From positions 89,158,001 through 89,222,000 of the forward strand of contig NC_045696.1 of assembly GCF_009834535.1 (NCBI RefSeq): a DNA stretch of 64,000 nt, read 5' to 3'. The translations under genes were made by a program, and so were the position numbers. The notes below the pieces were generated by a model. That model was not told where the DNA came from, did no database searches, and was given only the letters and a program-made list of their open reading frames with translations. Origin of the DNA: Camelus ferus. Its lineage: Eukaryota. Positions within the stretch are counted from its first letter, which is position 1. The number at the start of each line of letters is the position of its first letter. This document shows, in pieces, positions 1 to 64,000 of the stretch.

Positions 1-599
1 GAAGGCATGGGGGGCAAGAGCAGGGCACTGAGCATGATCTGTGCACACAGCACCACAAGGGGGTTGGGCGGACCACCCAAGCCTCCTCATCTCCAGCCTA
101 ACCCTGGTCAGCAAGAGCCTGAGAAAAACCCTTTAAACCATTATACAGTTAAGCAGTTACAAACACCATTACAGATATCAGGTGGTCACCAATGACAATA
201 GGGTCCTGCTTAGTTATAGTAACTGTGTAGACCACTACACAGATCTGTGTAGATCTGTACTAAATGGTCAATTTTTTGTGTGGGGAGAAGAGAGGGTGGT
301 GATTAAGCTGTCTGACAATTTGGATTTGTTGAGTTTTGATTACCTTTATCTATCCAGTTCATGAGGGATATATAGGTGTGAATTTTGGAAGAGGTCCTAG
401 ACATTGAGGGAAAGCTACTGAGGAAATTATCAGCCTTTGGGGTAATTGAGGTCATGAGTATGGCTAAGATTACCTACAGGAATTTAAAGAATGAAAAAGA
501 AAAGAGGGCAGCAGGCAGATTCTCTTGATAGTCAACACGTTATGGTCTGGTTGAAGAGGAGGATTCAGCAAAAGAGATCAGGTGGGATCAAAAAAGATG

Positions 600-1270
600 G
601 AATTTTAAAAGTATTTATTTATAGAAAATTTCAAACATATACAAAAATAGAACAGTATCCCCATCACTCAGCTTTAACAGTTATCAATTTGTGAATAATC
701 TCTACTCCCCATGATTTTTTGAAAACAGATGCCAGTGATATCATTTTATCTATGTATCTCACTATGTATCTCAAATTTTTTAAAAATCCAGCTACAATAT
801 CATGATCACACTTTAAAAAGTTAACAAGTAATTGTATTCAAGGTTCTTAGTTCTCCAATTGTCTCATAAATGCTTTTTTTTGTTTGTTTGAGTCAGGATC
901 CGAAAAAGATCCATACATTGTGATTGGTTGATACATTGTTAAGTTTCCTTTACTCTGTAGGTTCTCCTAGTTCTTTTTTATGTTTTCTTGCAATTTTGCC
1001 ATTGCTGGAACTGGGCCTGTAAAACTTCTCATAGTCTGGACTTGGTTGATTTCGTCTTTGTGGTGTATTTAACATGTCTCTCTCCCCCCTGAATTAGCTG
1101 TGAATTGGTGTTGAATGTAGAAAATTTAGATTTAGGTTTAATTTTTTTTTCTTTTTGTAAAGGATCTGTCAGAATTGGTGTTATGTATATTTGCATAATA
1201 ACTGGTTGTCTAATTGTCTATCTTTTGTGATGTTAGCAGCCATTGATAGTCATTGCCCATATCCTTTAAT
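600..1270 (-). mobile_element. Old L1M (L1MC/ME-like) 3' fragment
   Basis: Characteristic text such as aaaatttcaaacatatacaaaaatagaa and gtttgagtcaggatcc...catacattgtgattggttgat. Confidence 0.6.
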
Positions 1271-1288
1271 CAATTATGGTGATATTCT

Positions 1289-1427
1289 TTTTTTTTTTTT
1301 AACATTTTTTTATTGAGTTATAGTCATTTTACAATGTTGTGTCAAATTCCAGTGTAGAACACAATTTTTCAGTTATACATGAACATACATATATTCATTG
1401 TCACATGTTTTTCACTGTGAGCTACCA
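1289..1427 (-). mobile_element. Young L1 3'-end fragment with a perfect 18-bp TSD
   Basis: Poly(T) followed by L1 3' terminal sequence. CAATTATGGTGATATTCT occurs at 1271-1288 and 1428-1445. Confidence 0.88.
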
Positions 1428-3456
1428 CAATTATGGTGATATTCTGATTCTATCCTTCCAGAACTCTAGAAGGATAGAATTTAAATATCAGATGACAAAT
1501 GTGTTAGATTGCTTTATGATCCCTGAATTTCTGTATTCCCCATTTGTTTGAATCCTTTAGAAGGGAACAGATTTTACTTTGTTAATATGTGTTATTCTGT
1601 TTAAGAAGCATAGTCTTGCTGGTTTGTGCTTCTCTCATTTATATTTGAATTTGAAAATTGCCTGCAACCTAATAAGATGCAGCCGTTGAAGAGCTGTAGA
1701 TACACAAGTTGTCTGCTTGACATTCACACTGGACATTTGGTGGTAGTCTTTTTTCAAAAACTAAAGTTAAGAAATGAGAAACTCCAAGCATGCATATTGA
1801 TCCTTTATGTAAATATTAATAAAAATAGTTTCTCTACTTATACCAGTTATATAAAGTGATTTTGTTTCATTCAAGTTATGCAAAAAATTATACTTTGAAG
1901 TTATAACATCTTTTTATATAACTTCCTTCTATTTAAAATCAGAGAGGATACATGGATTTTTTCCAGCCCCATAATCTAATGTTACATTTGTTTGCTTGCC
2001 AAATAACCATTTTAAAGCTTGAGACATACTGTCCCCATAAGTCTTATATAATTTGGAGTGAATTCCCTCCTAAATGTGGTAGAGAAACTTTTTTTGCCCA
2101 GTGTGTGCTTTTAAAGAACATTTAAAATAGCACATATCATTTGAGTGTTTTCCTTTCCTTTCCATTGCTCTTCAGTCAGATAATTAATATATATTTTATA
2201 CTACTAATAATAGATAATACTTATTATCTAATATCTAAATGCAGGATTAGACATCATATTCTAGCCTTTCTATGTAATTAAAATGTATTGATGTCCCATA
2301 ATAAGGTATCTCTTTGGAATTTTTGAAAACCCCAACCCAGAATGGATGCTAATGTATTCTCTACTTAGAACATTTCTAGTTTTGCGGATTCAAGAGCTCC
2401 TTCCTCCATCATGTACAGTCACACAGAAAGAATGGGAAATGGAACTTCTAAGGTGCCAAAGAGGTGGTTCATCAGAGTCTCCACTCACACATGCACCACA
2501 GGAATCAGAGCCTTAGGGATACACGGGGGCAGGCTATGGGAGAGGGCTAGAAGAATGAAGGCATCCTTACTTCCATTTCTTATCTTTTGAGCCTCTATGA
2601 AATGTTTTTACCTTCCCTTGTTTTCAACTTTTGTTCCTCTATCTTCTAGTCCCCCTACACCTTCTTCTGTGTACCTTCTTTTTCTCTGAAAGACTTAAAA
2701 TCATAGAGGAATGAGGGAACTTTGTGAGGAGTTTGTGATGGGCAGCAAATATTGACCCTTGGATTTAGCACTGTTGTTTATACCAATATATTTTTGTAAG
2801 AAGTTGTACTGAACTTTGGCATTATCATTTGTATTATACACAGCTGACATTCGTAATTTCTTAATAAGTCTTTAAGATCTCTCTAAATTGTCTATCAATT
2901 GTCAATTAATACATACAGAATATCTAAAATACTTTTTAAAGTCACTAGTTTACATCAAACCAAAACATGCTAGGAATGAAACAGATTTTCCTACTAAAGA
3001 GTCACACTTTGCAAAAATTCTTGTCAGTAGTCAGTTTTGTCCAGTACAACAGGTTTACAATAGTTGGCTCTGATAAATCATGACTGGCTTATTCAGAAGT
3101 CATATGTCATATTCGAAAGCAAGAGGACTTGAGAAATAATGTACTTTGACTGTTATAATGACTATTTCCCATACTTTAGGACAAGATGACAGTGAACAGT
3201 GTAGGAGAGCTATACTCCACCAGATTGTTCCTGCTTCAACTAATATGAGTTATGCACAGGGTCGCAGGCTGAGATGCTGTCCAAGACTGTATGCAAAAAT
3301 AGGCCTGGAACTGAGGAATAATCTTTTCATCTCCCTCCAAATTATCAATATATAGATTTTGTGTCTTTGGTGTTATACCACTGATTTTAGTAATTCATTT
3401 AGTTCTTGTTTGCTATTTAAATAAAATACTACCTTAAAAATAACTTAATTACAAAT

Positions 3457-3580
3457 GGGGAAGGTATGGCAGTGGTAGAGTGCTTGCTTAGCATGCCCAA
3501 GGTCCTAAGTTCAACCCCCAATACCTCCATAAATAAATAAATAAATACATACATACATACATACCTAATTACCTCCCCTG
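3457..3580 (+). mobile_element. Camelid tRNA-derived SINE (Vic-1-like)
   Basis: ggggaaggtatggcagtggtagagtgcttgcttagcatg...gttcaacccccaatacctcc...cctaattacctcccc with A/B boxes, flanked by near-identical aaataactta(a/g)ttaca repeats. Confidence 0.85.
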
Positions 3581-4172
3581 TAAATAACTTAGTTACATAA
3601 ATAGATATTAATTGGATTATAAAATTTAAATGGCTATTAATTTCTAAGAACCAAATGGAAAAAAGGCATTTTGTTAGATTTTTATTATCCTCAAATTTGA
3701 TTTTTATAATATTTCTAATTTATTGTAGTGATAATAATGTAATGATACTGGTATTTAGTTGAATATCGAACAGAATAAATTCATTACAGGCTTAGAAACA
3801 TGAGCAAGATAGTCGAACCACTTACACTGGGGAAGTTCATTCTTGAATTTTATTATGACTTCAGAGAATTTTTCAGTGAACGTTTACCGTACATACACTC
3901 TGTTTATTCACCAAAGAGAAATGAAACCCAGATCTCCGAGCTTCAGTAAATGTATAGGTTAGTGGAAAAACAGATTCATAATAATTATAATACACTGTAA
4001 GCAGGGCTGTAATAATAATATGTATAAAATGCTATGTAGCACAGATAAGATATAATGGTCGTTTATTTCTGCAAGGAGAGCTGGTCAAGGAAAAGAGGTC
4101 ATATTTGGTCCAGGCCCTGAAGTATAAATAGGAATTTGCAAGATGGTTAAGGTAGGGAATATTGAGGGATGA

Positions 4173-4463
<291 letters not shown>

Positions 4464-4639
4464 TAGAATAATTCTTACCATAATTTCTTTAAAAATTACT
4501 TCTTGCCTTTTGATATTACAGTCTTCTTTTGACTATATAATTATATTATTAAACATTTTTCTGGACTTTTATAGCCATGTTTTGATTAACTCAAGTCTGT
4601 TTTTATAATATTCGATTTATGTTAAGGTTGGGTACTGAT

Positions 4640-5118
4640 TTTTTTAATTGAAGTATAGTTGGTTTACAATGTTGTGTTAGTTTCTGGTGTACAGCAAAGT
4701 GATTCAATTATACATATCCATATATATTCTTTTTCAGATTCTTTTCCATTATAGGTTATTACAAGATATTGAATATATTTTCCTATGCTATACAGTACAT
4801 CCTTGTTGTTTATCTGTTTTATATACAGTAGTGTATATATGCTAATCCCAAATTCCCAATTTATCTCTTCCTCCTCCCCTTTCCCCCTTAGGTCACCATA
4901 GTTTTTCTATGTCTGTGAGTCTATTTCTGGTTTGTAAATAAGTTCATTTGTATCATTTATTTTGGATTCCACATACAAGTGATATTATATGAAATTTGTC
5001 ATTCTCTGACTTACTTCACTTAATATGATAATCTCTAGGTCCATCCATGTTGCTGCAAATGGCATTATTTCATTCTTTTTTATGTCTGAGTAATATTCCA
5101 TTGTATGCGCGCACGTGC

Positions 5119-5158
<40 letters not shown>

Positions 5159-6136
5159 CACATCTCCTTTATCCATTCATCTGTTGATGGGCATTAAGAT
5201 TGCTTCCATGTCTTGGCTATTGTAAATAGTGCTGCTGTGAACATTGGGGTTGCATGTATCTTTTTGAGTTATAGTTTTATCCAGATATATGCCCAGAAGT
5301 GGGATTGCTGGATCATGTGGTAACTCTATTTTTAGTTTTTTAAGGAACCTCCTACTGTTCTCGATAGTAGCTGTACCAATTTACGTTCCTACCAACAGTA
5401 TAGAAGGGTTCCTTTTTCTCCACACCCTCTCCAGCATTTATTATTTGTAGACTTTTTAATTATGGCTATTCTGACTGGTGTGAGGTGATACCTCATTGTA
5501 GTTTTGATTTGCATTCCTCTAATAATTAGCAATGTTGAGCATCTTTTCATGTGCCTGCTGGCCATCTAGACATCTTCATTGGAGAGATGTCTGTTTAGGT
5601 CTTCTGCCCATTTTTTGATTGGGTTTTTTTTTAAATGTTATTAAGCTATATGCATTGTTTCTATATTTTAGAAATTAATCCCTTGTCAGTCTCATCATTT
5701 GCAAATATTTTCTCACATTCCATAGGTTGTCTTTTCATTTTGTTTATGGTTTCCTTTGCTCTACAAAAGCTTTTAAGTTTAAGCAGGTCCCATTTGCTTG
5801 TTTTTGCTTTTATTTTCTTTATTCTAGGGGATGGATCAAAAAAAAATGTTGCTGCAACCTGTGTCAAAGATTGTTCTATGTTTTCCTCTAGGATTTTTAA
5901 GAGTATTCAGTCTTACATTAAGGTCTTTAATCCATTTTGAGTTTATTTTTGCATATGGTCTTAGAGAATGTTCTAATTTCATTCATTTACATGTAGCTGT
6001 CCAGTTTTCTCAGCACCACTTATTGAAGAGACTGTCATTTCTCCAATATATAGTCTTACCTCCTCTGTCATAGATTAATTGATCTTAAGTGTGTCAATTT
6101 ATTTCTGGGCTTTCTATCCTGTTCCATTGATTTATG
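4640..6136 (-). mobile_element. L1 3' fragment (ORF2 C-terminus and 3'UTR) with an internal (CA)n tract
   Basis: Minus-strand ORFs KWDLLKLKSFCRAKETINKMKRQP and MEYYSDIKKNEIMPFAATWMDLE are L1 ORF2-like. T-rich tail at the left end. Confidence 0.93.
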
Positions 6137-8369
6137 AGTAACTGATATTTTTAGGTAAACAATGTAAATGGCTAAGATAAAGGCTTCTAACTCCTCAATT
6201 TTGTCTCCCATCATCTGCCCTTTCTGCTCTAGGGGAAATATATAAGCACAGAGGGCACTGGCCAGAAAATGGATACTTTGTCACTTTGCAAATTCTGAGG
6301 AGCTAAGTTGCACTTGGAGAGGTGCCTAGCCTAGGTAGACTTCACAGCCTAGAACCAAAGAAGGCTAACCCTTTGCCTCTCAAGTTCCTACCAGAATTTC
6401 AGATTTTATTAATCCAGTTAGAAACAAGCCATTTTAGTACATATCAGCCCATAATGAGAGCCACAAGAGAGTTTGCCCCACCACCTAGAGCAGAAATGAT
6501 CATGGCCACCTGCCCAGATCCTTCTGGACTCAGATGGCAGAAAGAGAGCTCACCTCTAGCCATGCAGATGCAACAGATTTTTAATCCCAAAACAGGGCCA
6601 GCCTTGCTCCCAGCTCTGTGGACTAGTTGATTTCCTTAGCCTTTTATTCATTCATTTATTCAAAAAATGTTTCTGAGTACTCACTTTGAGCCAGGCACTA
6701 TGCTAGGTGTTGAATCAGATATGGCTTCTGTCTTCATGGAGTTTATAGACTATGTGGGAGTGCTTCTCCTTGGGGACAAAATAAAATGGAATGTTCTGAT
6801 TCATCCTAGGAGGCAGAATATATCAGAGGAACCTTGGGAAGATGAAAAAAGATGTAGAGAGAAGGCACCTACTAAAGGCAACATTATCCCTTGGCCATAT
6901 TTAGAATATTGAGCATCACAATTGACATTTTTGGACTTCAGAACAGTTTTCAGGGTAATGAAGCCTTTGGCCATTCTTAGTTCTGTGGTGCAACTTCATC
7001 ATCTGGTTCCAGGATAGACACAAGTTGTGGGTTTCTTGGTGGAAAAAGAAGACTTTTATAGAAGATCCACAATTTTTTTTTTGTTTGATTCAGAACTGTT
7101 TACTACTGAAATGAATCCTTTAGGAGTTTGGGCTAGGAGGGCTTGGTCTACTACTAGCACAAACTCAGGGTCTCTTGGAGCTCTGAGGGCTACACTCTTA
7201 ATCCACAGAATAGGACAGAGCCACCACCACTGCAGTGCTAAGCAGCCCAGGGAATCACCAGTCACCTAATCTTTTTTGTCTCAGTTTTGAAAATATGACA
7301 ATATGTTACAAATGAGCAACCATCTTAAATGTACTTTATTATATAAATTTTTTTCTTTTTCTTCCCCTAGGGTTTTTTTTAAATTATTGCAGTATAGTCA
7401 ATTACAATGTGTCGATTTCTGGTATACAGCATTATTATATAATTTTAAGCAGATTAATACTACTCTGCTTCCTCTTCATCATCACTGTCATCAATAATTT
7501 TTTCACTATCTTCGTATTAGGTGCTTTTCAGGACATAGAAATTTTTTTTATCTTCCCAAAAATTGTATTTCAGAGAGTAGAAATATAACATTCTTGTCTT
7601 CTTTTGCATTTTATATGTATTCAACTATTACTAAAATATCACAAGAGTAGCAGAAATGTTCCAAGTGGGATACAGAACAATAAGGCCTTTTCTGATATTT
7701 CGTTTTCTTTTCATCCTGAAAAGATATAGTTGCTGTGACTCCCTATGGCCCTTTGTTCTACTTTCCTACTTTTCTTCTTCATAAATGTAATTTGGAAGTT
7801 AACTAGAAATCACAAAGCAGTATTTTAAGCTGAAAATTATCTTTGACTTAAAAATTATCTTAGCAAAATTGTGATTTGTATAAACTCTTTGTTTCAGAAT
7901 TAAGAATTGACTAGAAAAAGTTCATTTTAAAAAAAACATCGAGAAATCTTTTCTAGCTGTCTTGTGAATTCAAATGGGCTCACAATGCATAACACAGAGG
8001 TTTATAAGAAGTGAGAAGTTTGACATACACTCATATTTATGAGCCCTGAAATGTTACTTGGGCATTTCTAGTTTAAAATATGGAAATCAAGATTCATTAA
8101 CAGTGTCCTGTCTCCTAAGAACACTGTTAGAGTCGTTGTACTTGGTCTACAATGGTGTTCAGTAAGTATTTGTAAAGTAATGTATGAGTCTGGCAAATAA
8201 AATCCACTTGAGGAGTACATTCAATCTATTGAATATATGCTCTGTGCAAGAAGAACATAGAAGAGCCAGGAAATGTTTAAGGCATTGCGCTATAAGAAAG
8301 GAAAAAAAAGAGTGAAAAACAGTGAGAGATTGTTAAGTGGTAGCTCATTTGCTGGGTAGTTAGTTACCT

Positions 8370-10620
8370 TTTATTCATTCAGTATTTATTGAGTGCCTCC
8401 TGCAGACAATTTATTCTCCTTGGTGCTTGGGCTATAATAATAAACATGGCAGACATTTACCCTCATGAAACATATTCAAATGGAGGTGACAGTTAATTAT
8501 CCAGTTAATTGTTCGTTTCAGTTATGATTATTGCCCTGAAGGTAGTATACATAGTGCCATACGACTTTATGAATGGGGAACCTGACCTAGGGTAGGGGGC
8601 ATCAGCAGAGATTTTTCTAAGCAAAGCAAATGATGTTTGAGCTGAGTTCTAAAGGATGAAGAGTAGAAGCTGACTGAGGGTGGGGTGGGGCATGGGGATG
8701 GACATGTTCTAAGCAGAGGGAAGGCTCTGAGGTGGGAAGGAGTAATGAGCAAAAGGGAGATGGACTTGAGGGTTTCATAGGGCAAGTTAGGTGTATTGGA
8801 TTTATCCTAAGATTATCATAAAGCTGTTGAATGGAAGTAACATGATCGATTTTCCCTTTTAAAATCCCAGTTCCTGAATAGGAACAGAGACTTAGAATTT
8901 TCCACAAAATTATCTCTTTTTTTCCCTCTTTGGAAGTTGTATTCTTAGTATTTTTAGTTTTTATTTAGTTTTATTTAGTTATTCCACAAAATTATCTTGA
9001 GTAGGATTTTGTCAGTCAGTTAAAGGAAATAATAATAAGAGCAGATGCATGGGATCTTGAAAGAATGGTGAAGGTGTACAAAGGGACTGCTCTGGGTCCT
9101 GGGTCCTGGGTGGCTGGAATATTGGTGGGACCAGACATTGAAGTCTTACTAGGCTTTGTAATAGAGGCAGTGAGGAGACTTGGGGGTTTGTAGTCAAGGG
9201 AATGACTTGAAAGATAACTTCTGATAGATCGGAGGTGAGGGTGGTGACTAGGAGGCTCCTATAATAGTCTCACCAGGAGATGGAAAGGGTAGATTTCATG
9301 TAAGAAAAAATCAGCAGTAAAATTAGTAAAACATTGTGGTTGGGGGTGGAAAGAGACGTGGTGAGGTAAGGCCAGGCACTTGAGAACAACTTCAGCTTTT
9401 CTAGTGTGGGTGACTGGTAGAGGAACATGAGAACATACAAGTTTTGGACCTTTAGAGTTTGAATACGTGAGTTTGAAGTCTCTGTGGGGTGGACCCTATC
9501 TAGGTGGAGATATCTGGTGGGCAGTTGGAAATATCAAAGTGAATATCGCAGTGTATTGATGAAGGAAGAATTGGGGCTAGATAAATAAATTTATGGTCAT
9601 GATCATCCAGGTATAGTTGAAGAAATCTAGGGAAAGTATGAAAAAGCTGGTTGGAACTCTAAGACTAACAGTTAAGAAGTTACCTAGGGGAAGAATATAG
9701 GAGAAAAAGAGGGGAAAAAAAAAAGACTGAGGACATTTAGAAAGGAGAGCAGAAACCAGAAGAGAGCAATGCTATACGGAGAGAGATTTTTCAAAGAGCA
9801 GTGGTCGGCGGGGCCCAGGGAGTACTCCTCCATCAGGGCCTTTTTCTTCCCTCTGTCAACATGGAGTCTCTCACTTATCTCCTTCAGGCCTTCACAGCAG
9901 CTTCTCAGGGAGGCCTTCTCTGATCTTCACTCTGTTTGAAATACACCACTATCCCTGACATTGTCTCCCTCCCCTATTTCCCATACTTTTACCACTATTA
10001 TTTATCTTTGTTTATCTCTCTGTGAAGACAGTGATTTTTATTTTTTTGTTCACTGCCAAATCCCTGTGCTGAGAACAATCCTCGGCAAATGGTGAGCGTG
10101 GAATACTTGTGGAAGGAGTAACTGAGTCATACAGAGAAGGAATGTAGGAGCAGGAATTAAAACACTTGGTGGTGGTGGTAGTGAAAAGTTTCTGAAGCGT
10201 AGTGGAAACAGTGATGTTACAGTGGTCTGGGAGGAGGAGGAGAGTGGGGGATGAAAAGTAGAATGAGGGTGGTAGCTGGTAGGGAGAGAGGATGGGGGGG
10301 AGGGGTGAGGAGGAGCAGCCATTGAGGAGAAGGAAGTTGGAATAGGTAGGCAATAATTGAGGGCAGCTGTCCTAGAGGAGACGAAGATGAGATCAAGTTG
10401 GCCTGAGACAGACGGGAGAGAGATAAGGGTGGATATAGATGTACTGACTTGTGAAAGGAAGGAAATTAAGTGAATTCATGCCTCATGGCCACTGTATTCT
10501 CCATAAATTAGGAAGCTGATTTTCAGTTGAGTGTAAGAGAGATGGGGTAGAAGATGGAGAACCATTTGTTATGATTTTGAAATTCCTTCTCTGTGAATAA
10601 GAACTGACTGACTAGGGACT
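8370..10620. mobile_element. Cluster of degraded L2 fragments
   Basis: L2 terminal motif attcattcagtatttattgagtgcc at ~8375 and purine-rich L2 body text. Confidence 0.6.
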
Positions 10621-12401
10621 AGAATAAGAAGTGCCAAATAGTATTAACACTGCCTCGAGTGGAAAAGGCTGTGTTTTAGCCTAGAAGTCACTTGACAGCT
10701 GTCATGAGTACATCCTTACCTAAAACCCATGATTGAAAATACCCTATTCCAAAGACTGAATTATGAGCGGAACATTGTTCTAAAACTGGACAAATGCCAG
10801 AGTACAAGTGAAGCATTTATTTTCAGTAGGATAACTGTCCGCTGACACCCGTGGTAACAAGTAACTAATACAGATGTCATCAGTCTACTTGATGCTCTTC
10901 TGGTGCGGCAGAGCAACAGTTTGTATCATCAATATATGGTTTTATTGTGATGGATTCGAGAAACATATGTAAGCCAATTTAAGGCTGGAAGAAGGCCAAG
11001 GCATTCATCAAGCTTTGTCTTTGTCCTTGCAAATGTTTTCTTAGATGAGTGTTTCGCCATTAAAAAAATATCAAGTTCTGGCCTGATTGAAAAATGAGAC
11101 TTTAAAATAATCTTAACGTTTGCTCTGCCTTCCGACGAGCTGTCACTTGCATCTTAGCACAGACATTCATCTTCTATGAGTAAGAGGGATTCTTTTAATT
11201 TATCTATTTTATGTATTATAGACAAGTATATGGAAAAGTTATCTTTAAAAAAGGTGGCCAAAAATATCCACAAATTACTTCACAGAAATTTAGAGAAGGG
11301 ATATTGGAATAAAAAAAGAACCGAATACTTAATTCCACCTACTTCCAGCACAGACTAAAAGAGGCATGAAGTCCTGTTAAGGTTAAATTAGCCTCAGTTA
11401 CTTAAGATAAATCCGCTCAAGCAGCAGGCAGTGCCTCAGCCTGCTTTAGTGCTGCTTATTCTGCTCAGCTCGCCTACATGGAGGCGAAAACCTAATTCAC
11501 TTTTGGCTCCGTCTCAGGAGTTTGGGTTTATTTCGTAGTAAATCAGAGTTAGTTTAACCTAGGACCCATTTTTTTTCCCATGTCTTGCCTGAGAGGACAC
11601 ACATTTCTAAGTTAGTGATCTCTAGACCTTTTTAAAACAGTAGAATGCTTTTTCCTAAACAAATTGTTTCTAGAACTCAGGGCAGAGTCTGTTCCTAATG
11701 CAAGTCTAATGATTTAGGGAAGGGGCAGGGCTGGGTTGTGGGGGGTCAGGTGGTTGGCTGGAAACATAAAAATAGTATCACTTTTCAATTATTCTTTTTC
11801 TGTGTCTCTCAGCCTTGTTTTCCCACTACTGCCTCTAATATCATTTCATCATTGTCTTATCACTATGTCTTCATATTGTTTTAAGAGTTGTTGCAAAGGA
11901 GCCACTTTGCAGAGTATGCTCTGGGGAAGCAAGTGCTTCCCTATCTTTCTTCCTAACTAGGCTTCTGGTGGAAACCTCAGTATATAAGCAGAGAAGAGCG
12001 GATCCATTTGAAACATGGCCTGATGGCCAGAACCTGACCATTTTCTTTATTGTTTGAAGAAGAGCAGTCCACCTCTTTCTGTCCCTGAGGCACCAGAGCA
12101 GAATCTTCAGGCTCCATGGGACTGTTGCAATGTGCCTTTTATAAATAGCTAGGTTTGGGTCTGTTGTATCACAGTGAGAGTCTTTGCTTTTTATTGTGAT
12201 AATTGTTCTTTTAGGTCTAATAGTCTTAATGCTATTTAATTTTTGGGGAACATTATTTCCTCTTAACTTTTCTTTCCTGCCCTCTTTTTCTCCAATGTTT
12301 TGGAAGTCGTACATTCTATTTTTGTTTACTCTTGGTTACTTTGTATTAAACAAAAATGCCATATACTATATAAGCATGTTTCTTCTTTTCTTCTACTGCA
12401 G

Positions 12402-12512
12402 CTCCAAATAGACTGGGAGAAAATCAAAGCTAAAATTGAGATGGAAATTACTAAAGAACGAGAGCGATCATCAAGCAGCCAGCCCAGCAAGAATTTTGGT
12501 CTAAAGTACTAA
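12402..12512 (+). CDS. IFT80: IFT80 last coding exon
   Basis: Acceptor ttcttttcttctactgcag. Phase 0 matches the previous exon. [36 protein letters not shown] is the IFT80 C-terminus. Confidence 0.96.
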
Positions 12513-12818
12513 ATGCCATGCTTACCCTTAAGAAGTTTTACCTTATGAAATTAATTCTGATTAACCAAGGATAAGCATGTTTTCATTGTTAAAGAATCTT
12601 TAAGTGTAAGCATTTAATGTGTATTTAATACCAAAAGTATATTCAGAAAGACTAAGCACAAAATAATTGATGTAATTTCATCTTTTATATTTTAGTTCAA
12701 TAATTAGCAAAACATTCTTATATGCTTCTGATACAGCTGTGTAGTGAGGCTTACATTCTAGTTTTCTGTCCATTATTTTATCCTTGAATGTTCAGTATGA
12801 ACAAATATTAATGCTGAT

Positions 12819-12824
12819 AATAAA
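12819..12824 (+). terminator. Candidate IFT80 polyadenylation signal AATAAA
   Basis: First canonical AATAAA, about 300 nt after the stop codon, followed by U-rich sequence. Usage is not verifiable from sequence. Confidence 0.5.
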
Positions 12825-12974
12825 ACACAGGATTCTTTAAAATGTCTTATTATTAATTTCTATTTGACCTCTAAATTTTAAAGTGCTCTAAAAGTTTATA
12901 CAACAAAAAAAATGAAGATTGATTCATGAAAATATATTTATAATATATATAAAATATTTATGAAAATATATGAA

Positions 12975-13450
12975 CTTGCAATGTTCATAGCAGCATTGTT
13001 CACAATAGCAAAATGGTGGACAAAAAAAAGATGTTCATCAACAGATGAATGGATAAACACACAGTGGAATATCATTCAGCCTTAAAAAAGAATAAAATTC
13101 TGATACATGCTACAACATGGATGAATCTTAAAAATACATGCTAAGTGAACTAAGCCAAACACAAAATGTCAAAAATTGTCTGATCCCACTTACATGAGGT
13201 ACCTAGAGTAGGCAGGTTCACTGAGACAGAAAGGAGAACAGTAGTTGCCAGGGCCTATCAGGAGGGGGAACTGGGGAGCTGTTGTTTGTAAGTACAGATT
13301 TCCTGTCTGGCGTGAATGAGTTCTGGAAATGGATGGTGGTGATTGTTGCCCAATATTGTGAATGTACTTAATGACATGGAACTTAATGACACTTGAAAAT
13401 GGTTAAAGTGGTAAATTTCATTATCTCTATTTTATCGTAATTTTAGAAAT
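12975..13450 (+). mobile_element. L1MB-like 3' fragment
   Basis: aatgttcatagcagcattgttcacaatagc...catgctacaacatggatgaatct...gttctggaaatggatggtggtgat. Confidence 0.8.
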
Positions 13451-13888
13451 ACATCTAGAATGGGCAAGAAGTATTTTCCTCCTTCCTCTTCTGACCTGAG
13501 AATGTTCAGGCACTGGACCCTAGAGTCTGAATTTGTGAAAGTCTCCTTAAATGATCAACCTGTTTGACTAGCCTTAATTCAGTATATCCTCAAATTATTA
13601 CCATAAAAGCTTTTTAAAGTTAACACAATCCTTAGAATTCTTCCATGAAGCCATTGTTGGAAGTGATGTATTATAGAGTGGGTGTATGTATATATGCATA
13701 GGAAAGTGATTACCTCTCTCCCCATTTTAATTAATGTATCTAGTCTTTTTAAATGAAAATATTCCTGTCTTTTCAACATATTTCTTTTTTTTTCTGGAAT
13801 ATTAGAATGTTCTTCATCCAGATGCTGGATACAAAGGTGTATTCAGTTTGAGAAATAGGATTGAGCAGTTTACTTATAAGTTGTACTT

Positions 13889-13903
13889 GTCTGTCTGTCT
13901 GTT

Positions 13904-13945
<42 letters not shown>
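13889..13945. repeat. Compound (TCTG)n(CT)n(AT)n microsatellite
   Basis: Directly visible in the sequence. Confidence 0.95.
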
Positions 13946-14059
13946 GTTTTCTATATTATGTTATATTACAATAAAAAATTTAAAAACAAAAATGGTTAAA
14001 AGGATAAGTTTTATGTTTATTTTACTATGATTTAAAAAGTCAAAAAATATAATGAAATA

Positions 14060-14844
14060 TGTCAGCATTCTAGCAACAATTCTGTAATAACCAACTAGGT
14101 GTCGTACAATTCAATTCTGACACCACCCAGAGTTAGTGTAGGTCCCACTAGTTAAAGGACAAGATCCTCAATTAGACTGCCCTTATTTCAGTAGCCAGTC
14201 ACTAGTGGGGACCCCGGGATATCCACACCTGTCTGGCTTGGCTGCAAATTTGAGGGTTCCTCCCATTCCCCTTTAGGTTTGATAATTCACTAGAATGACT
14301 CACCAAACTCACTGAAACGTTTTCTATTACAATCTTATTATAAAAGATACAGCTCAGAAACAGCCAAATGGCAGAACTGCATAGAGCACAGTCTAGGAGA
14401 AAGGAGAGGCCTGGGGGAGTGGCAAACAGAAGCTTCCAGACCCATCACCCTCCTAGCACACCCATGTGCTCACCAGCTAGAAGCTCCCCATGGCCTTGCT
14501 GTCCTGAATTTTGTACTAGGGCTTTGTTACAGAGGCACAGTTGATTAAATCATCGGCTGTGTCACTGAACTCAATCTCCAGCTTTCTTCCTCTCCCTGGA
14601 GGTCAGGTGGTAGATTTTAACCCTCTAATCATGTGGCTTTTCTGGTGACTAGCCTTCATCTTGAAGCTCTCTAGGCCCCCTCTTTCATACACACACACAC
14701 ACACACATGCACACGCACAAACATACGTGCAAGCGCACTGGTCATTAACATATCAAAGATACTCCTTTTACTCAGGAAATTCCAGGGGTTTAGGAACCCC
14801 TGTACCAGCCCCTCTCCCCAAGACCAGATACATTCTTTATTACA
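14060..14844 (-). mobile_element. MER21-like ERVL LTR (3' LTR of the provirus)
   Basis: Minus strand starts TGTAATAAAGAATGTATCTGGTCTT...CCTAAACCCCTGGAATTTCCTGAGT, typical of MER21, and ends ...GACA. A purine-rich PPT-like tract abuts it at 14845-14862. Confidence 0.75.
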
Positions 14845-17800
14845 TCCTAGGCCACTCCCTGGTCTTTGATTACGGGATCAAAAGGAACATACCTAACTGA
14901 GCGTAACAGATACAGCGACATTTGGAGGAGTCAATGTGGGGTAAGGATAGGAAGCCGTTGAGCTCAATTTCCCAATACACCTGATTGTCAGTATCGGCAT
15001 TTTCTTTCCAATTATGCCAGTATTATAGCACAGCACGTTATGGTAGCTGTAACCTGAGAAATAAGAGTCAAAGATACTGACACATTGCCTGGGGTCCCAT
15101 CCAGTCTCTGATAACCAACCCAGTCCATCATCATACCTTATGACCGTCTTGTCCGATTCAAAAGCAGGAGTGGTCTCAGCAATGTATAACTTCACTCTTT
15201 CAGGCATTTGGTACAATTGAGCTAAGGGACAATATCATTTCTTGCTCCGAGCTTCCTTCCAAGCATTAATATTGGAACTCTCTCATTGTATAACTCAATT
15301 ATTTGTTCATTTACCGTTCACTGCTATTTCTCCTCTCTGTTTGTTCCCAAACCCTTTCACCTGGAAGGGCCATTAGGTTCGGCCACTGGGTTGGTCTAGG
15401 TGACAGGCAGCAGTGTGAGTCCAGCAAGTGCCTCCCTCTCAGTCCACTCCCATTCTATAGGATGGGGTCACATAGGTACAGGGTTAGTGGGCTCTTCTAC
15501 CAACAGGCAATATAACTGTATTCACTGTTGGCCCCAATATTACCAGATGGAGTGAAAGCACCACCCATCCCACCAGGCCCTAAGGAATTCTGATACAAAG
15601 ATTTTAAAACCGTTTGTTTTTCAAGAATCATCCCTGCTTCCAGCAATGTATTTGCAGCCATGGTCCAGGGACCACTGCATCAAGTAGAAAAAGGAAAATA
15701 AAGGTGATATGGGAAAGAAAGAAAAAAATATAGTCACACCAGCATCCTCACCTCCCCCAAGTCCCCACATTCAGAACAGCAGAGGAATTTATGGAGTGAG
15801 AACACTCCCTGAGCCCCGCTCATGTTAAGGGTGAGCACACACTTGTGGAGGCAGGTAAGCCAGCCCTTCCTACCTAGATCGCCGCCCTCCATTTTAGACA
15901 GCCCAGGTTTTGATTCCCTTTCTAATTCTTTACCAAACTGTTACTCTGAGGAAGAGATCTCTCTGCCCATGTTGGACATGATGGCCTATATTTATAAATA
16001 GTGTTCCTTGGTCTGAAGAAATGGGATGCAAATCGGTGGTCCAAATCAGTGCAGTATCTTCTGGCCCGGTTCTTTTGCAGTACTCTGAGCTCTGCATCTA
16101 CCACTCGGTAGGCAAAGCCCAGTCCAGAGTCAGTGTCTGTTCCTGTGAGGCCCACTACTAACTTCCTGGGCTGCCGGCATCAGCCTGACTTGCCAGCTTT
16201 ATGCAAGGATCTCCCCTCAGGGACTCTACCCAGAGACATCAGCAGTCTCTGTGTCTCTTGTTGGCCGGCAGAACAATTCTTGTTGGTGTTTTGTGTCTCA
16301 GAGGATACAAGAGAAATAAGTCCAGATTCAGCCCATTTCTGGAGTGCTTCAGCCCCGCAGTGTGCACTTGTTTCACAGACCCAGATGGCTGCCTTCAGTG
16401 AGCACACTAGGGTATCTGCTTGTCGATTCTAATTGCCTTCTGATGCAGGAAGGGGCTTCTTCTGGAGGCCTACTTGAATGCACCCCTCAAATTCCCAGAG
16501 TGATTTCCATAGGGCCATGCATCATAAGGGCATCTTCCATTGCCCTCTGCCTGACCACATGGCCAGATCATTGGCCACTGCCTATGAGTAGGTAAAAGTC
16601 CAGAGGGGTAAGCAGCCTGCAGTGTAGCTCACCAAGCTGACTTGTTTTCACCTTTTTCCATCAGAGTGGTGACCTTCCAAACAGAATGTTGCCTGTTCAT
16701 GTTGAAACTGCCATCCATAAACCAAACAGCTATTTATCGGTCAGTTGAGAGCTGTTTTTTGGGCACCGTCCAAGTGATGCTAGAATCCAGCAGCTCCTCA
16801 CCTGATTCCAAAGTCAGTCCTGGGGGAAAAGAGTCTGCCTACTGATGAATACACTGCATTCCCCCAGTAGCATATTCCTGTGCAAACCATGTCTATTTTA
16901 CTGCAGAATTCTAGGCACTGCCTTCCTCATTAGAGCATTTGTCTGACATCACCAGACACCATGGGTATTTTAGGTTTCAAGGTTATTACTTTTTAATTTT
17001 TTAATTGAAGTATAGTTGATTTACAATGTTGTATTAGTTTCTGGTGTACAACATCATGATTCATAATATATATATATATATACATACATACTTTTTCATG
17101 TTCTCCTTCATTATAGGTTATTACAAGATTCAACATTATTTTATCTTTCAGTCACAGGGGCATTTCCAGTTAACATCTCGTAGCAAGCTAGTAATTGCCC
17201 CTCAAATGGAAATTCTCTAGTCCAAAATTCCATTAGTCATCCTTGGAGGTGCTTACAGGCTTTTGCCGTAAGCTATAGTCTACACTCCACACACAGAGGA
17301 TTTGTCCATACAAGCACCCCACCTTCTATTCTGCAATGTGTGGGCTTGGGCAGTCTTACTCATTCCCTCTTAATCATGTCTGGTGAATGTGACTTGAAGG
17401 AAGGATTATGTGCCTTCTGTTTCACAATTCTAGGTAGGGGAAATATTCCCCAGCCGGAGACAATATCCATCCATACATTCAGGTAAAAAAGTCATAACCA
17501 CTTCACATAAACTTTGTTCAAATATACCAGTTTTTGTCCATCCCCTTAATCCCATCCACTACTGAGTTTCTATATCTTCTCAATCTATCTGTGTCTCCCA
17601 TTAGAGCTTTACCAACAGATTTTGGTACCACAATGCGTAGGGCTACCAGGTCAGAGTGTCCCGGAAACTTCCCCACCTTCTAACCATTTTACTCACTGTT
17701 GTGCATTAAGCTTTTGGTCCCCAGTGGAGGGTTGAGCCAAGGGACTGAGACCCTTTTATCAATCTTTATCGTGATTAATCTCCCTATTACTTCAGGTATT

Positions 17801-18850
17801 TTCTGGATGAGTTCCTTATTGTAATCTTTGCCTTCCAGTTTTAAAAATTCTTCCAAATTGGGACAGATAAAGCAGAATTTGAGGGGGACCTTTAATGCTG
17901 GAGGTCCTCCCAAATTTCAAGAGTGCTGTATTAAGACTTTTGTTTCAATTCCATCAATGTCCACTTTATTCATCCCATTTCTTAACAACCATCAGAAGGT
18001 TTCCACCCCACTGGAGTGAGTCCCTTGATTCTCCCACCTGTCTCTCCCACTTTCTTGTTACTGTAATGTTTTTGGTATTTGTAAGACCCAGATGAGGAAG
18101 CTGAAGGAGCAAATCAGACAAGGCTTCTCAGACTGCTGTTCAGTTTTGCAGCAGTAAGATTACATGGGGTGCGCATGGAAAATGGGTGCCCTTAGACATT
18201 GCATTTGCCGTGACGTGGGTAACAGGCATATTCAGTGGATGAAGAGCCCTGTCGTCATAAAGCCAGTTCCACAGTTTGTATATAAAGCCCATCAGCCACT
18301 CTACCTGGGGTGCTCCAATCGGCATCTGTATAGGAAGCTGAAGTCCTCCTCCTCAGTGTAAACACACTTTATAGGAACTTTTATTTAGATCACTAGGCTG
18401 GCTGTTCCCCTGGGAATAACCTGCTGTGAGTCAGAATCATGTATCGCCATCTCTGACTGTTCCATACTGAGTCACGGGTCCTGTATCCCCCCAAATGTGC
18501 TCTCTCACTCTGCAGTGTTCAAAACCAAAGATACTGCCCCTAAATTGGCCACTCTCACAATCCATGTTAGTAAGGCTTCTACAGGGAGCTGATGACAAGT
18601 ATCCACAAAATGAGGACTCCTACACAGTATACCTTCCGATTTCAATGGGCTTACCCCGCCTCCCCACCCCAAAGGTGACCAAAGGTCTTGCAGGTGCTTT
18701 CTATTGTCCCAGCATAATTGTCCCCTTTGGGGGCAGGTCTGAGGCTAGCGGCAGCCCTGAGCTCAGTTCTGGATGAAGATCCAGCCCAGCAGTCTCTTCG
18801 ACTCATTTTAGCAGGTACAGATCACAATAGCCAAGGGATTATATGTTTAG
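14845..18850 (-). mobile_element. Decayed ERVL-class internal region (gag, RNase H and integrase remnants); 5' LTR absent
   Basis: RNase H-like AVWFMDGS (~16705-16730) and S*AVANDLAMWSG (~16550-16590). Integrase Zn-finger-like WVCETSAHCG...CSAGQQ (16180-16407). Integrase core LTGTDTDSGLGFAY (~16110-16150). Gag-like text at 18140-18850. Confidence 0.85.
16990..17130 (-). mobile_element. Short L1 3' end nested in the ERV
   Basis: ttaattgaagtatagttgatttacaatgttgtattagtttctggtgtacaac, nearly the same as the L1 end at 4645. Confidence 0.85.
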
Positions 18851-19979
18851 TATATTTCCTAATATTTTGCCCTTCCTTAGGTATCCACATGCCTGCAGTA
18901 AATGCTGGAATGTACTCTCATAGAGATTAAGTAATATTTATAATGTGCTAGGGGATTAAATTAGAATTTTTATATACTCATAATAGTAGAATCTACTGCC
19001 AATTTTCCAGTGTTCTCTCTCCCTTGCCTTTCAATATCTACCATTAGCATAGTATTAATTTCTCTTCATTTTCTGGGTTGTTAAGGTAGATGAAAATATG
19101 CACAACAAAATGGAATTTTTCCTCCACCTGCTGCCTGTTCTAAATAGCTATCTGTGTCACAAGTGTAATCCAAAAATGATTACATTAATGGATTCCAGAC
19201 TATAATGAATTTGTCCTTGACTTAAAAGAAAATACTAGCTAGTATTTACAATAAAACTAAAGCTTTTATCTTCTAAGTCTAGTAACATTATTTAGTCAAA
19301 ATTGTTAGAGAAACAGAATTTTAAAATTATAATTTAAAGTTAACAAAATTCCTTTTTTGTGGCACTTGCCTCCCCAGAATAAAATCTTTTTTTTCCTCAT
19401 TCTTGATGACTACCTACATTTCAAATGGCAAAATTCACTTATCAATCACATCACTCTTGAGCACCTCCTGTGGCCCAGGGACTGTTCTAGGTGACAGAGG
19501 CATTGTAGTGAGCAAAATGGAGAAATATTCCTGCCCTCTCATGAAACTGACATTTTAATGGGAAGGAGACAGACCATAAACAAATAAGCAAAAAAAAAAA
19601 AAAAATCATATTTAAGATACAAATGAGAAGCGACAAAGCACAAAGGAAGATGATGGGTGGATGTGAATTTAAATAGTGTGTATGAAAATGGTGTCCCTGA
19701 GAAAGTGCAATTTGAGCAAACACTCCAAGGAAGTGATGCTCAATTTCGATTTCCCCTAAATAACATACAGGAAAATCACCAAATAAAATTCCTATTAAAA
19801 GAGCTATGTGACCCCTCTTTAACCCAGTTTAAAATCTGCTAATCGACAAAAGTAATTCTGCTTGTTTTGACATTAATATTCATCATCGTACAGAACATGG
19901 CTTACCTGTGAATGGAATTTATTTACATAATCATAATAATGTAAACACTGAATATTTATCTAACTGAATTGTAACTATT

Positions 19980-20310
19980 CAGGTCCACAATCCCGTATCT
20001 GAAACCCTTGGGCCAAATGTTTCTGAATTCAAATTTGTTTAAGAAATACAGTGGATATGCAAAAAAAATGTTGGTAATATACAGCTCATAGATCATTTAT
20101 TACAGAACAACCCCAGAAGGGTCTCAGTTGTCACTCCCTAATCAAACATATTACCATTTCTGCAGTGCAACACATGAACATTTACATTAAGCATTGTGAA
20201 TAAAGATTAGAAGTAGCTTCTTATCAGGTTTTGCTGCCAAATGGGTTCAGGTTGCATCAATTATGAAAAAATTTTTGGATTTAGAATTGTGGAATGAGGT
20301 TGTAGATTTG
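19980..20310. mobile_element. MER46C-like TcMar-Tigger MITE
   Basis: Starts caggtccacaatcccgtatctgaaacccttggg and ends in a degenerate inverted terminus (ttgtggaatgaggttgtagatttg). Confidence 0.6.
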
Positions 20311-20639
20311 TTTTGAAGGACTTAGGGTACATATGTTGGGTGGGGATGAATGGAAGGGTGAAAAAGAACTACATCTTCATTTTTCATAGCAGAAAGGCAA
20401 TAGGTAATGCCAGCCCCCCCCCCAAAATCAGGAAATAATAAACATTTTATTTAGTGATGTGGCAGTAAATACTTAAAAAGACAGCTAAAGGAGCTGAAAA
20501 TGGTTGCTTTGGGGGAGAGGGAGATTGAGAAGGAGTCCATTCTCACTGTTTTTCACAAGCCTCATAGAACTATGCGCTTACTTAAATATGTGCATGTATC
20601 GTCCCGATAAAAACAAAATGGCTCTTAAATAGTGAGGGA

Positions 20640-21530
20640 GTGGGAGTGCAAGCCACATATCTAACAAAGGACTTGCACTCGAATATAAAAAGAATTGTCC
20701 AATATGAACAGTAAAAAACAAACAACCCAATTAGAAAATGGGCAAGAGACATGAACAGTTTATCAAAGAGCATATGCAGATGGCAAATTATGCACATGAA
20801 ATGATGCTCAACATCTGAGCCATTAAAGAAATGTGAATTACAGCTACAACAATTAGAATGGCTAAAATAAAAACTGGTGATAACACCAAATGCTGGCAAG
20901 GATGCAGAGAAACTGGATCACTCTTATGTTGCCCATTGGAATATAAAATGGGACAGCTACTAACGAAAGAAGTACAGCAGTTTCTCGCAAAATTAACATG
21001 CATGTACCATACGACCTGGCAATTGCACCTTGGGCATTTATCCTGGAGAAGTGAAAACTTACATTCATGCGAAAAGCTGCACACAAATGTTCAGTAGCTC
21101 GATTTGTAATAGCCAAGAACTGAAAACAACCCAAAATGTGCTTCAGTGGGTGAACGGTTTAGCAAACTGTGGTACATCCATATCATGGTAAACTACTCAG
21201 TTGTTAAAAGAAAACCATTGCTCTACACAACTTGGATAGATCTCTGCGAGTTATGCTGAGTGGAAAAAAAACCTCAAAAGATTACTCACTGAATGATTCC
21301 ATTTAAATAACATTCTTGAAATAATAAAATTCAGAGATGGAGAACAGATTAGTGAATCCCAGGGGTTAAGGATTCATGAGAAGGAGAGGGTGGGTGTGGC
21401 TGTAAGGCTTTAAGGGGTCAGCAGAAAGCTCTGTGGTGATGGAACAGCATCTTGATTGTGGCGGTGGTTACATGAAGCCCCACACGTGTGATAAATTGCA
21501 TAGAAACAAAAACCATAGGTACAAACCAGT
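20640..21530 (+). mobile_element. Old L1M 3' fragment
   Basis: aacaacccaattagaaaatgggcaagagacatgaacag...gataacaccaaatgctggcaaggatg, L1 ORF2 3'-end text. Confidence 0.85.
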
Positions 21531-22170
21531 ACTACATATATATATTTACTGTGAATATATCTATGTGTAGTAAGAATACACAGAGAATATTCTGGAAGGA
21601 TATTGGAGGAGTGAGCAGGGGCTGAGTGAACAGAGGTGTGAGAGACTTTGGGAGTTTGCTGTAATGTCCTTTTTTAAAAAGGAAGATGCATTTGCTTTTA
21701 CCTGAGTAATTGAAAATTTAAGCAACAAAAGTAAATTTAAGCAAAAAAAGACTGGAAGATTCTACACATTTGTTGGAGTATCTCAGAGTTCGGTACATTT
21801 GTTGGAGTATCTCAGTGTAATGGCATAAAAGATGGATTTTTAAACTGAATTTTTTTTCCCATGTGTCTGTGTTTATATTGTAATATGATTTTAGTACTAA
21901 CTAGTTCTTTTCACTTAATGACATTATGTCATAAACATATTTCCATATTAATAGATGTTTTATTACATCATTTTAAAGTTTGCAGAATATCCCTTTGTAT
22001 GAATGAAGCAGTGTTTATTTAATCAGTGTCCCACGATTGGATAATTAGGTAATCTTTAGTACTTCAACAGGTATCTCTGTAATCCTACCTTTGCACAGGA
22101 CCTTGATTATTTTCATGGGCTAGATTCCCAGTGGAAGAACTGCTACATCAAAGTTATGTGCATTTTAGGG

Positions 22171-22174
<4 letters not shown>

Positions 22175-22219
<45 letters not shown>
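22175..22219. repeat. (TG)n microsatellite
   Basis: About 22 perfect TG units. Confidence 0.98.
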
Positions 22220-22222
<3 letters not shown>

Positions 22223-22579
22223 CTTCTCAAAGGTCTGCTTCGGACACATTCTGGAATTCAGGGATTCCTCAAAACTCAATGCAGAAAAATTTTTTTCACT
22301 GGCCTCAAAGTCAAACTTGACCCTTCCCCTCTTTCAAATCTACTCACAATAGGAGCACCAACCACCTTACACACAGTCCTGACTGGGAGCCAGGCTCTAA
22401 GAGCTTTACCCTCTGATGTACTACTGTTAACTTCCTTTTCAGAAGTAGAAATTGAGGCACAGAGAAGTTAAGCAATTCAACTGGAATCACAGACTTAGTA
22501 AGCATTGGATCTGGGGCCAGAAGCCTCGAAAACCTGGTCCTAGACTTGACACCACCCACTGCTTCTTGCGAAGTGCTTA

Positions 22580-23180
22580 TTTTTTTCGATTGAAATATAA
22601 TTGACATATAACATTGTATTAGTTTTAGGTGTACAATGTAATGATTTGATATAGGTATATATAGTGAAATGATCGCCACAATAAGTCGAGGTTACAACCA
22701 TCATCACAGATAGCAACTTTCAAATACATAGCCCAGTATTATTAACTATAGTCTCCATGCTGTACCTTAGATCCCCAGGACTTATGTAATTTATAACTGG
22801 AAGTTTGTATCCTTTGACCACCTTCACTCATTCCACCACCACCAGCCCCCATCCCCAGCCTCTGGCAACTACCAATCTGTTCTCTGTATTGGAGTTTGAC
22901 GTCTTTAGATTCCACATATAAGTGAGACATGTATGTCTGACCTATTTCACTTAGCATAATGCCCTCAAGGTCCATCCATGTAATCACAAATAGGAAGATT
23001 TCCTTCTTTTTATGGCTGAATAACATTCCACTGTACCTATATACCACAATTGTTTTATCCATTCATCTGTTGATGGACACTTAGGTTGTTTCCACGTCTT
23101 GGCTGTTGTAAATAATGCTGCAGTGAACATGGTGGGAGGGGCAGATATCATTTTGAGAGAGTGATTTTATTTCCTTTGGA
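22580..23180 (-). mobile_element. L1MA9-like 3' fragment
   Basis: Minus-strand ORF contains ITWMDLEGIMLSEIGQ; typical L1MA 3'UTR. Confidence 0.85.
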
Positions 23181-24489
23181 AAAAGGCATCAGGAGTTAAG
23201 AGTCCCTGTACTACATTATTTAGACCTCTTGAAAAATTATTGTGAGCTACAATGTTATGCCATTGGCCTATACTGAAGATCTCCTTTTGAAAAGCCCTAC
23301 GGAACGTATTTAGTAAAGATGGTTGAATATGTTATTCTTGACATTATAGCATCTTCCTTATGAAAACTCACAGGAGAAGCTTCTCCTAGATCTCAGTACA
23401 AGGAAGATTTGTGACTCTCTCAAGCGGCTGCTCTGATTTTGACTTACAAACACTAAATCCTTTAACTCATCTGCTTTTTGTTTGTATTTCCTACTACAAA
23501 GCTCAGAAGCAAGGTATGGCCTTATTTTTCCAACTTTGTTTTTCCCCTTCGCCTTGGTTTCTTCGTTTACTTTTTTGGGGTCCTGTTTGGTGTGACCTTC
23601 TTATAAATTACCTCAAATCTCTTTTGGTGTAAATTACAGAAGGCTGGCTGGCTGGCTGGGATAATTGATGTATTTGTAGGTTTTGTTTTTTTTTTTAACC
23701 TTTAAGTTCTATCTTCTGGAGTCCTGTAAAACAAGATTAATTCCATTTCTACAAGTTGGCCTTCAATATTTAATGACAGTTATTTTCCCTTGGCTATCTC
23801 TTCTTCAGACTAAAAGTTAGAAAATAAAAGCCTTTATATCAGACTCAGTTCCATCATACCTGGGGTGGGTTTCAGTGTCCACTGGGCCAGTGCCTTTGCC
23901 CACATTGCTAGACTTGCCTCCTCTACCTGCCTCACCTTTTATTCCCCCAGCAACCTGGGCCCTCCTCTACTGCTGCAACCCTGATGTCCACTCTCCAGGA
24001 CCCACTTCCAAGGCCACTGCTTCAACCTGTCCTCACCCACTGCTTCTCCATCTATGAAGTCTTGAGGTCCAGGATCCCAATCTCCTCCTACTCCAATGGC
24101 CCATCTCCCTAGCACTTCTTACCTTTCTCCCACTACACCTGCTCCTTGACATCAAGATATCCACACTCTCAGCCCTTCCCATTTTATTTTGTCTGCCATT
24201 CTTCATCCTCCTTTGCTGCCCAAATCCCATTTCTGTTTTCCTACTCAAACTTTCACCCACAGTGTGTCATCTCACCAAAACCAGACATTAAGACCAGCTG
24301 ACAGTTTGGGGATTTTTAAGTAAAGGTCATTTCTGTTTTTCATCAAAAATATTTCTATTCTTAATTCAAATCATTAATGTTCATGATTAACTGGAAAAGT
24401 TTTTGGATTTCTACAAGTTTATCTGAATTTCTTACCAAGAACCCAGCATCAACCAATGTATGTGTGCTGGCACTTGAAATACATGTTTA

Positions 24490-24670
24490 TGTCCCAGGCA
24501 CAGTGTGAAGTGTTTCTGTACATTACCTTACGATGCAGTACAGCCATCTCTTCCCACTTGACAGATGAGAAAACAGGCTTAGAGAAGTTCAGTAACTCGC
24601 TGTGGTCACATAACTAGTAAATCTAGAGCCCAGAGAGTCACCCAGGCAGTCCAACTCTAAACCACCATGT
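24490..24670 (-). mobile_element. MIR
   Basis: MIR core: acagatgagaaaacaggcttagagaagttcagtaactcgc...ggtcaca. Confidence 0.75.
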
Positions 24671-25095
24671 TATTCTGTATCTATTGTGAGGTCTTAACAA
24701 TCACATTCCACCACAAGCGTATAAACAGAATCTTCATGTAGGAAGCTATTTTTGTCCTTGCTTTGATATTAGCAGGCACTGGGTGTTCAGTTGTAACATA
24801 AGGCCTCTATGATTCTCATTTGATGCTGAGCATGCAAAAATCTCTTTTTTTTAAATACTGGAAAAGATTTACCAGCTGTTTTAAAGCAATGTTTTCCCAT
24901 TTTTAAAGTTAATAAAGCCAGACCAAAGAGGAGGCACACTTGGCGCTGAAGGAACCAGCTGAATGAAATGGGAAAAAATGGCATCTGAGTTGGTTTTGTT
25001 GACCATTTCAGATTTTATCCATGAACCATTTCTGCATTCCCACAAATAACTGTTGAGTCACTAAGATTTCCCGCCCAGTTTCTCTTGTATTTTTA

Positions 25096-25244
25096 AAAAA
25101 TTTATTTATTTATTTATTTTAATTTTTAGGGGGAGGTAATCAGGGTTTACTTATTTATTTATTTTTAGAGGAGGTACTGGGGATTGAACCCAGGAACTTG
25201 TGTATGCTAAACATGTGCTCTACCACGCAAGCTATATCCTCCCC
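25096..25244 (-). mobile_element. Camelid tRNA-derived SINE (Vic-1-like)
   Basis: Reverse complement of the same consensus, with a TSD-like ttctc(t/c)tgtattttta on both sides. Confidence 0.85.
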
Positions 25245-25419
25245 TTCTCCTGTATTTTTAATAATACTTCCTTTCAACAGCAAATAACAAAACAATAGCT
25301 ACCTTATTCGCTTGTGATTAAAAAAGTGATGCTATATGATGCCATGAGGCTACATGATGCCATGAGGCTACAGCTACAGCTCTAACTATGCGATATTCTG
25401 TGGAGTTAAGTTAATAGCA

Positions 25420-25680
25420 TGCTGAGAAGTTTAACGGTTGAGAGTCCCAGCTCTGGAGTCAGACGGGCTGGATCTGCCCCCTGGATCATCCACGTATCAA
25501 TCACGTGACTTGGGACACACCACTTGACCTCTCTGGGCTACACTTTCCTCTTCTGTAAAATGGGACTAATAATCCTTAGCTCCTCCTGTTATGAATTTTA
25601 AATGTGATAATACATGTAAAATGCCTAGCACAGTGCTTGGCGTAAGCATTCAGTGAATTACAGTTATTACTGTGATAATC
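25420..25680 (+). mobile_element. MIR
   Basis: ctctggagtcagac...tttcctcttctgtaaaatggg...cctagcacagtgcttggc. Confidence 0.8.
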
Positions 25681-25953
25681 ATCAGATAGCAAATGAAAAG
25701 TGTCACCCTCCCCCCTAGGCAACTGCTGAGATTCTATCAAAAGTGGTGCACATGCTTCTATTTTATTCTTTGCAAAACAGGCTAAAATGTAAATTGTTAC
25801 CAAACTTTAAATCAGAGCATGCTAGAAATAATGATATTTAACTTATCAAAGTGAACTACCAGAATGCAAACATAGTACTATAAACTTCAGGACTTAACTT
25901 AAGAAATGATTAATTATAGACAGATTACAGATGTTTATTAAAATAAAATTAAG

Positions 25954-28900
25954 CATCCACAAAAAGCTTAGGCACACTCCAGAGTAGGATCCAGAACCTA
26001 TGGAAACTCTAACAGTCCTCAGGAAACACTGGAAACCCCGGAAGAAAAGGCAGAGCCTGTGGAAGATTTGGCAGGTGTCAGAGAGCTCCTGCAAACACCA
26101 AAAGAAATAGGAAAAAATAAATGGAGATAATGTCAACTGAAAACTTAGGAGCACACCAAAGCACAAACCAGACCCAGCAAACACCCTAAGAATCCTCACG
26201 GGAGTGCTGAGGACACCCAAATGTAACCAGAACTAATGAAAATCCTGGCTGCTCTCACAGAGATTCTGTAAACACCAGAAGAACCAGAGGAAACAACACA
26301 TGATGATAATGTTCACAGAAAGCTTAGGAACATTTGAAAGCAGAATCCAGAACCAGCAGAAAATCTAATAGGCATCGGGAGGCTGCTGAGAACACCTAAA
26401 GTAAAACCAGAACCCTGGAAGACCTGGCAGATACCCGAGAGTTCCTGCAAACACCAAAAGGACCGGAGGAATAAATAAATGGTGATGATATTCACAAAAC
26501 GCATAGGAACACTCCGAGCGCAAAGGAGAACCAGAAGAAAATCTAAGAATACTCAGGAGACTGCTGGGAACAGCAGAGGGAAACGCAGACTCCATGGAAG
26601 AATATCTGACAGGCATCAAAGAGCTTACACAAACACCAAAGGGGCAAAACAAGCAGAGAGTGGAAGCAACAAGGACTCCCTGTCCCCCCAGTGGAAATGT
26701 AGAAAAGGTGAAAGCCTCATAGGTTTAAAAGAAAGATAGTTTAGGATGCGTAAAGATCGGGCAGGACCAGTGGGAGACCCAACAGGAACCAAGGGCCCTA
26801 GTGAAAACTCCACAGCAAATTGTGGACCAGAACACAAGACAGTAAGAAACTCAGGACAGTTCCCAGGGAGAAATGTGCATCAGCTGAACTCCTGACAACA
26901 ATCAAGAGACTTCTGAGGACTTCGGTAGAAAAGACTGAGTCCACGGAAAACCCAACAGGCACCAACAGACAGAACTAAAGAAAAGGGAAATCAAAGTAGA
27001 AGACTTGGTTTCCTACAATTTGCAGAACTGTAATACAATGCAACTCTTCTCACTGACCTCAGGACAACTGCAGAGCAGATCTGTGAATCGACAGAAAACC
27101 CTGGAGGCATGAAGAAACTTGGGAAAATGTCTAAGGTACATCCAGCAGAAGATCTGGCAGACATTACGATAGTGAAGGCAGCTCTGAATTCTAAAAACTT
27201 GTTCACAGGAAACCCTTAGTAAGGATTCAGATATATCAGAGAAATTACAAGAAAACTAACCTAAAAGAAATACTACTCAAAAAAACCAAGTCATAGAAAA
27301 AAATGTTAGAACATATACAGAGTGTACATTTTTTTTTTATCAAAAGACAATGAAGAAGACCATACAAAACTTTTTTTAAAACATCAAGAGAAAGCCTGGA
27401 GCCAGAAGTTACCAGTACTATATTGTACATTAGGAACCAAGATGTACTATATTGAAACCATCAAGAAAAAAGAAAAATGCAGTTGAAGACTTCTTGGAAT
27501 GCAGACTCTTCTGGGAGAATCCAAGCAGAAGACATGATGTTTGGAAGCTGTCAACAGTGGATTTGAAGAAATGTTTGATTCAGTGATGGACCCAGAGATC
27601 TCAGTCAAGAGAACTCCTCTTGTAAGCCTTGTGGATATGAATCCAAAATAAATGCCTCTGAAATTGAAGACATGTGGCCAAAGAGCACGCAAGCTAGAGT
27701 TAGTCAAAGAACAAGATCTAACCTAAAAAAGATTTTTAAATATCTGAACATTTGCCTACTCAAAAAGGCAATGTGCGAAGAGAGATATGTGTAAAGAAAT
27801 ATGAGTTTAATTTTAAAGAAAAGCTGAGTCAGGGAATAACCCTACATCCCAGATGCAGATATAGTACTGCTACAGAACTTGAGTCTCAGTTGCTTACATC
27901 AACAGAAAAGATTCAAATAAAGGTGAAAAGAATCCTGTGAAGAGCTTCCAAGAGAAATACTCAGAAGACGGAGCTATGAAGCAGAAGACAGACTGTAACA
28001 CTGAGGGGAGAAGTAAAGCTGGTATAAAGCTACAGGAATCTGATAGCTTGGTTAGTTCATCAGGGGTTATGCTCATGTAGAAAGGTGACAAACAGTGAAA
28101 AATCTGCAAGAGGAAAGTTAAATCTACAAACGACGAGAAGATACTTTTAGGACCCAGGAAGATAATGAAAATTAATTTTGACCTGGTAAAATCTTTGGTC
28201 AATACAGAAGAGAAAATTCATACAAACTAAAACAAAACAGAAGCAAATCTGGAAGATGCTAATCTTTTGTTTAATGAAATAAATGTTGCCAACAAAGAGG
28301 CAGAAGATCAAACTGTTGACAGTTCCTCAGGTAAAATCTTGAATAATGCAGGGCGGATTCTTCAACATCAACTCAAAGCAGAATAAAAGAAAAGTTAGAG
28401 GTATCTGTTCAACCCAGTAGTCAGAGATGCTACATACAGAGGAAGTTGAAGAAGAGCCCATGTAGAAAATCCGTAAGAATGTGAAAAAAAAAAAAAATAC
28501 AGCAATCAATGGTGAATCAATTTATCTTTTAGGCCTGGAGGCTCAATACGGTCTTCCCTACAAAGACAGAAGGATGTGATCTTTAATCTAGTACAACAAA
28601 TAGAATGTCTGTGAAAAAGAATGAGAAAAGATATGACCGACACACAGGAAACCACAAAGGTGCCTGTGGAAAAGTCTAGATGCACAAAGACATAGCAGTC
28701 AATGGAGAAATAATGTGCTTCAGGTTTGGAAGCCCAAATAAGGTCAGTGCCACTACTAAGATGCAAGGGCCTAATTCTTTGCTCTTATAAACAGAGCAGA
28801 GAACACATCTTTAGGCAAAAATAGGGAGAAAAATGCTGCCGATCTGTCCAGAGAAAATCTAGGTGAGGAAGCAGTAGTCAAAGAGGTAAGTCAAGATTTA

Positions 28901-29421
28901 TTGTGTTTGAAATCTAGAAAAATTAAAGTATTTGCTAGAGAGATGCAAAGATTTGATCTTTGCCCAGTGTGACAGAGGAAATTCTATAGAGAAGAGCGAA
29001 GAGAAATATGTTTACAGTCATTTAGTGCATATAAAAAGGAGAAACCACCTGTTTCAAAACTGGAAACCCATAGAAGCCAGGTGCAAATAGAATAAAAAGG
29101 AAACACTTTGGAAAATACTGTTTTACCAAAAATTTTGTGCAAAAAGCTAAGGCATAACCGGAGTAATACTAAATCACAGCAAAGAGTAACCTGGAGTTCT
29201 AAGAGATGTGTTTTGGAGAAAACATCTGCTAAAAATCCAAAGCAGGAAAAGAACAATACACAAAGAAAGAAAGAACTAGATGATAGCAAGACAATGAAGG
29301 AGCTTAGCTAGGAGTGGGGAAGAGTGACCATCTCTAGTGTGATGGCTAGCCTAAATATCTTCCATAGAATAACTTTTGCCATAAAATTAAAAGTGAATTC
29401 TGTAAGTAAAAGAAAATAAAT
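25954..29421 (+). pseudogene. MKI67: Processed, 5'-truncated MKI67 (Ki-67) retropseudogene with many stops and frameshifts
   Basis: Ki-67 motif ETPEEKAEPVEDLAGVRELLQTPKE at 26032-26106 and repeats of it. LR-tail-like CLKSRKIK at ~28904. C-terminal KSQQRVTWSSKRC...AKNPK at 29171-29240. A-rich tail at 29408-29421. TSD AAATAAAATTA(A/G)G at 25941-25953 and 29422-29434. Confidence 0.85.
25955..26660 (+). repeat. Four ~179-bp coding-type tandem repeats, each made of three 60-bp subunits, inside the MKI67 retrocopy
   Basis: Units begin at ~25955, 26132, 26311 and 26490 and share anchors such as AAGCTTAGG, CTGCTGAG and CTGCAAACACCAAAAG. Confidence 0.9.
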
Positions 29422-30945
29422 AAATAAAATTAGGTTCTATATGTATTTAAGTATAATCAAAGTGTTGGTTTTATTTGACATTTGATTATTTTACAGGCAA
29501 AATTTGAAAAAAAGAATTAAGACATCCTTTCCATCCTTATGGAAGAAAGGATGTCTTAATTTCTTGCAATTAGCTGGTTGATTTATTCTTTGGTTGAGAA
29601 AATACCTTCCCTTAGCCTATCACTTATTAGCCTTTTCATCAATGGATGAAAGGTGAACCAAAAAGCAATTCTAAACCAGTGAGGTCAGATGTAAACTTGC
29701 CAAATATTCTAATATTGATTGGTTGTCTGCAGCTTATACTTTTGGAGAGATGGTTAATGCTGGATTGTTCAAAATAAAGCAACTCATCATTTTTTCTCTC
29801 AATCTGGAAACCCAAATTAATTATGATTCTTGAAATTTTTACAAAAGTCAGTGCAGAATATTGTACAAATCTGAACACTATATTCATGTTTATAGCATAT
29901 CAATTTCAGCTCTGAATTGTTTCCCTTATTAATTCCACTTGAGAGAAACTATATACATAAAGTACAACATTAAGATACTTACCATATTGCCTTTTAAACA
30001 TGTTGAGGCCATTTCCTTATATTCCCTTTGGCCTTTACAGCTGAATCTGGTTTTCCTTATATAATACATGCCCTTTGGCATACTTGCCAATGCCATTTTC
30101 TATGGTTGAAGCACACTCACATTTGCAAAATGTGCCAATTAATGGCCTCTTAAAACTTAAAACTATCATTATAACCCAAGAAGACATTTTCCTCTTGGTT
30201 AGGATATTGAACAGCCAATACAAATTGCTTTTAAGCAACTGGTAATTATACACACACGTGATTTAGAAAATCAGTTACATTTTTCTCTCATTCCAGATGG
30301 ATTCTTACCATATCCAGGACCATCATTTCCCTACTCAATGAGAAGTCAATGAAAATGACAATGTTTGAAATATTTTAGTATGTGAGTTAGTTTAATAACT
30401 AAAAACCAGGAGGAAAAGTTAGTACTGGAGAACTTGGCACTCCCAGGTGGCTTTGGTTAAGATATGTATGTACGTAGCAGTCTTGCAAATAATATCAGGC
30501 ACAGACTATGCACCTATATAAGTCTATATCTATGTAGATACATCTCTGTTCTACACTATGTATAGAAGAATATTAAAAATGAGTAAAATGAGCAGCACAT
30601 CATGAATTACTTTCAAGTGAAAGTTTCTACATTTCTATTTTCCACTAGTTCTGTCTATGTAATAAATAACTTCCAGATAAAATCTACAAAAACTGATCAC
30701 CCAGATAATGCCCTTAGAGCTTTAAAAATGTTTCTATCCAGTTCTTCTATCATTGTGAACACATGGGTTCTGTATTAACATGGTATATTAAATACGTATG
30801 TGTATTACCATGAGATATGTTCATTTATCACTAATAAAAATAGCTGTTAAGGACTTTTCCCTCACAACATTATGCCTGAACAGAACTGTGCTTGGTAAAT
30901 CAATGAATTACAAGAAAAAAACCAAAGCAGAGTCACACTCATGTT

Positions 30946-32477
30946 TTTATTGAACTGGGTGACATCAATAAAAGCTTGTGTGATGTGCAGGGAAAAAAAG
31001 TGTAAAACTTGTAATTTTAAAATTAAGTAGAATCTCATTGCACTATTGGTGTCACATTATAGACATTCTGAATTTTATGGAGAGAAATGTTCCACAGATG
31101 GTACAAGAAAAACATCTTGATTCATTTTATAAGTGTATTTTCATAAGACTTTGTTGTAAAGTTCAAGATGCTAGTAGTAACAACATAGAAGACAGACTTT
31201 ATATATTGGTACTTGGATATTTATGTTGATGTTTCAGATATGCGTGAATTTTTTTAAGTGTCTAAAATAGTGTACCCTCAAAGGATAAATCATTTAAAGG
31301 AGTATGAAAACTTCCCAGTTTGTTTGAATGGTGAGTGGTATTGACAGCCACATGTAACTAAAATTTACAGTGTTTGAGTAACATTAATATATACAGTCAT
31401 TCAATATAATGTGATTTCATTAAATCCTATACCATTCTCAATAAAAGTTGATGCAGTCTCAACTCCTGATGTTTTTGCCAATTCACAGCTTTAAATTTCT
31501 TTTAAATGTCAGACACACATTTCATATTTTAATACACTACCATATAGTCACACGTCTGATACAGTTTGCACAGAGAAAGATTTTAATGCTTTTCTATGTT
31601 TTAATGCACTTCAAATGATTCTCTTTAATGACAGGGTCATTCTCTTTTAAAAGTTTAGAGTAAACCATTTTCTTCTATTGCAATTCAGACATCTTCAGAT
31701 TCCTTAGAACTGTCAGACTTTTTCAATCAGCTTTAAAAATTTTAATCAAATCATTTTCTTCTAATATCATTCAGATATTTTAAGATTTCTCAGAATTGTC
31801 AGATTTTTTCAATCATAAAAATAACTTTTCTAGATCCAGGTGTGAGATCCACATGTGTAATTTTTCTCAATGTAGTACCCATCCTTCCCCAAGCAGAGAA
31901 AACTTTTTTTTCCTTCTTTTCCTTTCTTGATAATCACAAACTGTAATAATTATACACAGTGTGTATATTGTACATAGACAATATGCATATGTACATTATA
32001 CATAATGCATTTTAATATATTATTTCATATTACCATTTGCTTAAAGGACATTTAATAGAATGGTAGAACTGATACAATGACACTTTTTTTTCTTAAGATA
32101 GGTTGACTGAATCCTTCTGTAGTACATTACTGCACAATTATGCTTTAAACAAAAGTTACAAGTCACAACAAATTCTTACGTTTTCTATCATGTGAAATGT
32201 ATTCCAAATGAAAAATGGAGGGGAAAGGCATGACATCATGCTTCATGGTATGGCTTACATGTAGCAATCATTTTTACATGAAACTATGACCTAGACTACA
32301 TCCATAATGTATAGTTAATATAAAAAGTTATATATTATGCCACAGTACTAAAAATAAAGTATATTCTTCTCAAATAGTGAAAATAAGGTATCCTTCATGT
32401 TTTCAATGTCACATTTTTTCTCATTTGACCATGCCTCTTTTTCCCGCCGTAAATGAAATAATGTCCAACATTTTATT
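30946..32477 (-). terminator. Candidate alternative C3orf80 polyA signals
   Basis: Minus-strand AATAAA at 32472-32477, ATTAAA at 31582-31587 and AATAAA at 30946-30951. The last is followed by a U-rich element. All lie within an AU-rich, repeat-free 3' region. Confidence 0.5.
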
Positions 32478-32849
32478 AAACAATAATGAGAGTGTAGATA
32501 TTTCTGGGCCACTAAGGCCTAAAACAGGTGCTAAGATGATGATCTTGTCATTAAATGCAGAAACAGCCTCCAGATGCGCTCAATACATGATAAAAATATA
32601 AAAATAAAAGACAAATAAGTATCTTCTCAGTTATTGAAAAATCAAAAGTTCAACGGTACCTTGAGTATGATCTCAGATATGCGTAACTGCTGTATCCTGA
32701 ATAGGTACAGCAACTAACCGGATCTCACGGGCATCCCTCACCAAACTGTGAGCCATCAGCCATGACTATGCTTTGCCAGAAAGACCGTGCTAGAGTTCTC
32801 CGCAAGGGAGGGATTCGATCACACCTAAGTACTGCTCTCTCCCAGACTC

Positions 32850-34560
<1,711 letters not shown>

Positions 34561-37500
34561 TCAGTTTTAAGTGATTGGATTTCCCCGGGAATGTTATTTA
34601 AATTGACTTGCGACTGGGATTCGCTTACCATCCTTCTTGTGATCTTTCTGATTAAAAATGGATGATGGTCATTAATGGCTAGCACAGCCCCGCAGCCGCC
34701 CTAGAGCTTGCTGGGTGGGGTGGGGGAGAGATGCCGGATGGTACAGATCCAGGGGGCTGGGAATCCGGTACCCCTCAGGAGACCTCCAGAACAGAGAATT
34801 CTCCGGAGAGGCTAAGGTCATGGCACCACGGAAGTATTCACAGAGGGGCAGGGGGGTACTCTTCCACGGTAACCCGAGTTGACGAAGGAGAGGAGAAGGG
34901 GTGCATATTTCCCCAGGGCATCCGACAAGCCCCAGTGTACCCAAGGGACAGAGCAGGGATTTGGATTTGAGGTAGGAGGCCTGTCCTCCAGCGTAAATAA
35001 CACATCTGTGAAATGGCAAACGAGAGTTGTAAGTGATTGGCAACGTTCCTAAGCATTGATCTGCGTCTAAAGGGTCTTTTTCAAGGTTATTCTTGTTTGC
35101 CAAGTTTGCCTTCAAGGGAGCCTATGCTCTCATTTAGCACATGGGGTAGAGCAGGCAGCACTCCCTGGGGAAGCCCCTTAGCGCACGCTGGGAGGGATGG
35201 CAGTTACCGCGGTCCCTGACACAGACATGTCTGCTGGGCGGTGGCCTTCAGCGGCTCATTAGAGCGACACCATGAAGGAGCCAGGAGCTTGTGCTTTTAT
35301 TCAGGCAGACTGGAACAATCATCTTTTAATCCCCTCACCCCTTAAACACTAGGTCCCCTGTAGAGAATCCAGACGGGGAAATTCCATAGTCATTGAGAGA
35401 AAAAAGTAAAAGCAAGGGGAAAACAGAACACAAAACTCAACTGTAGATCAGGTAAAAGCAAAGATTTCTCTCGGAGTAAGTCACACTGTATCTCCCTAAT
35501 AGCCTTATGGAACAAGGCTGGAGTGTGGGTTTGATTTAGACTGGTCAGTGTTCCTCCTAAATGAAAACATTTTAAAATATCTACTGCTGGGAACACCTTA
35601 CTTTGCCTTGCACTCCAAAACAATCCTTTCTCCTCCTGGAGAAGCTCCTAAGTGTCACTAACACCAAGTACTTCATGCGAAGCTTGGCTGAGCACACGTC
35701 CTTCTTTCTAAGCTCTCCTAAAGCCGAAATATTTCTCTGTACCGCCATCTGTTTCTCTGCTGGGAGGCCTAAAACCTATTCAGTAAAGACTAATTGACAA
35801 GGGGTTTCAAATTGTAGAAAGAGGGTGGAAATGATTCTTTTTAGGACAATGAAAATCATTATCCTTTCATTCACCCATTCTTTGGCCAAATTTACACCGC
35901 ACGTTTTTCTATATTCTAGGAACTCTGCTAGGTGCTCGCCATTATATAGAAATAGATGATTCCTCCCCAGGGTGGAATAAACCCAGGTCTGCAGGCCTAG
36001 CTGCTTCTAAATGGAGTAAAGGAGACATTCCACAGAGGGAAACAAATGACAGTTTCCTCTCTGATGGTGACTTGTTCTCATTTTCCTAGAGGAAAAATAG
36101 TTAATGAGTTTACAGCAATCTCAAGGATGAAGGCAGTTCATAGCTTGAGATGGGCGTTAGAGTACGAAGTCGATAAAAATGTGAAGACCTCTTTGGGTTC
36201 TTATCTGATCTGCTAGGATTTCTGCTGGCCATGGGAGCAATGGCAAAAGTAAAGGGGAAGTTGTCTGGTTGATGATGCATAAGAGAAACTGTCCTGCTTA
36301 TTGTTATTTTGAAATTAGTTAACAAACAGCATTTAATCTGTTTAATTTCTGTCTGCCTTCAAGGGAATTAGAATTTGTTTGCAGGATATCAGGACACAGT
36401 AGAAAAACAATATAGATCTTACATAAAATAAAACATTGGCAGAGTTACATAAAAAACAAAGAAAAGGATGGGGTCTGCAAAATGCATATGGAATGGATTT
36501 TATTTGATTTTTTTCTTTCCAAATTGATAGTCCCAAAGCATCATCCATTAAAGACCCTCTACAGAAACTGGCGCCTCTTTGTTTCTCCTCTGATCTCTCA
36601 GTCTCACTTAATTCATTTTTATTTGCAGTGTAATTTATTGTGTACAACCTTTTGAAGGAAAGAAAAGAAACCCTATAGCTTTAAAAGCCCCAGAAAAGAC
36701 ATGATCTTCATTACTCAGCACCCTTATTCTTTGTATTTGTTTAACACACAAATAAATGGGTTAGACTTAGCTCTCAGAAAGTCATAAATTCAAGCCACTT
36801 AGGGAGGAAGATGGAATTTAATTATATGTTCCATAGAATAATTGAAAGATAAAGGAAGATCACAATGTAAAAATTAAAAAGAAACCTTATTTTGTTGAAA
36901 ATCAGCACCAAATTGTGTGTAAGTCAGTGTGTGCAAGAGAAAAAAAAAAAAAACAGATGGAAGAGGGACAAGGACTGACTTTCATCCAAAAAGCATGGTC
37001 TCTAGGAGTACAGCTTGATTAAAAAAAAAAATTAAGAACATTAACTGCTTTATCTTGCTGAAGTGCTTGGATAATATTTTTTGAAAATTTTACCTTCCTC
37101 GTTTATTTACATTCATTTGAATGAATGCCAAATTAGCCATACTTTTCAACTTTTTAGAACAGAAGAAAGTAAGCAGAACACCACAAAACTGGTTGCTGTT
37201 TCACCTGTGCTTCTGGGAGCTGTCCTGATGGCTTGAGAAAGACTGGGCGGCCCCAACGTTCAACTTTCTGTTCTGTCACATGATACCCGGTCCAGAAGGG
37301 AACGCCTCCCTGATGTCTGCTGACTGTGAGTTCTTACCTTTAAACCTGGGAAGCAATAGTTCTGCCCTTTTCACGTCCCTTCTTCAAAACGTCTAAAAGT
37401 GGGCGGTTGGGACCTTGCAAACCATCCAGTCTCTAAGAACCCCCTTTTCGGGGTGTACCGCATTTTTCCTTACTACTAACTCGCTATTAAAGTTGATTTA

Positions 37501-37974
37501 TTAAACTCCTCATTTTATGGTTTTCGTCCATTTGCAGTATGTCCTCCCTGAGCAACAGTAAATTAAGGGTTTGATGGTAAATAGCACACATTTGCATAAG
37601 TATGCCTACCTAGAAATGATTTGTGATCTGAAATAATCTACTTTGAAGTTCTTTGCAAATTGTATTTCTTTCGCCACTCATTTAATAAATATTTAATGAG
37701 GGCCCACTCTGAACTAGGCATTCTGCTCTGATCTGAAAATGCTGTGAAATCAAAACGTTCCCTGTCCTCAGGGAGCTTGCTGGGAGAGGGGAGAGAGAAC
37801 CACAGATGCTAATCAGTCAGATTAATCAATCACTAAACTCCAGACAAAGATCAATGATTATAAAGGAGAAGTTCCCCGAGTTTTTACACTGGATGTTATC
37901 TGGACTTTGGTGGGGTGGGGGTGTCAGCCAGAAAGGCCTCCATAAGAAACAGCTTCTTAGGAAAGGACAAGGCC

Positions 37975-38403
37975 TTGACACAACATTGTAAAATGATTAT
38001 AAATCAATAAAAAATGTTAAATAAATAAATAAAATAAAATACTGTTAGAATAAAAAAAAAAAAAAACCCTAGCCCTAACCCTGAACCTAAGTCTTATGGT
38101 GAACCTAGACCTAACCCTAAACCGAGCCCTAACACTGTACCTACCCATGACACTGAACCTAGACTTAAACCTGCACCTAGCCCTAACCCTGAACCTAGCC
38201 ATAACCCTGAACTTGGCCCTAAACCTGAACCTAGCCATAACGCTTCACCCAGCCCTAAACATTCAACTAGCCATAACCCTGAACCTAGACATAAGCTTGG
38301 ACCTATCTCTAACCCTAAATATAGCTCTAAACCTGAACCTAGTCCTAACCCTGCACCTAGCCCTAACCCTCAAAAAAAAAAAAAAAAAAAAAAAAGAAAG
38401 AAA
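37975..38403 (+). mobile_element. Extremely 5'-truncated young L1 (44 bp) with 3'-transduced sequence and three A-tracts
   Basis: 37975-38018 matches the reverse complement of the L1 3' end at ~1301-1345 (2 substitutions, 1 indel). TSD GAAAGG(A/C)CAAGGCC at 37961-37974 and 38404-38417. Confidence 0.85.
38067..38372 (+). repeat. Telomere-like satellite, 17 x 18 bp (consensus ACCTAG CCCTAA CCCTGA)
   Basis: Parsed by hand into 17 in-phase 18-mers with substitutions but no indels. Each 18-mer is three degenerate CCCTAA hexamers. Confidence 0.93.
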
Positions 38404-40474
38404 GAAAGGCCAAGGCCAAGAGAAAGGATGTGTTCTGGGCAGAGAAAACTTCATGGGGACCAGTTCCCGGGGCGGGAAGACCCTTCATGTGTCATCTCTC
38501 ATGCTTGGGGCAAAGCCTGGATCATTTCTGTCTTCACAGTTGGGAACCTCTTGTTCATAAGCTTTAAGTAGAGTCGAGCTATGCCTCACTGTTATTCAGT
38601 TTTAAACCAAATCTGGTTCCCTGCAGGGTCTCTAACAGGTTGTGTGAATAGAGTTACCTCCATAGACCTGCTCAGTCTTTGCTTGGAGACCAGGAGAGTT
38701 CCAGCACTGTTTCCTGTCCTCTCCACCTCCACTCGCCTGACTTAGAGCGGAGTCTGCATTTCCTTTCAACTCTGAGTTGGCAGCTGGCCGACAAAAGGCT
38801 TCTTCAAGCCAGATGCTTGAAGCAGGAGAAAAGGCAATGTGAGGTGCTTTGTGTCTTTCGTTCAAATTAGGCACAAAAGGAAATAGAAATCTTTCTCCCA
38901 TGCTTGAAGCTAGAAACAAAAGGTTGGGTACGTTCAGGCCTTGAGGAAAGAATATCTACATTTCTATTTGGCCTTTTAGCTTTTCCAAGTACGTCCGCGT
39001 GCACTGTTTTGTTTTCTCCTTATTGCATTCCTGTGAGATGGGTTGAAGTTATTATTATCCCTTTTTCCAGGTGAAGAGAGGTTGACACATTGGAATCACA
39101 GGGTAAACTGGTGGTGGTGCTGAAACTGGGATCCAAGGCTTGTGATGGGAAGCGCCTCACTGCCTCACCGACTTGGGCTGGGCCAAAGGGACCCTGGGGG
39201 CAATGCTCTTGTGTTCCCTCTGACCACTTCAGATGCACTGAGAGGCCAGTTATAAGGAAAATACAGCTGGATTCTGTTCTAGGCTCCATTCTTTACATGT
39301 GAACGGAGCTCTCCAGTGCTCATCAGTTGGCTAAAGGTCCGTGCTTGGGAAAGTAAGGATAAACTGGGTTCTGAAACACAAAATGAATATATGATATTAC
39401 TTATCGGTGACCTAACTTCTATATGTAAGTTTTCTTTATAACAAGTTTTCAGTTAATTTCTCATGGCAAACTCTCTTTTTTGAATTGCTGGAGATATAAA
39501 AATCAAACCATAAATATTATGAGATATTTGAGTGAGGCCAAGAAGATCTGAAATTAGAATTCCAGTTATATCAGCTGAATGAATTTCTTTCTCACTCCTA
39601 CTTTTTAGATGGTCAGATTGGTGAAGTTAGAATAGATCTGTCAGTAGGCTGATGTACCAGCCAAATGCTCACATGGGCAGAAAAATCACATAGCATGAAA
39701 TTACAATGAAATCACTTCATAAAGATGGAATAATTTCATAAGGTGAAACATTTTTACACTCCATTATTTTAACTTGAAACTAGTAATACACTCTTTGCCT
39801 TCCTTTCATTACAAGGGAAAATTAGTTGTTAATACCACCATCTGAATATTCTCCGTAGATTAGGGTGGAGCATGAGATGCCTGTTCTTGTTCAGAGTCCT
39901 GCCCATGTCCTTACATTTACAGGGCAGCAGGACTGGTAGCACTGACCCTGAGCTGGCCATTACCCCCACCTGGGCAGGGCTGTGGACTGTCTACCCAGCA
40001 CCCTGCTTCTAATATTAAATGGCATAGGAGAACTGTCTTCCAAGATACTTGCCTTAAAAGATTGTGAATATAGCCAAATACCCAAAATTTCCCTTGACAA
40101 TTTTCATTGTAGATTTATCCAACTATGAATTTTAAAAGAGCTTTGGGAGTATAATGTTAATTTCCTTTTCATCTTTATTCTCCACTCCTTTCCTTCCTGA
40201 ACCCTTTGCTTCAATAAATGACTGCCTGAGACAGCTGCCAAGCCCCCTGCTTTAGAGATGTTGTCCCTTCCCTTTTGCTGTACCCTCCCCCTAAGAATTA
40301 TTTTTTCCCATCTCTATAGGTCAAAACCATATAACATGCACCTCCTCTCCAATGTCACCTCTCCAAAATTTATACCACCCACCCCGAAGTCCACCCTCCC
40401 CAGCTAGAAGTCATCTCTTTCTCTCTTCTCAGAATCCCCTTAATAGCATCTCTTATATGTGGCAATTCTCATTT

Positions 40475-40614
40475 TCTTCTTCTTCTTCTTCTTTTTTTTA
40501 ATTTTCTGGGGGTAGGTAATTAGGTTTATTTATTTTAATGGAGGTACTGGGAATTGATCCATGGTCTCTTGCATGCTAAGCATGTGCTCTGCCTCTGGGC
40601 TGTACCCACCCCCA
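40475..40614 (-). mobile_element. Camelid tRNA-derived SINE (Vic-1-like)
   Basis: ggtaattaggtttattt...ggaggtactgggaattgatcc...catgctaagcatgtgctct. Confidence 0.85.
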
Positions 40615-41510
40615 CTGGCAATTTCTTGTTTTCTACCTTCATATTTCAGGTGGTTGTATACATAACTTAGTCCTGGGGTTTCTAGAAATCTATTCATGGC
40701 CGTAGGCTTTGTGTCTTCTCCGCTGTGGAGCAGCAGTTTTCCATCTCTCTGTGTCCTGGCACCATTCTGACTAGTGCTTTGGGAAGCTCACCTGAGGGGT
40801 TCCTCTGCTCACACTTTACCTTCCCCCAACTGCTACATTGTTTGAATGGAACTCCTGCCTGCTTGCCTGAGCTCTAGTAGAAATCCACGAGGCAAAGTTC
40901 TCGAATGTTCCTGTCAGCACGCCATCTTTCTATAGTCCTCATTTGCTGTTAGGTCACTCTTCTTAGCCTCTGCAGCAAGGTTTATCCAGCTGACCATGAG
41001 TCACAGGACCCACTCTGTTCATCATCCCCTGGGACAGGCATCACTATACACATGGAGGCCTCAGCTGGGACAAAATGGGCAGAGTTGGGAGCACATCTAT
41101 GAAGAGCTTACAGAACTCTAGAATGCCATGGCCACATCTTTCAGGAATCTCTGCCCTGGCAACTTGAACATCATAGGCGCTGAATACATTCTTATGGAAT
41201 TAATACACCTAAGTGTATGACTATATTTTCAACATGTATCCCTCTCAAGTAACAATACCATTGTTTAGGTACCTGCAGAATGAAATGTTTTACTTATATA
41301 TTCTTTCAAGCACAAGGAGGATTGCCCCCTGGTTACAGTGACCAGGGATTTAGAGAATAAGCCTTTATTTACCTGTGTGATTTGACTCCTGAAGCCCATT
41401 TGCTCCAGCTACTGGAGGATACAATTTTCATATTTCAACTATTAATACCTCAGCCAGCCTTGGACGCTTTTGGTTTCAGATTGGTTCTTCAACCATTACA
41501 GCTCTTCCCT

Positions 41511-41842
41511 GTATCATGAGAGGGCTGGTCCCTAGAGGGTGCGTCTCCCTGTCTGGGGATTCTGGCAGAGTTCAGCCCGTGGGAGGTCGGAGTGGGGATG
41601 AGGAGAAGCCATGGTGGGGGCTTGGGCAGCTCTTGCATGGCTCCCACAGGTCTGTGGTGGGTAACCCCAGCCCCTGGGCTCCCAGGGTTGCCAATCTCCA
41701 GGCTGCCCCACCAGCTCCTGGGGGTGGGGTAGGGGGTTGGTCTTGGCTCTTCTGTGTAACCATTCTCTTGTATTTAATTTAATTCCCCCTGTTTGAAGTG
41801 CTCAGAGTGATTTGTTTTTCCGGTTGCACCTTGACTGATACA
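41511..41842 (+). mobile_element. LTR33-like ERVL solo LTR
   Basis: TG...CA termini, ending ttgcaccttgactgataca as is typical of this group. Confidence 0.6.
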
Positions 41843-42029
41843 GTGCCCCTGAACCATCTTCTCCAGCCCCAAAGATACAAAGATGACAAATTACATAGAT
41901 TCCTCTGATAAATTACAGGATTCCTGTGATTCTATAGATTGAAGGGAATAGTGTTTCCCCACTCTGTCACCTAAGACTGGAACCCATCCACATGGAGAAG
42001 ATGGCCTCAATTACAAGTGACAGTAGACA

Positions 42030-42220
42030 GTGTTGGTACTGCTCTGTGACCTTGGGCACATGATCTCTGGGTCTGCATTTTCTCATCTGCAAAATAGAGG
42101 GTATAATATTACCTACCTTATGGAACTGTTGTGAGGATTTAATGAATGAACACATATAAAGTGCTTAGAACACTGCTTGGCACACAGAGAGCTCTATATA
42201 AGTGTTAACTATTATTATTG
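42030..42220 (+). mobile_element. MIR
   Basis: tgtgaccttgggc...tttctcatctgcaaaat...aaagtgcttagaacactgcttggcaca. Confidence 0.8.
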
Positions 42221-44184
42221 AACTAAACGAGTTCATTATCTTTTCTTGCCTGTTGGTTCAGTTCTGAAAATGGTGAAGTACAAAGCTAATTTGTTTTAGG
42301 GTTATCATAACTTTATTAGATTTGTAACATGTCTTCCTGACTCAGCCAAAGACAAATGGAACCCATTAACTTTGTAGAATTTAATATTTGGCCTGAGCTT
42401 TATCACTGGCAATGCCATAAGAATTAGCCACATAAATTTGTTACTGCATTTGGAAAATGGTTGGAAGCATTATGTCTCTTATGAAATTCTCTCTTTTGAA
42501 TGATTTCTTTTAGTATTCAATCCAAAACAAAGCCTTGTTTTCCTTATGAACCTGTCAAAGCTTTCTTCTTTTTCATCATGGTAATTATGTAAATGGCCAT
42601 GAGTCCCTTTTTGCTTTGGCTGCTGGAGAGCTCAGAACTAAATTTAAAGTTTAGTTATAATATTTGTGCTAGGTTCCCCCCCCCCACCATATTTATGTTT
42701 CTGCTTTAATATAGCCTTGGTTTTCTAACACAATTTATTTTTTGTTTGATTCCATTCATATTTTGCCATTTGTATTCATGCTATGAGTTATAGTAAATTC
42801 TCTGTGGAGTAAGGTTTGACATAAATAAGTAACACTAAATTTATTCTGCAGGGGTTTTGGCACATGTTGTGAGTTTTCCATCAATACGCTATTCTGCGTC
42901 ACCAAATTCGTTTTAGAAATTAATCTCTAGGTAAAAAGTTATACTCATAGGTAACTGTATGTCTCAACATGGCCTATTTTGGGATGTAAAAAAGTGGTTT
43001 GGTTGCATGCCTCAGTTACTTTTATTTCAGAATCAGTTATAAGGGACTTTGCTCAAGTCTTACAGAGCATAAATTCTATGGGATGTTCTTGTTATTTGGA
43101 AAAAAGATTTTGTGGTCAAGTAAGTTTGGGAAATGCCCAGTTACAGAAAATGTGACTCACGGCTTCAGAGTTTTCCAAGCCTTTAATTTGTTAAGGTATA
43201 TTGTGATTCTCTAAGAGGCAAACACTGAAGGGAGCCTTTTCCCGAGCTGTACGACCAAGAAGCTCCCTCTGCAATCCTCTGCTGCTATTTTTTTTTCTTA
43301 ATTCATATTTTGAGGAGTGAGGGGTCTCTAGGATAGGCTAATTTCCATAGACTAGGTTTTCCCTACACAATTTAGATTTTTAAATGCCACTTTTTAAATA
43401 GGTCCACTAGAAAATAGGGCTGCTCACCATCAATTAAGAGCATTCCTTAGAATCAGTAATCTGGAAGATTTCTTAATTAAAAAAAATTCACTTTATTGTA
43501 ATAATGAAAGCATATTCTTTGGAAGTAAATGTACATTTTAGTGCTAGGCTCTCGCTGTTTTTACTTAAAGTCTACTAGTCTGGATAGAAATATAAAATCA
43601 ATGACCATGTCACTAATGTGACATTTAAGCTGTTCAATATCTTGGAGGCATAATTTAGTTTTAGACAGAGTCAGATTAAAAATGAGTCTAAGAATAGAAT
43701 TATAGGGATCAAGCTGTGAATATAAGAATTTTTTAAATGACATGCTTGGGAAATAAAAGTAATTACTTTTGAGCACTTTTCCATATATAAATCTCAAACA
43801 TGAGGCATAATTTTATTAAGATTGACAAGGCTAATCTATAATTAAAGGAGTTCGGAAAGATTTAACACTGATTTACTTTTTCTTAAAGCTCAACAAAATG
43901 ACTACTGTTAAGTGGAACCATCCAATAATACAGCATTCTGGCGGCCTGTCTTTGGGTCCAGGGAGTAGAGTGGTGCCAGCTCCAGAATTCTAGACTCCTC
44001 TGTTTATGTGGACATTTATTTCCAGAGAGTCCCTTTTCCAGCATGATTTCCCTACCATGATCAGAATCAAAACAGGTAAGAGAAACAAAACAGCATTTGT
44101 TTCATGCTGAACATCTGCAAAATGCTTACACGTATATCATCTTGTTTATTTTAACAAGATGGACCAGGAAAATATGGTAGGGAC

Positions 44185-44840
44185 AATTATGCTAGATGGT
44201 TAGGAATTAAAGCCATAAAATCAGACAGACCTGGATTTAAATCTGACTCTACCACTAGCTCTGGAACCTTGGGCAAGTCACCTAATCACTCTAAGCTTCA
44301 GGTTCCTCCTCTGTAAAATGGGAGTAATAATAGAATCTAATTTATAAGGTTATATGAAGAATAAATGAGTTAATCCAAAGTGCTTAGTGCATAGTAAATG
44401 CACATTAAATACATTATTTTAGATAATGTAGAAGAAAGTGAGATTCAAGAAGTGTGACTTGTTCAAGTCTACAGAAAAAGGCAGAGCTAGGATTTGAACT
44501 CTGGTCTTGTTATTCCTAGTAGGGAAAACATAAGAGCCCTGCGCGTGGGGATGGCTGCCTGCCTGGTGAGCTCCCTGCTCCCTAACAAGGTGCTAGCACA
44601 TGACCTATCATAGCAACAGTAGAGAGGGAGGCGGGAGGTGGGAGGGGAGGTTTGAAAGTGCATGAGTTTTAGAATTAGGCAGATATGAGTTCAAATCCAA
44701 GTGTTGCTACTGGAGTTGCCCAATTAGCTCAGTGAAATTGTGATTATGGTACCTCTTTTCAGGATCATGGTAAGAATTCAGTGTGATGATGTGTGTAAAG
44801 TGACTGGTACATGATAAACTCTCAATAGATGTTGGTCATT
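44185..44840. mobile_element. Cluster of MIR copies
   Basis: MIR core at 44195-44420, with further fragments at 44420-44520 and 44660-44840. Confidence 0.7.
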
Positions 44841-45504
44841 GCTGAGAAATGACATGGGGTTGGGGGTCGGGGGTCTCTGTATCAATCTGGACTGAATGGC
44901 CTCAGTCCTCACCCAATGGGGTGGAGACATAAACTCGTATTTTATCCCCTCTACTCAGATATAAAGAAAGAGATAGAAAGGCTTCTCATCCCATTATTTT
45001 TTTAACGACATTGTTTATAAACTTTATCTGCATAATCCAAAATAAAATATTAAAGCTCCTTAATAGGCTCTTAGAAGTAACATTTTGGCAGGCTCTTCAG
45101 AGCATGTTTACTGCATCTTGGGTTTGTAGTTACAGTAAGTCAATATATACTTCTAGATGTAATTTAAAGTTTACACTTAAATATTAGATGTTTAAAAGAA
45201 CACTGGAGAATGGAATATTAAATAATGCCTCACTGATGTTTGATATTAACCACTGTCGATTGGGAGTAATATAAGCATTTAGGCGTTACAAAAATGATAT
45301 CTTGGATTCCATGATCCCGGCAAGGAGCAGAAGCAGGAGGTGCTCTCTGGGGGGGTGGGGACGGCTCTACCAAGGAGGGGAAATGTAAGCTGAAGTTTGA
45401 AGGAAGAGCGGGGACAGGAAAAGAGACACTGAGAACTGTGGATTGTTATAATGTAAAGTGTGTATAACAGTTCTTAGAGTCTAAAGATTTAGCATAAATG
45501 CAAA

Positions 45505-45862
45505 CATAATGGATTAAATGCTTGTGTTACCCACCAATCCATGTGTTGAAATCCCAACCTCCAGTGTGAGGATATTTGGAGACAAAGCCTTTAGGAGGTA
45601 ATCAGGTCATGAGGGTGGAGCCCCCATGAATGAGATTAGTGCCCTTTAAAAAGGGACCTCAGAGAGCTCCCTTGCCCTCCTGCTATGGGGGTGATAAAAT
45701 GAGATCTGCAGCCCTGGAAGGGGGCCTTCACCAGAGCCCGACCATGCTGGCACCCTGATCTTGGACTTCCCAGACTCTAGACCTGTGAGAAATAAATTTC
45801 TCTTGCTTATAAGGCACTCAGACTATGGCCCTTTGTTATAGCAACCCAAAGTGACAAAGACA
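45505..45862 (+). mobile_element. MLT1A-like MaLR solo LTR
   Basis: ggtcatgagggtggagccccc...gctggcaccctgatcttggacttccca...gagaaataaatttc...tttgttatagcaaccc. Confidence 0.88.
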
Positions 45863-46009
45863 ACTAGGGCCTGAGAATACATATAACTATAAAATTGGTA
45901 GGTAATTCAATTTTTCCCCTATGGAAAATAACCATATTTCCCTTCCTCTTGCCTCTCCTCCCCACCTCCAACCGTAGTATAAGAGGAAGGCATCCAAATT
46001 CCTTCAACA

Positions 46010-46555
46010 CTGTGGCAGATTTTATTTTCCAAAGATAAGTGCATATATATATATTCCATTTCACATGCTCTTACAATGTGAAATTAACATACCTCTATCA
46101 GGATCTGGGGTACATGGTCCCTCCCCTTGAACTGACAGAATACAGCAGAGGAAGCTCTGGATGACTTCCAGGGCTGTGTCATAAAAGGTAATATGGCTTC
46201 TGCCTGGCTCGAACTCTTGCTACACTCGCCCTTGAAACTGTGCTGTAAGGAAGCTCAGGCCTCACAGAGAAGGGTCACGTAGATGCTCGAGCTGATAGTC
46301 CCAGCACGTTCCCCATAAACAGCCAGCATCAGACACCAGACATGTGAATGAATGAGCCTGGTGATGATCCTGGCTCCCCACATTACAGTTTTCCAGCCGA
46401 GGCCCTGGACATCAAAGAGCAGAGCCCGGCCAGCCTTGTGTGCCCCCTTTGAATTCCTGACCCACAGAAACTATAGAATATGAGAAATGCTTATTGTTGT
46501 CCTAAGCCTCTAACTTTAGGGTGATTTACTACACAGGTGTAGTAGTCAGAGCAAA
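46010..46555 (+). mobile_element. Older MLT1 (F/G-like) solo LTR
   Basis: tgtggcagattttattttccaaagat...gaattcctgacccacagaa...ttgttgtcctaagcctctaactttagggtg. Confidence 0.7.
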
Positions 46556-47377
46556 TGTCTCTCCCCAGTTGTTTCTGTGAATCCTTGGGGGTGTTTCAAT
46601 TGTGTCTCATGACACATCTTCACGGGATGTTCAGGTTTGTTTCCTGGGCAATGGCTGCTTCTTAAGAAGCCGTGCAAAGCCCAGTACCTTACTACTGCCG
46701 CTACTGCTAGGGCCCTAGATTTGGGAACTCAGGCTTCTTTCACCTTAGGCTCCTTCATCATCACTTTATCTGCTGATTTGCCTAAAACCAGTTGGGGTGT
46801 GGGGAAGAGCTGGAGGATCCCTTGTGGGTGGTTCTTGTGGGCCAGCCCTGGAAGTACTGTACGTTCCATTGACTGGAACTCAGTCACATGGCTATGTCTT
46901 CCTGCAGGAGAGGCTGGGAGGTGCACTCCTGCTGTGGACACTGGATTGACAGAAGGAAATGGGTTCAGTGATCAGCTAGCCGGTATCTGAGACCAGAACA
47001 AAGGCCAGATCGAAGAAGTAGCCTTTGAATAACAAAACCCTAGGGCCAGAAAGGATTCTTAAAGTCATGTAGACCATCCCCCTTATTTGGAACTTAGTTC
47101 CATTACAAATCAAAGCAAACAAGCTTCATGACACTGTGGGAGACCCAAAGTGGAACCCAATCCTGCTGTGGCTCTGCGTCTGCCCGGAAGGAGGGCACAG
47201 TGTAGGGTGGAGGAAGAGGAGGGGGCAGGTGTATATATGGTCAAATGTAAAGCAGATGGATGCTTGCTAGAAGACACGGAACGTTTCAGAGTGGTTTGGC
47301 TTGAGTAGTAGTAGTCTATGGGAGCGTAAAGGTGGTACTGTAAAGCTAGGAGCAGTTAATAAACATGAGCTTTAGAC

Positions 47378-47888
47378 ACATGGTTCTTAAAGTGTGGTTC
47401 CTGGACCAGCAGCATCAGGCTCACTTGGGAACTTGTTAGAATTGCAAATTCTCAGGCCCCTTCCCAGATCTACTGACTGAGCCTATCAACATGTGTGTGT
47501 GGGAGGGTATAGCTCAAGTGGTAGAGTGCATGCTTAGCACGCATGAGGTCCTGGATTCAATCCCCAGTACCTCCATTAAAAAAAATAACAAGTAGACCTA
47601 GTTACCTCTGCCCTGCAAATAAAAACAAACAAACAAAACCCCCTGTGTTTTATCAAGCTCTCCATGCGATTCTAATAGATTTTTGTTTTAGATTTGTTTG
47701 CAAGGGAGACGGTATAGCTCAACTGATAGAGTACATGCTTGGCATGTACGAGGTCCTGGGTTCAATCCCCAGCACCTCCATTAAGTACATAAATAAACAA
47801 ATAAACTGAATTACCTCTCCCTCAAAAAGAATCATGAATGTAGATTTGTTCTCAAATCTAAGTCTAAATCTAAGTTTGCAAACCACTG
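47378..47888. mobile_element. MER5A hAT MITE interrupted by two Vic-1-like SINEs (47500-47640 and 47704-47830, both +)
   Basis: MER5A termini catggttcttaaagtgtggt and aagtttgcaaaccactg. Two complete SINE bodies lie inside. Confidence 0.85.
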
Positions 47889-50800
47889 TTTTAGAGCAGA
47901 TCAGCTCTGCAGACTTTCTTTTTTTGACGTTCAGATTTGTAAAACATCCTAGACTATGACTATTTACCCATTTTTCCCATGTTTATTCCACTGTTATAAG
48001 AATATTTCATAATCAAGTATTACTAGTGTCTGAAACCTAAAGAAATTGTGTAAGTTGTATGGGTGTATTTTCAACAGTTTTCCAAACTGTTATTTATTAT
48101 TAGTACGATATTCTTTGGGGCCATGAAAGCATTTTCAATCTAAAGATGAGTACTTAATTGCATGGTTGGTCCTTGATGGCGGTTGTACACTTTCATTTTG
48201 GAACTGGAGTTCCTCTGGCTGGGAAAAAAGAGCGAGTTCACAGTTTATTTAGAAAGTAAAAATAAAAGTTTTACACTTTCTTTAAGTTTTCATTTTTCAT
48301 TTTTGACAGTGTTAGACAGGAAGCAGCCAATCAGAACTCTGGAGCTATTCGGCACTAATTATCCTTCATCTGCTAATTTCTAAGCAGGAAAAATATGATT
48401 GAAATGAGTTTCCGCACAGCTGTTGATTAGGCTTAATGGCAAAGTAATCATCATAAAGCTAATAATCAGAGCAGAGCTAACATTTGGAAAGTTATTGTTG
48501 AGTAACCAGGCGGCTATAAAAGCCAAAAATGACATCCAACTAACTAGAAAACTACACCCCCACACACATACTTTTTTTTTTGTCTGCAATTCAACATCAA
48601 TTAAAGAGAGAAAACTAAGGTCAGTTAATTACATCAATTTTGAGGTCAACTTTCAACAGCCCCAAGCTCCATGATAAACAAACCACAATATTGAAAGCTT
48701 GTTTTTTGAAAAATCAATAAAAAAACAGCCATCATACTAGGAAAAGCTGCAACACATTTAACAACATGTCAATAAATTCTAAACAAGCCTTGTGCTTTGA
48801 TTAGCTCAAACCCCGTTACCTGCCCTCCCTGCCCTCTACTGTGCATTCCCATTCCACTCAGGCAAGTGTGCCTGTGGCTTGGTAATGCTGCCATTGGACA
48901 GCTACTACAGACCTCTGCCGAGCAGTTCTTTGTAATTGTACAGCTCCCGCTGGAAAACAGAGATTAATGAGCTCACAAATGGGACAGCACGTAATTTCAG
49001 ATCTTGGGGATGATAACAGAGATGTTTAGGATGCTTGGTAGCAGAATCACTTTCTTTCTTATATTCGTCATCCAGAGGTCTAAGGTCAGTGGCATAAATG
49101 GAAAATTGGGCAAAGGTGAAGGTACTCCAGAGTAAGAGCAAACGGGGTTCTTGGCTTGTCTTTCATTGTGATCCTGATTGAAGACCATTGGACAAGATCT
49201 GTTAGGATTTTAACCGCAGTCCATTAGAAATCATTGGAGAGCTAAGGGTGAAAAAAGATAAATGTATGTACTAAGGAGGGCTGGTTAGATGCCCAGTGGT
49301 AGAGGAAATTGTGACACACGGTCTTTATGTTTACAGTTACAACATCCTTTGTTTTCTTTCTACTTTCACTTCTTACTTTCTTTTTCTTTTTATGATTTAA
49401 ATTCCTTAGAATTCTCTCCCATTATGCTGGGTGGAAGCACTGGATTTCCTCTACCAAGTGAACTAAGATATTTCCTGTTATGTCAAGTCACCTGGGCAAA
49501 TTTTTCAACATAACCACCCCTACACTCCAACATCCTTCATTTAATTTTTCCTGTAAAAATAAATACGCACTTTCAAAAGCCACTGAGCCCCCAATACTCT
49601 GGCCAGCCACTGCTTTGAGGCCATCCAGATGCTCTAACACGTGATTTTATGTTTTCATGGAAGAAGGCTGAACATGGATTGCAAAGTTTTCTATCCCCTT
49701 TCCCATCATAAGAACATAACAACTCATTAATCTTAATTCCTCAATAGATATTCCAAAAAATTCCTTCTCATGTGGGTAAAATTCCATAATATTAAAGTCA
49801 GTACTTTGCAGAGGCATGCACCACAAGACTTTACGTCCAAGGAAACTCCGAATTTCTAGTGCTATGAGTGTTGGTCACTTTGAAGGGACGAGGCATGGTC
49901 AATTTTGAAACTTGCATTGAGATGTAGAAGCTCTGACTGTGGGGAGTTGGAGGGTGAAGACTCCACTGGGAGGAGCATAAACAAAGGTGACAAGATGATG
50001 GGCACTACAGTGGGCATTGAATTAGCAGGAGGCAGGCAGGGGGTTTTCTTGAATGATATTGGTCAATGTTTCCCCTCAGTTCTGCACACAAGCTGTGGGC
50101 CTCATAGCCTTCCCTCTGGGCTACATTCAAAGCCAAGAATTGTGGTTCTCCAGGACCAGATGGATGTTCAGGCCCCTCTGCATTCTTAGTTCCAGAATGA
50201 TAGTGCCCAATTACTCCTTAGCCCCCCTTTGGAGTTGGTCTACTTCCCTGGCTGGTGTGGGATTCCCAGCAGTGACTCAAGAGGTATTCCTAGAGAATTT
50301 TATGGGATCTAAACTAGGGGAAAACCTCACCCCACATTCCCCCCTAGTTTATTCCCAGCCTCCTGTACTCCCACTCCTATATTTCAGGGTATCTCTATTA
50401 ATGTCATTGTGTAGAGTGGGTGGACTGAGGTTGACTAAGATAAAGTTACAATAATCTTGGGATACTAAGATTATTGTTTCTACTGTGTCTCATAGAAGCA
50501 CTGGAAGTTTTGCCAAAGGATGTCCAGAGGCCTCAGAACTCATCTTTGCTTCTCTCAGTCACCATATTTCAGGATCTGAGTGGGGCCTTATTTAGACTTT
50601 GCTGAATTTCCCAAATTTCACCTGCTGTAGCCCAAATTAGACTCCCTGCCTCTCCTTCCCTTGCCATCACCAGGATAAGGGTAGGAGCTGGTGATGCTGA
50701 GATATGAGGAGCAGTTGCAGGAGCTTACTTTGACTTAGTGTGGGACAGTAACTCCATGCCCATTCTCTGTGGGAGTTAGTATTAGACAATTAAGACAGTT

Positions 50801-52119
50801 GAATAGATTGATCAGATCTCACAACCCAGGCTGAGGAGGCCAAACTCAGTCATCATGTTGGTCATCAAAAGCCTGCCAGCAGATCATGAACAAGGTGGGC
50901 CTGTGGAAGAGAAAGGGAAAAGAGGAAGAGAGTCGTGGTGGGTTTATACCAGCTCTCCTTCCTCAGACTTCCATAACCTGACCTCTACTAGTCTCAGCTG
51001 AGGACCTCCCATCCTACTTTATTAGGAAAATAGAAGCCAGGCTTACAAGTCTCCTGACAGAGGGCCTGTCTTAGCTCCTGTGTCAATGGAGGACGTGTCC
51101 CTTCTCTTAGAGGTCAACGTAACCGCTTTCACCTTCTCAAGGACCTCAGCCCTTTGTTTCTCCTCTGTCTCTTCTGAATCTTCAGTGTCTCCCTCTTTAC
51201 TAGATGACTGCCACCAGCAGACAGACAGACATATCCTGAAAAACAAAGTCACCTGCCTTGAACCCGAAGTCTCTCCTGCTGCTTCCCCGTGTCTCTTTCT
51301 GAACACCAGAGTGAGCATGCGAAAGGCAGTAGGGTGACCTGGAGGAGGTAGTAAGAGAAGGAGCCAGAACCTAGTGCCTGGAACAGGTTAGATTTCTCAC
51401 CACACAGGAACGGGGGGTGATGGTGGGGACCTGAGACAAGAGTGAGCAGGTTGTGAGGACGAATGTTGGTTCCTTTAGTGAGCACCTCCTCTCTGCCAGA
51501 TCCTCTGCTAGTGCTGGTGACATAAGGATGGCTAACACTCAGACTCTTTGCCGTGAGTGTGGAAGTTGGCTATAGAAAGGATATCTAGAGAGGTGAGGAC
51601 GCCAAGACAGCAAGAGACACTGATGGCCCCCCTCCACACCCCAGCCACATAGCCTCTCGGGCCAGTCATGAATGACTGCTAGGATCATGGCCTCTGAGGT
51701 CACATTTCTTCAGAAGTTCCTGAGGTTTATGGAGCCCCTGCTCTGCACAGCTGTTTTTAGCTTCCTACCCTTGTACCCTTGAGCACACCAGGCCTTTTCC
51801 CTCGCAGCTTTGGTGAGGCTGACGGGGGTCAGGATGGTAGTGAAGTGTTGGTACAGTTTTCCGAGAGCCTTCCAATAACCTTAATCAAGTAGCTCGTCTC
51901 CAGATGGTTCTGTCAAAGTGTAGGCCCTCTGGGGAGCCTCCCACAGCAGTAAAAACACACGGCTCCTCCTGGTTTGAGTAAAAGTGGTTTAGGCACAACG
52001 GCCATTTTTAAACTAAGGAAATTGTCTCTCGCTCTGGGTCCATGCTGTAGGACTGGGGAAACCTTGAGAAGGTGAAGCGTGTCTTGTTACCACCTTTCAC
52101 ACTCTGTAGCATTTAAGGA

Positions 52120-52612
52120 TGGTGTTACGTTGCACACAAGAGGAAGTGTGACTGACAGTGACTGAAATAAGTAAGGGGAGTATTTATTTCAAGCATCAAG
52201 GAGTCCCAGGATAGGCAGCAGGGCAGGTATCACAGGTCATGAAGACCCCCGAAATCCAGGCACCTTCCTGCTCTGCTACCTTTACTTTAGCATTTGGCTT
52301 TCATCCACTTGATTACAACATGGCTGCTGCAGCTCCAGGCGTGCCACCTATATCACAAGCAGGAAGGAAAAAAAGAAATACAGGCAAGAGGCTAGAGGGC
52401 ATGTCAGCCAGGTCAATCTCCTTGAAAAAGCTTTCCTGGATTCTCCACCCAGTGAATACTACTCACATCTCATTGATCAGAACTGGGTCACATGGGCCTC
52501 TTAGCTGCAAAGAATTCTGGGGAGGAGAGCATTCTACCTTTCTAGCGTTTTTATGAGAAGACAAGGCATTGAGCGTGAATGACTTTTGGGTGGCTAACAG
52601 TGTCTGCTGCAC
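52120..52612 (-). mobile_element. MLT1 (J-like) solo LTR
   Basis: acaacatggctgctgcagctccaggc...cagaactgggtcacatgggcctcttagctgcaa. Confidence 0.65.
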
Positions 52613-52635
52613 ACCTCATGTAACTTACCCCCTGA

Positions 52636-52808
52636 AACACGGGTTCTCAGCCTGGATGTGCACTAGTATCACCAGGGAGCTAATCAAATTAAAGCCTAGG
52701 CTATCCTCAGACCAATTAAATTAGAATCTCTTGGGGGGACCCAATGTCAGTAATTGTAACAGCTCCTCAGGGGATTCCCACGTGCAGCCAAGGTCTGGAA
52801 CCACGGCT
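52636..52808. mobile_element. MER5-family MITE
   Basis: ggttctcagcct...agaccaattaaattagaatctct...gcagccaaggtctggaaccacgg. Confidence 0.75.
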
Positions 52809-55165
52809 ACATCTCTGCCTTTACTACTTGAGAGGCTGCCGGGAGCGCTCATTTTGGCCTGATTCTCATTAGAAACAAGTGATAGATGGTAAAATGTTAG
52901 CGACGGGCAGGACCCTAGTGATCACAGAACAAGATTTTCTCTAGGTCAAATACATAGTCCATTAAGAGTTAGGGGTGGGATCAGTAGAACCTCCAACCCC
53001 CACCCCTGCAGTGAGCAGTGGCCCCGATCAAGTTTCCCATTGCATCCAGTCCAGTGCAGTGTGAACTTCATGGTGGTTTGGGAGAATTTAACGATCCATT
53101 TAGCACTGAAGGTTGAGGAGAACAGGTAACCTTGGGCTGCAGCTGTCTCTCCTCCACTCCAGTAATGATGCTCAGCCTGAAATCCAATTTGGGATGAGTG
53201 TGTAATTTCAATGTTTATTTAATCCAGAGCCACTTCTCAGTAAATAGGATGCTTAAAGGCTTGAATTACTAAAGCTTTCTCTATCCAAGCCTCCCTTGCT
53301 AATCTGCTCCCAGCACTATTCACTGGGTGTGCAACTGCCAAAAAGCCCAGTGGTAAATGCGCCTTATTCATCTGGAGGTTCTGTCTTCTGCCAAACAGCT
53401 GGTCCGTCTGAACCCCTGGTGGTGTTGATTAACATGGGGTTTTCCAGACTGTTAGCATTGGAGACAGCCTTACAGACCAACTAGGCAAGCTGAAGCTTAG
53501 AGTTGTGGATGAACTTGCCCAAGGTCACCCAATTAGTTGCAGGTGGGGACATTAGCATCAGCCTTTAGGCTTAATTGATTAGATGTTTTTATATAGCAGA
53601 AACCTAATAAATGTGACATTGGTACCTAATTATTGCCCTCCAACTTCTCAGCATAAATCTTTAAATAATTCAGGACCCCAGAACAAACCCATCTTGCAGA
53701 AATAACTCAGCCAGTGGAGGAAAACGCAAATGCATCTTTCTAGATGCATCTCCTGAATCGGCTGCCGGCACTGCTCAGTGACGCTGGACACCCTTGCCTG
53801 CGTGTGGCACATGCCTGGTCTGTGTAGGTTCTCTCTACGTGTCTGCTAGTCTGAATTGATCCCTGCAAGCCCTTCACTTTGCTACCCATTATTTAGGACG
53901 CCTCTATAGAACCACATTATTACCAGCTATTACAGTTAGAGCAAAGCAACAAGAAATCAACTATCTTTGGGATTTATGTGAAAAAGACTTGTAGTAGCTG
54001 GAAGTCATACATAGACTGAGGAGTGTTTTACGGTAATGTGCTCTCAAGTTCAATTTCTTAAGTTCTCTAGGTGACGCAAAACGATTGATTCTGAAAACGA
54101 ATGCTGAAGAAATAAATTGATTCCTTTGAAGTAAGCGGACCATTAATTCTTGACCTTAAAATCTCTAAAATGTTTTAAAAGGAGTTGACTTAGTAGTTAC
54201 TGCATTTTGTGGAATTAACTCTTTTTTCTTCTTTTGTTCATATACTATCTTACTGGGGCTTCTCCACAAGCTTCATAGTTTCTAGAAAAATAGGATGGAG
54301 TTGGCTATATGCCAGAATGTTGCTTAATGCCTTACTTTAAATACACATGTGGTCAATGGTTGAGGGCGTCCTAAGTGGGAGGAATTAAATCCATGGAAAA
54401 GCTCAAAGCTGCCTTTGAGGCCACCTTAGAAAATGGCTGGTTGTTCTGGCTGCCATTCTGAGTTGATCTCATCAGTGAGGCTGATTCTGTCCTCAGCAGT
54501 CCCCAGGGCAGCCCCATCCCACCCACCATGGCACCGGCTTCTCCTGGCTGCTGCTATAGAAACGCTGGTCTTTGGGCCCAAACTTTGTTCACTTGTCCAC
54601 TCATTTATGAGATCCTTTAGCCCATGTTGAATAGCAGCCGTAAAAGTGACCTACGTTTGTGGAGGTCAGCAAGCGCCATGCCATGCAGAGCCCGGAGGAC
54701 AGAGAAACGGCCCGAGACTTAGAAAAACGGCTGGAGCCTCAGGTGCACTGCTTACGAACACATTGAACCTGAACAAAGCTTGTCCCCTGGCCTCTGGTGC
54801 CCCACGTGTGAACTCTGGATGCCTCCTAACCCTCCTGTCTCCCTCAGAGCGCAGCGGAGGACCACACGGGATGCGCCGGCTTTAGGTACTGGGCATGAAG
54901 TAACTGTGCAGTGAGGAGCAGGGACAAGCTCCCTTGAGCTTTCCAGGGGCTGTTGCTGCGGAATGCTTAATAGTCGTAGGGCGTGTCTTGTCGGGCTTAC
55001 ATGGGGAATTGCTTTCCAGGCAACTCAAGGCCACCCCCCACCTCCACTCCCAGATAGGCTTTGAAGCCCAGCTCATGTCCTGTGTGCCCTGGGAGAGACC
55101 AGAGGATGCAGACACAGGAAGAAAATGTGAGGTGATAAGATGGCTGCGTCCCAGGTCTCAGCTGA

Positions 55166-55710
55166 GTCCCTGGGACATGCCCTGCCAAGTGCGGTTCCTT
55201 GGCTTCACACAGGAAAGAATTTAAGAGCAAGCCACAGTTGACTAAAGGTAAATTTATTCAGAGAGAGATACATAATCCATAGGCAGAGTGCAGGCTGTTT
55301 CAGAAGGCAAGAGAAAGGCCATAAGGTATGGGGGGTGGGTGCTCAGTTTAAAGTAAACGTAGTTACACACTTCATAGACTCCGTCTCACACATGGCCATG
55401 AGGTGTGGGGGTGGTTAGCTTTTATGGGCTCGGTAACTTCATATGCTAACAAGTAGCAGGATTATTCCGACTACTTTGGGGAAGGGGCAGGGATTCCCAG
55501 GAACTAGGCCATCACTCACCCTTTGACCTTTTATGGTCAGCCTTAAAACTGTCCTGGCACCTGTGGGAGGGCCATTTAGCAGCTGTTGTATTTCAATGAG
55601 CGTATATTGAAGTTCAAGGTCTACTGGGAGTTGAATCTTCCACCATCTTGGTGCTGACTGCTGTGTCATTCTTTTAATGGCTGTGCCCTGCCCCCTTCCC
55701 TCCTGTCTCA
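55166..55710 (-). mobile_element. ERV1-type solo LTR
   Basis: ggttccttggcttcacacaggaaagaatttaagagcaagcc, a minus-strand AATAAA at ~55253, and a terminus of ccctcctgtctca. Confidence 0.7.
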
Positions 55711-56169
55711 ATGCCAGCAGGCCACAGAGCTGGCACTGGCTGGACAAAGTGGCTCGTCTGCCACTGGGAGGAGTGTAAGGGAAGACCCAACCCTCTGCAA
55801 TACGTTCCCTGGCCAGGAGTTGGAGCAACGACTGAGACTCAGCCCCTGGGGCGCTGAATCAAGATGTCGACAGCCTGCTCAGTGCCAGGGCAGCAGGTGC
55901 CCCTGAATGCTGACTGGGGCCAGCACTGGGTCTGCTCACCCAGCCCTCCCAGCTAAGGATGCGGCTCAGTAAGGGCAACCAGGGTCTGACAGTAGACGCA
56001 CACATCATTTGATAGGTGGTTGTCTGTGCTTTGCCTTGTGAGATGTCTATTATCAGTATAGACTGTGAGCTCATTTCTAAAAGGATTCTTTTGCCATCTC
56101 TAAAAGGTCTCAATTTAAAGAATCCCTTGAGGATTGTGTAACCGTAATGATTTCAATCAGAATGATAGC

Positions 56170-56550
56170 TATTCTTTGTTGAGCACTTACTGTATGCCAG
56201 GACCACATAGGGAGGTTGTGAGCACTTTATTCTCACAACCACCATGTGAGGGAGGCGCCTCATTGTCATCCCGTTTTACAGATGAGGAAACAGAACCTTA
56301 GAAATACTGAGTAACTTCCTCAAGGTCATACATCTGGGATTTGCCCAGGTTTGTTTGACTCAAAAGTGACAGTCACAGTGCTATAAAAACATCATCATCA
56401 TTGTCGTTGTCATCCTAATAGATTTTTAGCAGAGTTTGCACATGTTAAGTTATTTAATCTTCACAATAACCCTGTGAGATAGCAATTATTGTTAGCCCCA
56501 TTTTGCAGAGGAGGAAACTAGGGTACGGACACGTTTGATAACTTAAGTCT
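56170..56550 (-). mobile_element. Tandem MIR fragments
   Basis: ttttacagatgaggaaacaga and ccccattttgcagaggaggaaact cores. Confidence 0.75.
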
Positions 56551-58659
56551 CATTGCTCAGAGCGAGAGAGTTTTTAAAATAAACATCTGTCACCCAGAGG
56601 GGTCAGCTGGGTGAGATGAAGCCTCTTATCCAAGGTCAAGCGACTGTAGGTGGCAAAGTGGGGACTAAACCTGAGGTTTATCTGCCTCTAGACTTGAGTC
56701 ACCTCGACGAGGAACCCTCAGTCCACATTCCAGTGCCAGAGTAGGCACATCTGGCTGGGGGTGCAAGGGTCATTTACCTGGGCCCCTTCCTGCCTGGATG
56801 AGCTGCGTGTGGCTTCAGCACTTTGGGGAACCCAAGATTCCGTGATCTTCGCCCAGGCCCTCCTTGTGGTGGGAGCTCTGAGTATCACAGAAGGACAGAT
56901 GATGGGAGGAGAGAGGACAGCCCGGAAGCTGAATGATCCACAAACTGTATAATTAGATTTTGACTAAGTCAGAATTGATGCTCCTTGAGAACCACCTGGC
57001 AAGGGCTTCCTGCTGGTTACAATACCAGAACTGGAGCTGGAGCCAAAGGGAAAGTGGCTGATTTTAACTCAATTCCAGTGCTTGGGCAAAACCATCTTTT
57101 AAAAGATATATATTTTCCAAAGGGAAGAGACAGACCTAGCATTTTTCCCTCCATCAAATTTGAACAATTTAGATAGCAGAACTGATGATTTTGGTCCATT
57201 ACTACCTAGGAACAATAATGATGTTCCACTTTGCCTTATGGCAACAGTCAGAATGAAAGGCATGGGGGTGGAGAGAGACCATCTGTTCATGTCCTTAATG
57301 CCATAGGCTTAAATTAGCATATACGGTGTGTCAGCCCCTGAGTTAGGCAGTGAAAACCCGTGTCCACATGGGGCTTATATCCCAGTGGCAGAGTAGACAT
57401 CAACTAAGCATTACACAGTAACTTTCAAAATTTCTAGAGTCATAAATGCTAGAAGAAACACATGAGCCTCTGAGGGAGACCTTACATAGAATGGGACCAG
57501 GAAGGACACTCTGTTGAGATGAAGGAATAAAGGGAATTAGCAAGAGGTGAGAGGTGGGTGAGGGTGCCAGTAGGCTGGGGCATGTCTGCAGACTCTTAGA
57601 GACAAGAACTTGGGGTGTTGAGGGCAGAGAGAAAGCCAATGTGGCCAAAATGAAAGGAGGAGGGAGACAAGGGCCTGGAGGTGGTAAGAGCCATGGAAGG
57701 CAGGTTGAAAGTTTTGAATGTAAGTCTTAACGGTAAAACCAGAAGTGCAGAGATGTGTTATGGGCAGGATTCGACCACTTACAAAGGCAAAGTAGGTGAG
57801 ATATGGGGAAACTGGGATGTCTCCATCGCTCCTTCCTCAACTCCTCCTCCTGGTGTCAGATACTCCACCAGTCATCAGCATTGATTCACCCCCGCCCACA
57901 CACAATTCCCTGTTCAAATTCAGAAAATACTCCAGTACTCCTGGGAGTGGGGAGGGCTGCCAGTACCGAAGCGAGTGTGGCTGCGACTGAGGGATTGGAG
58001 AGCAGGCCGTACGGTGCTGGAGAAAGCGGGGTGGTGCTGGTGTGTGAGTGCAGAGGGGCGGCTGGAACAGTAAGGGGAGACAGGGCAGGGACAGGGACGG
58101 GGCTCCGGCCCACTGTACCTTCCCGGGCAGCGCTCGACTGACAGCTGCACTAATTGTGGGTTGCACTGCTGATACATTATCCATACGGCTGAATTGATAA
58201 TGTTTTGTTTTGGCAGCTAAATGTTTTATGACTAAAGACTCCCAAGGTGAAGGCAACCAATTAGGAAACATGATGAAGAATCTCTGGAAGCACATTCTAC
58301 TGCTCTCTTGGTGGGCACGGATGTGCGTGGGTCCCCTGTCTCTGCCAGAACCCCCTCTCAGCACTGCATGAAGCCCCCTCCCCGCCCCGTCTCACTCCAG
58401 CTCTGACTTGCCTCTCCCTGGGCGTCTTCCAGTGGAACTTCTCTCCCCTCTAACCTGTCAAAGCCCCAAGCTCTGCCCTAAAACCATCGCCAGCCCTGTC
58501 TAAAAGGCTTGATTTGCAACAAACCCTTTTTAACCCCTAATTCATACACTCCTCTGTTAGTGTCTGAAAGCTGACTGCGGCCTTAAAGGCTCATTCGTCC
58601 ATTCACTCATTTATTCTAACAAATAGCATTCATTAAATGCCCCTGTGCCTGCTGACATT

Positions 58660-59195
58660 AAACCCACACTATTGATTTCACTCCTGGGTATTTACTCAAG
58701 AGAACTGAGTGTCATGTGTTTACAAAAACACATTGTGAGAATGTGTATAGCAGCTTTCTTCATAATTGGCCCAAGTTGGAAACAAACTCAAATGGCCATC
58801 GAGGAGAAGGGACACACAAATTATAGCACATTCACACAGTGGAATATGATTCAACAAGTAAAAGGAACAAACCACTGGTACGTGCGACAAGATGGATGAA
58901 ACTCAAATTCATGATGTTCAGCAAAACAAGTCGGACACCAAGGATGACATACAGCATGTTTCTATGTCCTATAAGTTCAAAAACAGGTGAAGCACACTGT
59001 GGTGTTAAAAGTTAGAAAGCTGGTTACCTCTGGGGGAGGAGGTTATTGGCTGGGGAGGGGCATGGGGGCTGATGCAATTTTAAAAAATCTTGACCTCGGT
59101 AGTGGTTACATGGGTGTATACATATGTAAAAGTCCATCAAGATGTGCATGTAGGTTCTGTACATTTACAGTAGATAATTTTGCCTCAGCTTTGTA
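58660..59195 (+). mobile_element. Old L1M 3' fragment
   Basis: atttcactcctgggtatttactcaagagaa...gtggttacatgggtgtatacatatgtaaaa. Confidence 0.75.
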
Positions 59196-61249
59196 AGACT
59201 GTTGGCTAGCAGGGCTCTGCGGCTGAGCTGAGCCCAGCTATTCCAGGCTAAGGTGGCCGAGGAGAGTCAGTGGTGGGGCTGGGGATCTGGAGCACCCTTC
59301 CTGGAAGGTCCTAAGGGAAATGCGCAGTCCTTGAGCGGCAGTGCTAACTCAGGGGCTCAGGATACTCATTGGAAAGAGAAAAAGGTGTTGAAACAAAAAG
59401 AAGTGTCTGATGGTCACTGCTGAGGGCCTGCAAGGAAAACTGATCCAGTGTGCAATGGAGTTGGGGCCGGGAGGGCTCCAAGGCAGGCAGGAACCTCAAT
59501 TCATCAGCAGTCAGTGACACAGGAGCCGGGAGGACATTCACATCCAAGGCCAGGCCAGAAGGCAGCGGTCTTACCAGGAAGGTGACACGTGGAGGACCAA
59601 AGAGAGAGCAAAAAGCAACTCCTTTTTATTTTTGAAGGTGTACAGGCATTATTTCATGTTAGGTCTCAGAGCTGTGACATAGGATATATTAGTCCCACTT
59701 TCTGAACAGGAAGCTGAGAACTAAGAGATGTCACATGATGTGCTGAAGGCCGCCAGCTGGCAAGTGCAGGCTTCAGCCCAGGGCTGTGAGACCCAGAACT
59801 TGCACCCCGCTGCCAGTTAAGTGTGGAACTGGTTCAGTGATTGGTTATCCTACCCGTGTGGGTGGATACGTGAAATGACTTTACTCTTCCAGTATCTGTC
59901 CCCATCTATGCTCTGCTGCCGGGTCAAGGACTCCCTTAACGTCATCTCAGTCCAACTCTATGAATCTGCAGCATTGCAGTTATGGAAATAACGCGACCCA
60001 GCTATTAAAACTCAGTCCTGTTCATTTAAAAACTCTACCTACCTTTTTATTTCATTTGAATAAAACCCAAACTTTATAAGAAAATATTTTGGGGACTGCT
60101 TTTCATAACTTCAGTTTTTAACCAGGAGTCCCTAAGGAATGGTAACAAACCAGCATCCACTCTCCTTCTCTTCTAGGGTGGGGCTCATCCTCACGAATAC
60201 TGCCCTCCCTCCAAAGGCAACCTCCGCCTCCTCACTCGCAGTCTTCCTCTGCTGTCTCCAGGATGAAAGCCCCAAAGCCAGTTCAGCCACTGGGGTGTCT
60301 CCTGCCTAGAAAGGGGCCTTCTTTGAACTAAGTCCTGGAGAATTTAGTAATTTTCTTATCAACAGTGCCTCTACCTGAGGGGTTATCTCTGAACTATTAG
60401 GTAACCTCCGGGGGCAGGAAAATATTTCAGTCCTAACTCTCACCAGCTCTTAGTCAAAGTTTCCTGTTGAAAGCCCCCTGTGTGGGAGCCTACGCTCCTA
60501 TCTGAGGAAAGTAAAGTGGTTTGCTTCCTCTTAATATGCTGTTCGTCATGCTGCGTTGCCTAGGAAAGATCAACTCTCCAGGAGGTATATCCTGGCAGAA
60601 ACAGCCCTCTCCAGCCCCCAACATCTCAGATTCCAACAATGGCTGGTGAATGAACCCTACATCTCCAGACAGATTACTGAAAGCACCAAGGATGCATCAT
60701 TGTCCTGTGGAAAGACTGCTTCCTTCTAGTGCATGGCCAATTCGTTGAGGTGCTTTAGAGTGTCAGTAATAAGAACTGTCTTGTCTTCTAAGTATGCTGT
60801 GCTCACAGAGGGGAAGACTTCCATGGACTACTTGTTGCAGTGCCATTAAGCTCTATCTCAAGGATAAAGCCATCCTAGGATCCAGGGAAATTTTCTAATT
60901 TTGTGACTCCCTAATCAAAAGGGGAAAAAGCCCTCAAGACATTATTTTGAATGTCTCTAGTGGGCTGGCAAGTGACTGAATCTCTTGGTTCCCTTTTGAG
61001 TGTGGTGGTCAGGAGGGGGCCATCCATGAGGGTCCACCGACCTGGGACTAGAGCAGAGAATATTTCCCTCTGAATTGTGGAATTGCCAAAACTACGAACA
61101 TGAAGTTGAGCCAGAGAAGAGATGAGGTCACAGCCACCACGTGGGGGCTCTAGAGAAGAGGGGAGAACTATGCATAGAAGTTGGGACTGAGCCAGGCATC
61201 TGGGAGACAAAGAGGAATGAGTTTGGGAGGAAATAGAGAAGAGGTCCAG

Positions 61250-61412
61250 AGCTGTGCTGTTCAACGTGGTGGCCACTCGCCATGTGTGGCTATTTAAATT
61301 TAAAATAAAATTAAAAATTTAGTTCCTCAGTTATACTAGCCACCTTGTAAGTGCTAATGGGGCACAGATTTTAGAATGTTTCCAACACAGGAAGTTCTAC
61401 TGGGCAGCGCTG
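61250..61412. mobile_element. MER3 hAT MITE
   Basis: ctgtgctgttcaa...gccatgtgtggctatttaaatttaa...gaagttctactgggcagcgctg. Confidence 0.8.
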
Positions 61413-62194
61413 ACTCTAGAACAACTATATAACAGGCAGCTTGTTTCGTGAACCAGCGTTAGCATAATGGGGGGAGAGGGGAGGAAGGTGGGGAGATGGT
61501 GGGCTGAGTACAGAGGGCCAAGAGTGGATTTGACTTTCCAAAATTAGCCAGAGTCATTTGGAGTCAAGTCATACAATGGCTCTGGTGTCCTCATGCTCAG
61601 CACATTTGTGCTGAATTAATGAGTAAGCAGGCTGGGCAGCACCTGTTTGGTGGGGGCAGAGGGTGGGGAAGAAGACAGAAGGCATCTACAAAATAGAAGA
61701 GCTAAATTTTCTTGTGTTAGCAGCTCATTAACTAAATGAAAGACGTTCTAAAAGAGGAACTTCAGAGATGTTCTGAGTAGTGTCAGCAAGACCAGAATAA
61801 GCAGAAAGCCTCTCAAGGTAACTGCTTTGAAAGGGACCACATTCAACTAGCTCATCGAGGGACCGTGATTAGGACCCCTAGCCACTCCCGGCTCGTTTCC
61901 TCGGCTGTAAAACAAAGACTCAAGCCCCAAGACCAGCTCTTTCTGTGTGTCCGCAAGTTGGGTATTTAAACTCTATTATTATCTTTATTAAAAGAGCTTT
62001 CTTGTCCTATCTCAGAGTTGCCATGAGAGCTGAAAATAATCAGGGAGAGCAAATGGGCTTCATCTCATCAGCCAGGTTTGACTAAATGATAGTACACGCT
62101 TGGAAAGCTCTGCGGGGAAGAGTTTTGAGGCTTTATCCAAGCTTGTTTGATTAGCAACGTCTGCACTTGGATGGAGTGGTAGAATGCAAGCCAG

Positions 62195-62650
62195 TGTAAC
62201 CGAACAAGACCCTGTGGGGCCTTCCCAGGATGTCTAGACCCCTCCCCCATATCCTCTGCTGTAGCTTCTCTCTGAAGTACTCAGATAATAGTAGCTCCTG
62301 CATATCTGCTGAGTTTTTCAGACGCTAAAAATCACCACCAAATGGTAGAAATTAACTACTTGATGGTCATGAGCACGTAACCCCCAGAACTTCTGGCACC
62401 CAAGGATTGATCACCATCAACCAACCAGAGAATTGTGCACCGCTGGTCATGTACCCTGGGACACCCCTCCCTCTGCTGACCTTTACAAATACTCAGCTGA
62501 ACCCCTTCAGAAGTTCAGGAGTTTTCTGGACATGAGCCACCAGTTCTCCTTGCTTGGCATTGCAGTAAACCTTTCTCTGCTCTAAACTCCGACGTTTTGG
62601 TTTGTTTGGCCACACTGTGTGTCTGGCACATGAAGCTGCCCTCTGTAACA
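62195..62650 (+). mobile_element. ERV1-type solo LTR
   Basis: TGTAAC...TAACA termini, with agtaaacctttctctgctc in the polyA-signal position. Confidence 0.7.
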
Positions 62651-62654
62651 CCGA

Positions 62655-63030
62655 CTCCTGCCATCCCAGATTTATGGACTACCTAGCCCAACACCCACTC
62701 TAAGTACTTTCTTCCCTGCCCATGTCCACTCTAAATACTGGAAAGTCTAAACATTTGCTTTCCTACACTTCCTTGCAGGTAAGGGTGGCCTGTAACACAG
62801 TTCCTGTTTAGATATGTGTTTGCAGCGATGGCAGCCATTTTGTGACCAGGAGACAGCGTAAGAGAATCACTCGATGCTGCCTTTGACCTTGTGGAGCTGC
62901 TATACCAGTGCCAGGAGCTGCCTATCTCCAGACATCTTGTCAGGGGAGAAAAATGCCCCATATTCAGTTCAGGTCTTGAAGCTTGGGATTTCTGTTACTT
63001 CCAGCTTACTTGTCTAATCTACCCCAGACC
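62655..63030 (+). mobile_element. LTR16-like ERVL LTR fragment
   Basis: ttccttgcaggtaagggtggcc...ggcagccattttgtgacc...ggatttctgttactt. Confidence 0.55.
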
Positions 63031-63729
63031 ACACATCCGCCTTTCTAGGGGCAAACACAAATTGTCTTTGCTAAGCTTTCAGTACTCTTCTTTCTCATGC
63101 AACTTCCTACCATTGAGGGGTGTTCCCCTGTCCTTCTGGATTTGGAAATTATGACACTCTGCTTGCTGAGGCCCTAGAGAATTCCTCCTTCATCCACAGT
63201 ACTCTGTGACTATTAAAAGCCTGAGTGATGGAAAAAACACGAACCAGAATGTCAGGAGGTGCAAATTCCAGCCCCAGCCCTGCCAGCACACACTCTGTGT
63301 ACTCAGGCAAGTCACTCGGCCACTCGGGACGTCAACTGCACATCTGAGAAATGAAGAGCTGGGTTAGAATATCTCCGAGGTCTCTTTTAGCTATAACTCC
63401 TGCGGATGCTGATGGAAATGGGTGCAAACACATCTTTTCCCTCTTGGTTTCAAGTTGATCTCTGAGTATCTGGTGTATTTTGATATTAATAAACTCCAAT
63501 AAATACACGTTGTCAGAATCCATTCTTGTTGGTGAAGTGTAACTCTTTCTTCATGCAGAGGCAATAGTTTTTTGGCAAGAAATACCCAAAGAGTCAGGAT
63601 GAGACAATCCTTGGATCAGACACAGAGCTCCATCTCAGAACCACTATTCTGACACATCTGTTTGCTTCTGTCCTGCCCTTTGCCTGCCTTGCATTTGATT
63701 TTTAAGCCATCCTCCAACGTGGTTGTGTT

Positions 63730-63855
63730 GTTTGTTTTATGAGGGGGAGGTAATTAGATTTCTTCACTGATTTCCGCTTAGAAGAGGTACTGGGGATTGA
63801 ACCCAGGACCTCCTGGGTGCTGAGCATGTTCTCCACCACTTGAGCTCCAGCCTCC
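63730..63855 (-). mobile_element. Camelid tRNA-derived SINE (Vic-1-like)
   Basis: gggggaggtaattag...gaggtactggggattgaacccaggacctc...accacttgagct. Confidence 0.85.
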
Positions 63856-64000
63856 AGCTTGGATTTGGGAAGCTCACCCATGTTTTGGATTTCTGCATGC
63901 CTGGTTTGTCCTGCTCCCTTCCACCCCCTACCTCCTTCCCCATTCTTTCTTTTATTTGTTTCTGATAACCCTCCCCCTCCTCCCCGCCCTTCCCTTGGTG

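Follow-up and report, generated by a model that had tools for sequence, protein, structure and literature searches.

A decayed, processed MKI67 copy in Camelus ferus that probably derives from a Ki-67 mRNA of near the placental root

The window, that is, the whole stretch of 64,000 nucleotides of Camelus ferus contig NC_045696.1 (positions 89,158,001 to 89,222,000) analysed here, contains a 3.5-kb copy of part of MKI67 located between the final exons of one gene, which we take to be IFT80, and a DUF4719 gene that is presumably C3orf80. The features, in window positions, are as follows.

4265..12509, plus strand: last two coding exons (4265-4388 and ~12399-12509) of the gene read as IFT80
25941..25951, plus strand: 5′ copy of the target-site duplication, exact over 11 bp and 12/13 when extended to 25953, at a TT/AAAA site of L1-endonuclease type (25938-25943)
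25952..26700, plus strand: Ki-67 repeats, some four units with a length of 179 bp (60 aa); the copy is cut off at its 5′ end within the repeat exon (TRF, autocorrelation, Pfam KI67R)
26701..27832, plus strand: final part of the repeat exon, with its last repeats in degenerate form and ~270 codons (roughly 27000-27800) absent from the boreoeutherian Ki-67 examined (KI67R E 0.0016, anchor spacing, segment scores)
27833..29245, plus strand: long LR-type region at the C-terminus, corresponding to the penultimate exon and joined upstream with no intron (junction-to-QRVT spacing, junction sequence)
29246..29307, plus strand: final coding exon, which follows NPKQ with no intron between and has one frameshift and the ancestral stop TAG at 29305-29307
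29308..29407, plus strand: part derived from the 3′ UTR, including ATTAAA at 29386-29391
29408..29421, plus strand: decayed poly(A) tail
29422..29432, plus strand: 3′ copy of the target-site duplication (one mismatch when extended to 29434)
33326..34063, minus strand: intact single-exon DUF4719 gene, convergent, 3.9 kb downstream of the copy (Pfam PF15843 E 9e-124, ORF)

A PDB search with a 40-aa IFT80-like exon gave no match, and a metagenome scan with the DUF4719 protein gave a single locus of 1205 bp, which stops short of the copy. The window also carries tRNA-Ala SINEs with a tail that, at five places, agrees with the camelid LCA37 primer except for 2-4 mismatches; a simple SINE of similar build is present in armadillos (PMC3531059), so that this element by itself does not identify the host. 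A xenarthran host, considered for that reason, was rejected on the primer match and on the equal distance of the copy from armadillo and sloth.

The block from 25941 to 29434 had been singled out in the initial annotation as purine-skewed and devoid of a long ORF, and it is both: purines make up 0.62 of its bases (A alone 0.41), compared with 0.45 and 0.48 on either side, and the longest stop-free stretch on the plus strand is 86 aa. Three of 12 fragments of the block matched the Pfam family KI67R (PF08065) with E-values of 2.8e-6, 1.6e-4 and 1.6e-3, all under the curated cut-off of 32.4 bits, which for the first two is explained by the shortness of the fragments. The top protein match was armadillo Ki-67 (E 1.6e-30), bat Ki-67 reaching E 4.7e-10, and tblastn aligned residues ~1355 to 2541 of the armadillo protein colinearly with the copy. 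The reading frame is disabled by 13 stops and 19-22 frameshifts over 25952-28658 in a frameshift-aware protein alignment. The C-terminal LR region is present, with 52-67% identity to atlantogenatan Ki-67 at its start and 50-58% at its end. The FHA and PP1-binding N-terminal part, already reported as lacking, gave no match in the window when residues 1-900 of Ki-67 from sloth and dromedary were used as tblastn queries, as expected from a copy truncated at its 5′ end. The ORF at 29108-29311 had been likened to the human Ki-67 C-terminus. This ORF, with its TTG start, does exist, but it has left the original frame by its last residues; the ancestral C-terminus is encoded in another frame, which closes at the TAG at 29305-29307 and matches the afrotherian C-terminus. 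In the part derived from the 3′ UTR, the translation of ORF fragment P0034 continues into 29323-29383.

Processed pseudogenes generated by L1 show joined exons, a poly(A) signal and tail, a target-site duplication, a TT/AAAA site, 5′ truncation and a decayed frame, and the copy displays all of them. The 13-bp direct repeat proposed at the outset (25941-25953 and 29422-29434) is there, identical at 12 of 13 positions and exact over 11 bp; its 5′ copy sits in the TT/AAAA context and its 3′ copy follows ATTAAA and the A-tail, the A-rich tract starting 17 nt past the signal. The motif alone is weak evidence, because the 13-mer has two more one-mismatch matches in the window (37024 and 61303). In control comparisons, a match of at least 12/13 occurred in 6 of 3000 random slot pairs, and other endonuclease-like sites set against the real A-rich 3′ slot gave 12/13 in 0 of 183 cases and 11/13 in 10 of 183. 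The duplication becomes convincing because the Ki-67 homology, found independently, begins directly behind the exact repeat, at 25952. Two exon junctions are joined in the copy, their positions being derived from alternative ends of predicted proteins and from the single repeat exon rather than from parent-gene DNA; the last one was placed by the protein ends of Elephas versus Loxodonta and manatee, and of Cervus versus other deer. The earlier impression of a sequence without introns is supported by these junctions and by the protein alignment, where the longest DNA-only gap spans 19 codons. One DNA-only gap of 9 codons near 27420 was considered as an intron and rejected, as it corresponds to a local duplication. 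A short-3′ UTR isoform had been suggested as the source: the short 3′ UTR is borne out, with the poly(A) signal ending 84 nt past the stop, but the status of a minor isoform found no support, and the ancestral mRNA may normally have ended there.

A decayed segmental duplicate, or a once-functional paralogue or retrogene, could resemble the block in part: according to the sections of PMC8354752 dealing with it, the repeat region is one large exon, so that introns would be missing from much of the block whatever its origin. Against this stand the two joined junctions, the poly(A) signal, the A-tail, the flanking duplication, homology that begins exactly at the duplication and the absence of the N-terminal part within the window, and such an origin is very unlikely. 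The block is thus read as an old 5′-truncated processed retrocopy of MKI67, as initially annotated, with L1 as its probable agent.

The internal architecture of the copy sets it apart from the Ki-67 of its host. TRF reports a period of 179 at 26060-26601 and DNA autocorrelation peaks at 179 nt, whereas in 122 of 125 boreoeutherian Ki-67 records the repeats follow each other at 110-125 aa or twice that distance; the copy therefore has a unit other than the ~122-aa repeat of the boreoeutherian type. The sections of PMC8354752 on human Ki-67 describe 16 repeats of ~120 aa in exon 13 and a short LR tail. Repeat periodicity in xenarthrans is weak. The distance from the anchor to the junction is 310 codons in the copy, 309 in armadillo and 316 in sloth, against 39 in camelids and human. 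From the junction to QRVT there are 449 codons in the copy, 564-569 in xenarthrans and 614-810 in afrotherians, against 129-132 in the eight of eight boreoeutherians measured (132 in the comparison with human and camelids), so that the copy does not have the short boreoeutherian tail. Nor does it have the 6-residue deletion before NPK that the human and camelid proteins show near their end. What the human and camelid proteins and the copy have in common are the Ki-67 motif, the junction motifs and the C-terminal motif. The 179-bp unit and the xenarthran/afrotherian architecture in a boreoeutherian genome had both escaped the initial annotation.

Xenarthran Ki-67 (armadillo XP_058155457.1, sloth XP_037660988.1) is colinear with the copy over ~830 codons and the C-terminus and has the like anchor spacing. 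Unlike the copy, these genes are complete and include the FHA and PP1 parts; the afrotherian-like C-terminal residues of the copy are not found in them, and they leave 28660-28990 unaligned, a stretch that has no alignment to sloth. Afrotherian Ki-67 (Loxodonta XP_010597542.1, manatee KAM9618074.1, Elephas XP_049711486.1) shares with the copy a long tail past the junction and is its closest match over the last 55 residues, stop position included, but its tail carries a lineage-specific tandem expansion of 40 aa, and the protein matches only part of 27000-27800. Xenarthrans, afrotherians and the copy all have tails several hundred residues longer than the human type.

Similarity scores follow the same division. 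Frameshift-aware alignment gave 995 for armadillo and 993 for sloth (46-47% identity over ~830 codons), 441-460 for afrotherians, 264-367 for marsupials and 174-279 for 12 boreoeutherian records; the three camelids reached 190-213, and human Ki-67, with which the block had first been compared, was among the poorest matches at 174, on the repeats only. For the segments 27000-27800 and 27900-28650, all 125 boreoeutherian records stay at or below 66 and 51 (medians 49 and 39), near the 46-55 and 44-63 reached by shuffled controls, so that ~270 and ~320 codons of the copy are close to background in every one of them. The corresponding scores are 260 and 296 for armadillo, 338 and 246 for sloth, 93 and 181 for Loxodonta and 89 and 168 for manatee. 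This scoring used the last 1100 aa of each protein, which cuts off the matching part of Elephas (46, rising to 216 and 180 with longer pieces). All comparisons were made with predicted proteins, and 120 of 294 FHA matches were listed; the proteins cover two xenarthran and two afrotherian families, with eulipotyphlans, lagomorphs and treeshrews missing. On these predicted sequences, the copy is more similar to the Ki-67 of armadillo, sloth and elephant than to that of camel or human. It differs in this from other L1-mediated processed pseudogenes, since the form of its source gene is no longer found in the host lineage; consequently, searches with host proteins see the repeats only (190-213 for camelids against ~995 for xenarthrans).

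The gene of the host lineage is the usual source of a retrocopy, and the repeats of the copy match camel Ki-67 at 30-34%, as would be seen if a younger camelid or artiodactyl copy had become odd through decay. Decay cannot, however, make ~600 codons colinear with sloth and armadillo. An AU test on 111 columns shared by 15 sequences, without an outgroup and for a disordered, fast-evolving protein, rejected a position as sister to camelids at p=1e-5, and a younger origin is scarcely credible. The same test rejected stem artiodactyls (1.5e-4) and stem Laurasiatheria (3.6e-4), so that all three nested placements inside the boreoeutherian clade failed. A position as sister to sloth or armadillo was rejected at p=0.024, while both placements within Xenarthra are kept by the SH test (p=0.225), and three basal positions stand. 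On segments common to all placentals, Boreoeutheria without the copy formed a clade with support of 100/100. The long branch of the copy could be drawn toward the base of the tree.

A different reading of the architecture is that the segments seemingly "lost" from boreoeutherian MKI67 are still there as introns or seldom-used alternative exons, that a later copy was made from such an isoform and that the apparent remodelling is a change of splicing or a gap in annotation. The reliance on predicted proteins, some of which have variant ends or carry insertions at these very junctions, speaks for it; but the segments shared by all placentals still put the copy outside Boreoeutheria, the 6-residue deletion is absent, and the repeats are of 60 aa rather than 122 aa. 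We give this reading little probability. The top matches being distant mammals also raises the question of foreign DNA, through contamination, misassembly or horizontal transfer, with a xenarthran or afrotherian as donor. Against this, 14 sequencing runs labelled as one organism, from five studies, contain 95-97% of the sampled words of 25500-30000, flanks included, though one run may be the source sample (word shares, no read mapping); the copy is equidistant from armadillo and sloth and mixes xenarthran-like with afrotherian-like features; and it has relatives in other contigs. A foreign source is exceedingly improbable.

The likeness to xenarthrans and afrotherians, together with the AU rejections, leads to the interpretation that the copy preserves the state of Ki-67 close to the placental root, from a time before the protein was remodelled on the boreoeutherian stem. 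We put the probability that 25941-29434 is a 5′-truncated processed MKI67 retrocopy, made by L1 from an mRNA of that time, at about 0.86. In the proposed history, the L1 machinery would have reverse-transcribed a spliced, polyadenylated MKI67 mRNA at a TT/AAAA nick and halted after ~3.47 kb, inside the repeat exon, leaving a duplication of 11-13 bp. The copy would have been dead on arrival, because it has no promoter, ATG, FHA or PP1 part, and would have been decaying since. Its source gene would have had the ancestral placental architecture, with 60-aa repeats and a long C-terminal region, which xenarthrans still have and afrotherians have in part; such a source would place the insertion near the placental root, in stem Placentalia or the earliest stem Boreoeutheria, presumably some 90-100+ million years ago. 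The ~122-aa repeat would later have become fixed on the boreoeutherian stem, where the tail would also have become shorter by about 270 and 320-430 residues.

Marsupials give uneven support for this polarity. Potoroo Ki-67 matches 27900-28650 with a score of 87 (shuffle maximum 56), 545-356 aa from its end, bilby and opossum remain at shuffle level (62-63), and the sloth C-terminal segment had no marsupial blastp match. Chicken Ki-67 repeats are of ~60 aa in the passages of PMC8354752 that give their size. By its 60-aa unit, the copy points to an origin of the 122-aa repeat as a dimer that became fixed.

Preservation of the duplication and the poly(A) signal is good for the proposed age of the insertion, and 40-41% of the sampled words occur in two RNA-seq runs of one study (word shares, no read mapping), as might be seen if the decayed copy had been co-opted as transcribed or regulatory sequence between two convergent genes. 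The word shares of RNA and presumed-RNA runs (35-66%) were given no weight as evidence, and the 13 stops and ~20 frameshifts in 2.7 kb, together with a CpG observed/expected ratio of 0.21, like that of the flanks (0.18 and 0.26), argue against co-option, to which we accord a slim chance.

Whether the dead copy is shared bears on its date. Four ORF fragments from other contigs carry the same derived Trp, which suggests, from translated sequence, that orthologous copies exist elsewhere; a metagenome scan with the C-terminal alignment confirmed 0 loci from 228 pattern matches. An insertion on the boreoeutherian stem, or one shared with only one of Afrotheria and Xenarthra, is tentatively proposed at slightly less than even odds. 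The human pseudogene MKI67P1 is probably X-linked, which would make it a different locus. By its name it is an MKI67 pseudogene too, and the passages of PMC7277826 naming it include neither location nor structure. In the literature searched, with most subscription journals outside coverage, no description of a boreoeutherian-stem remodelling of Ki-67 was found, and nothing relevant on an MKI67 retrocopy or on a pseudogene near C3orf80/IFT80. Among the matches listed, nothing relevant concerned Ki-67 repeat evolution in armadillo, afrotherians or xenarthrans, or a processed pseudogene as a boreoeutherian ancestral molecular fossil.

Retrocopies are common, and the value of this one is that it indicates which form of Ki-67 is old. 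In the parts of a 2021 review bearing on this subject, the conserved layout and divergent repeats of Ki-67 are called an unanswered enigma, and mammalian repeats are treated as similar in size (PMC8354752). Human-type Ki-67 would instead be a boreoeutherian derivative of a long form that is probably ancestral. The case also shows how ancient pseudogenes can escape notice if a search relies solely on the protein of the host. If the insertion did occur on the boreoeutherian stem or is shared with one group only, it would be a direct record that the textbook Ki-67, whose repeats are 122 aa long and whose chromatin-binding tail is short, arose in the brief time between the placental root and the boreoeutherian crown, a record carried next to C3orf80 by boreoeutherian genomes, perhaps including the human one. 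The copy would then serve as a 3.5-kb presence/absence marker for that interval, and its orthologues could recover the ancestral tail independently of living xenarthrans.

The block at 25941-29434 on the plus strand, a 5'-truncated processed copy of MKI67 (Ki-67), has a purine fraction of 0.62, compared with flanking values of 0.45 and 0.48, and its longest open plus-strand frame has 86 codons, in keeping with the initial annotation of a purine-skewed block without a long ORF. CpG depletion is the same in the copy and in its flanks. The copy and its insertion marks are:

25941-29434, plus strand: the copy, between the last exons of an IFT80-like gene (4265-12509, plus strand), which we take to be IFT80, and a convergent DUF4719 gene (33326-34063, minus strand)
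25941-25951 and 29422-29432: target-site duplication, 11 bp exact, 12/13 with two added bases
29386-29391: poly(A) signal ATTAAA; an A-rich tract begins 17 nt later

The direct repeat, first reported as 13 bp, is present at both ends with 12/13 identity, exact for 11 bp only. The 5' duplication copy is preceded by TT, within a TT/AAAA site, and this context, the ATTAAA and the A-tail were found as described. Despite its AT-rich motif, which has two further one-mismatch matches inside the window, the duplication is uncommon by controls: among 3000 random slot pairs, 6 reached 12/13, and among 183 endonuclease-like sites none did (10 of the 183 reached 11/13).

Pfam KI67R (the Ki-67 repeat, PF08065) was matched by three of 12 stop-free fragments, always under the curated cut-off. 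When the first 168 codons were used as query, the three proteins returned (295-2000 aa) were all Ki-67, the best of them (E 1.6e-30) clustering with armadillo XP_058155457.1. Frameshift-aware alignment to armadillo or sloth Ki-67 starts at 25952, the base directly 3' of the exact repeat, and is colinear to about 28650 (46-47% identity, 13 stops, 19-22 frameshifts); a second aligned block covers 28994-29305. The N-terminal 900 aa of Ki-67 had no match anywhere in the window, as expected from the 5' truncation proposed earlier. The ORF at 29108-29311, previously likened to the Ki-67 C-terminus, needs amending at its end, which lies in the wrong frame; TAG at 29305-29307 is the ancestral stop, at the end point of the afrotherian proteins.

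Exon junctions were inferred from protein models rather than parent-gene DNA. Elephas X2 and Cervus Ki-67 part from their relatives directly after the NPKQ-equivalent, and a baiji insertion and a gapped sloth model both break immediately before the G-x-S-L-R motif. Both junctions are uninterrupted in the copy (27832/27833 and 29245/29246) and the longest DNA-only alignment gap, 19 codons, lies inside the repeats, so the claimed lack of introns holds at these two points. Because the Ki-67 repeat region is one exon in vertebrates, according to PMC8354752, the contiguity of the repeats with the tail and the 3'UTR implies a spliced RNA source.

The host's own Ki-67 is a poor likeness to the copy. 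Whole-block frameshift-aware scores were 995 for armadillo and 993 for sloth, 441-460 in three afrotherians, 264-367 in three marsupials, 174-279 in 12 boreoeutherian records and 174-213 in three camelids and human. Comparison was extended to 125 boreoeutherian records, many of them isoforms: the 12 just named and 113 new ones from 120 listed of 294 FHA matches. On two middle segments (27000-27800 and 27900-28650), boreoeutherian records among the matches listed reached at most 66 and 51 (medians 49 and 39), against 246-338 in xenarthrans, 89-181 in two afrotherians and up to 46-55 and 44-63 for shuffled sequences; the few first-segment scores slightly above background are due to short repeat matches. 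The first anchor-to-anchor distance is near-equal in the copy (310 codons), armadillo (309) and sloth (316), whereas it is 39 in camelids and human. The second is 449 codons in the copy, 564-569 in xenarthrans, 614-810 in afrotherians and 129-132 in boreoeutherians (8/8). The repeat unit of the copy is 179 nt, unlike the spacing of 110-125 aa, or its double, in 122 of the 125 boreoeutherian records among the matches listed, and the copy lacks a 6-residue deletion present in all 10 aligned boreoeutherians.

Other variation was seen among Ki-67 records. Elephant and manatee (P0010, P0015, P0038) have a separate 40-aa tandem expansion within the C-terminal region, and camelids, pig, pangolin and others a 240-244-aa higher-order unit. 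Spacing departs from the 122-aa unit in P0020, P0090 and P0097, namely Fukomys (56 aa dominant) and two Hipposideros records (81 aa). Four records with an additional Pfam PF22645 match (P0023, P0030, P0052, P0122) are possibly fused gene models.

A tree was built from 111 columns common to 14 placental proteins and the copy, with no outgroup. Boreoeutheria excluding the copy were supported at 100/100 on a long stem (0.56). Placement of the copy as sister to camelids (AU 1e-5), on stem artiodactyls (1.5e-4) or on stem Laurasiatheria (3.6e-4) was rejected; as sister to sloth or armadillo it was rejected by AU (0.024) and by SH in neither case. Three basal placements were indistinguishable by AU and, given the missing outgroup and the long copy branch, the tree bounds the age rather than dating it. 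The long form of Ki-67 appears to be ancestral, judging from a potoroo match at the expected distance from the C-terminal end (score 87, shuffle maximum 56), from repeats built on 20 aa in marsupials and birds, and from chicken repeats of about 60 aa reported in PMC8354752. Bilby and opossum gave no clear signal on the segment matched by potoroo.

A sensitive search with the last 178 codons against 1.84 billion representatives returned four proteins, all short ORFs on contigs, with 54-72% identity to the copy. Among 153 long records, their best matches were poorer, with 38-64% identity over less sequence and E values no better than 4e-8. All four have a Trp where 110 of the 153 records have Arg and one Gly, 42 being unmatched by the pattern; P0035 spans the last exon junction and P0034 extends into the 3'UTR-derived part. 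These fragments probably represent orthologues of the copy in other mammals.

Other elements surround the copy. About 4.8 kb at ~14070-18830 on the minus strand resembles an old LTR element together with its internal sequence. At 37961-38417, a short L1-like 3' end with an A-tail is followed by a telomere-like minisatellite (16.8 copies of an 18-bp unit; 8 CCCTAA in 303 bp) and a second A-tail. Direct repeats identical at 13/14 positions (37961-37974 and 38404-38417) enclose the whole, which has the appearance of a minisatellite moved by L1 3' transduction. A CpG-rich island (33001-35000) covers the single-exon DUF4719 gene, downstream of which lies a tandem duplication of about 90 bp (31646-31822, 78% identity). 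ESM Atlas features link the DUF4719 protein to TMEM92/WBP-1/VOPP1-like membrane proteins with scores <=0.90, which is a lead only. A tRNA-Ala-derived simple SINE is present in six copies:

25105-25243, 47501-47637, 47702-47827, 40489-40615, 63742-63855 and 3458-3560

ARAGORN calls two of them tRNA and Rfam three. Simple SINEs occur in camels (vic-1) and armadillos (DAS-I) according to SINEBase (PMC3531059), and at five places the SINE tail matches the camelid microsatellite primer LCA37 (PMC7296511, PMC8388510) with 2-4 mismatches.

L1-type target-primed reverse transcription would have acted on spliced MKI67 mRNA and ended early, inside the repeat exon, leaving a copy with neither promoter nor start that was presumably dead on arrival. 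The parent gene would later have changed along the boreoeutherian stem, the copy meanwhile undergoing decay alone. A literature search, with most subscription journals outside its coverage, found nothing on this MKI67 copy or on boreoeutherian Ki-67 remodelling. The class of element is ordinary and its age is the informative part. Living xenarthrans by themselves are enough to reveal the architectural contrast; what the copy adds is evidence, within a boreoeutherian genome, that this lineage formerly had the long form of Ki-67.

Follow-up and report, generated by a model that had tools for sequence, protein, structure and literature searches.

Ki-67 is a very widely used proliferation marker, and its repeat region is the least understood part of the protein. 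In marsupials this region is composed of TP-rich short repeats of 20–21 aa, as in chmadrin from Potorous tridactylus and in the bilby protein, followed by a long tail with FKEMF and LRSR blocks. In Boreoeutheria, the 122-aa repeat, a full match to one Pfam model, is combined with a short tail in primates, treeshrew, rodents, bats, carnivores, perissodactyls, cetartiodactyls and camelids. The top period lies between 113 and 122 aa in 117 of 120 boreoeutherian Ki-67 proteins, a sample from which Eulipotyphla and Lagomorpha are absent. Repeat size and number have been described as highly variable among vertebrates, those of chicken being about 60 aa or roughly half the human length, while mammalian repeats are treated as alike in size and the variable configuration of the region is considered an unanswered enigma (PMC8354752). 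Xenarthran and afrotherian layouts and retrocopies are not mentioned in the part of that source on which we draw. The human genome includes a named MKI67 pseudogene, MKI67P1 (PMC7277826), which resembles the element described here in being an MKI67 pseudogene. In the openly accessible literature on Ki-67 repeat evolution, MKI67P1, chmadrin/marsupials and Afrotheria/Xenarthra, we found no description of the retrocopy presented here or of the atlantogenatan layout which it resembles.

The retrocopy occupies positions 25952–29421 (+ strand) of the window, a 64-kb stretch of the genome of a camel (Camelus), and is a 5′-truncated processed pseudogene of MKI67 with an ancestral-type architecture, collinear with armadillo Ki-67 in a frameshift-aware alignment. 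It is flanked on the left (25941–25951, +) and right (29422–29432, +) by an exact 11-mer, AAATAAAATTA, forming a target-site duplication. This 11-mer occurs three times in the window where 0.17 copies are expected, a number reached in 0 of 100 shuffles, and two of the three are the element ends. Flanking DNA (23500–25954 and 29421–31500) scored at null level. The host genome has one copy of the element, which lies on a different contig (C1) from the parent gene (C11). Relative to the armadillo guide, it carries at least 15 stop codons and at least 22 frameshifts. The hallmarks of a processed pseudogene are thus all present: lack of introns, a target-site duplication, a poly(A) remnant with its signal, a separate contig and a disabled reading frame. 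Its boundaries, processed state and MKI67 parentage are established here, as are its collinearity with the armadillo, sloth and manatee proteins and its contrast with the host gene. The copy is without function and, as an object, an ordinary processed pseudogene.

Its 5′ part consists of four Ki-67 units of ~179 bp (60 aa) at 25955–26668 (+), U1 (25955–26132), U2 (26133–26309), U3 (26310–26488) and U4 (26489–26668), all on the + strand, which had been proposed in the initial annotation and were recovered by Tandem Repeats Finder (TRF), self-blastn and a MAFFT consensus. TRF identified 3.0 copies of period 179 at 26060–26601, with 71% matches. In self-blastn of 25900–27400, offsets of 177, 356 and 535 bp were equally similar (70.6, 71.6 and 69.7% identity) and spanned 25955–26643, or 3.85 copies of a 177–179-bp unit. 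There was no preference for a ~358/366-bp period over 177–179 bp, and the ~366-bp period of the boreoeutherian type was therefore not encountered. The majority consensus of U1–U4 is open over 59 aa in one frame, IHKKLRNTPKHNPEPAENLRILRRLLRTPKGNAEPMEDLAGIRELLQTPKEPEEKINGD; this consensus unit of 59–60 aa comprises three TP subunits and is close to that originally suggested. Eighteen percent of positions in U1–U4 deviate from it. Stops and frameshifts differ from unit to unit and none is shared. The differences among units exhibit no codon-position bias (p = 0.48), a result which is not by itself proof of divergence inside a living gene.

In-frame pieces of the retrocopy match the Pfam KI67R model (PF08065) with E-values of 2.8e-6, 1.6e-4 and 1.6e-3, all three below the gathering score of 32.4 bits. 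The best reaches 28.3 bits over positions 84–112, the pieces being short owing to frameshifts. These matches are confined to positions 61–112 of the 112-position model, and the whole model, including its CKSPQ...DTPTS half, was not matched by any retrocopy piece. A 63-aa read-through of 26227–26415 can be aligned over its full length with units of the armadillo and manatee proteins, which recur about every 60 aa; this single read-through served as query, since a MAFFT profile of the four units stacked similar 20-aa subunits.

Degenerate units, U5–U7, follow at 26669–27200 (+). They are real, as had been supposed, being collinear with armadillo aa ~1540–1720 and also aligned with sloth Ki-67; a segment at 26805–26978 provides the KI67R match with E 1.6e-3, under the gathering score. 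The TRTPCPP segment noted at ~26667 is a wrong-frame reading: the frame matching sloth and armadillo gives SNKDSLSPQWKCRKGESLIGLKER. Individual units of the retrocopy and of xenarthran Ki-67 share specific traits, such as RRLLGTAEGNADS in U4 and SPQWKCRKGESLIGLK in U5.

The remainder is a long tail. A non-repeat segment from the 3′ part of the large exon 13 (27201–27832, +), defined by the armadillo and sloth alignments, includes LEHxQSVH and GFEEMFD blocks missing from camel and human Ki-67. It is directly adjoined, without an intron, by the exon-14-equivalent (27833–29235, +), which opens with GITLHPRCRYS (equivalent to GMSLRSR...) and includes ~430 codons without counterpart in the camel or human tail. 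The exon-15-equivalent C-terminus (29236–29307, +) matches host DNA (C11:4215134–4215201) and the manatee C-terminus, and ends with the original TAG stop codon (29305–29307, +). A short 3′UTR and an A-rich tail remnant (29308–29421, +) complete the element. An ATTAAA signal (29386–29391, +) lies within this 3′UTR, 20 nt upstream of position 29409, where homology to the host 3′UTR ends and the now degraded A-rich run begins.

The host MKI67 gene (C11:4196261–4215309), whose product shares 98.98% identity with dromedary Ki-67 over 1764 aa, is the parent locus of the retrocopy by descent. Positions 27831–27974 match the start of host exon 14 at the DNA level (C11:4212844–4213003), and a 35-bp segment (29375–29409) is 88.6% identical to the host 3′UTR (C11:4215275–4215309). 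The DNA matches (exon 14 start, exon 15 and proximal 3′UTR) are in collinear order, and the 'a+b' part of each unit also resembles host MKI67 at 67–74% DNA identity. Host exon 14 begins at C11:4212846, after an 861-bp intron 13 (C11:4211985–4212845); neither this intron nor intron 14 (~1.9 kb) has a counterpart in the retrocopy, where the exon equivalents are contiguous. Host intron 14 might have preserved traces of the long tail through intronisation, but a comparison revealed no similarity, and such an origin is unsupported.

In other respects, host and boreoeutherian Ki-67 differ from the retrocopy. The host gene carries 12 full-length KI67R repeats of the 122-aa type, 324–366 bp apart, followed only by a U2 remnant (RVLRAPK...), and a block of 60-aa repeats collinear with the retrocopy does not occur there. 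Neither of the two findings named beforehand as contrary to the initial interpretation, such a block or a ~366-bp period with later deletions, was made. The boreoeutherian-type tail is short, with ~150 aa past MSLRSR compared to ~600 in armadillo.

Such units and tail are found in Xenarthra and Afrotheria. With a custom frameshift-aware dynamic programming procedure and shuffled nulls, scores over 25900–29450 were 919 for armadillo, 821 for sloth, 434 for manatee, 235 for dromedary and 184 for human, with nulls of 72–79. For the tail only, they were 547 for sloth (188/367 identical), 515 for armadillo (229/451), 314 for manatee and 73 for dromedary. Searches by tblastn with bat or camel Ki-67 read through stops and were uninformative for the tail. 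The armadillo, sloth and manatee proteins are collinear with the retrocopy by units and over ~700 tail codons, whereas those of camel and human show no unit-by-unit and tail collinearity. These scores, together with the 12 full KI67R repeats of the host, bear out the proposal that the copied transcript did not come from an MKI67 of modern type.

The order of ~60-aa and degenerate units in Ki-67 of Dasypus novemcinctus (XP_058155457.1; aa 1355–2226, score 919, shuffle null 77 ± 8) and Choloepus didactylus (aa 1179–1992) is the same as in the retrocopy, which is 48.5% and 43.3% identical to them, respectively, over aligned residues. They also share its long tail with LEHxQSVH, GFEEMFD, MSLRSR, QESD and VKSTxxEKI blocks. 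In contrast to the intronless, broken and 5′-truncated retrocopy, the xenarthran genes are intact and encode both an FHA and a PP1-binding domain. The protein of Trichechus inunguis, the Amazonian manatee (KAM9618073.1), has units of 59–60 aa that match a retrocopy unit end to end, and a long tail; aa 2322–2538, at the protein end, align in order with the retrocopy, and the C-terminus aligns up to the stop codon (score 117, null 49 ± 6). Its array differs from that of the retrocopy in being homogenised to a sequence type of its own, with a 119-aa higher order, and has zero Pfam matches to KI67R; identity to the retrocopy is lower than for the xenarthran proteins, at 32%. The atlantogenatan sample comprises this one afrotherian and the two named xenarthrans. 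A protein search with the armadillo tail returned three matches (armadillo, sloth and one more) and missed the manatee; it therefore says little about distribution. The likeness to chmadrin and bilby Ki-67 is more remote, since their units are of 20–21 rather than 60 aa, and the bilby tail scored 86 against the retrocopy, at noise level. In a tree of the tails, the retrocopy groups with placentals to the exclusion of marsupials (100/100 support), and a position among placentals is thus secure. Finer placement is untrustworthy: order within placentals is unreliable, since boreoeutherian tails are set apart by a branch length of 1.83 and the composition of two rows is odd.

The 179-bp period might have been generated after insertion, by deletion and tandem duplication in a copy of a modern mRNA with 366-bp repeats. 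The absence of codon-position bias is what divergence in dead DNA would produce, and the units are a mere ~71% alike. We nevertheless regard such an origin as highly improbable, and it is already contradicted by unit-by-unit collinearity: the armadillo and sloth proteins contain a distinct counterpart of every unit, arranged as in the retrocopy. In addition, stops and frameshifts differ between units, short ORFs of other origin correspond specifically to U1 or to U3, and a tail of ~700 codons of the armadillo/sloth/manatee type could not have come from a modern transcript. The parent could also have been a second MKI67-like gene of early placentals, since lost, as had been raised initially, in which case the armadillo, sloth and manatee 'Ki-67' would themselves be this paralog. 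The 60-aa and 122-aa types never occur together in one sampled species, making reciprocal loss formally possible, and FHA identity is only 68–73% between Atlantogenata and Boreoeutheria compared to 87–88% within Boreoeutheria. A lost paralog is however unneeded and, in our opinion, unlikely, as the 3′ end of the retrocopy matches exon 14, exon 15 and the 3′UTR of host MKI67 itself. In the xenarthran and manatee proteins, the FHA and PP1-binding domains follow one another as expected, and the PP1 region resembles that of dog and camel (70–75% identity) as closely as the human one does (66–69%). Moreover, xenarthrans possess a single CKSPQ...DTPTG double unit typical of the 122-aa repeat, and the host genome, searched with the Pfam family and a 228-aa piece of the armadillo tail, contains no second tail-block locus, the only other match having an E-value of 0.9.

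The retrocopy could, alternatively, be younger than the boreoeutherian ancestor if the camel lineage had kept the old layout and remodelling had occurred in parallel across orders. Convergent array change is known, with periods of 121–122 aa in two geckos and 81 aa in rhinolophoid bats. The identical 122-aa structure and short tail from primates to camelids, together with the heavy decay of the copy (the 18% of unit positions off consensus and at least 37 disablements), render this improbable. We consider it likely, instead, that the retrocopy derives from an MKI67 mRNA and keeps a layout preceding a remodelling of the gene, one that Xenarthra and Afrotheria have today.

When it was copied, the gene would have had heterogeneous units of ~60 aa, each of three 20-aa TP subunits, and then a tail of ~700 residues. 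Its mRNA would have been reverse-transcribed and inserted by the L1 machinery, with an 11-bp target-site duplication, a tail added at the proximal ATTAAA and 5′ truncation within the repeat exon; the copy would subsequently have decayed neutrally. Later, before the last common boreoeutherian ancestor, the ~122-aa double unit may have been amplified in the live gene and, in the same remodelling on the boreoeutherian stem, most downstream 60-aa units and about 430 tail residues may have been lost. The pre-boreoeutherian date is based on parsimony over gene architectures; we infer both the timing, on the boreoeutherian lineage near the placental base, and the order of the remodelling steps. The age of the retrocopy would be roughly 100 million years.

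The initial annotation had suggested that the copy may predate a eutherian repeat expansion. Its precedence stands, but since armadillo, sloth and manatee retain ~60-aa units and a long tail, the copy predates a boreoeutherian and not a eutherian remodelling: the 122-aa layout is boreoeutherian rather than pan-eutherian, and the old one persists in these three species. The retrocopy is thus a dated snapshot of MKI67 before remodelling. The suggested order of 20, 60 and then 122 aa also fits the data. The retrocopy units are probably not the direct precursor of the 122-aa unit, since in xenarthrans a single CKSPQ...DTPTG double unit, covering nearly the whole KI67R model, is located just upstream of the truncation point. 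As a result of the 5′ truncation, the retrocopy is silent on the upstream array and on an earlier start of 122-aa amplification.

The retrocopy reveals no new mechanism. It suggests a testable history, from the 20-aa TP subunits of monotremes and marsupials to differentiated 60-aa units with a long tail in early placentals and, as a last step, to Boreoeutheria, in which a single 122-aa double unit was amplified and the tail became shorter. It also draws attention to natural variants for probing the roles of repeat length and the long tail in chromosome coating. More tentatively, and with a little less than even confidence, the element may be common to all Boreoeutheria and the sole surviving record of pre-rebuild MKI67 on that side of the placental tree; scans of metagenome contigs yielded no confirmed locus for orthologous retrocopies. 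If it were so, orthologous copies and the xenarthran 'proto-122' unit would date three changes to the boreoeutherian stem: 122-aa amplification, downstream 60-aa unit loss and two tail deletions (~400 residues each). Whether or not Atlantogenata carry the insertion would then also bear, as a rare genomic change, on the placental root.

In two sequencing runs on record as RNA, about half of the sampled sequence words occur as contigs, which speaks neither for nor against expression.

The Ki-67 copy at 25952–29421 (+) is a 5′-truncated processed pseudogene of MKI67. An exact 11-mer, AAATAAAATTA, stands as a target-site duplication at 25941–25951 and 29422–29432, enclosing an insert of 3.47 kb, and occurs three times in the whole window against 0.17 expected. 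The 3′ end matches the host (camel) MKI67 gene at the DNA level and in collinear order at the start of exon 14 (27831–27974), exon 15 (29236–29299) and the proximal 3′UTR (29375–29409; 88.6% over 35 bp), and the element lacks host introns 13 (861 bp) and 14 (~1.9 kb). There is an ATTAAA signal at 29386–29391, and an A-rich run 20 nt further on ends the homology. Alignment to an armadillo guide reveals at least 15 in-frame stops and at least 22 frameshifts. The duplication, the collinear 3′ matches, the missing introns, the A-rich end and the disablements together identify a processed pseudogene, as an object an ordinary one. The element occurs once in the 2.09-Gb host assembly, and frameshift-aware alignment detected no Ki-67 similarity in its flanks. 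A neighbouring open frame of 251 aa (33326–34081, −) matches the DUF4719 model along its full length (E 9.9e-124) and lies in a 55% GC island inside a GC-rich block (32001–36000); we take DUF4719 to be the C3orf80 family, consistent with the locus named in the initial annotation.

The 179-bp period that had been read from the sequence is confirmed. At 26060–26601 Tandem Repeats Finder detects 3.0 copies of a 179-bp period (71% matches), and self-comparison of 25900–27400 gives three diagonals offset by 177, 356 and 535 bp (70.6, 71.6 and 69.7% identity), which jointly span 25955–26643, or 3.85 units. No 358/366-bp super-period stood out in this self-comparison; the ~366-bp period named by the initial annotation as counter-evidence was thus not found. 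The majority consensus of the first four units (U1–U4, 25955–26668) is open over 59 residues in one frame and contains the three ~20-aa TP subunits described initially, while the "TRTPCPP" segment placed at ~26667 proves to be a wrong-frame reading, since the frame agreeing with relatives gives SNKDSLSPQWKCRKGESLIGLKER. Matches of stop-free window pieces to the Pfam repeat model KI67R (PF08065, 112 positions) are confined to positions 61–112 (E 2.8e-6 to 1.6e-3), all below the gathering score. At 25327–25372, 600 bp before the element begins, there is a small tandem repeat of 18 bp with 2.6 copies and 92% matches.

The host gene is a modern 122-aa-type MKI67. A PF08065 search of the host genome returned 12 full-length KI67R matches with starts 354–366 bp apart, all within one 1828-aa open frame on the contig carrying MKI67 (C11), and the repeat exon is 98.98% identical to dromedary Ki-67 over 1764 aa; these establish the type, and the block of 60-aa repeats in the host's own gene, the other counter-case, did not appear. 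Over the last large exon the host sequence and the Bactrian camel protein agree completely (100% identity). In the host interval C11 4213296–4215250 (loci L011 and L012), two camel isoform models, P0093 and P0043, stop inside the exon-14 block; the conserved last exon, which contains QENDNVCVKQIRTRSRRDSED, follows after ~1.9 kb, outside both models, and its frame continues in the host assembly beyond the human stop position.

A 63-aa read-through of 26227–26415, searched against 1.84 billion representatives, gave 88 matches at E ≤ 1e-3, names being obtained for 20 of them. Proteins were aligned to 25900–29450 by frameshift-aware local alignment (BLOSUM62, gap −6, frameshift −12, stop −6; shuffle nulls 72–79). 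Armadillo scored 919, sloth 821, manatee 434, bilby 426, dromedary 235 and human 184. For the non-repeat tail (27201–29330) the scores were 515 for armadillo (229/451 identical), 547 for sloth (188/367), 314 for manatee, 86 for bilby and 73 for dromedary; the best among all other fetched matches was 111. The manatee C-terminus reaches the original stop (29305–29307), scoring 117 where the null gives 49 ± 6. Single units pair with single xenarthran units in the same order (e.g. U4, RRLLGTAEGNADS, and U5, SPQWKCRKGESLIGLK, the first of the degenerate units extending to ~27200). Short ORFs of 59–75 aa from ENA/Logan (P0150, P0223–P0230, P0183, P0204) match U3, U3–U4 or U1 at 51–72% identity, the matches specific to U1 or U3 reaching 63–72%, and the similarity of P0204 extends into the left flank; they are probably orthologous pseudogene copies in other mammals.

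Among 120 boreoeutherian Ki-67 proteins (bats, carnivores, cetartiodactyls, perissodactyls, a pangolin, primates, rodents and a colugo, without Eulipotyphla and Lagomorpha), the strongest period is 113–122 aa in 117; the remaining three are rhinolophoid bats (P0037, P0091, P0101; Hipposideros, Rhinolophus) with an 81-aa peak. Manatee Ki-67 has 59–60-aa units with a 119-aa higher order, armadillo six tandem matches spaced ~58–82 aa, and bilby and platypus 20-aa units. A profile of 17 units from armadillo, manatee and protein P0141 has matches in dromedary and human Ki-67 at intervals of about 60 aa, hence in both halves of each 122-aa repeat, a pattern that fits a 122-aa repeat composed of two 60-aa units that have diverged from each other. 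The "CKSPQ...DTPTG" double unit is present exactly once in each of armadillo, sloth and P0141. In armadillo and P0141 it covers nearly the whole Pfam model (positions 7–112 and 2–103, respectively). Its place is immediately upstream of where the retrocopy starts. After the array, boreoeutherian proteins retain only a U2 remnant (RVLRAPK...), and ~150 residues follow MSLRSR, compared with ~600 in armadillo. Three geckos, Eublepharis (P0134), Paroedura (P0154) and Sphaerodactylus (P0125), have periods of 119–122 aa, a resemblance to the boreoeutherian unit that appears to be convergent; Gekko and Podarcis have 20/40-aa periods.

The interpretation in the initial annotation is partly supported: the parent mRNA was not modern-type, the sequence being collinear with xenarthran units, but there is no need for its alternative of a lost MKI67-like paralog. 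By DNA the 3′ end is that of MKI67, no second locus for the tail block turned up in the camel genome, and FHA and PP1-binding domains are present in the atlantogenatan proteins, with identities like those of orthologues. An array produced by deletion and duplication after insertion is contradicted by the unit-by-unit pairing with xenarthran units in the same order. Ki-67 repeat periods do converge elsewhere, as in geckos with 121–122 aa, but a late origin of the retrocopy with parallel remodelling is unparsimonious.

We therefore favour descent from an early placental MKI67 that would have resembled the living xenarthran gene, its mRNA being retrocopied here on the lineage to Boreoeutheria, a date inferred from parsimony, placement inside placentals (100/100 against marsupials in the tree) and heavy decay. 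Later, before the boreoeutherian ancestor, the double unit was probably amplified in the live gene, and in the same interval most downstream units and about 430 tail residues were probably lost. The copy is silent on whether this amplification had begun, because its truncation lies just downstream of the double unit. A codon-position test on differences between units showed no bias (p = 0.48). In its content this retrocopy is informative as a fossil, preserving a well-known gene from before a lineage-specific rebuild. Our literature search found no account of it, nor any description of xenarthran or afrotherian Ki-67 layout. In the portion available of one review, Ki-67 repeats differ in size and number, those of chicken are ~60 aa, chmadrin is the rat-kangaroo relative, and mammalian repeats are handled as similar-sized (PMC8354752); in the available part of PMC7277826, MKI67P1 appears as a gene symbol only.

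Follow-up and report, generated by a model that had tools for sequence, protein, structure and literature searches.

How did a block of telomere-like satellite come to lie in the interior of a camel chromosome? The window, i.e., the whole stretch of 64,000 nucleotides of Camelus ferus DNA that was analyzed (C1:89158001-89222000), holds such a block at positions 37959-38417, behind a fragment of an L1 element. A first-pass annotation, made from the letters alone, had read it as an L1 3' transduction built up in serial steps. We followed the locus, the satellite and its other copies through the assembly, and weighed this reading against other routes.

Anatomy of the window insertion

Each part named in the first-pass annotation was found, and in the claimed order: TSD, L1 3' end, A tail, tag, A15, satellite, A24 with two GAAA units, and the TSD again (Table 1). 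The satellite patch is there as well, at a measured length of 305 bp instead of the 306 bp first given. The structure shows a 16-bp TSD (the usual range being about 7-20 bp) preceded by TT, as at an endonuclease-type site (TT/purines), a 3' A tail and 5' truncation, as is typical of L1 target-primed insertion. The TSD core is identical at 13 of 14 positions (37961-37974 versus 38404-38417), and none of 1,264 random 14-mers of the window recurred 380-480 bp downstream at one mismatch or fewer. The L1 end is the same as the one that closes an L1 of ~7 kb at another locus, L036 (see below), and the tag likely derives from a little flanking sequence that read-through added to an L1 copy at an earlier step.

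Table 1. Parts of the insertion at window positions 37959-38417
Feature	Position	Strand	Remarks
5' TSD copy	37959..37974	+	preceded by TT, L1 endonuclease-type site; 14/16 identical to 3' copy
L1 3' end	37975..38018	+	terminal 44 bp of a young L1 with its poly(A) signal; 42 bases have 3,921 exact genome matches
First A-rich tail	38019..38040	+	patterned, 22 bp
Tag	38041..38051	+	11 bp; unique in the assembly with its A flanks; similar tags in 4-5/30 control L1 tails
Second A-tract	38052..38066	+	A15
Satellite patch	38067..38371	+	305 bp; 18-bp unit of three telomere-like hexamers; C-rich strand in insertion sense; without poly(A) signal
Terminal A-tract	38372..38403	+	A24 (38372-38395) and two GAAA units (38396-38403)
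3' TSD copy	38402..38417	+	14/16 identical to 5' copy

The locus is also present in sequencing data. Twenty of the 24 listed public runs contain 0.92-0.98 of 193 sampled locus words, as judged by word content, and the other four contain next to none. The 20 positive runs carry four organism labels and come from seven studies, and two of them may be the source. Words that touch the satellite make up 18.9% of the sampled stretch so that, if sampling was even, most of them must be present in the positive runs. An assembly artefact at this locus is thus unlikely, and the comparison with raw reads that the first-pass annotation had proposed on this point came out, at word level, in favor of a real structure.

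Regarding its neighbors, the insertion lies ~3.9 kb upstream of the start of a single 245-aa ORF (33326-34063, minus strand) in a GC-rich island, which matches Pfam DUF4719 (E 9e-124) and which we take to be C3orf80. Further away, at 26060-26601, three copies of a 179-bp period are found within an A-skewed stretch resembling old L1.

The satellite and its dispersed patches

TRF assigned the window satellite a period of 18 with 16.8 copies. Identity of the patch is 84% to the 18-bp unit and 71% to (CCCTAA)n, and exact CCCTAA hexamers account for only eight of 52, never two in tandem; the longest tandem hexamer run is one here and at most two in any of the 13 patches described below. The window patch is a telomere-like satellite and not telomere repeat. 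The earlier label "telomere-like" is loose, given the low identity to (CCCTAA)n and the lack of tandem hexamers. The 154-aa ORF that runs across the satellite was dismissed as a by-product of the repeat. A 248-nt llama repeat (supplement to PMC4053949) was considered as the same satellite and is a different sequence. The subtelomeric arrays of the assembly were likewise discarded as the satellite source, as they are built of another variant unit. Arrays of this subtelomere type and with the other unit also stand at N gaps in mid-contig on C5, C8, C12 and C17 (L024-L028, L039 and L045), and may be misplaced chromosome ends.

Within the 2.09-Gb genome (2,043 contigs, small contigs included), the 18-bp-unit satellite consists of 13 dispersed patches of 54-1,131 bp, as delimited by the patch finder, and nothing else; the first-pass annotation had overlooked this family. 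Three patches each lie on C1 and C37, and one each on C2, C7, C10, C11, C13, C19 and C20. This census is based on two pattern searches and a second DNA search, which very short or more worn patches could escape. A 29-mer with up to three mismatches gave 78 matches in 12 loci, and a degenerate 25-mer with up to two mismatches gave 118; the three C37 patches explain 18 of the latter that go beyond those listed, and three listed ones are strays in other telomere-like arrays. The window patch itself retrieved 76 matches, the best elsewhere being 76-78% identical over the patch length. A search with the longest patch revealed no further patch in the assembly, and a parent array of the satellite was found nowhere in it, the small contigs included.

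An A-rich tail follows 11 of the 13 patches (L013 is nearly tailless). By a scoring of tails and TSDs that was partly done by eye, a TSD of at least 11 bp flanks eight patches (L001, L037, L034, L005, L015, L012, L017 and L049), three have a short or worn one (L004, L006 and L013, by eye), and two have none (L036 and L035). The outer TSDs of L001 and L037 come from a separate comparison of longer reach, the null-tested range being too short for them; the null of that shorter test (maximum 21, 95th percentile 10) is inflated by L1 tails common to three loci. At L012:1396-1749 (C11:28.02 Mb), a patch and a SINE-like element sit at the same target, which is present three times, i.e., a case of endonuclease site re-use. 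Given that A-rich tails and TSDs are hallmarks of L1 target-primed insertion (10.1101/2025.02.02.635956, accessible part), most of the 13 patches were likely pasted in from RNA by the L1 copying machinery.

The same observations bear on telomerase-mediated repair, a fusion relic, local expansion and assembly artefact. Any of these would be in keeping with a unit made of telomere-like hexamers, and together they are highly improbable, considering the TSD and A tail, the lack of tandem CCCTAA, the words held by 20 data sets, and the occurrence of the 18-bp unit at 12 other loci. The first-pass annotation had set aside telomerase repair and fusion, and in this it is borne out by the TSD and A tail of the window and by those 12 loci.

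Further properties of the family bear on the kind of RNA that was copied. In insertion sense, seven patches show the C-rich strand and five the G-rich one, and one (L035) could not be oriented. None of 12 poly(A)-signal hexamer variants occurs in the last 50 satellite bases of any of the 13 patches. In pairwise comparison, the patches never exceed 90% identity over any 72 bp, and the longest exact match between two of them is no more than 35 bases, so that donors common to several patches were rejected; in a rough simulation, the probability of no overlap was at most 0.12 for three donors. Identity to the unit is lowest at L036 (80.2%) and ranges from 81.9 to 90.4% in the others. Among the changes relative to the unit across all 13 patches, C-to-A (340) exceeds C-to-T (197). 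Recurrent variants at a few positions explain part of this excess, and oxidative damage at G runs is, we presume, another possible source.

Three other loci are closer to true telomere repeat. L043 (C30:11.92 Mb), L087 (C23:15.29 Mb) and L051 (C18:16.29 Mb) hold worn (CCCTAA)n of 170-248 bp with 83-87% identity to the telomere repeat and hexamer runs of two to three. Each is followed by an A-rich tail and all show the C-rich strand; TSDs of 13-15 bp are seen by eye at L043 and L087, and a worn one at L051. These are candidates for true interstitial telomeric sequences made by L1. A genome pattern search for an A tail behind G-rich telomere repeat gave no match. Six more loci (L040, L041, L042, L044, L052 and L053) hold another type of worn telomere-like repeat, internal and 323-1,855 bp long, mostly without tail or TSD.

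L1-linked patches and the route of the satellite

Three of the 13 patches, i.e., those of the window, L037 and L036, lie behind a young L1 3' end and in the same sense, and the other ten are without any L1 end, which the first-pass annotation likewise missed. At L037, a single TSD encloses ~15 bp of L1 end with a patterned tail, then a 7-bp tag with an A-rich tract, and finally 871 bp of G-rich satellite that close with A11. L036 comprises an L1 of ~7 kb, which by reading seems to begin at the L1 5' end, with A9, a 12-bp tag and A10 behind it; the G-rich satellite that comes next is 1,131 bp long and is followed by A11. L036 has no outer TSD, and an older L1 (71% identity) adjoins it on the 3' side. 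The three loci thus agree in having several A-tracts with cargo between them and the satellite 3' of the L1, and differ in their tags. An exact-pattern genome search, which diverged relatives would escape, gave no L1-linked relative of any tag; the sole extra match, L086, was rejected as it has neither L1 nor satellite beside it. At the window and L037, the cargo lies 3' of the L1 end, in the same sense and within one TSD, as in a 3' transduction.

The L1 of L036 shows ~89% identity to young copies, as against 95-99% among these copies themselves. As its satellite is also the most worn patch, a common age of L1 and satellite fits, and the insertion events were likely spread over a long period. 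In this region (L036:830-9901, C37:51.11 Mb), the 7-kb L1 and the satellite are flanked by pieces of older L1, from the ORF2 region and from what looks like the 5' region, and there is no TSD. The insertion was possibly accompanied by a deletion of several kb.

As controls, we used the first 30 exact matches to the L1 end on C1, among which young copies are overrepresented. None has satellite after its tail. A tag with a second A-tract is seen by eye in four to five of these tails, which identifies short tags as an ordinary read-through product of this L1 family; all three L1-linked loci have one, which is an excess (p about 0.01). Among the 26 truncated control L1s, one lies in the tail of an older L1, one in a tail that we take to be SINE-like, and none in a tail of the window's L1 family. 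Three of 13 patches behind such a tail therefore compare with none of 26 (Fisher p 0.03) and, for landing in any L1 tail, with one of 26 (p 0.10). The L1 part is at most 44 bp long at two of the three L1-linked loci and at most 61 bp in two of the 30 controls, where the search pattern misses stubs under 42 bp.

We consider it very probable that the satellite was copied from RNA by the L1 machinery. That the window insertion is moreover a single retrotransposition of read-through RNA, from an L1 inside an array missing from the assembly, is our preferred account, to which we give about an even chance; the weights given here to mechanisms are matters of judgement and were not computed. The RNA template would have run from the L1 3' end through an A-tract, the tag, another A-tract and 305 satellite bases into an A tail. 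An earlier L1 copy would have gained the tag through cleavage slightly beyond its own A-tract, and tagged copies would then have inserted into the array in either orientation. Their transcripts may have entered satellite without poly(A) signals, stopped at scattered sites and been adenylated without a signal. Reverse transcription from the A tail would finally have halted 44 bp into the L1 at the window, 15 bp into it at L037 and at the L1 5' end at L036; where a patch has no L1, it would have stopped before leaving the satellite. As no two patches overlap, the account calls for many donors. The parts of this account have precedents in the accessible text of published work, as full-length L1s occur in centromeric satellite (PMC8219666), nested L1 transductions are documented (PMC10415145), and an Alu has transduced satellite (10.1101/2021.07.12.451456). 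According to the same kind of sources, transductions usually end at a poly(A) signal (10.64898/2026.05.28.728591; 10.1101/2021.07.12.451456) and those from one source tend to have common 3' ends (PMC10415145). Neither a donor L1 with this satellite as its 3' flank nor a sibling insertion was found in the assembly, which itself is without the array. Plain transduction would also not predict tags in all three L1-linked loci, unless double tails favor read-through, possibly by moving downstream processing elements out of reach.

The initial reading therefore holds in part. L1-mediated insertion with a satellite cargo agrees with the TSD, the A tail and two further loci with the same order of parts, whereas the source L1 was not found and the poly(A)-signal test failed. 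The three-step serial lineage derived from the three A-tracts was not shown: the tag with its A flanks is unique, the other tags have no L1-linked relative, the assembly contains no array or donor, and no patch has a poly(A) signal near its end. Moreover, a template jump would also produce three A-tracts, and so would a satellite insertion that reached an L1 tail later.

In a template jump, the L1 RT would prime on a free fragment of satellite RNA, copy it and switch templates at the poly(A) end of an L1 RNA; patches without L1 would come from the same events minus the jump, i.e., from mobilization in trans. We regard this as a possible but somewhat doubtful route. It would account for the copying of both strands, for 13 patches without common ends or sequence and without poly(A) signals, and for one that is nearly tailless, and a landing at the true end of an L1 RNA would retain the tag and second A-tract, as in all three cases. 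L1 is also known to mobilize non-L1 RNAs in trans, tailless ones included (PMC5110952; PMC5322556, accessible parts). However, the published L1 chimeras place the foreign RNA 5' of the L1 (10.1101/2025.02.02.635956), and we found no description of a case on the 3' side. It is, to the same tentative degree, conceivable that satellite RNAs of both strands, without poly(A) signals, served directly as germ-line substrates of the L1 RT, with about a quarter of the events jumping to an L1 RNA tail. If true, this would add a class of RNA/L1 chimeras that are the mirror image of the U6/L1 type and look like 3' transductions. Interstitial telomere-like sequence with an A tail would then have a general origin, and the patches would be fossils sampled from an unassembled or extinct array.

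Alternatively, a tagged L1 stub would have come first, and a satellite retrocopy would later have entered it where the second A-tract begins, duplicating A residues only, the outer TSD belonging to the stub alone. The junctions between tag and A-tract resemble endonuclease sites, and the letters after the A-run are identical on both satellite sides (GA at L036, G at L037), as expected from a second, A-rich duplication. Target re-use is seen at L012, and two of the 26 control L1s lie in tails of older elements. On the other hand, the tagged tails of a single young family, a rare target, would have to be hit three times independently and always at the second tract, and the shortness of two of the three L1 parts compared with the controls speaks against it as well. 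We consider two such events unlikely.

Relation to known systems and implications

Together, the 13 patches of one satellite and the three loci nearer to true telomere repeat form a small, countable set with insertion hallmarks, and L1 copying is likely a route for telomere-like DNA into chromosome interiors. Judging from the set, both strands of satellite or subtelomeric heterochromatin appear to be transcribed in the germ line and to come within reach of L1; no function of the patches is implied. With one complete assembly, it would offer a clean test between active donor L1s inside arrays and satellite RNA captured in trans. A literature search gave no account of the 18-bp-unit satellite or of dispersed A-tailed satellite retrocopies, which is weak evidence given that subscription journals and bioRxiv supplements were mostly outside its coverage.

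The patches are like L1 3' transductions, whether partnered, orphan or nested (PMC10415145; 10.64898/2026.05.28.728591), in having an L1 end, extra 3' sequence, a new A tail and one TSD, and in that copies occur both with and without the L1 part. They differ in that the cargo is satellite of both strands, with no 3' poly(A) signal, no shared ends and no source found; in addition, the patches are likely old germ-line events, whereas the transductions compared are tumor events. The window insertion thus resembles a 3' transduction, yet with a failed poly(A)-signal test and a missing source it is not a proven member.

Class 1 templated sequence insertions and tailless retropseudogenes (PMC5110952; PMC5322556) are similar in that L1 ORF2p inserts a non-L1 RNA with a TSD. 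In class 1 insertions, however, a poly(A) signal stands 10-30 nt ahead of the tail, whereas the patches have none, and satellite was filtered out of that survey (PMC5110952). The U6/L1 and other RNA/L1 chimeras (10.1101/2025.02.02.635956) also combine L1 and foreign RNA within one TSD, but with the foreign part 5' of the L1, while the satellite here is 3' of it.

Short interstitial telomeric sequences (PMC6410037; PMC9693754) likewise place telomere-like DNA at an internal site, and transposition is among their proposed origins. These are, however, TTAGGG runs usually ascribed to break repair, whereas the window patch lacks tandem hexamers, is followed by an A tail and is flanked by a TSD.

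Finally, in the human AluSx3-WaluSat case (10.1101/2021.07.12.451456), a retroelement also moved satellite to other chromosomes inside a TSD. There, a single 64-nt monomer was moved and amplified later; here, multi-unit pieces of up to 1.1 kb appear to have been taken from an existing worn array on 13 separate occasions. Satellite transduction by a retroelement has been published before.
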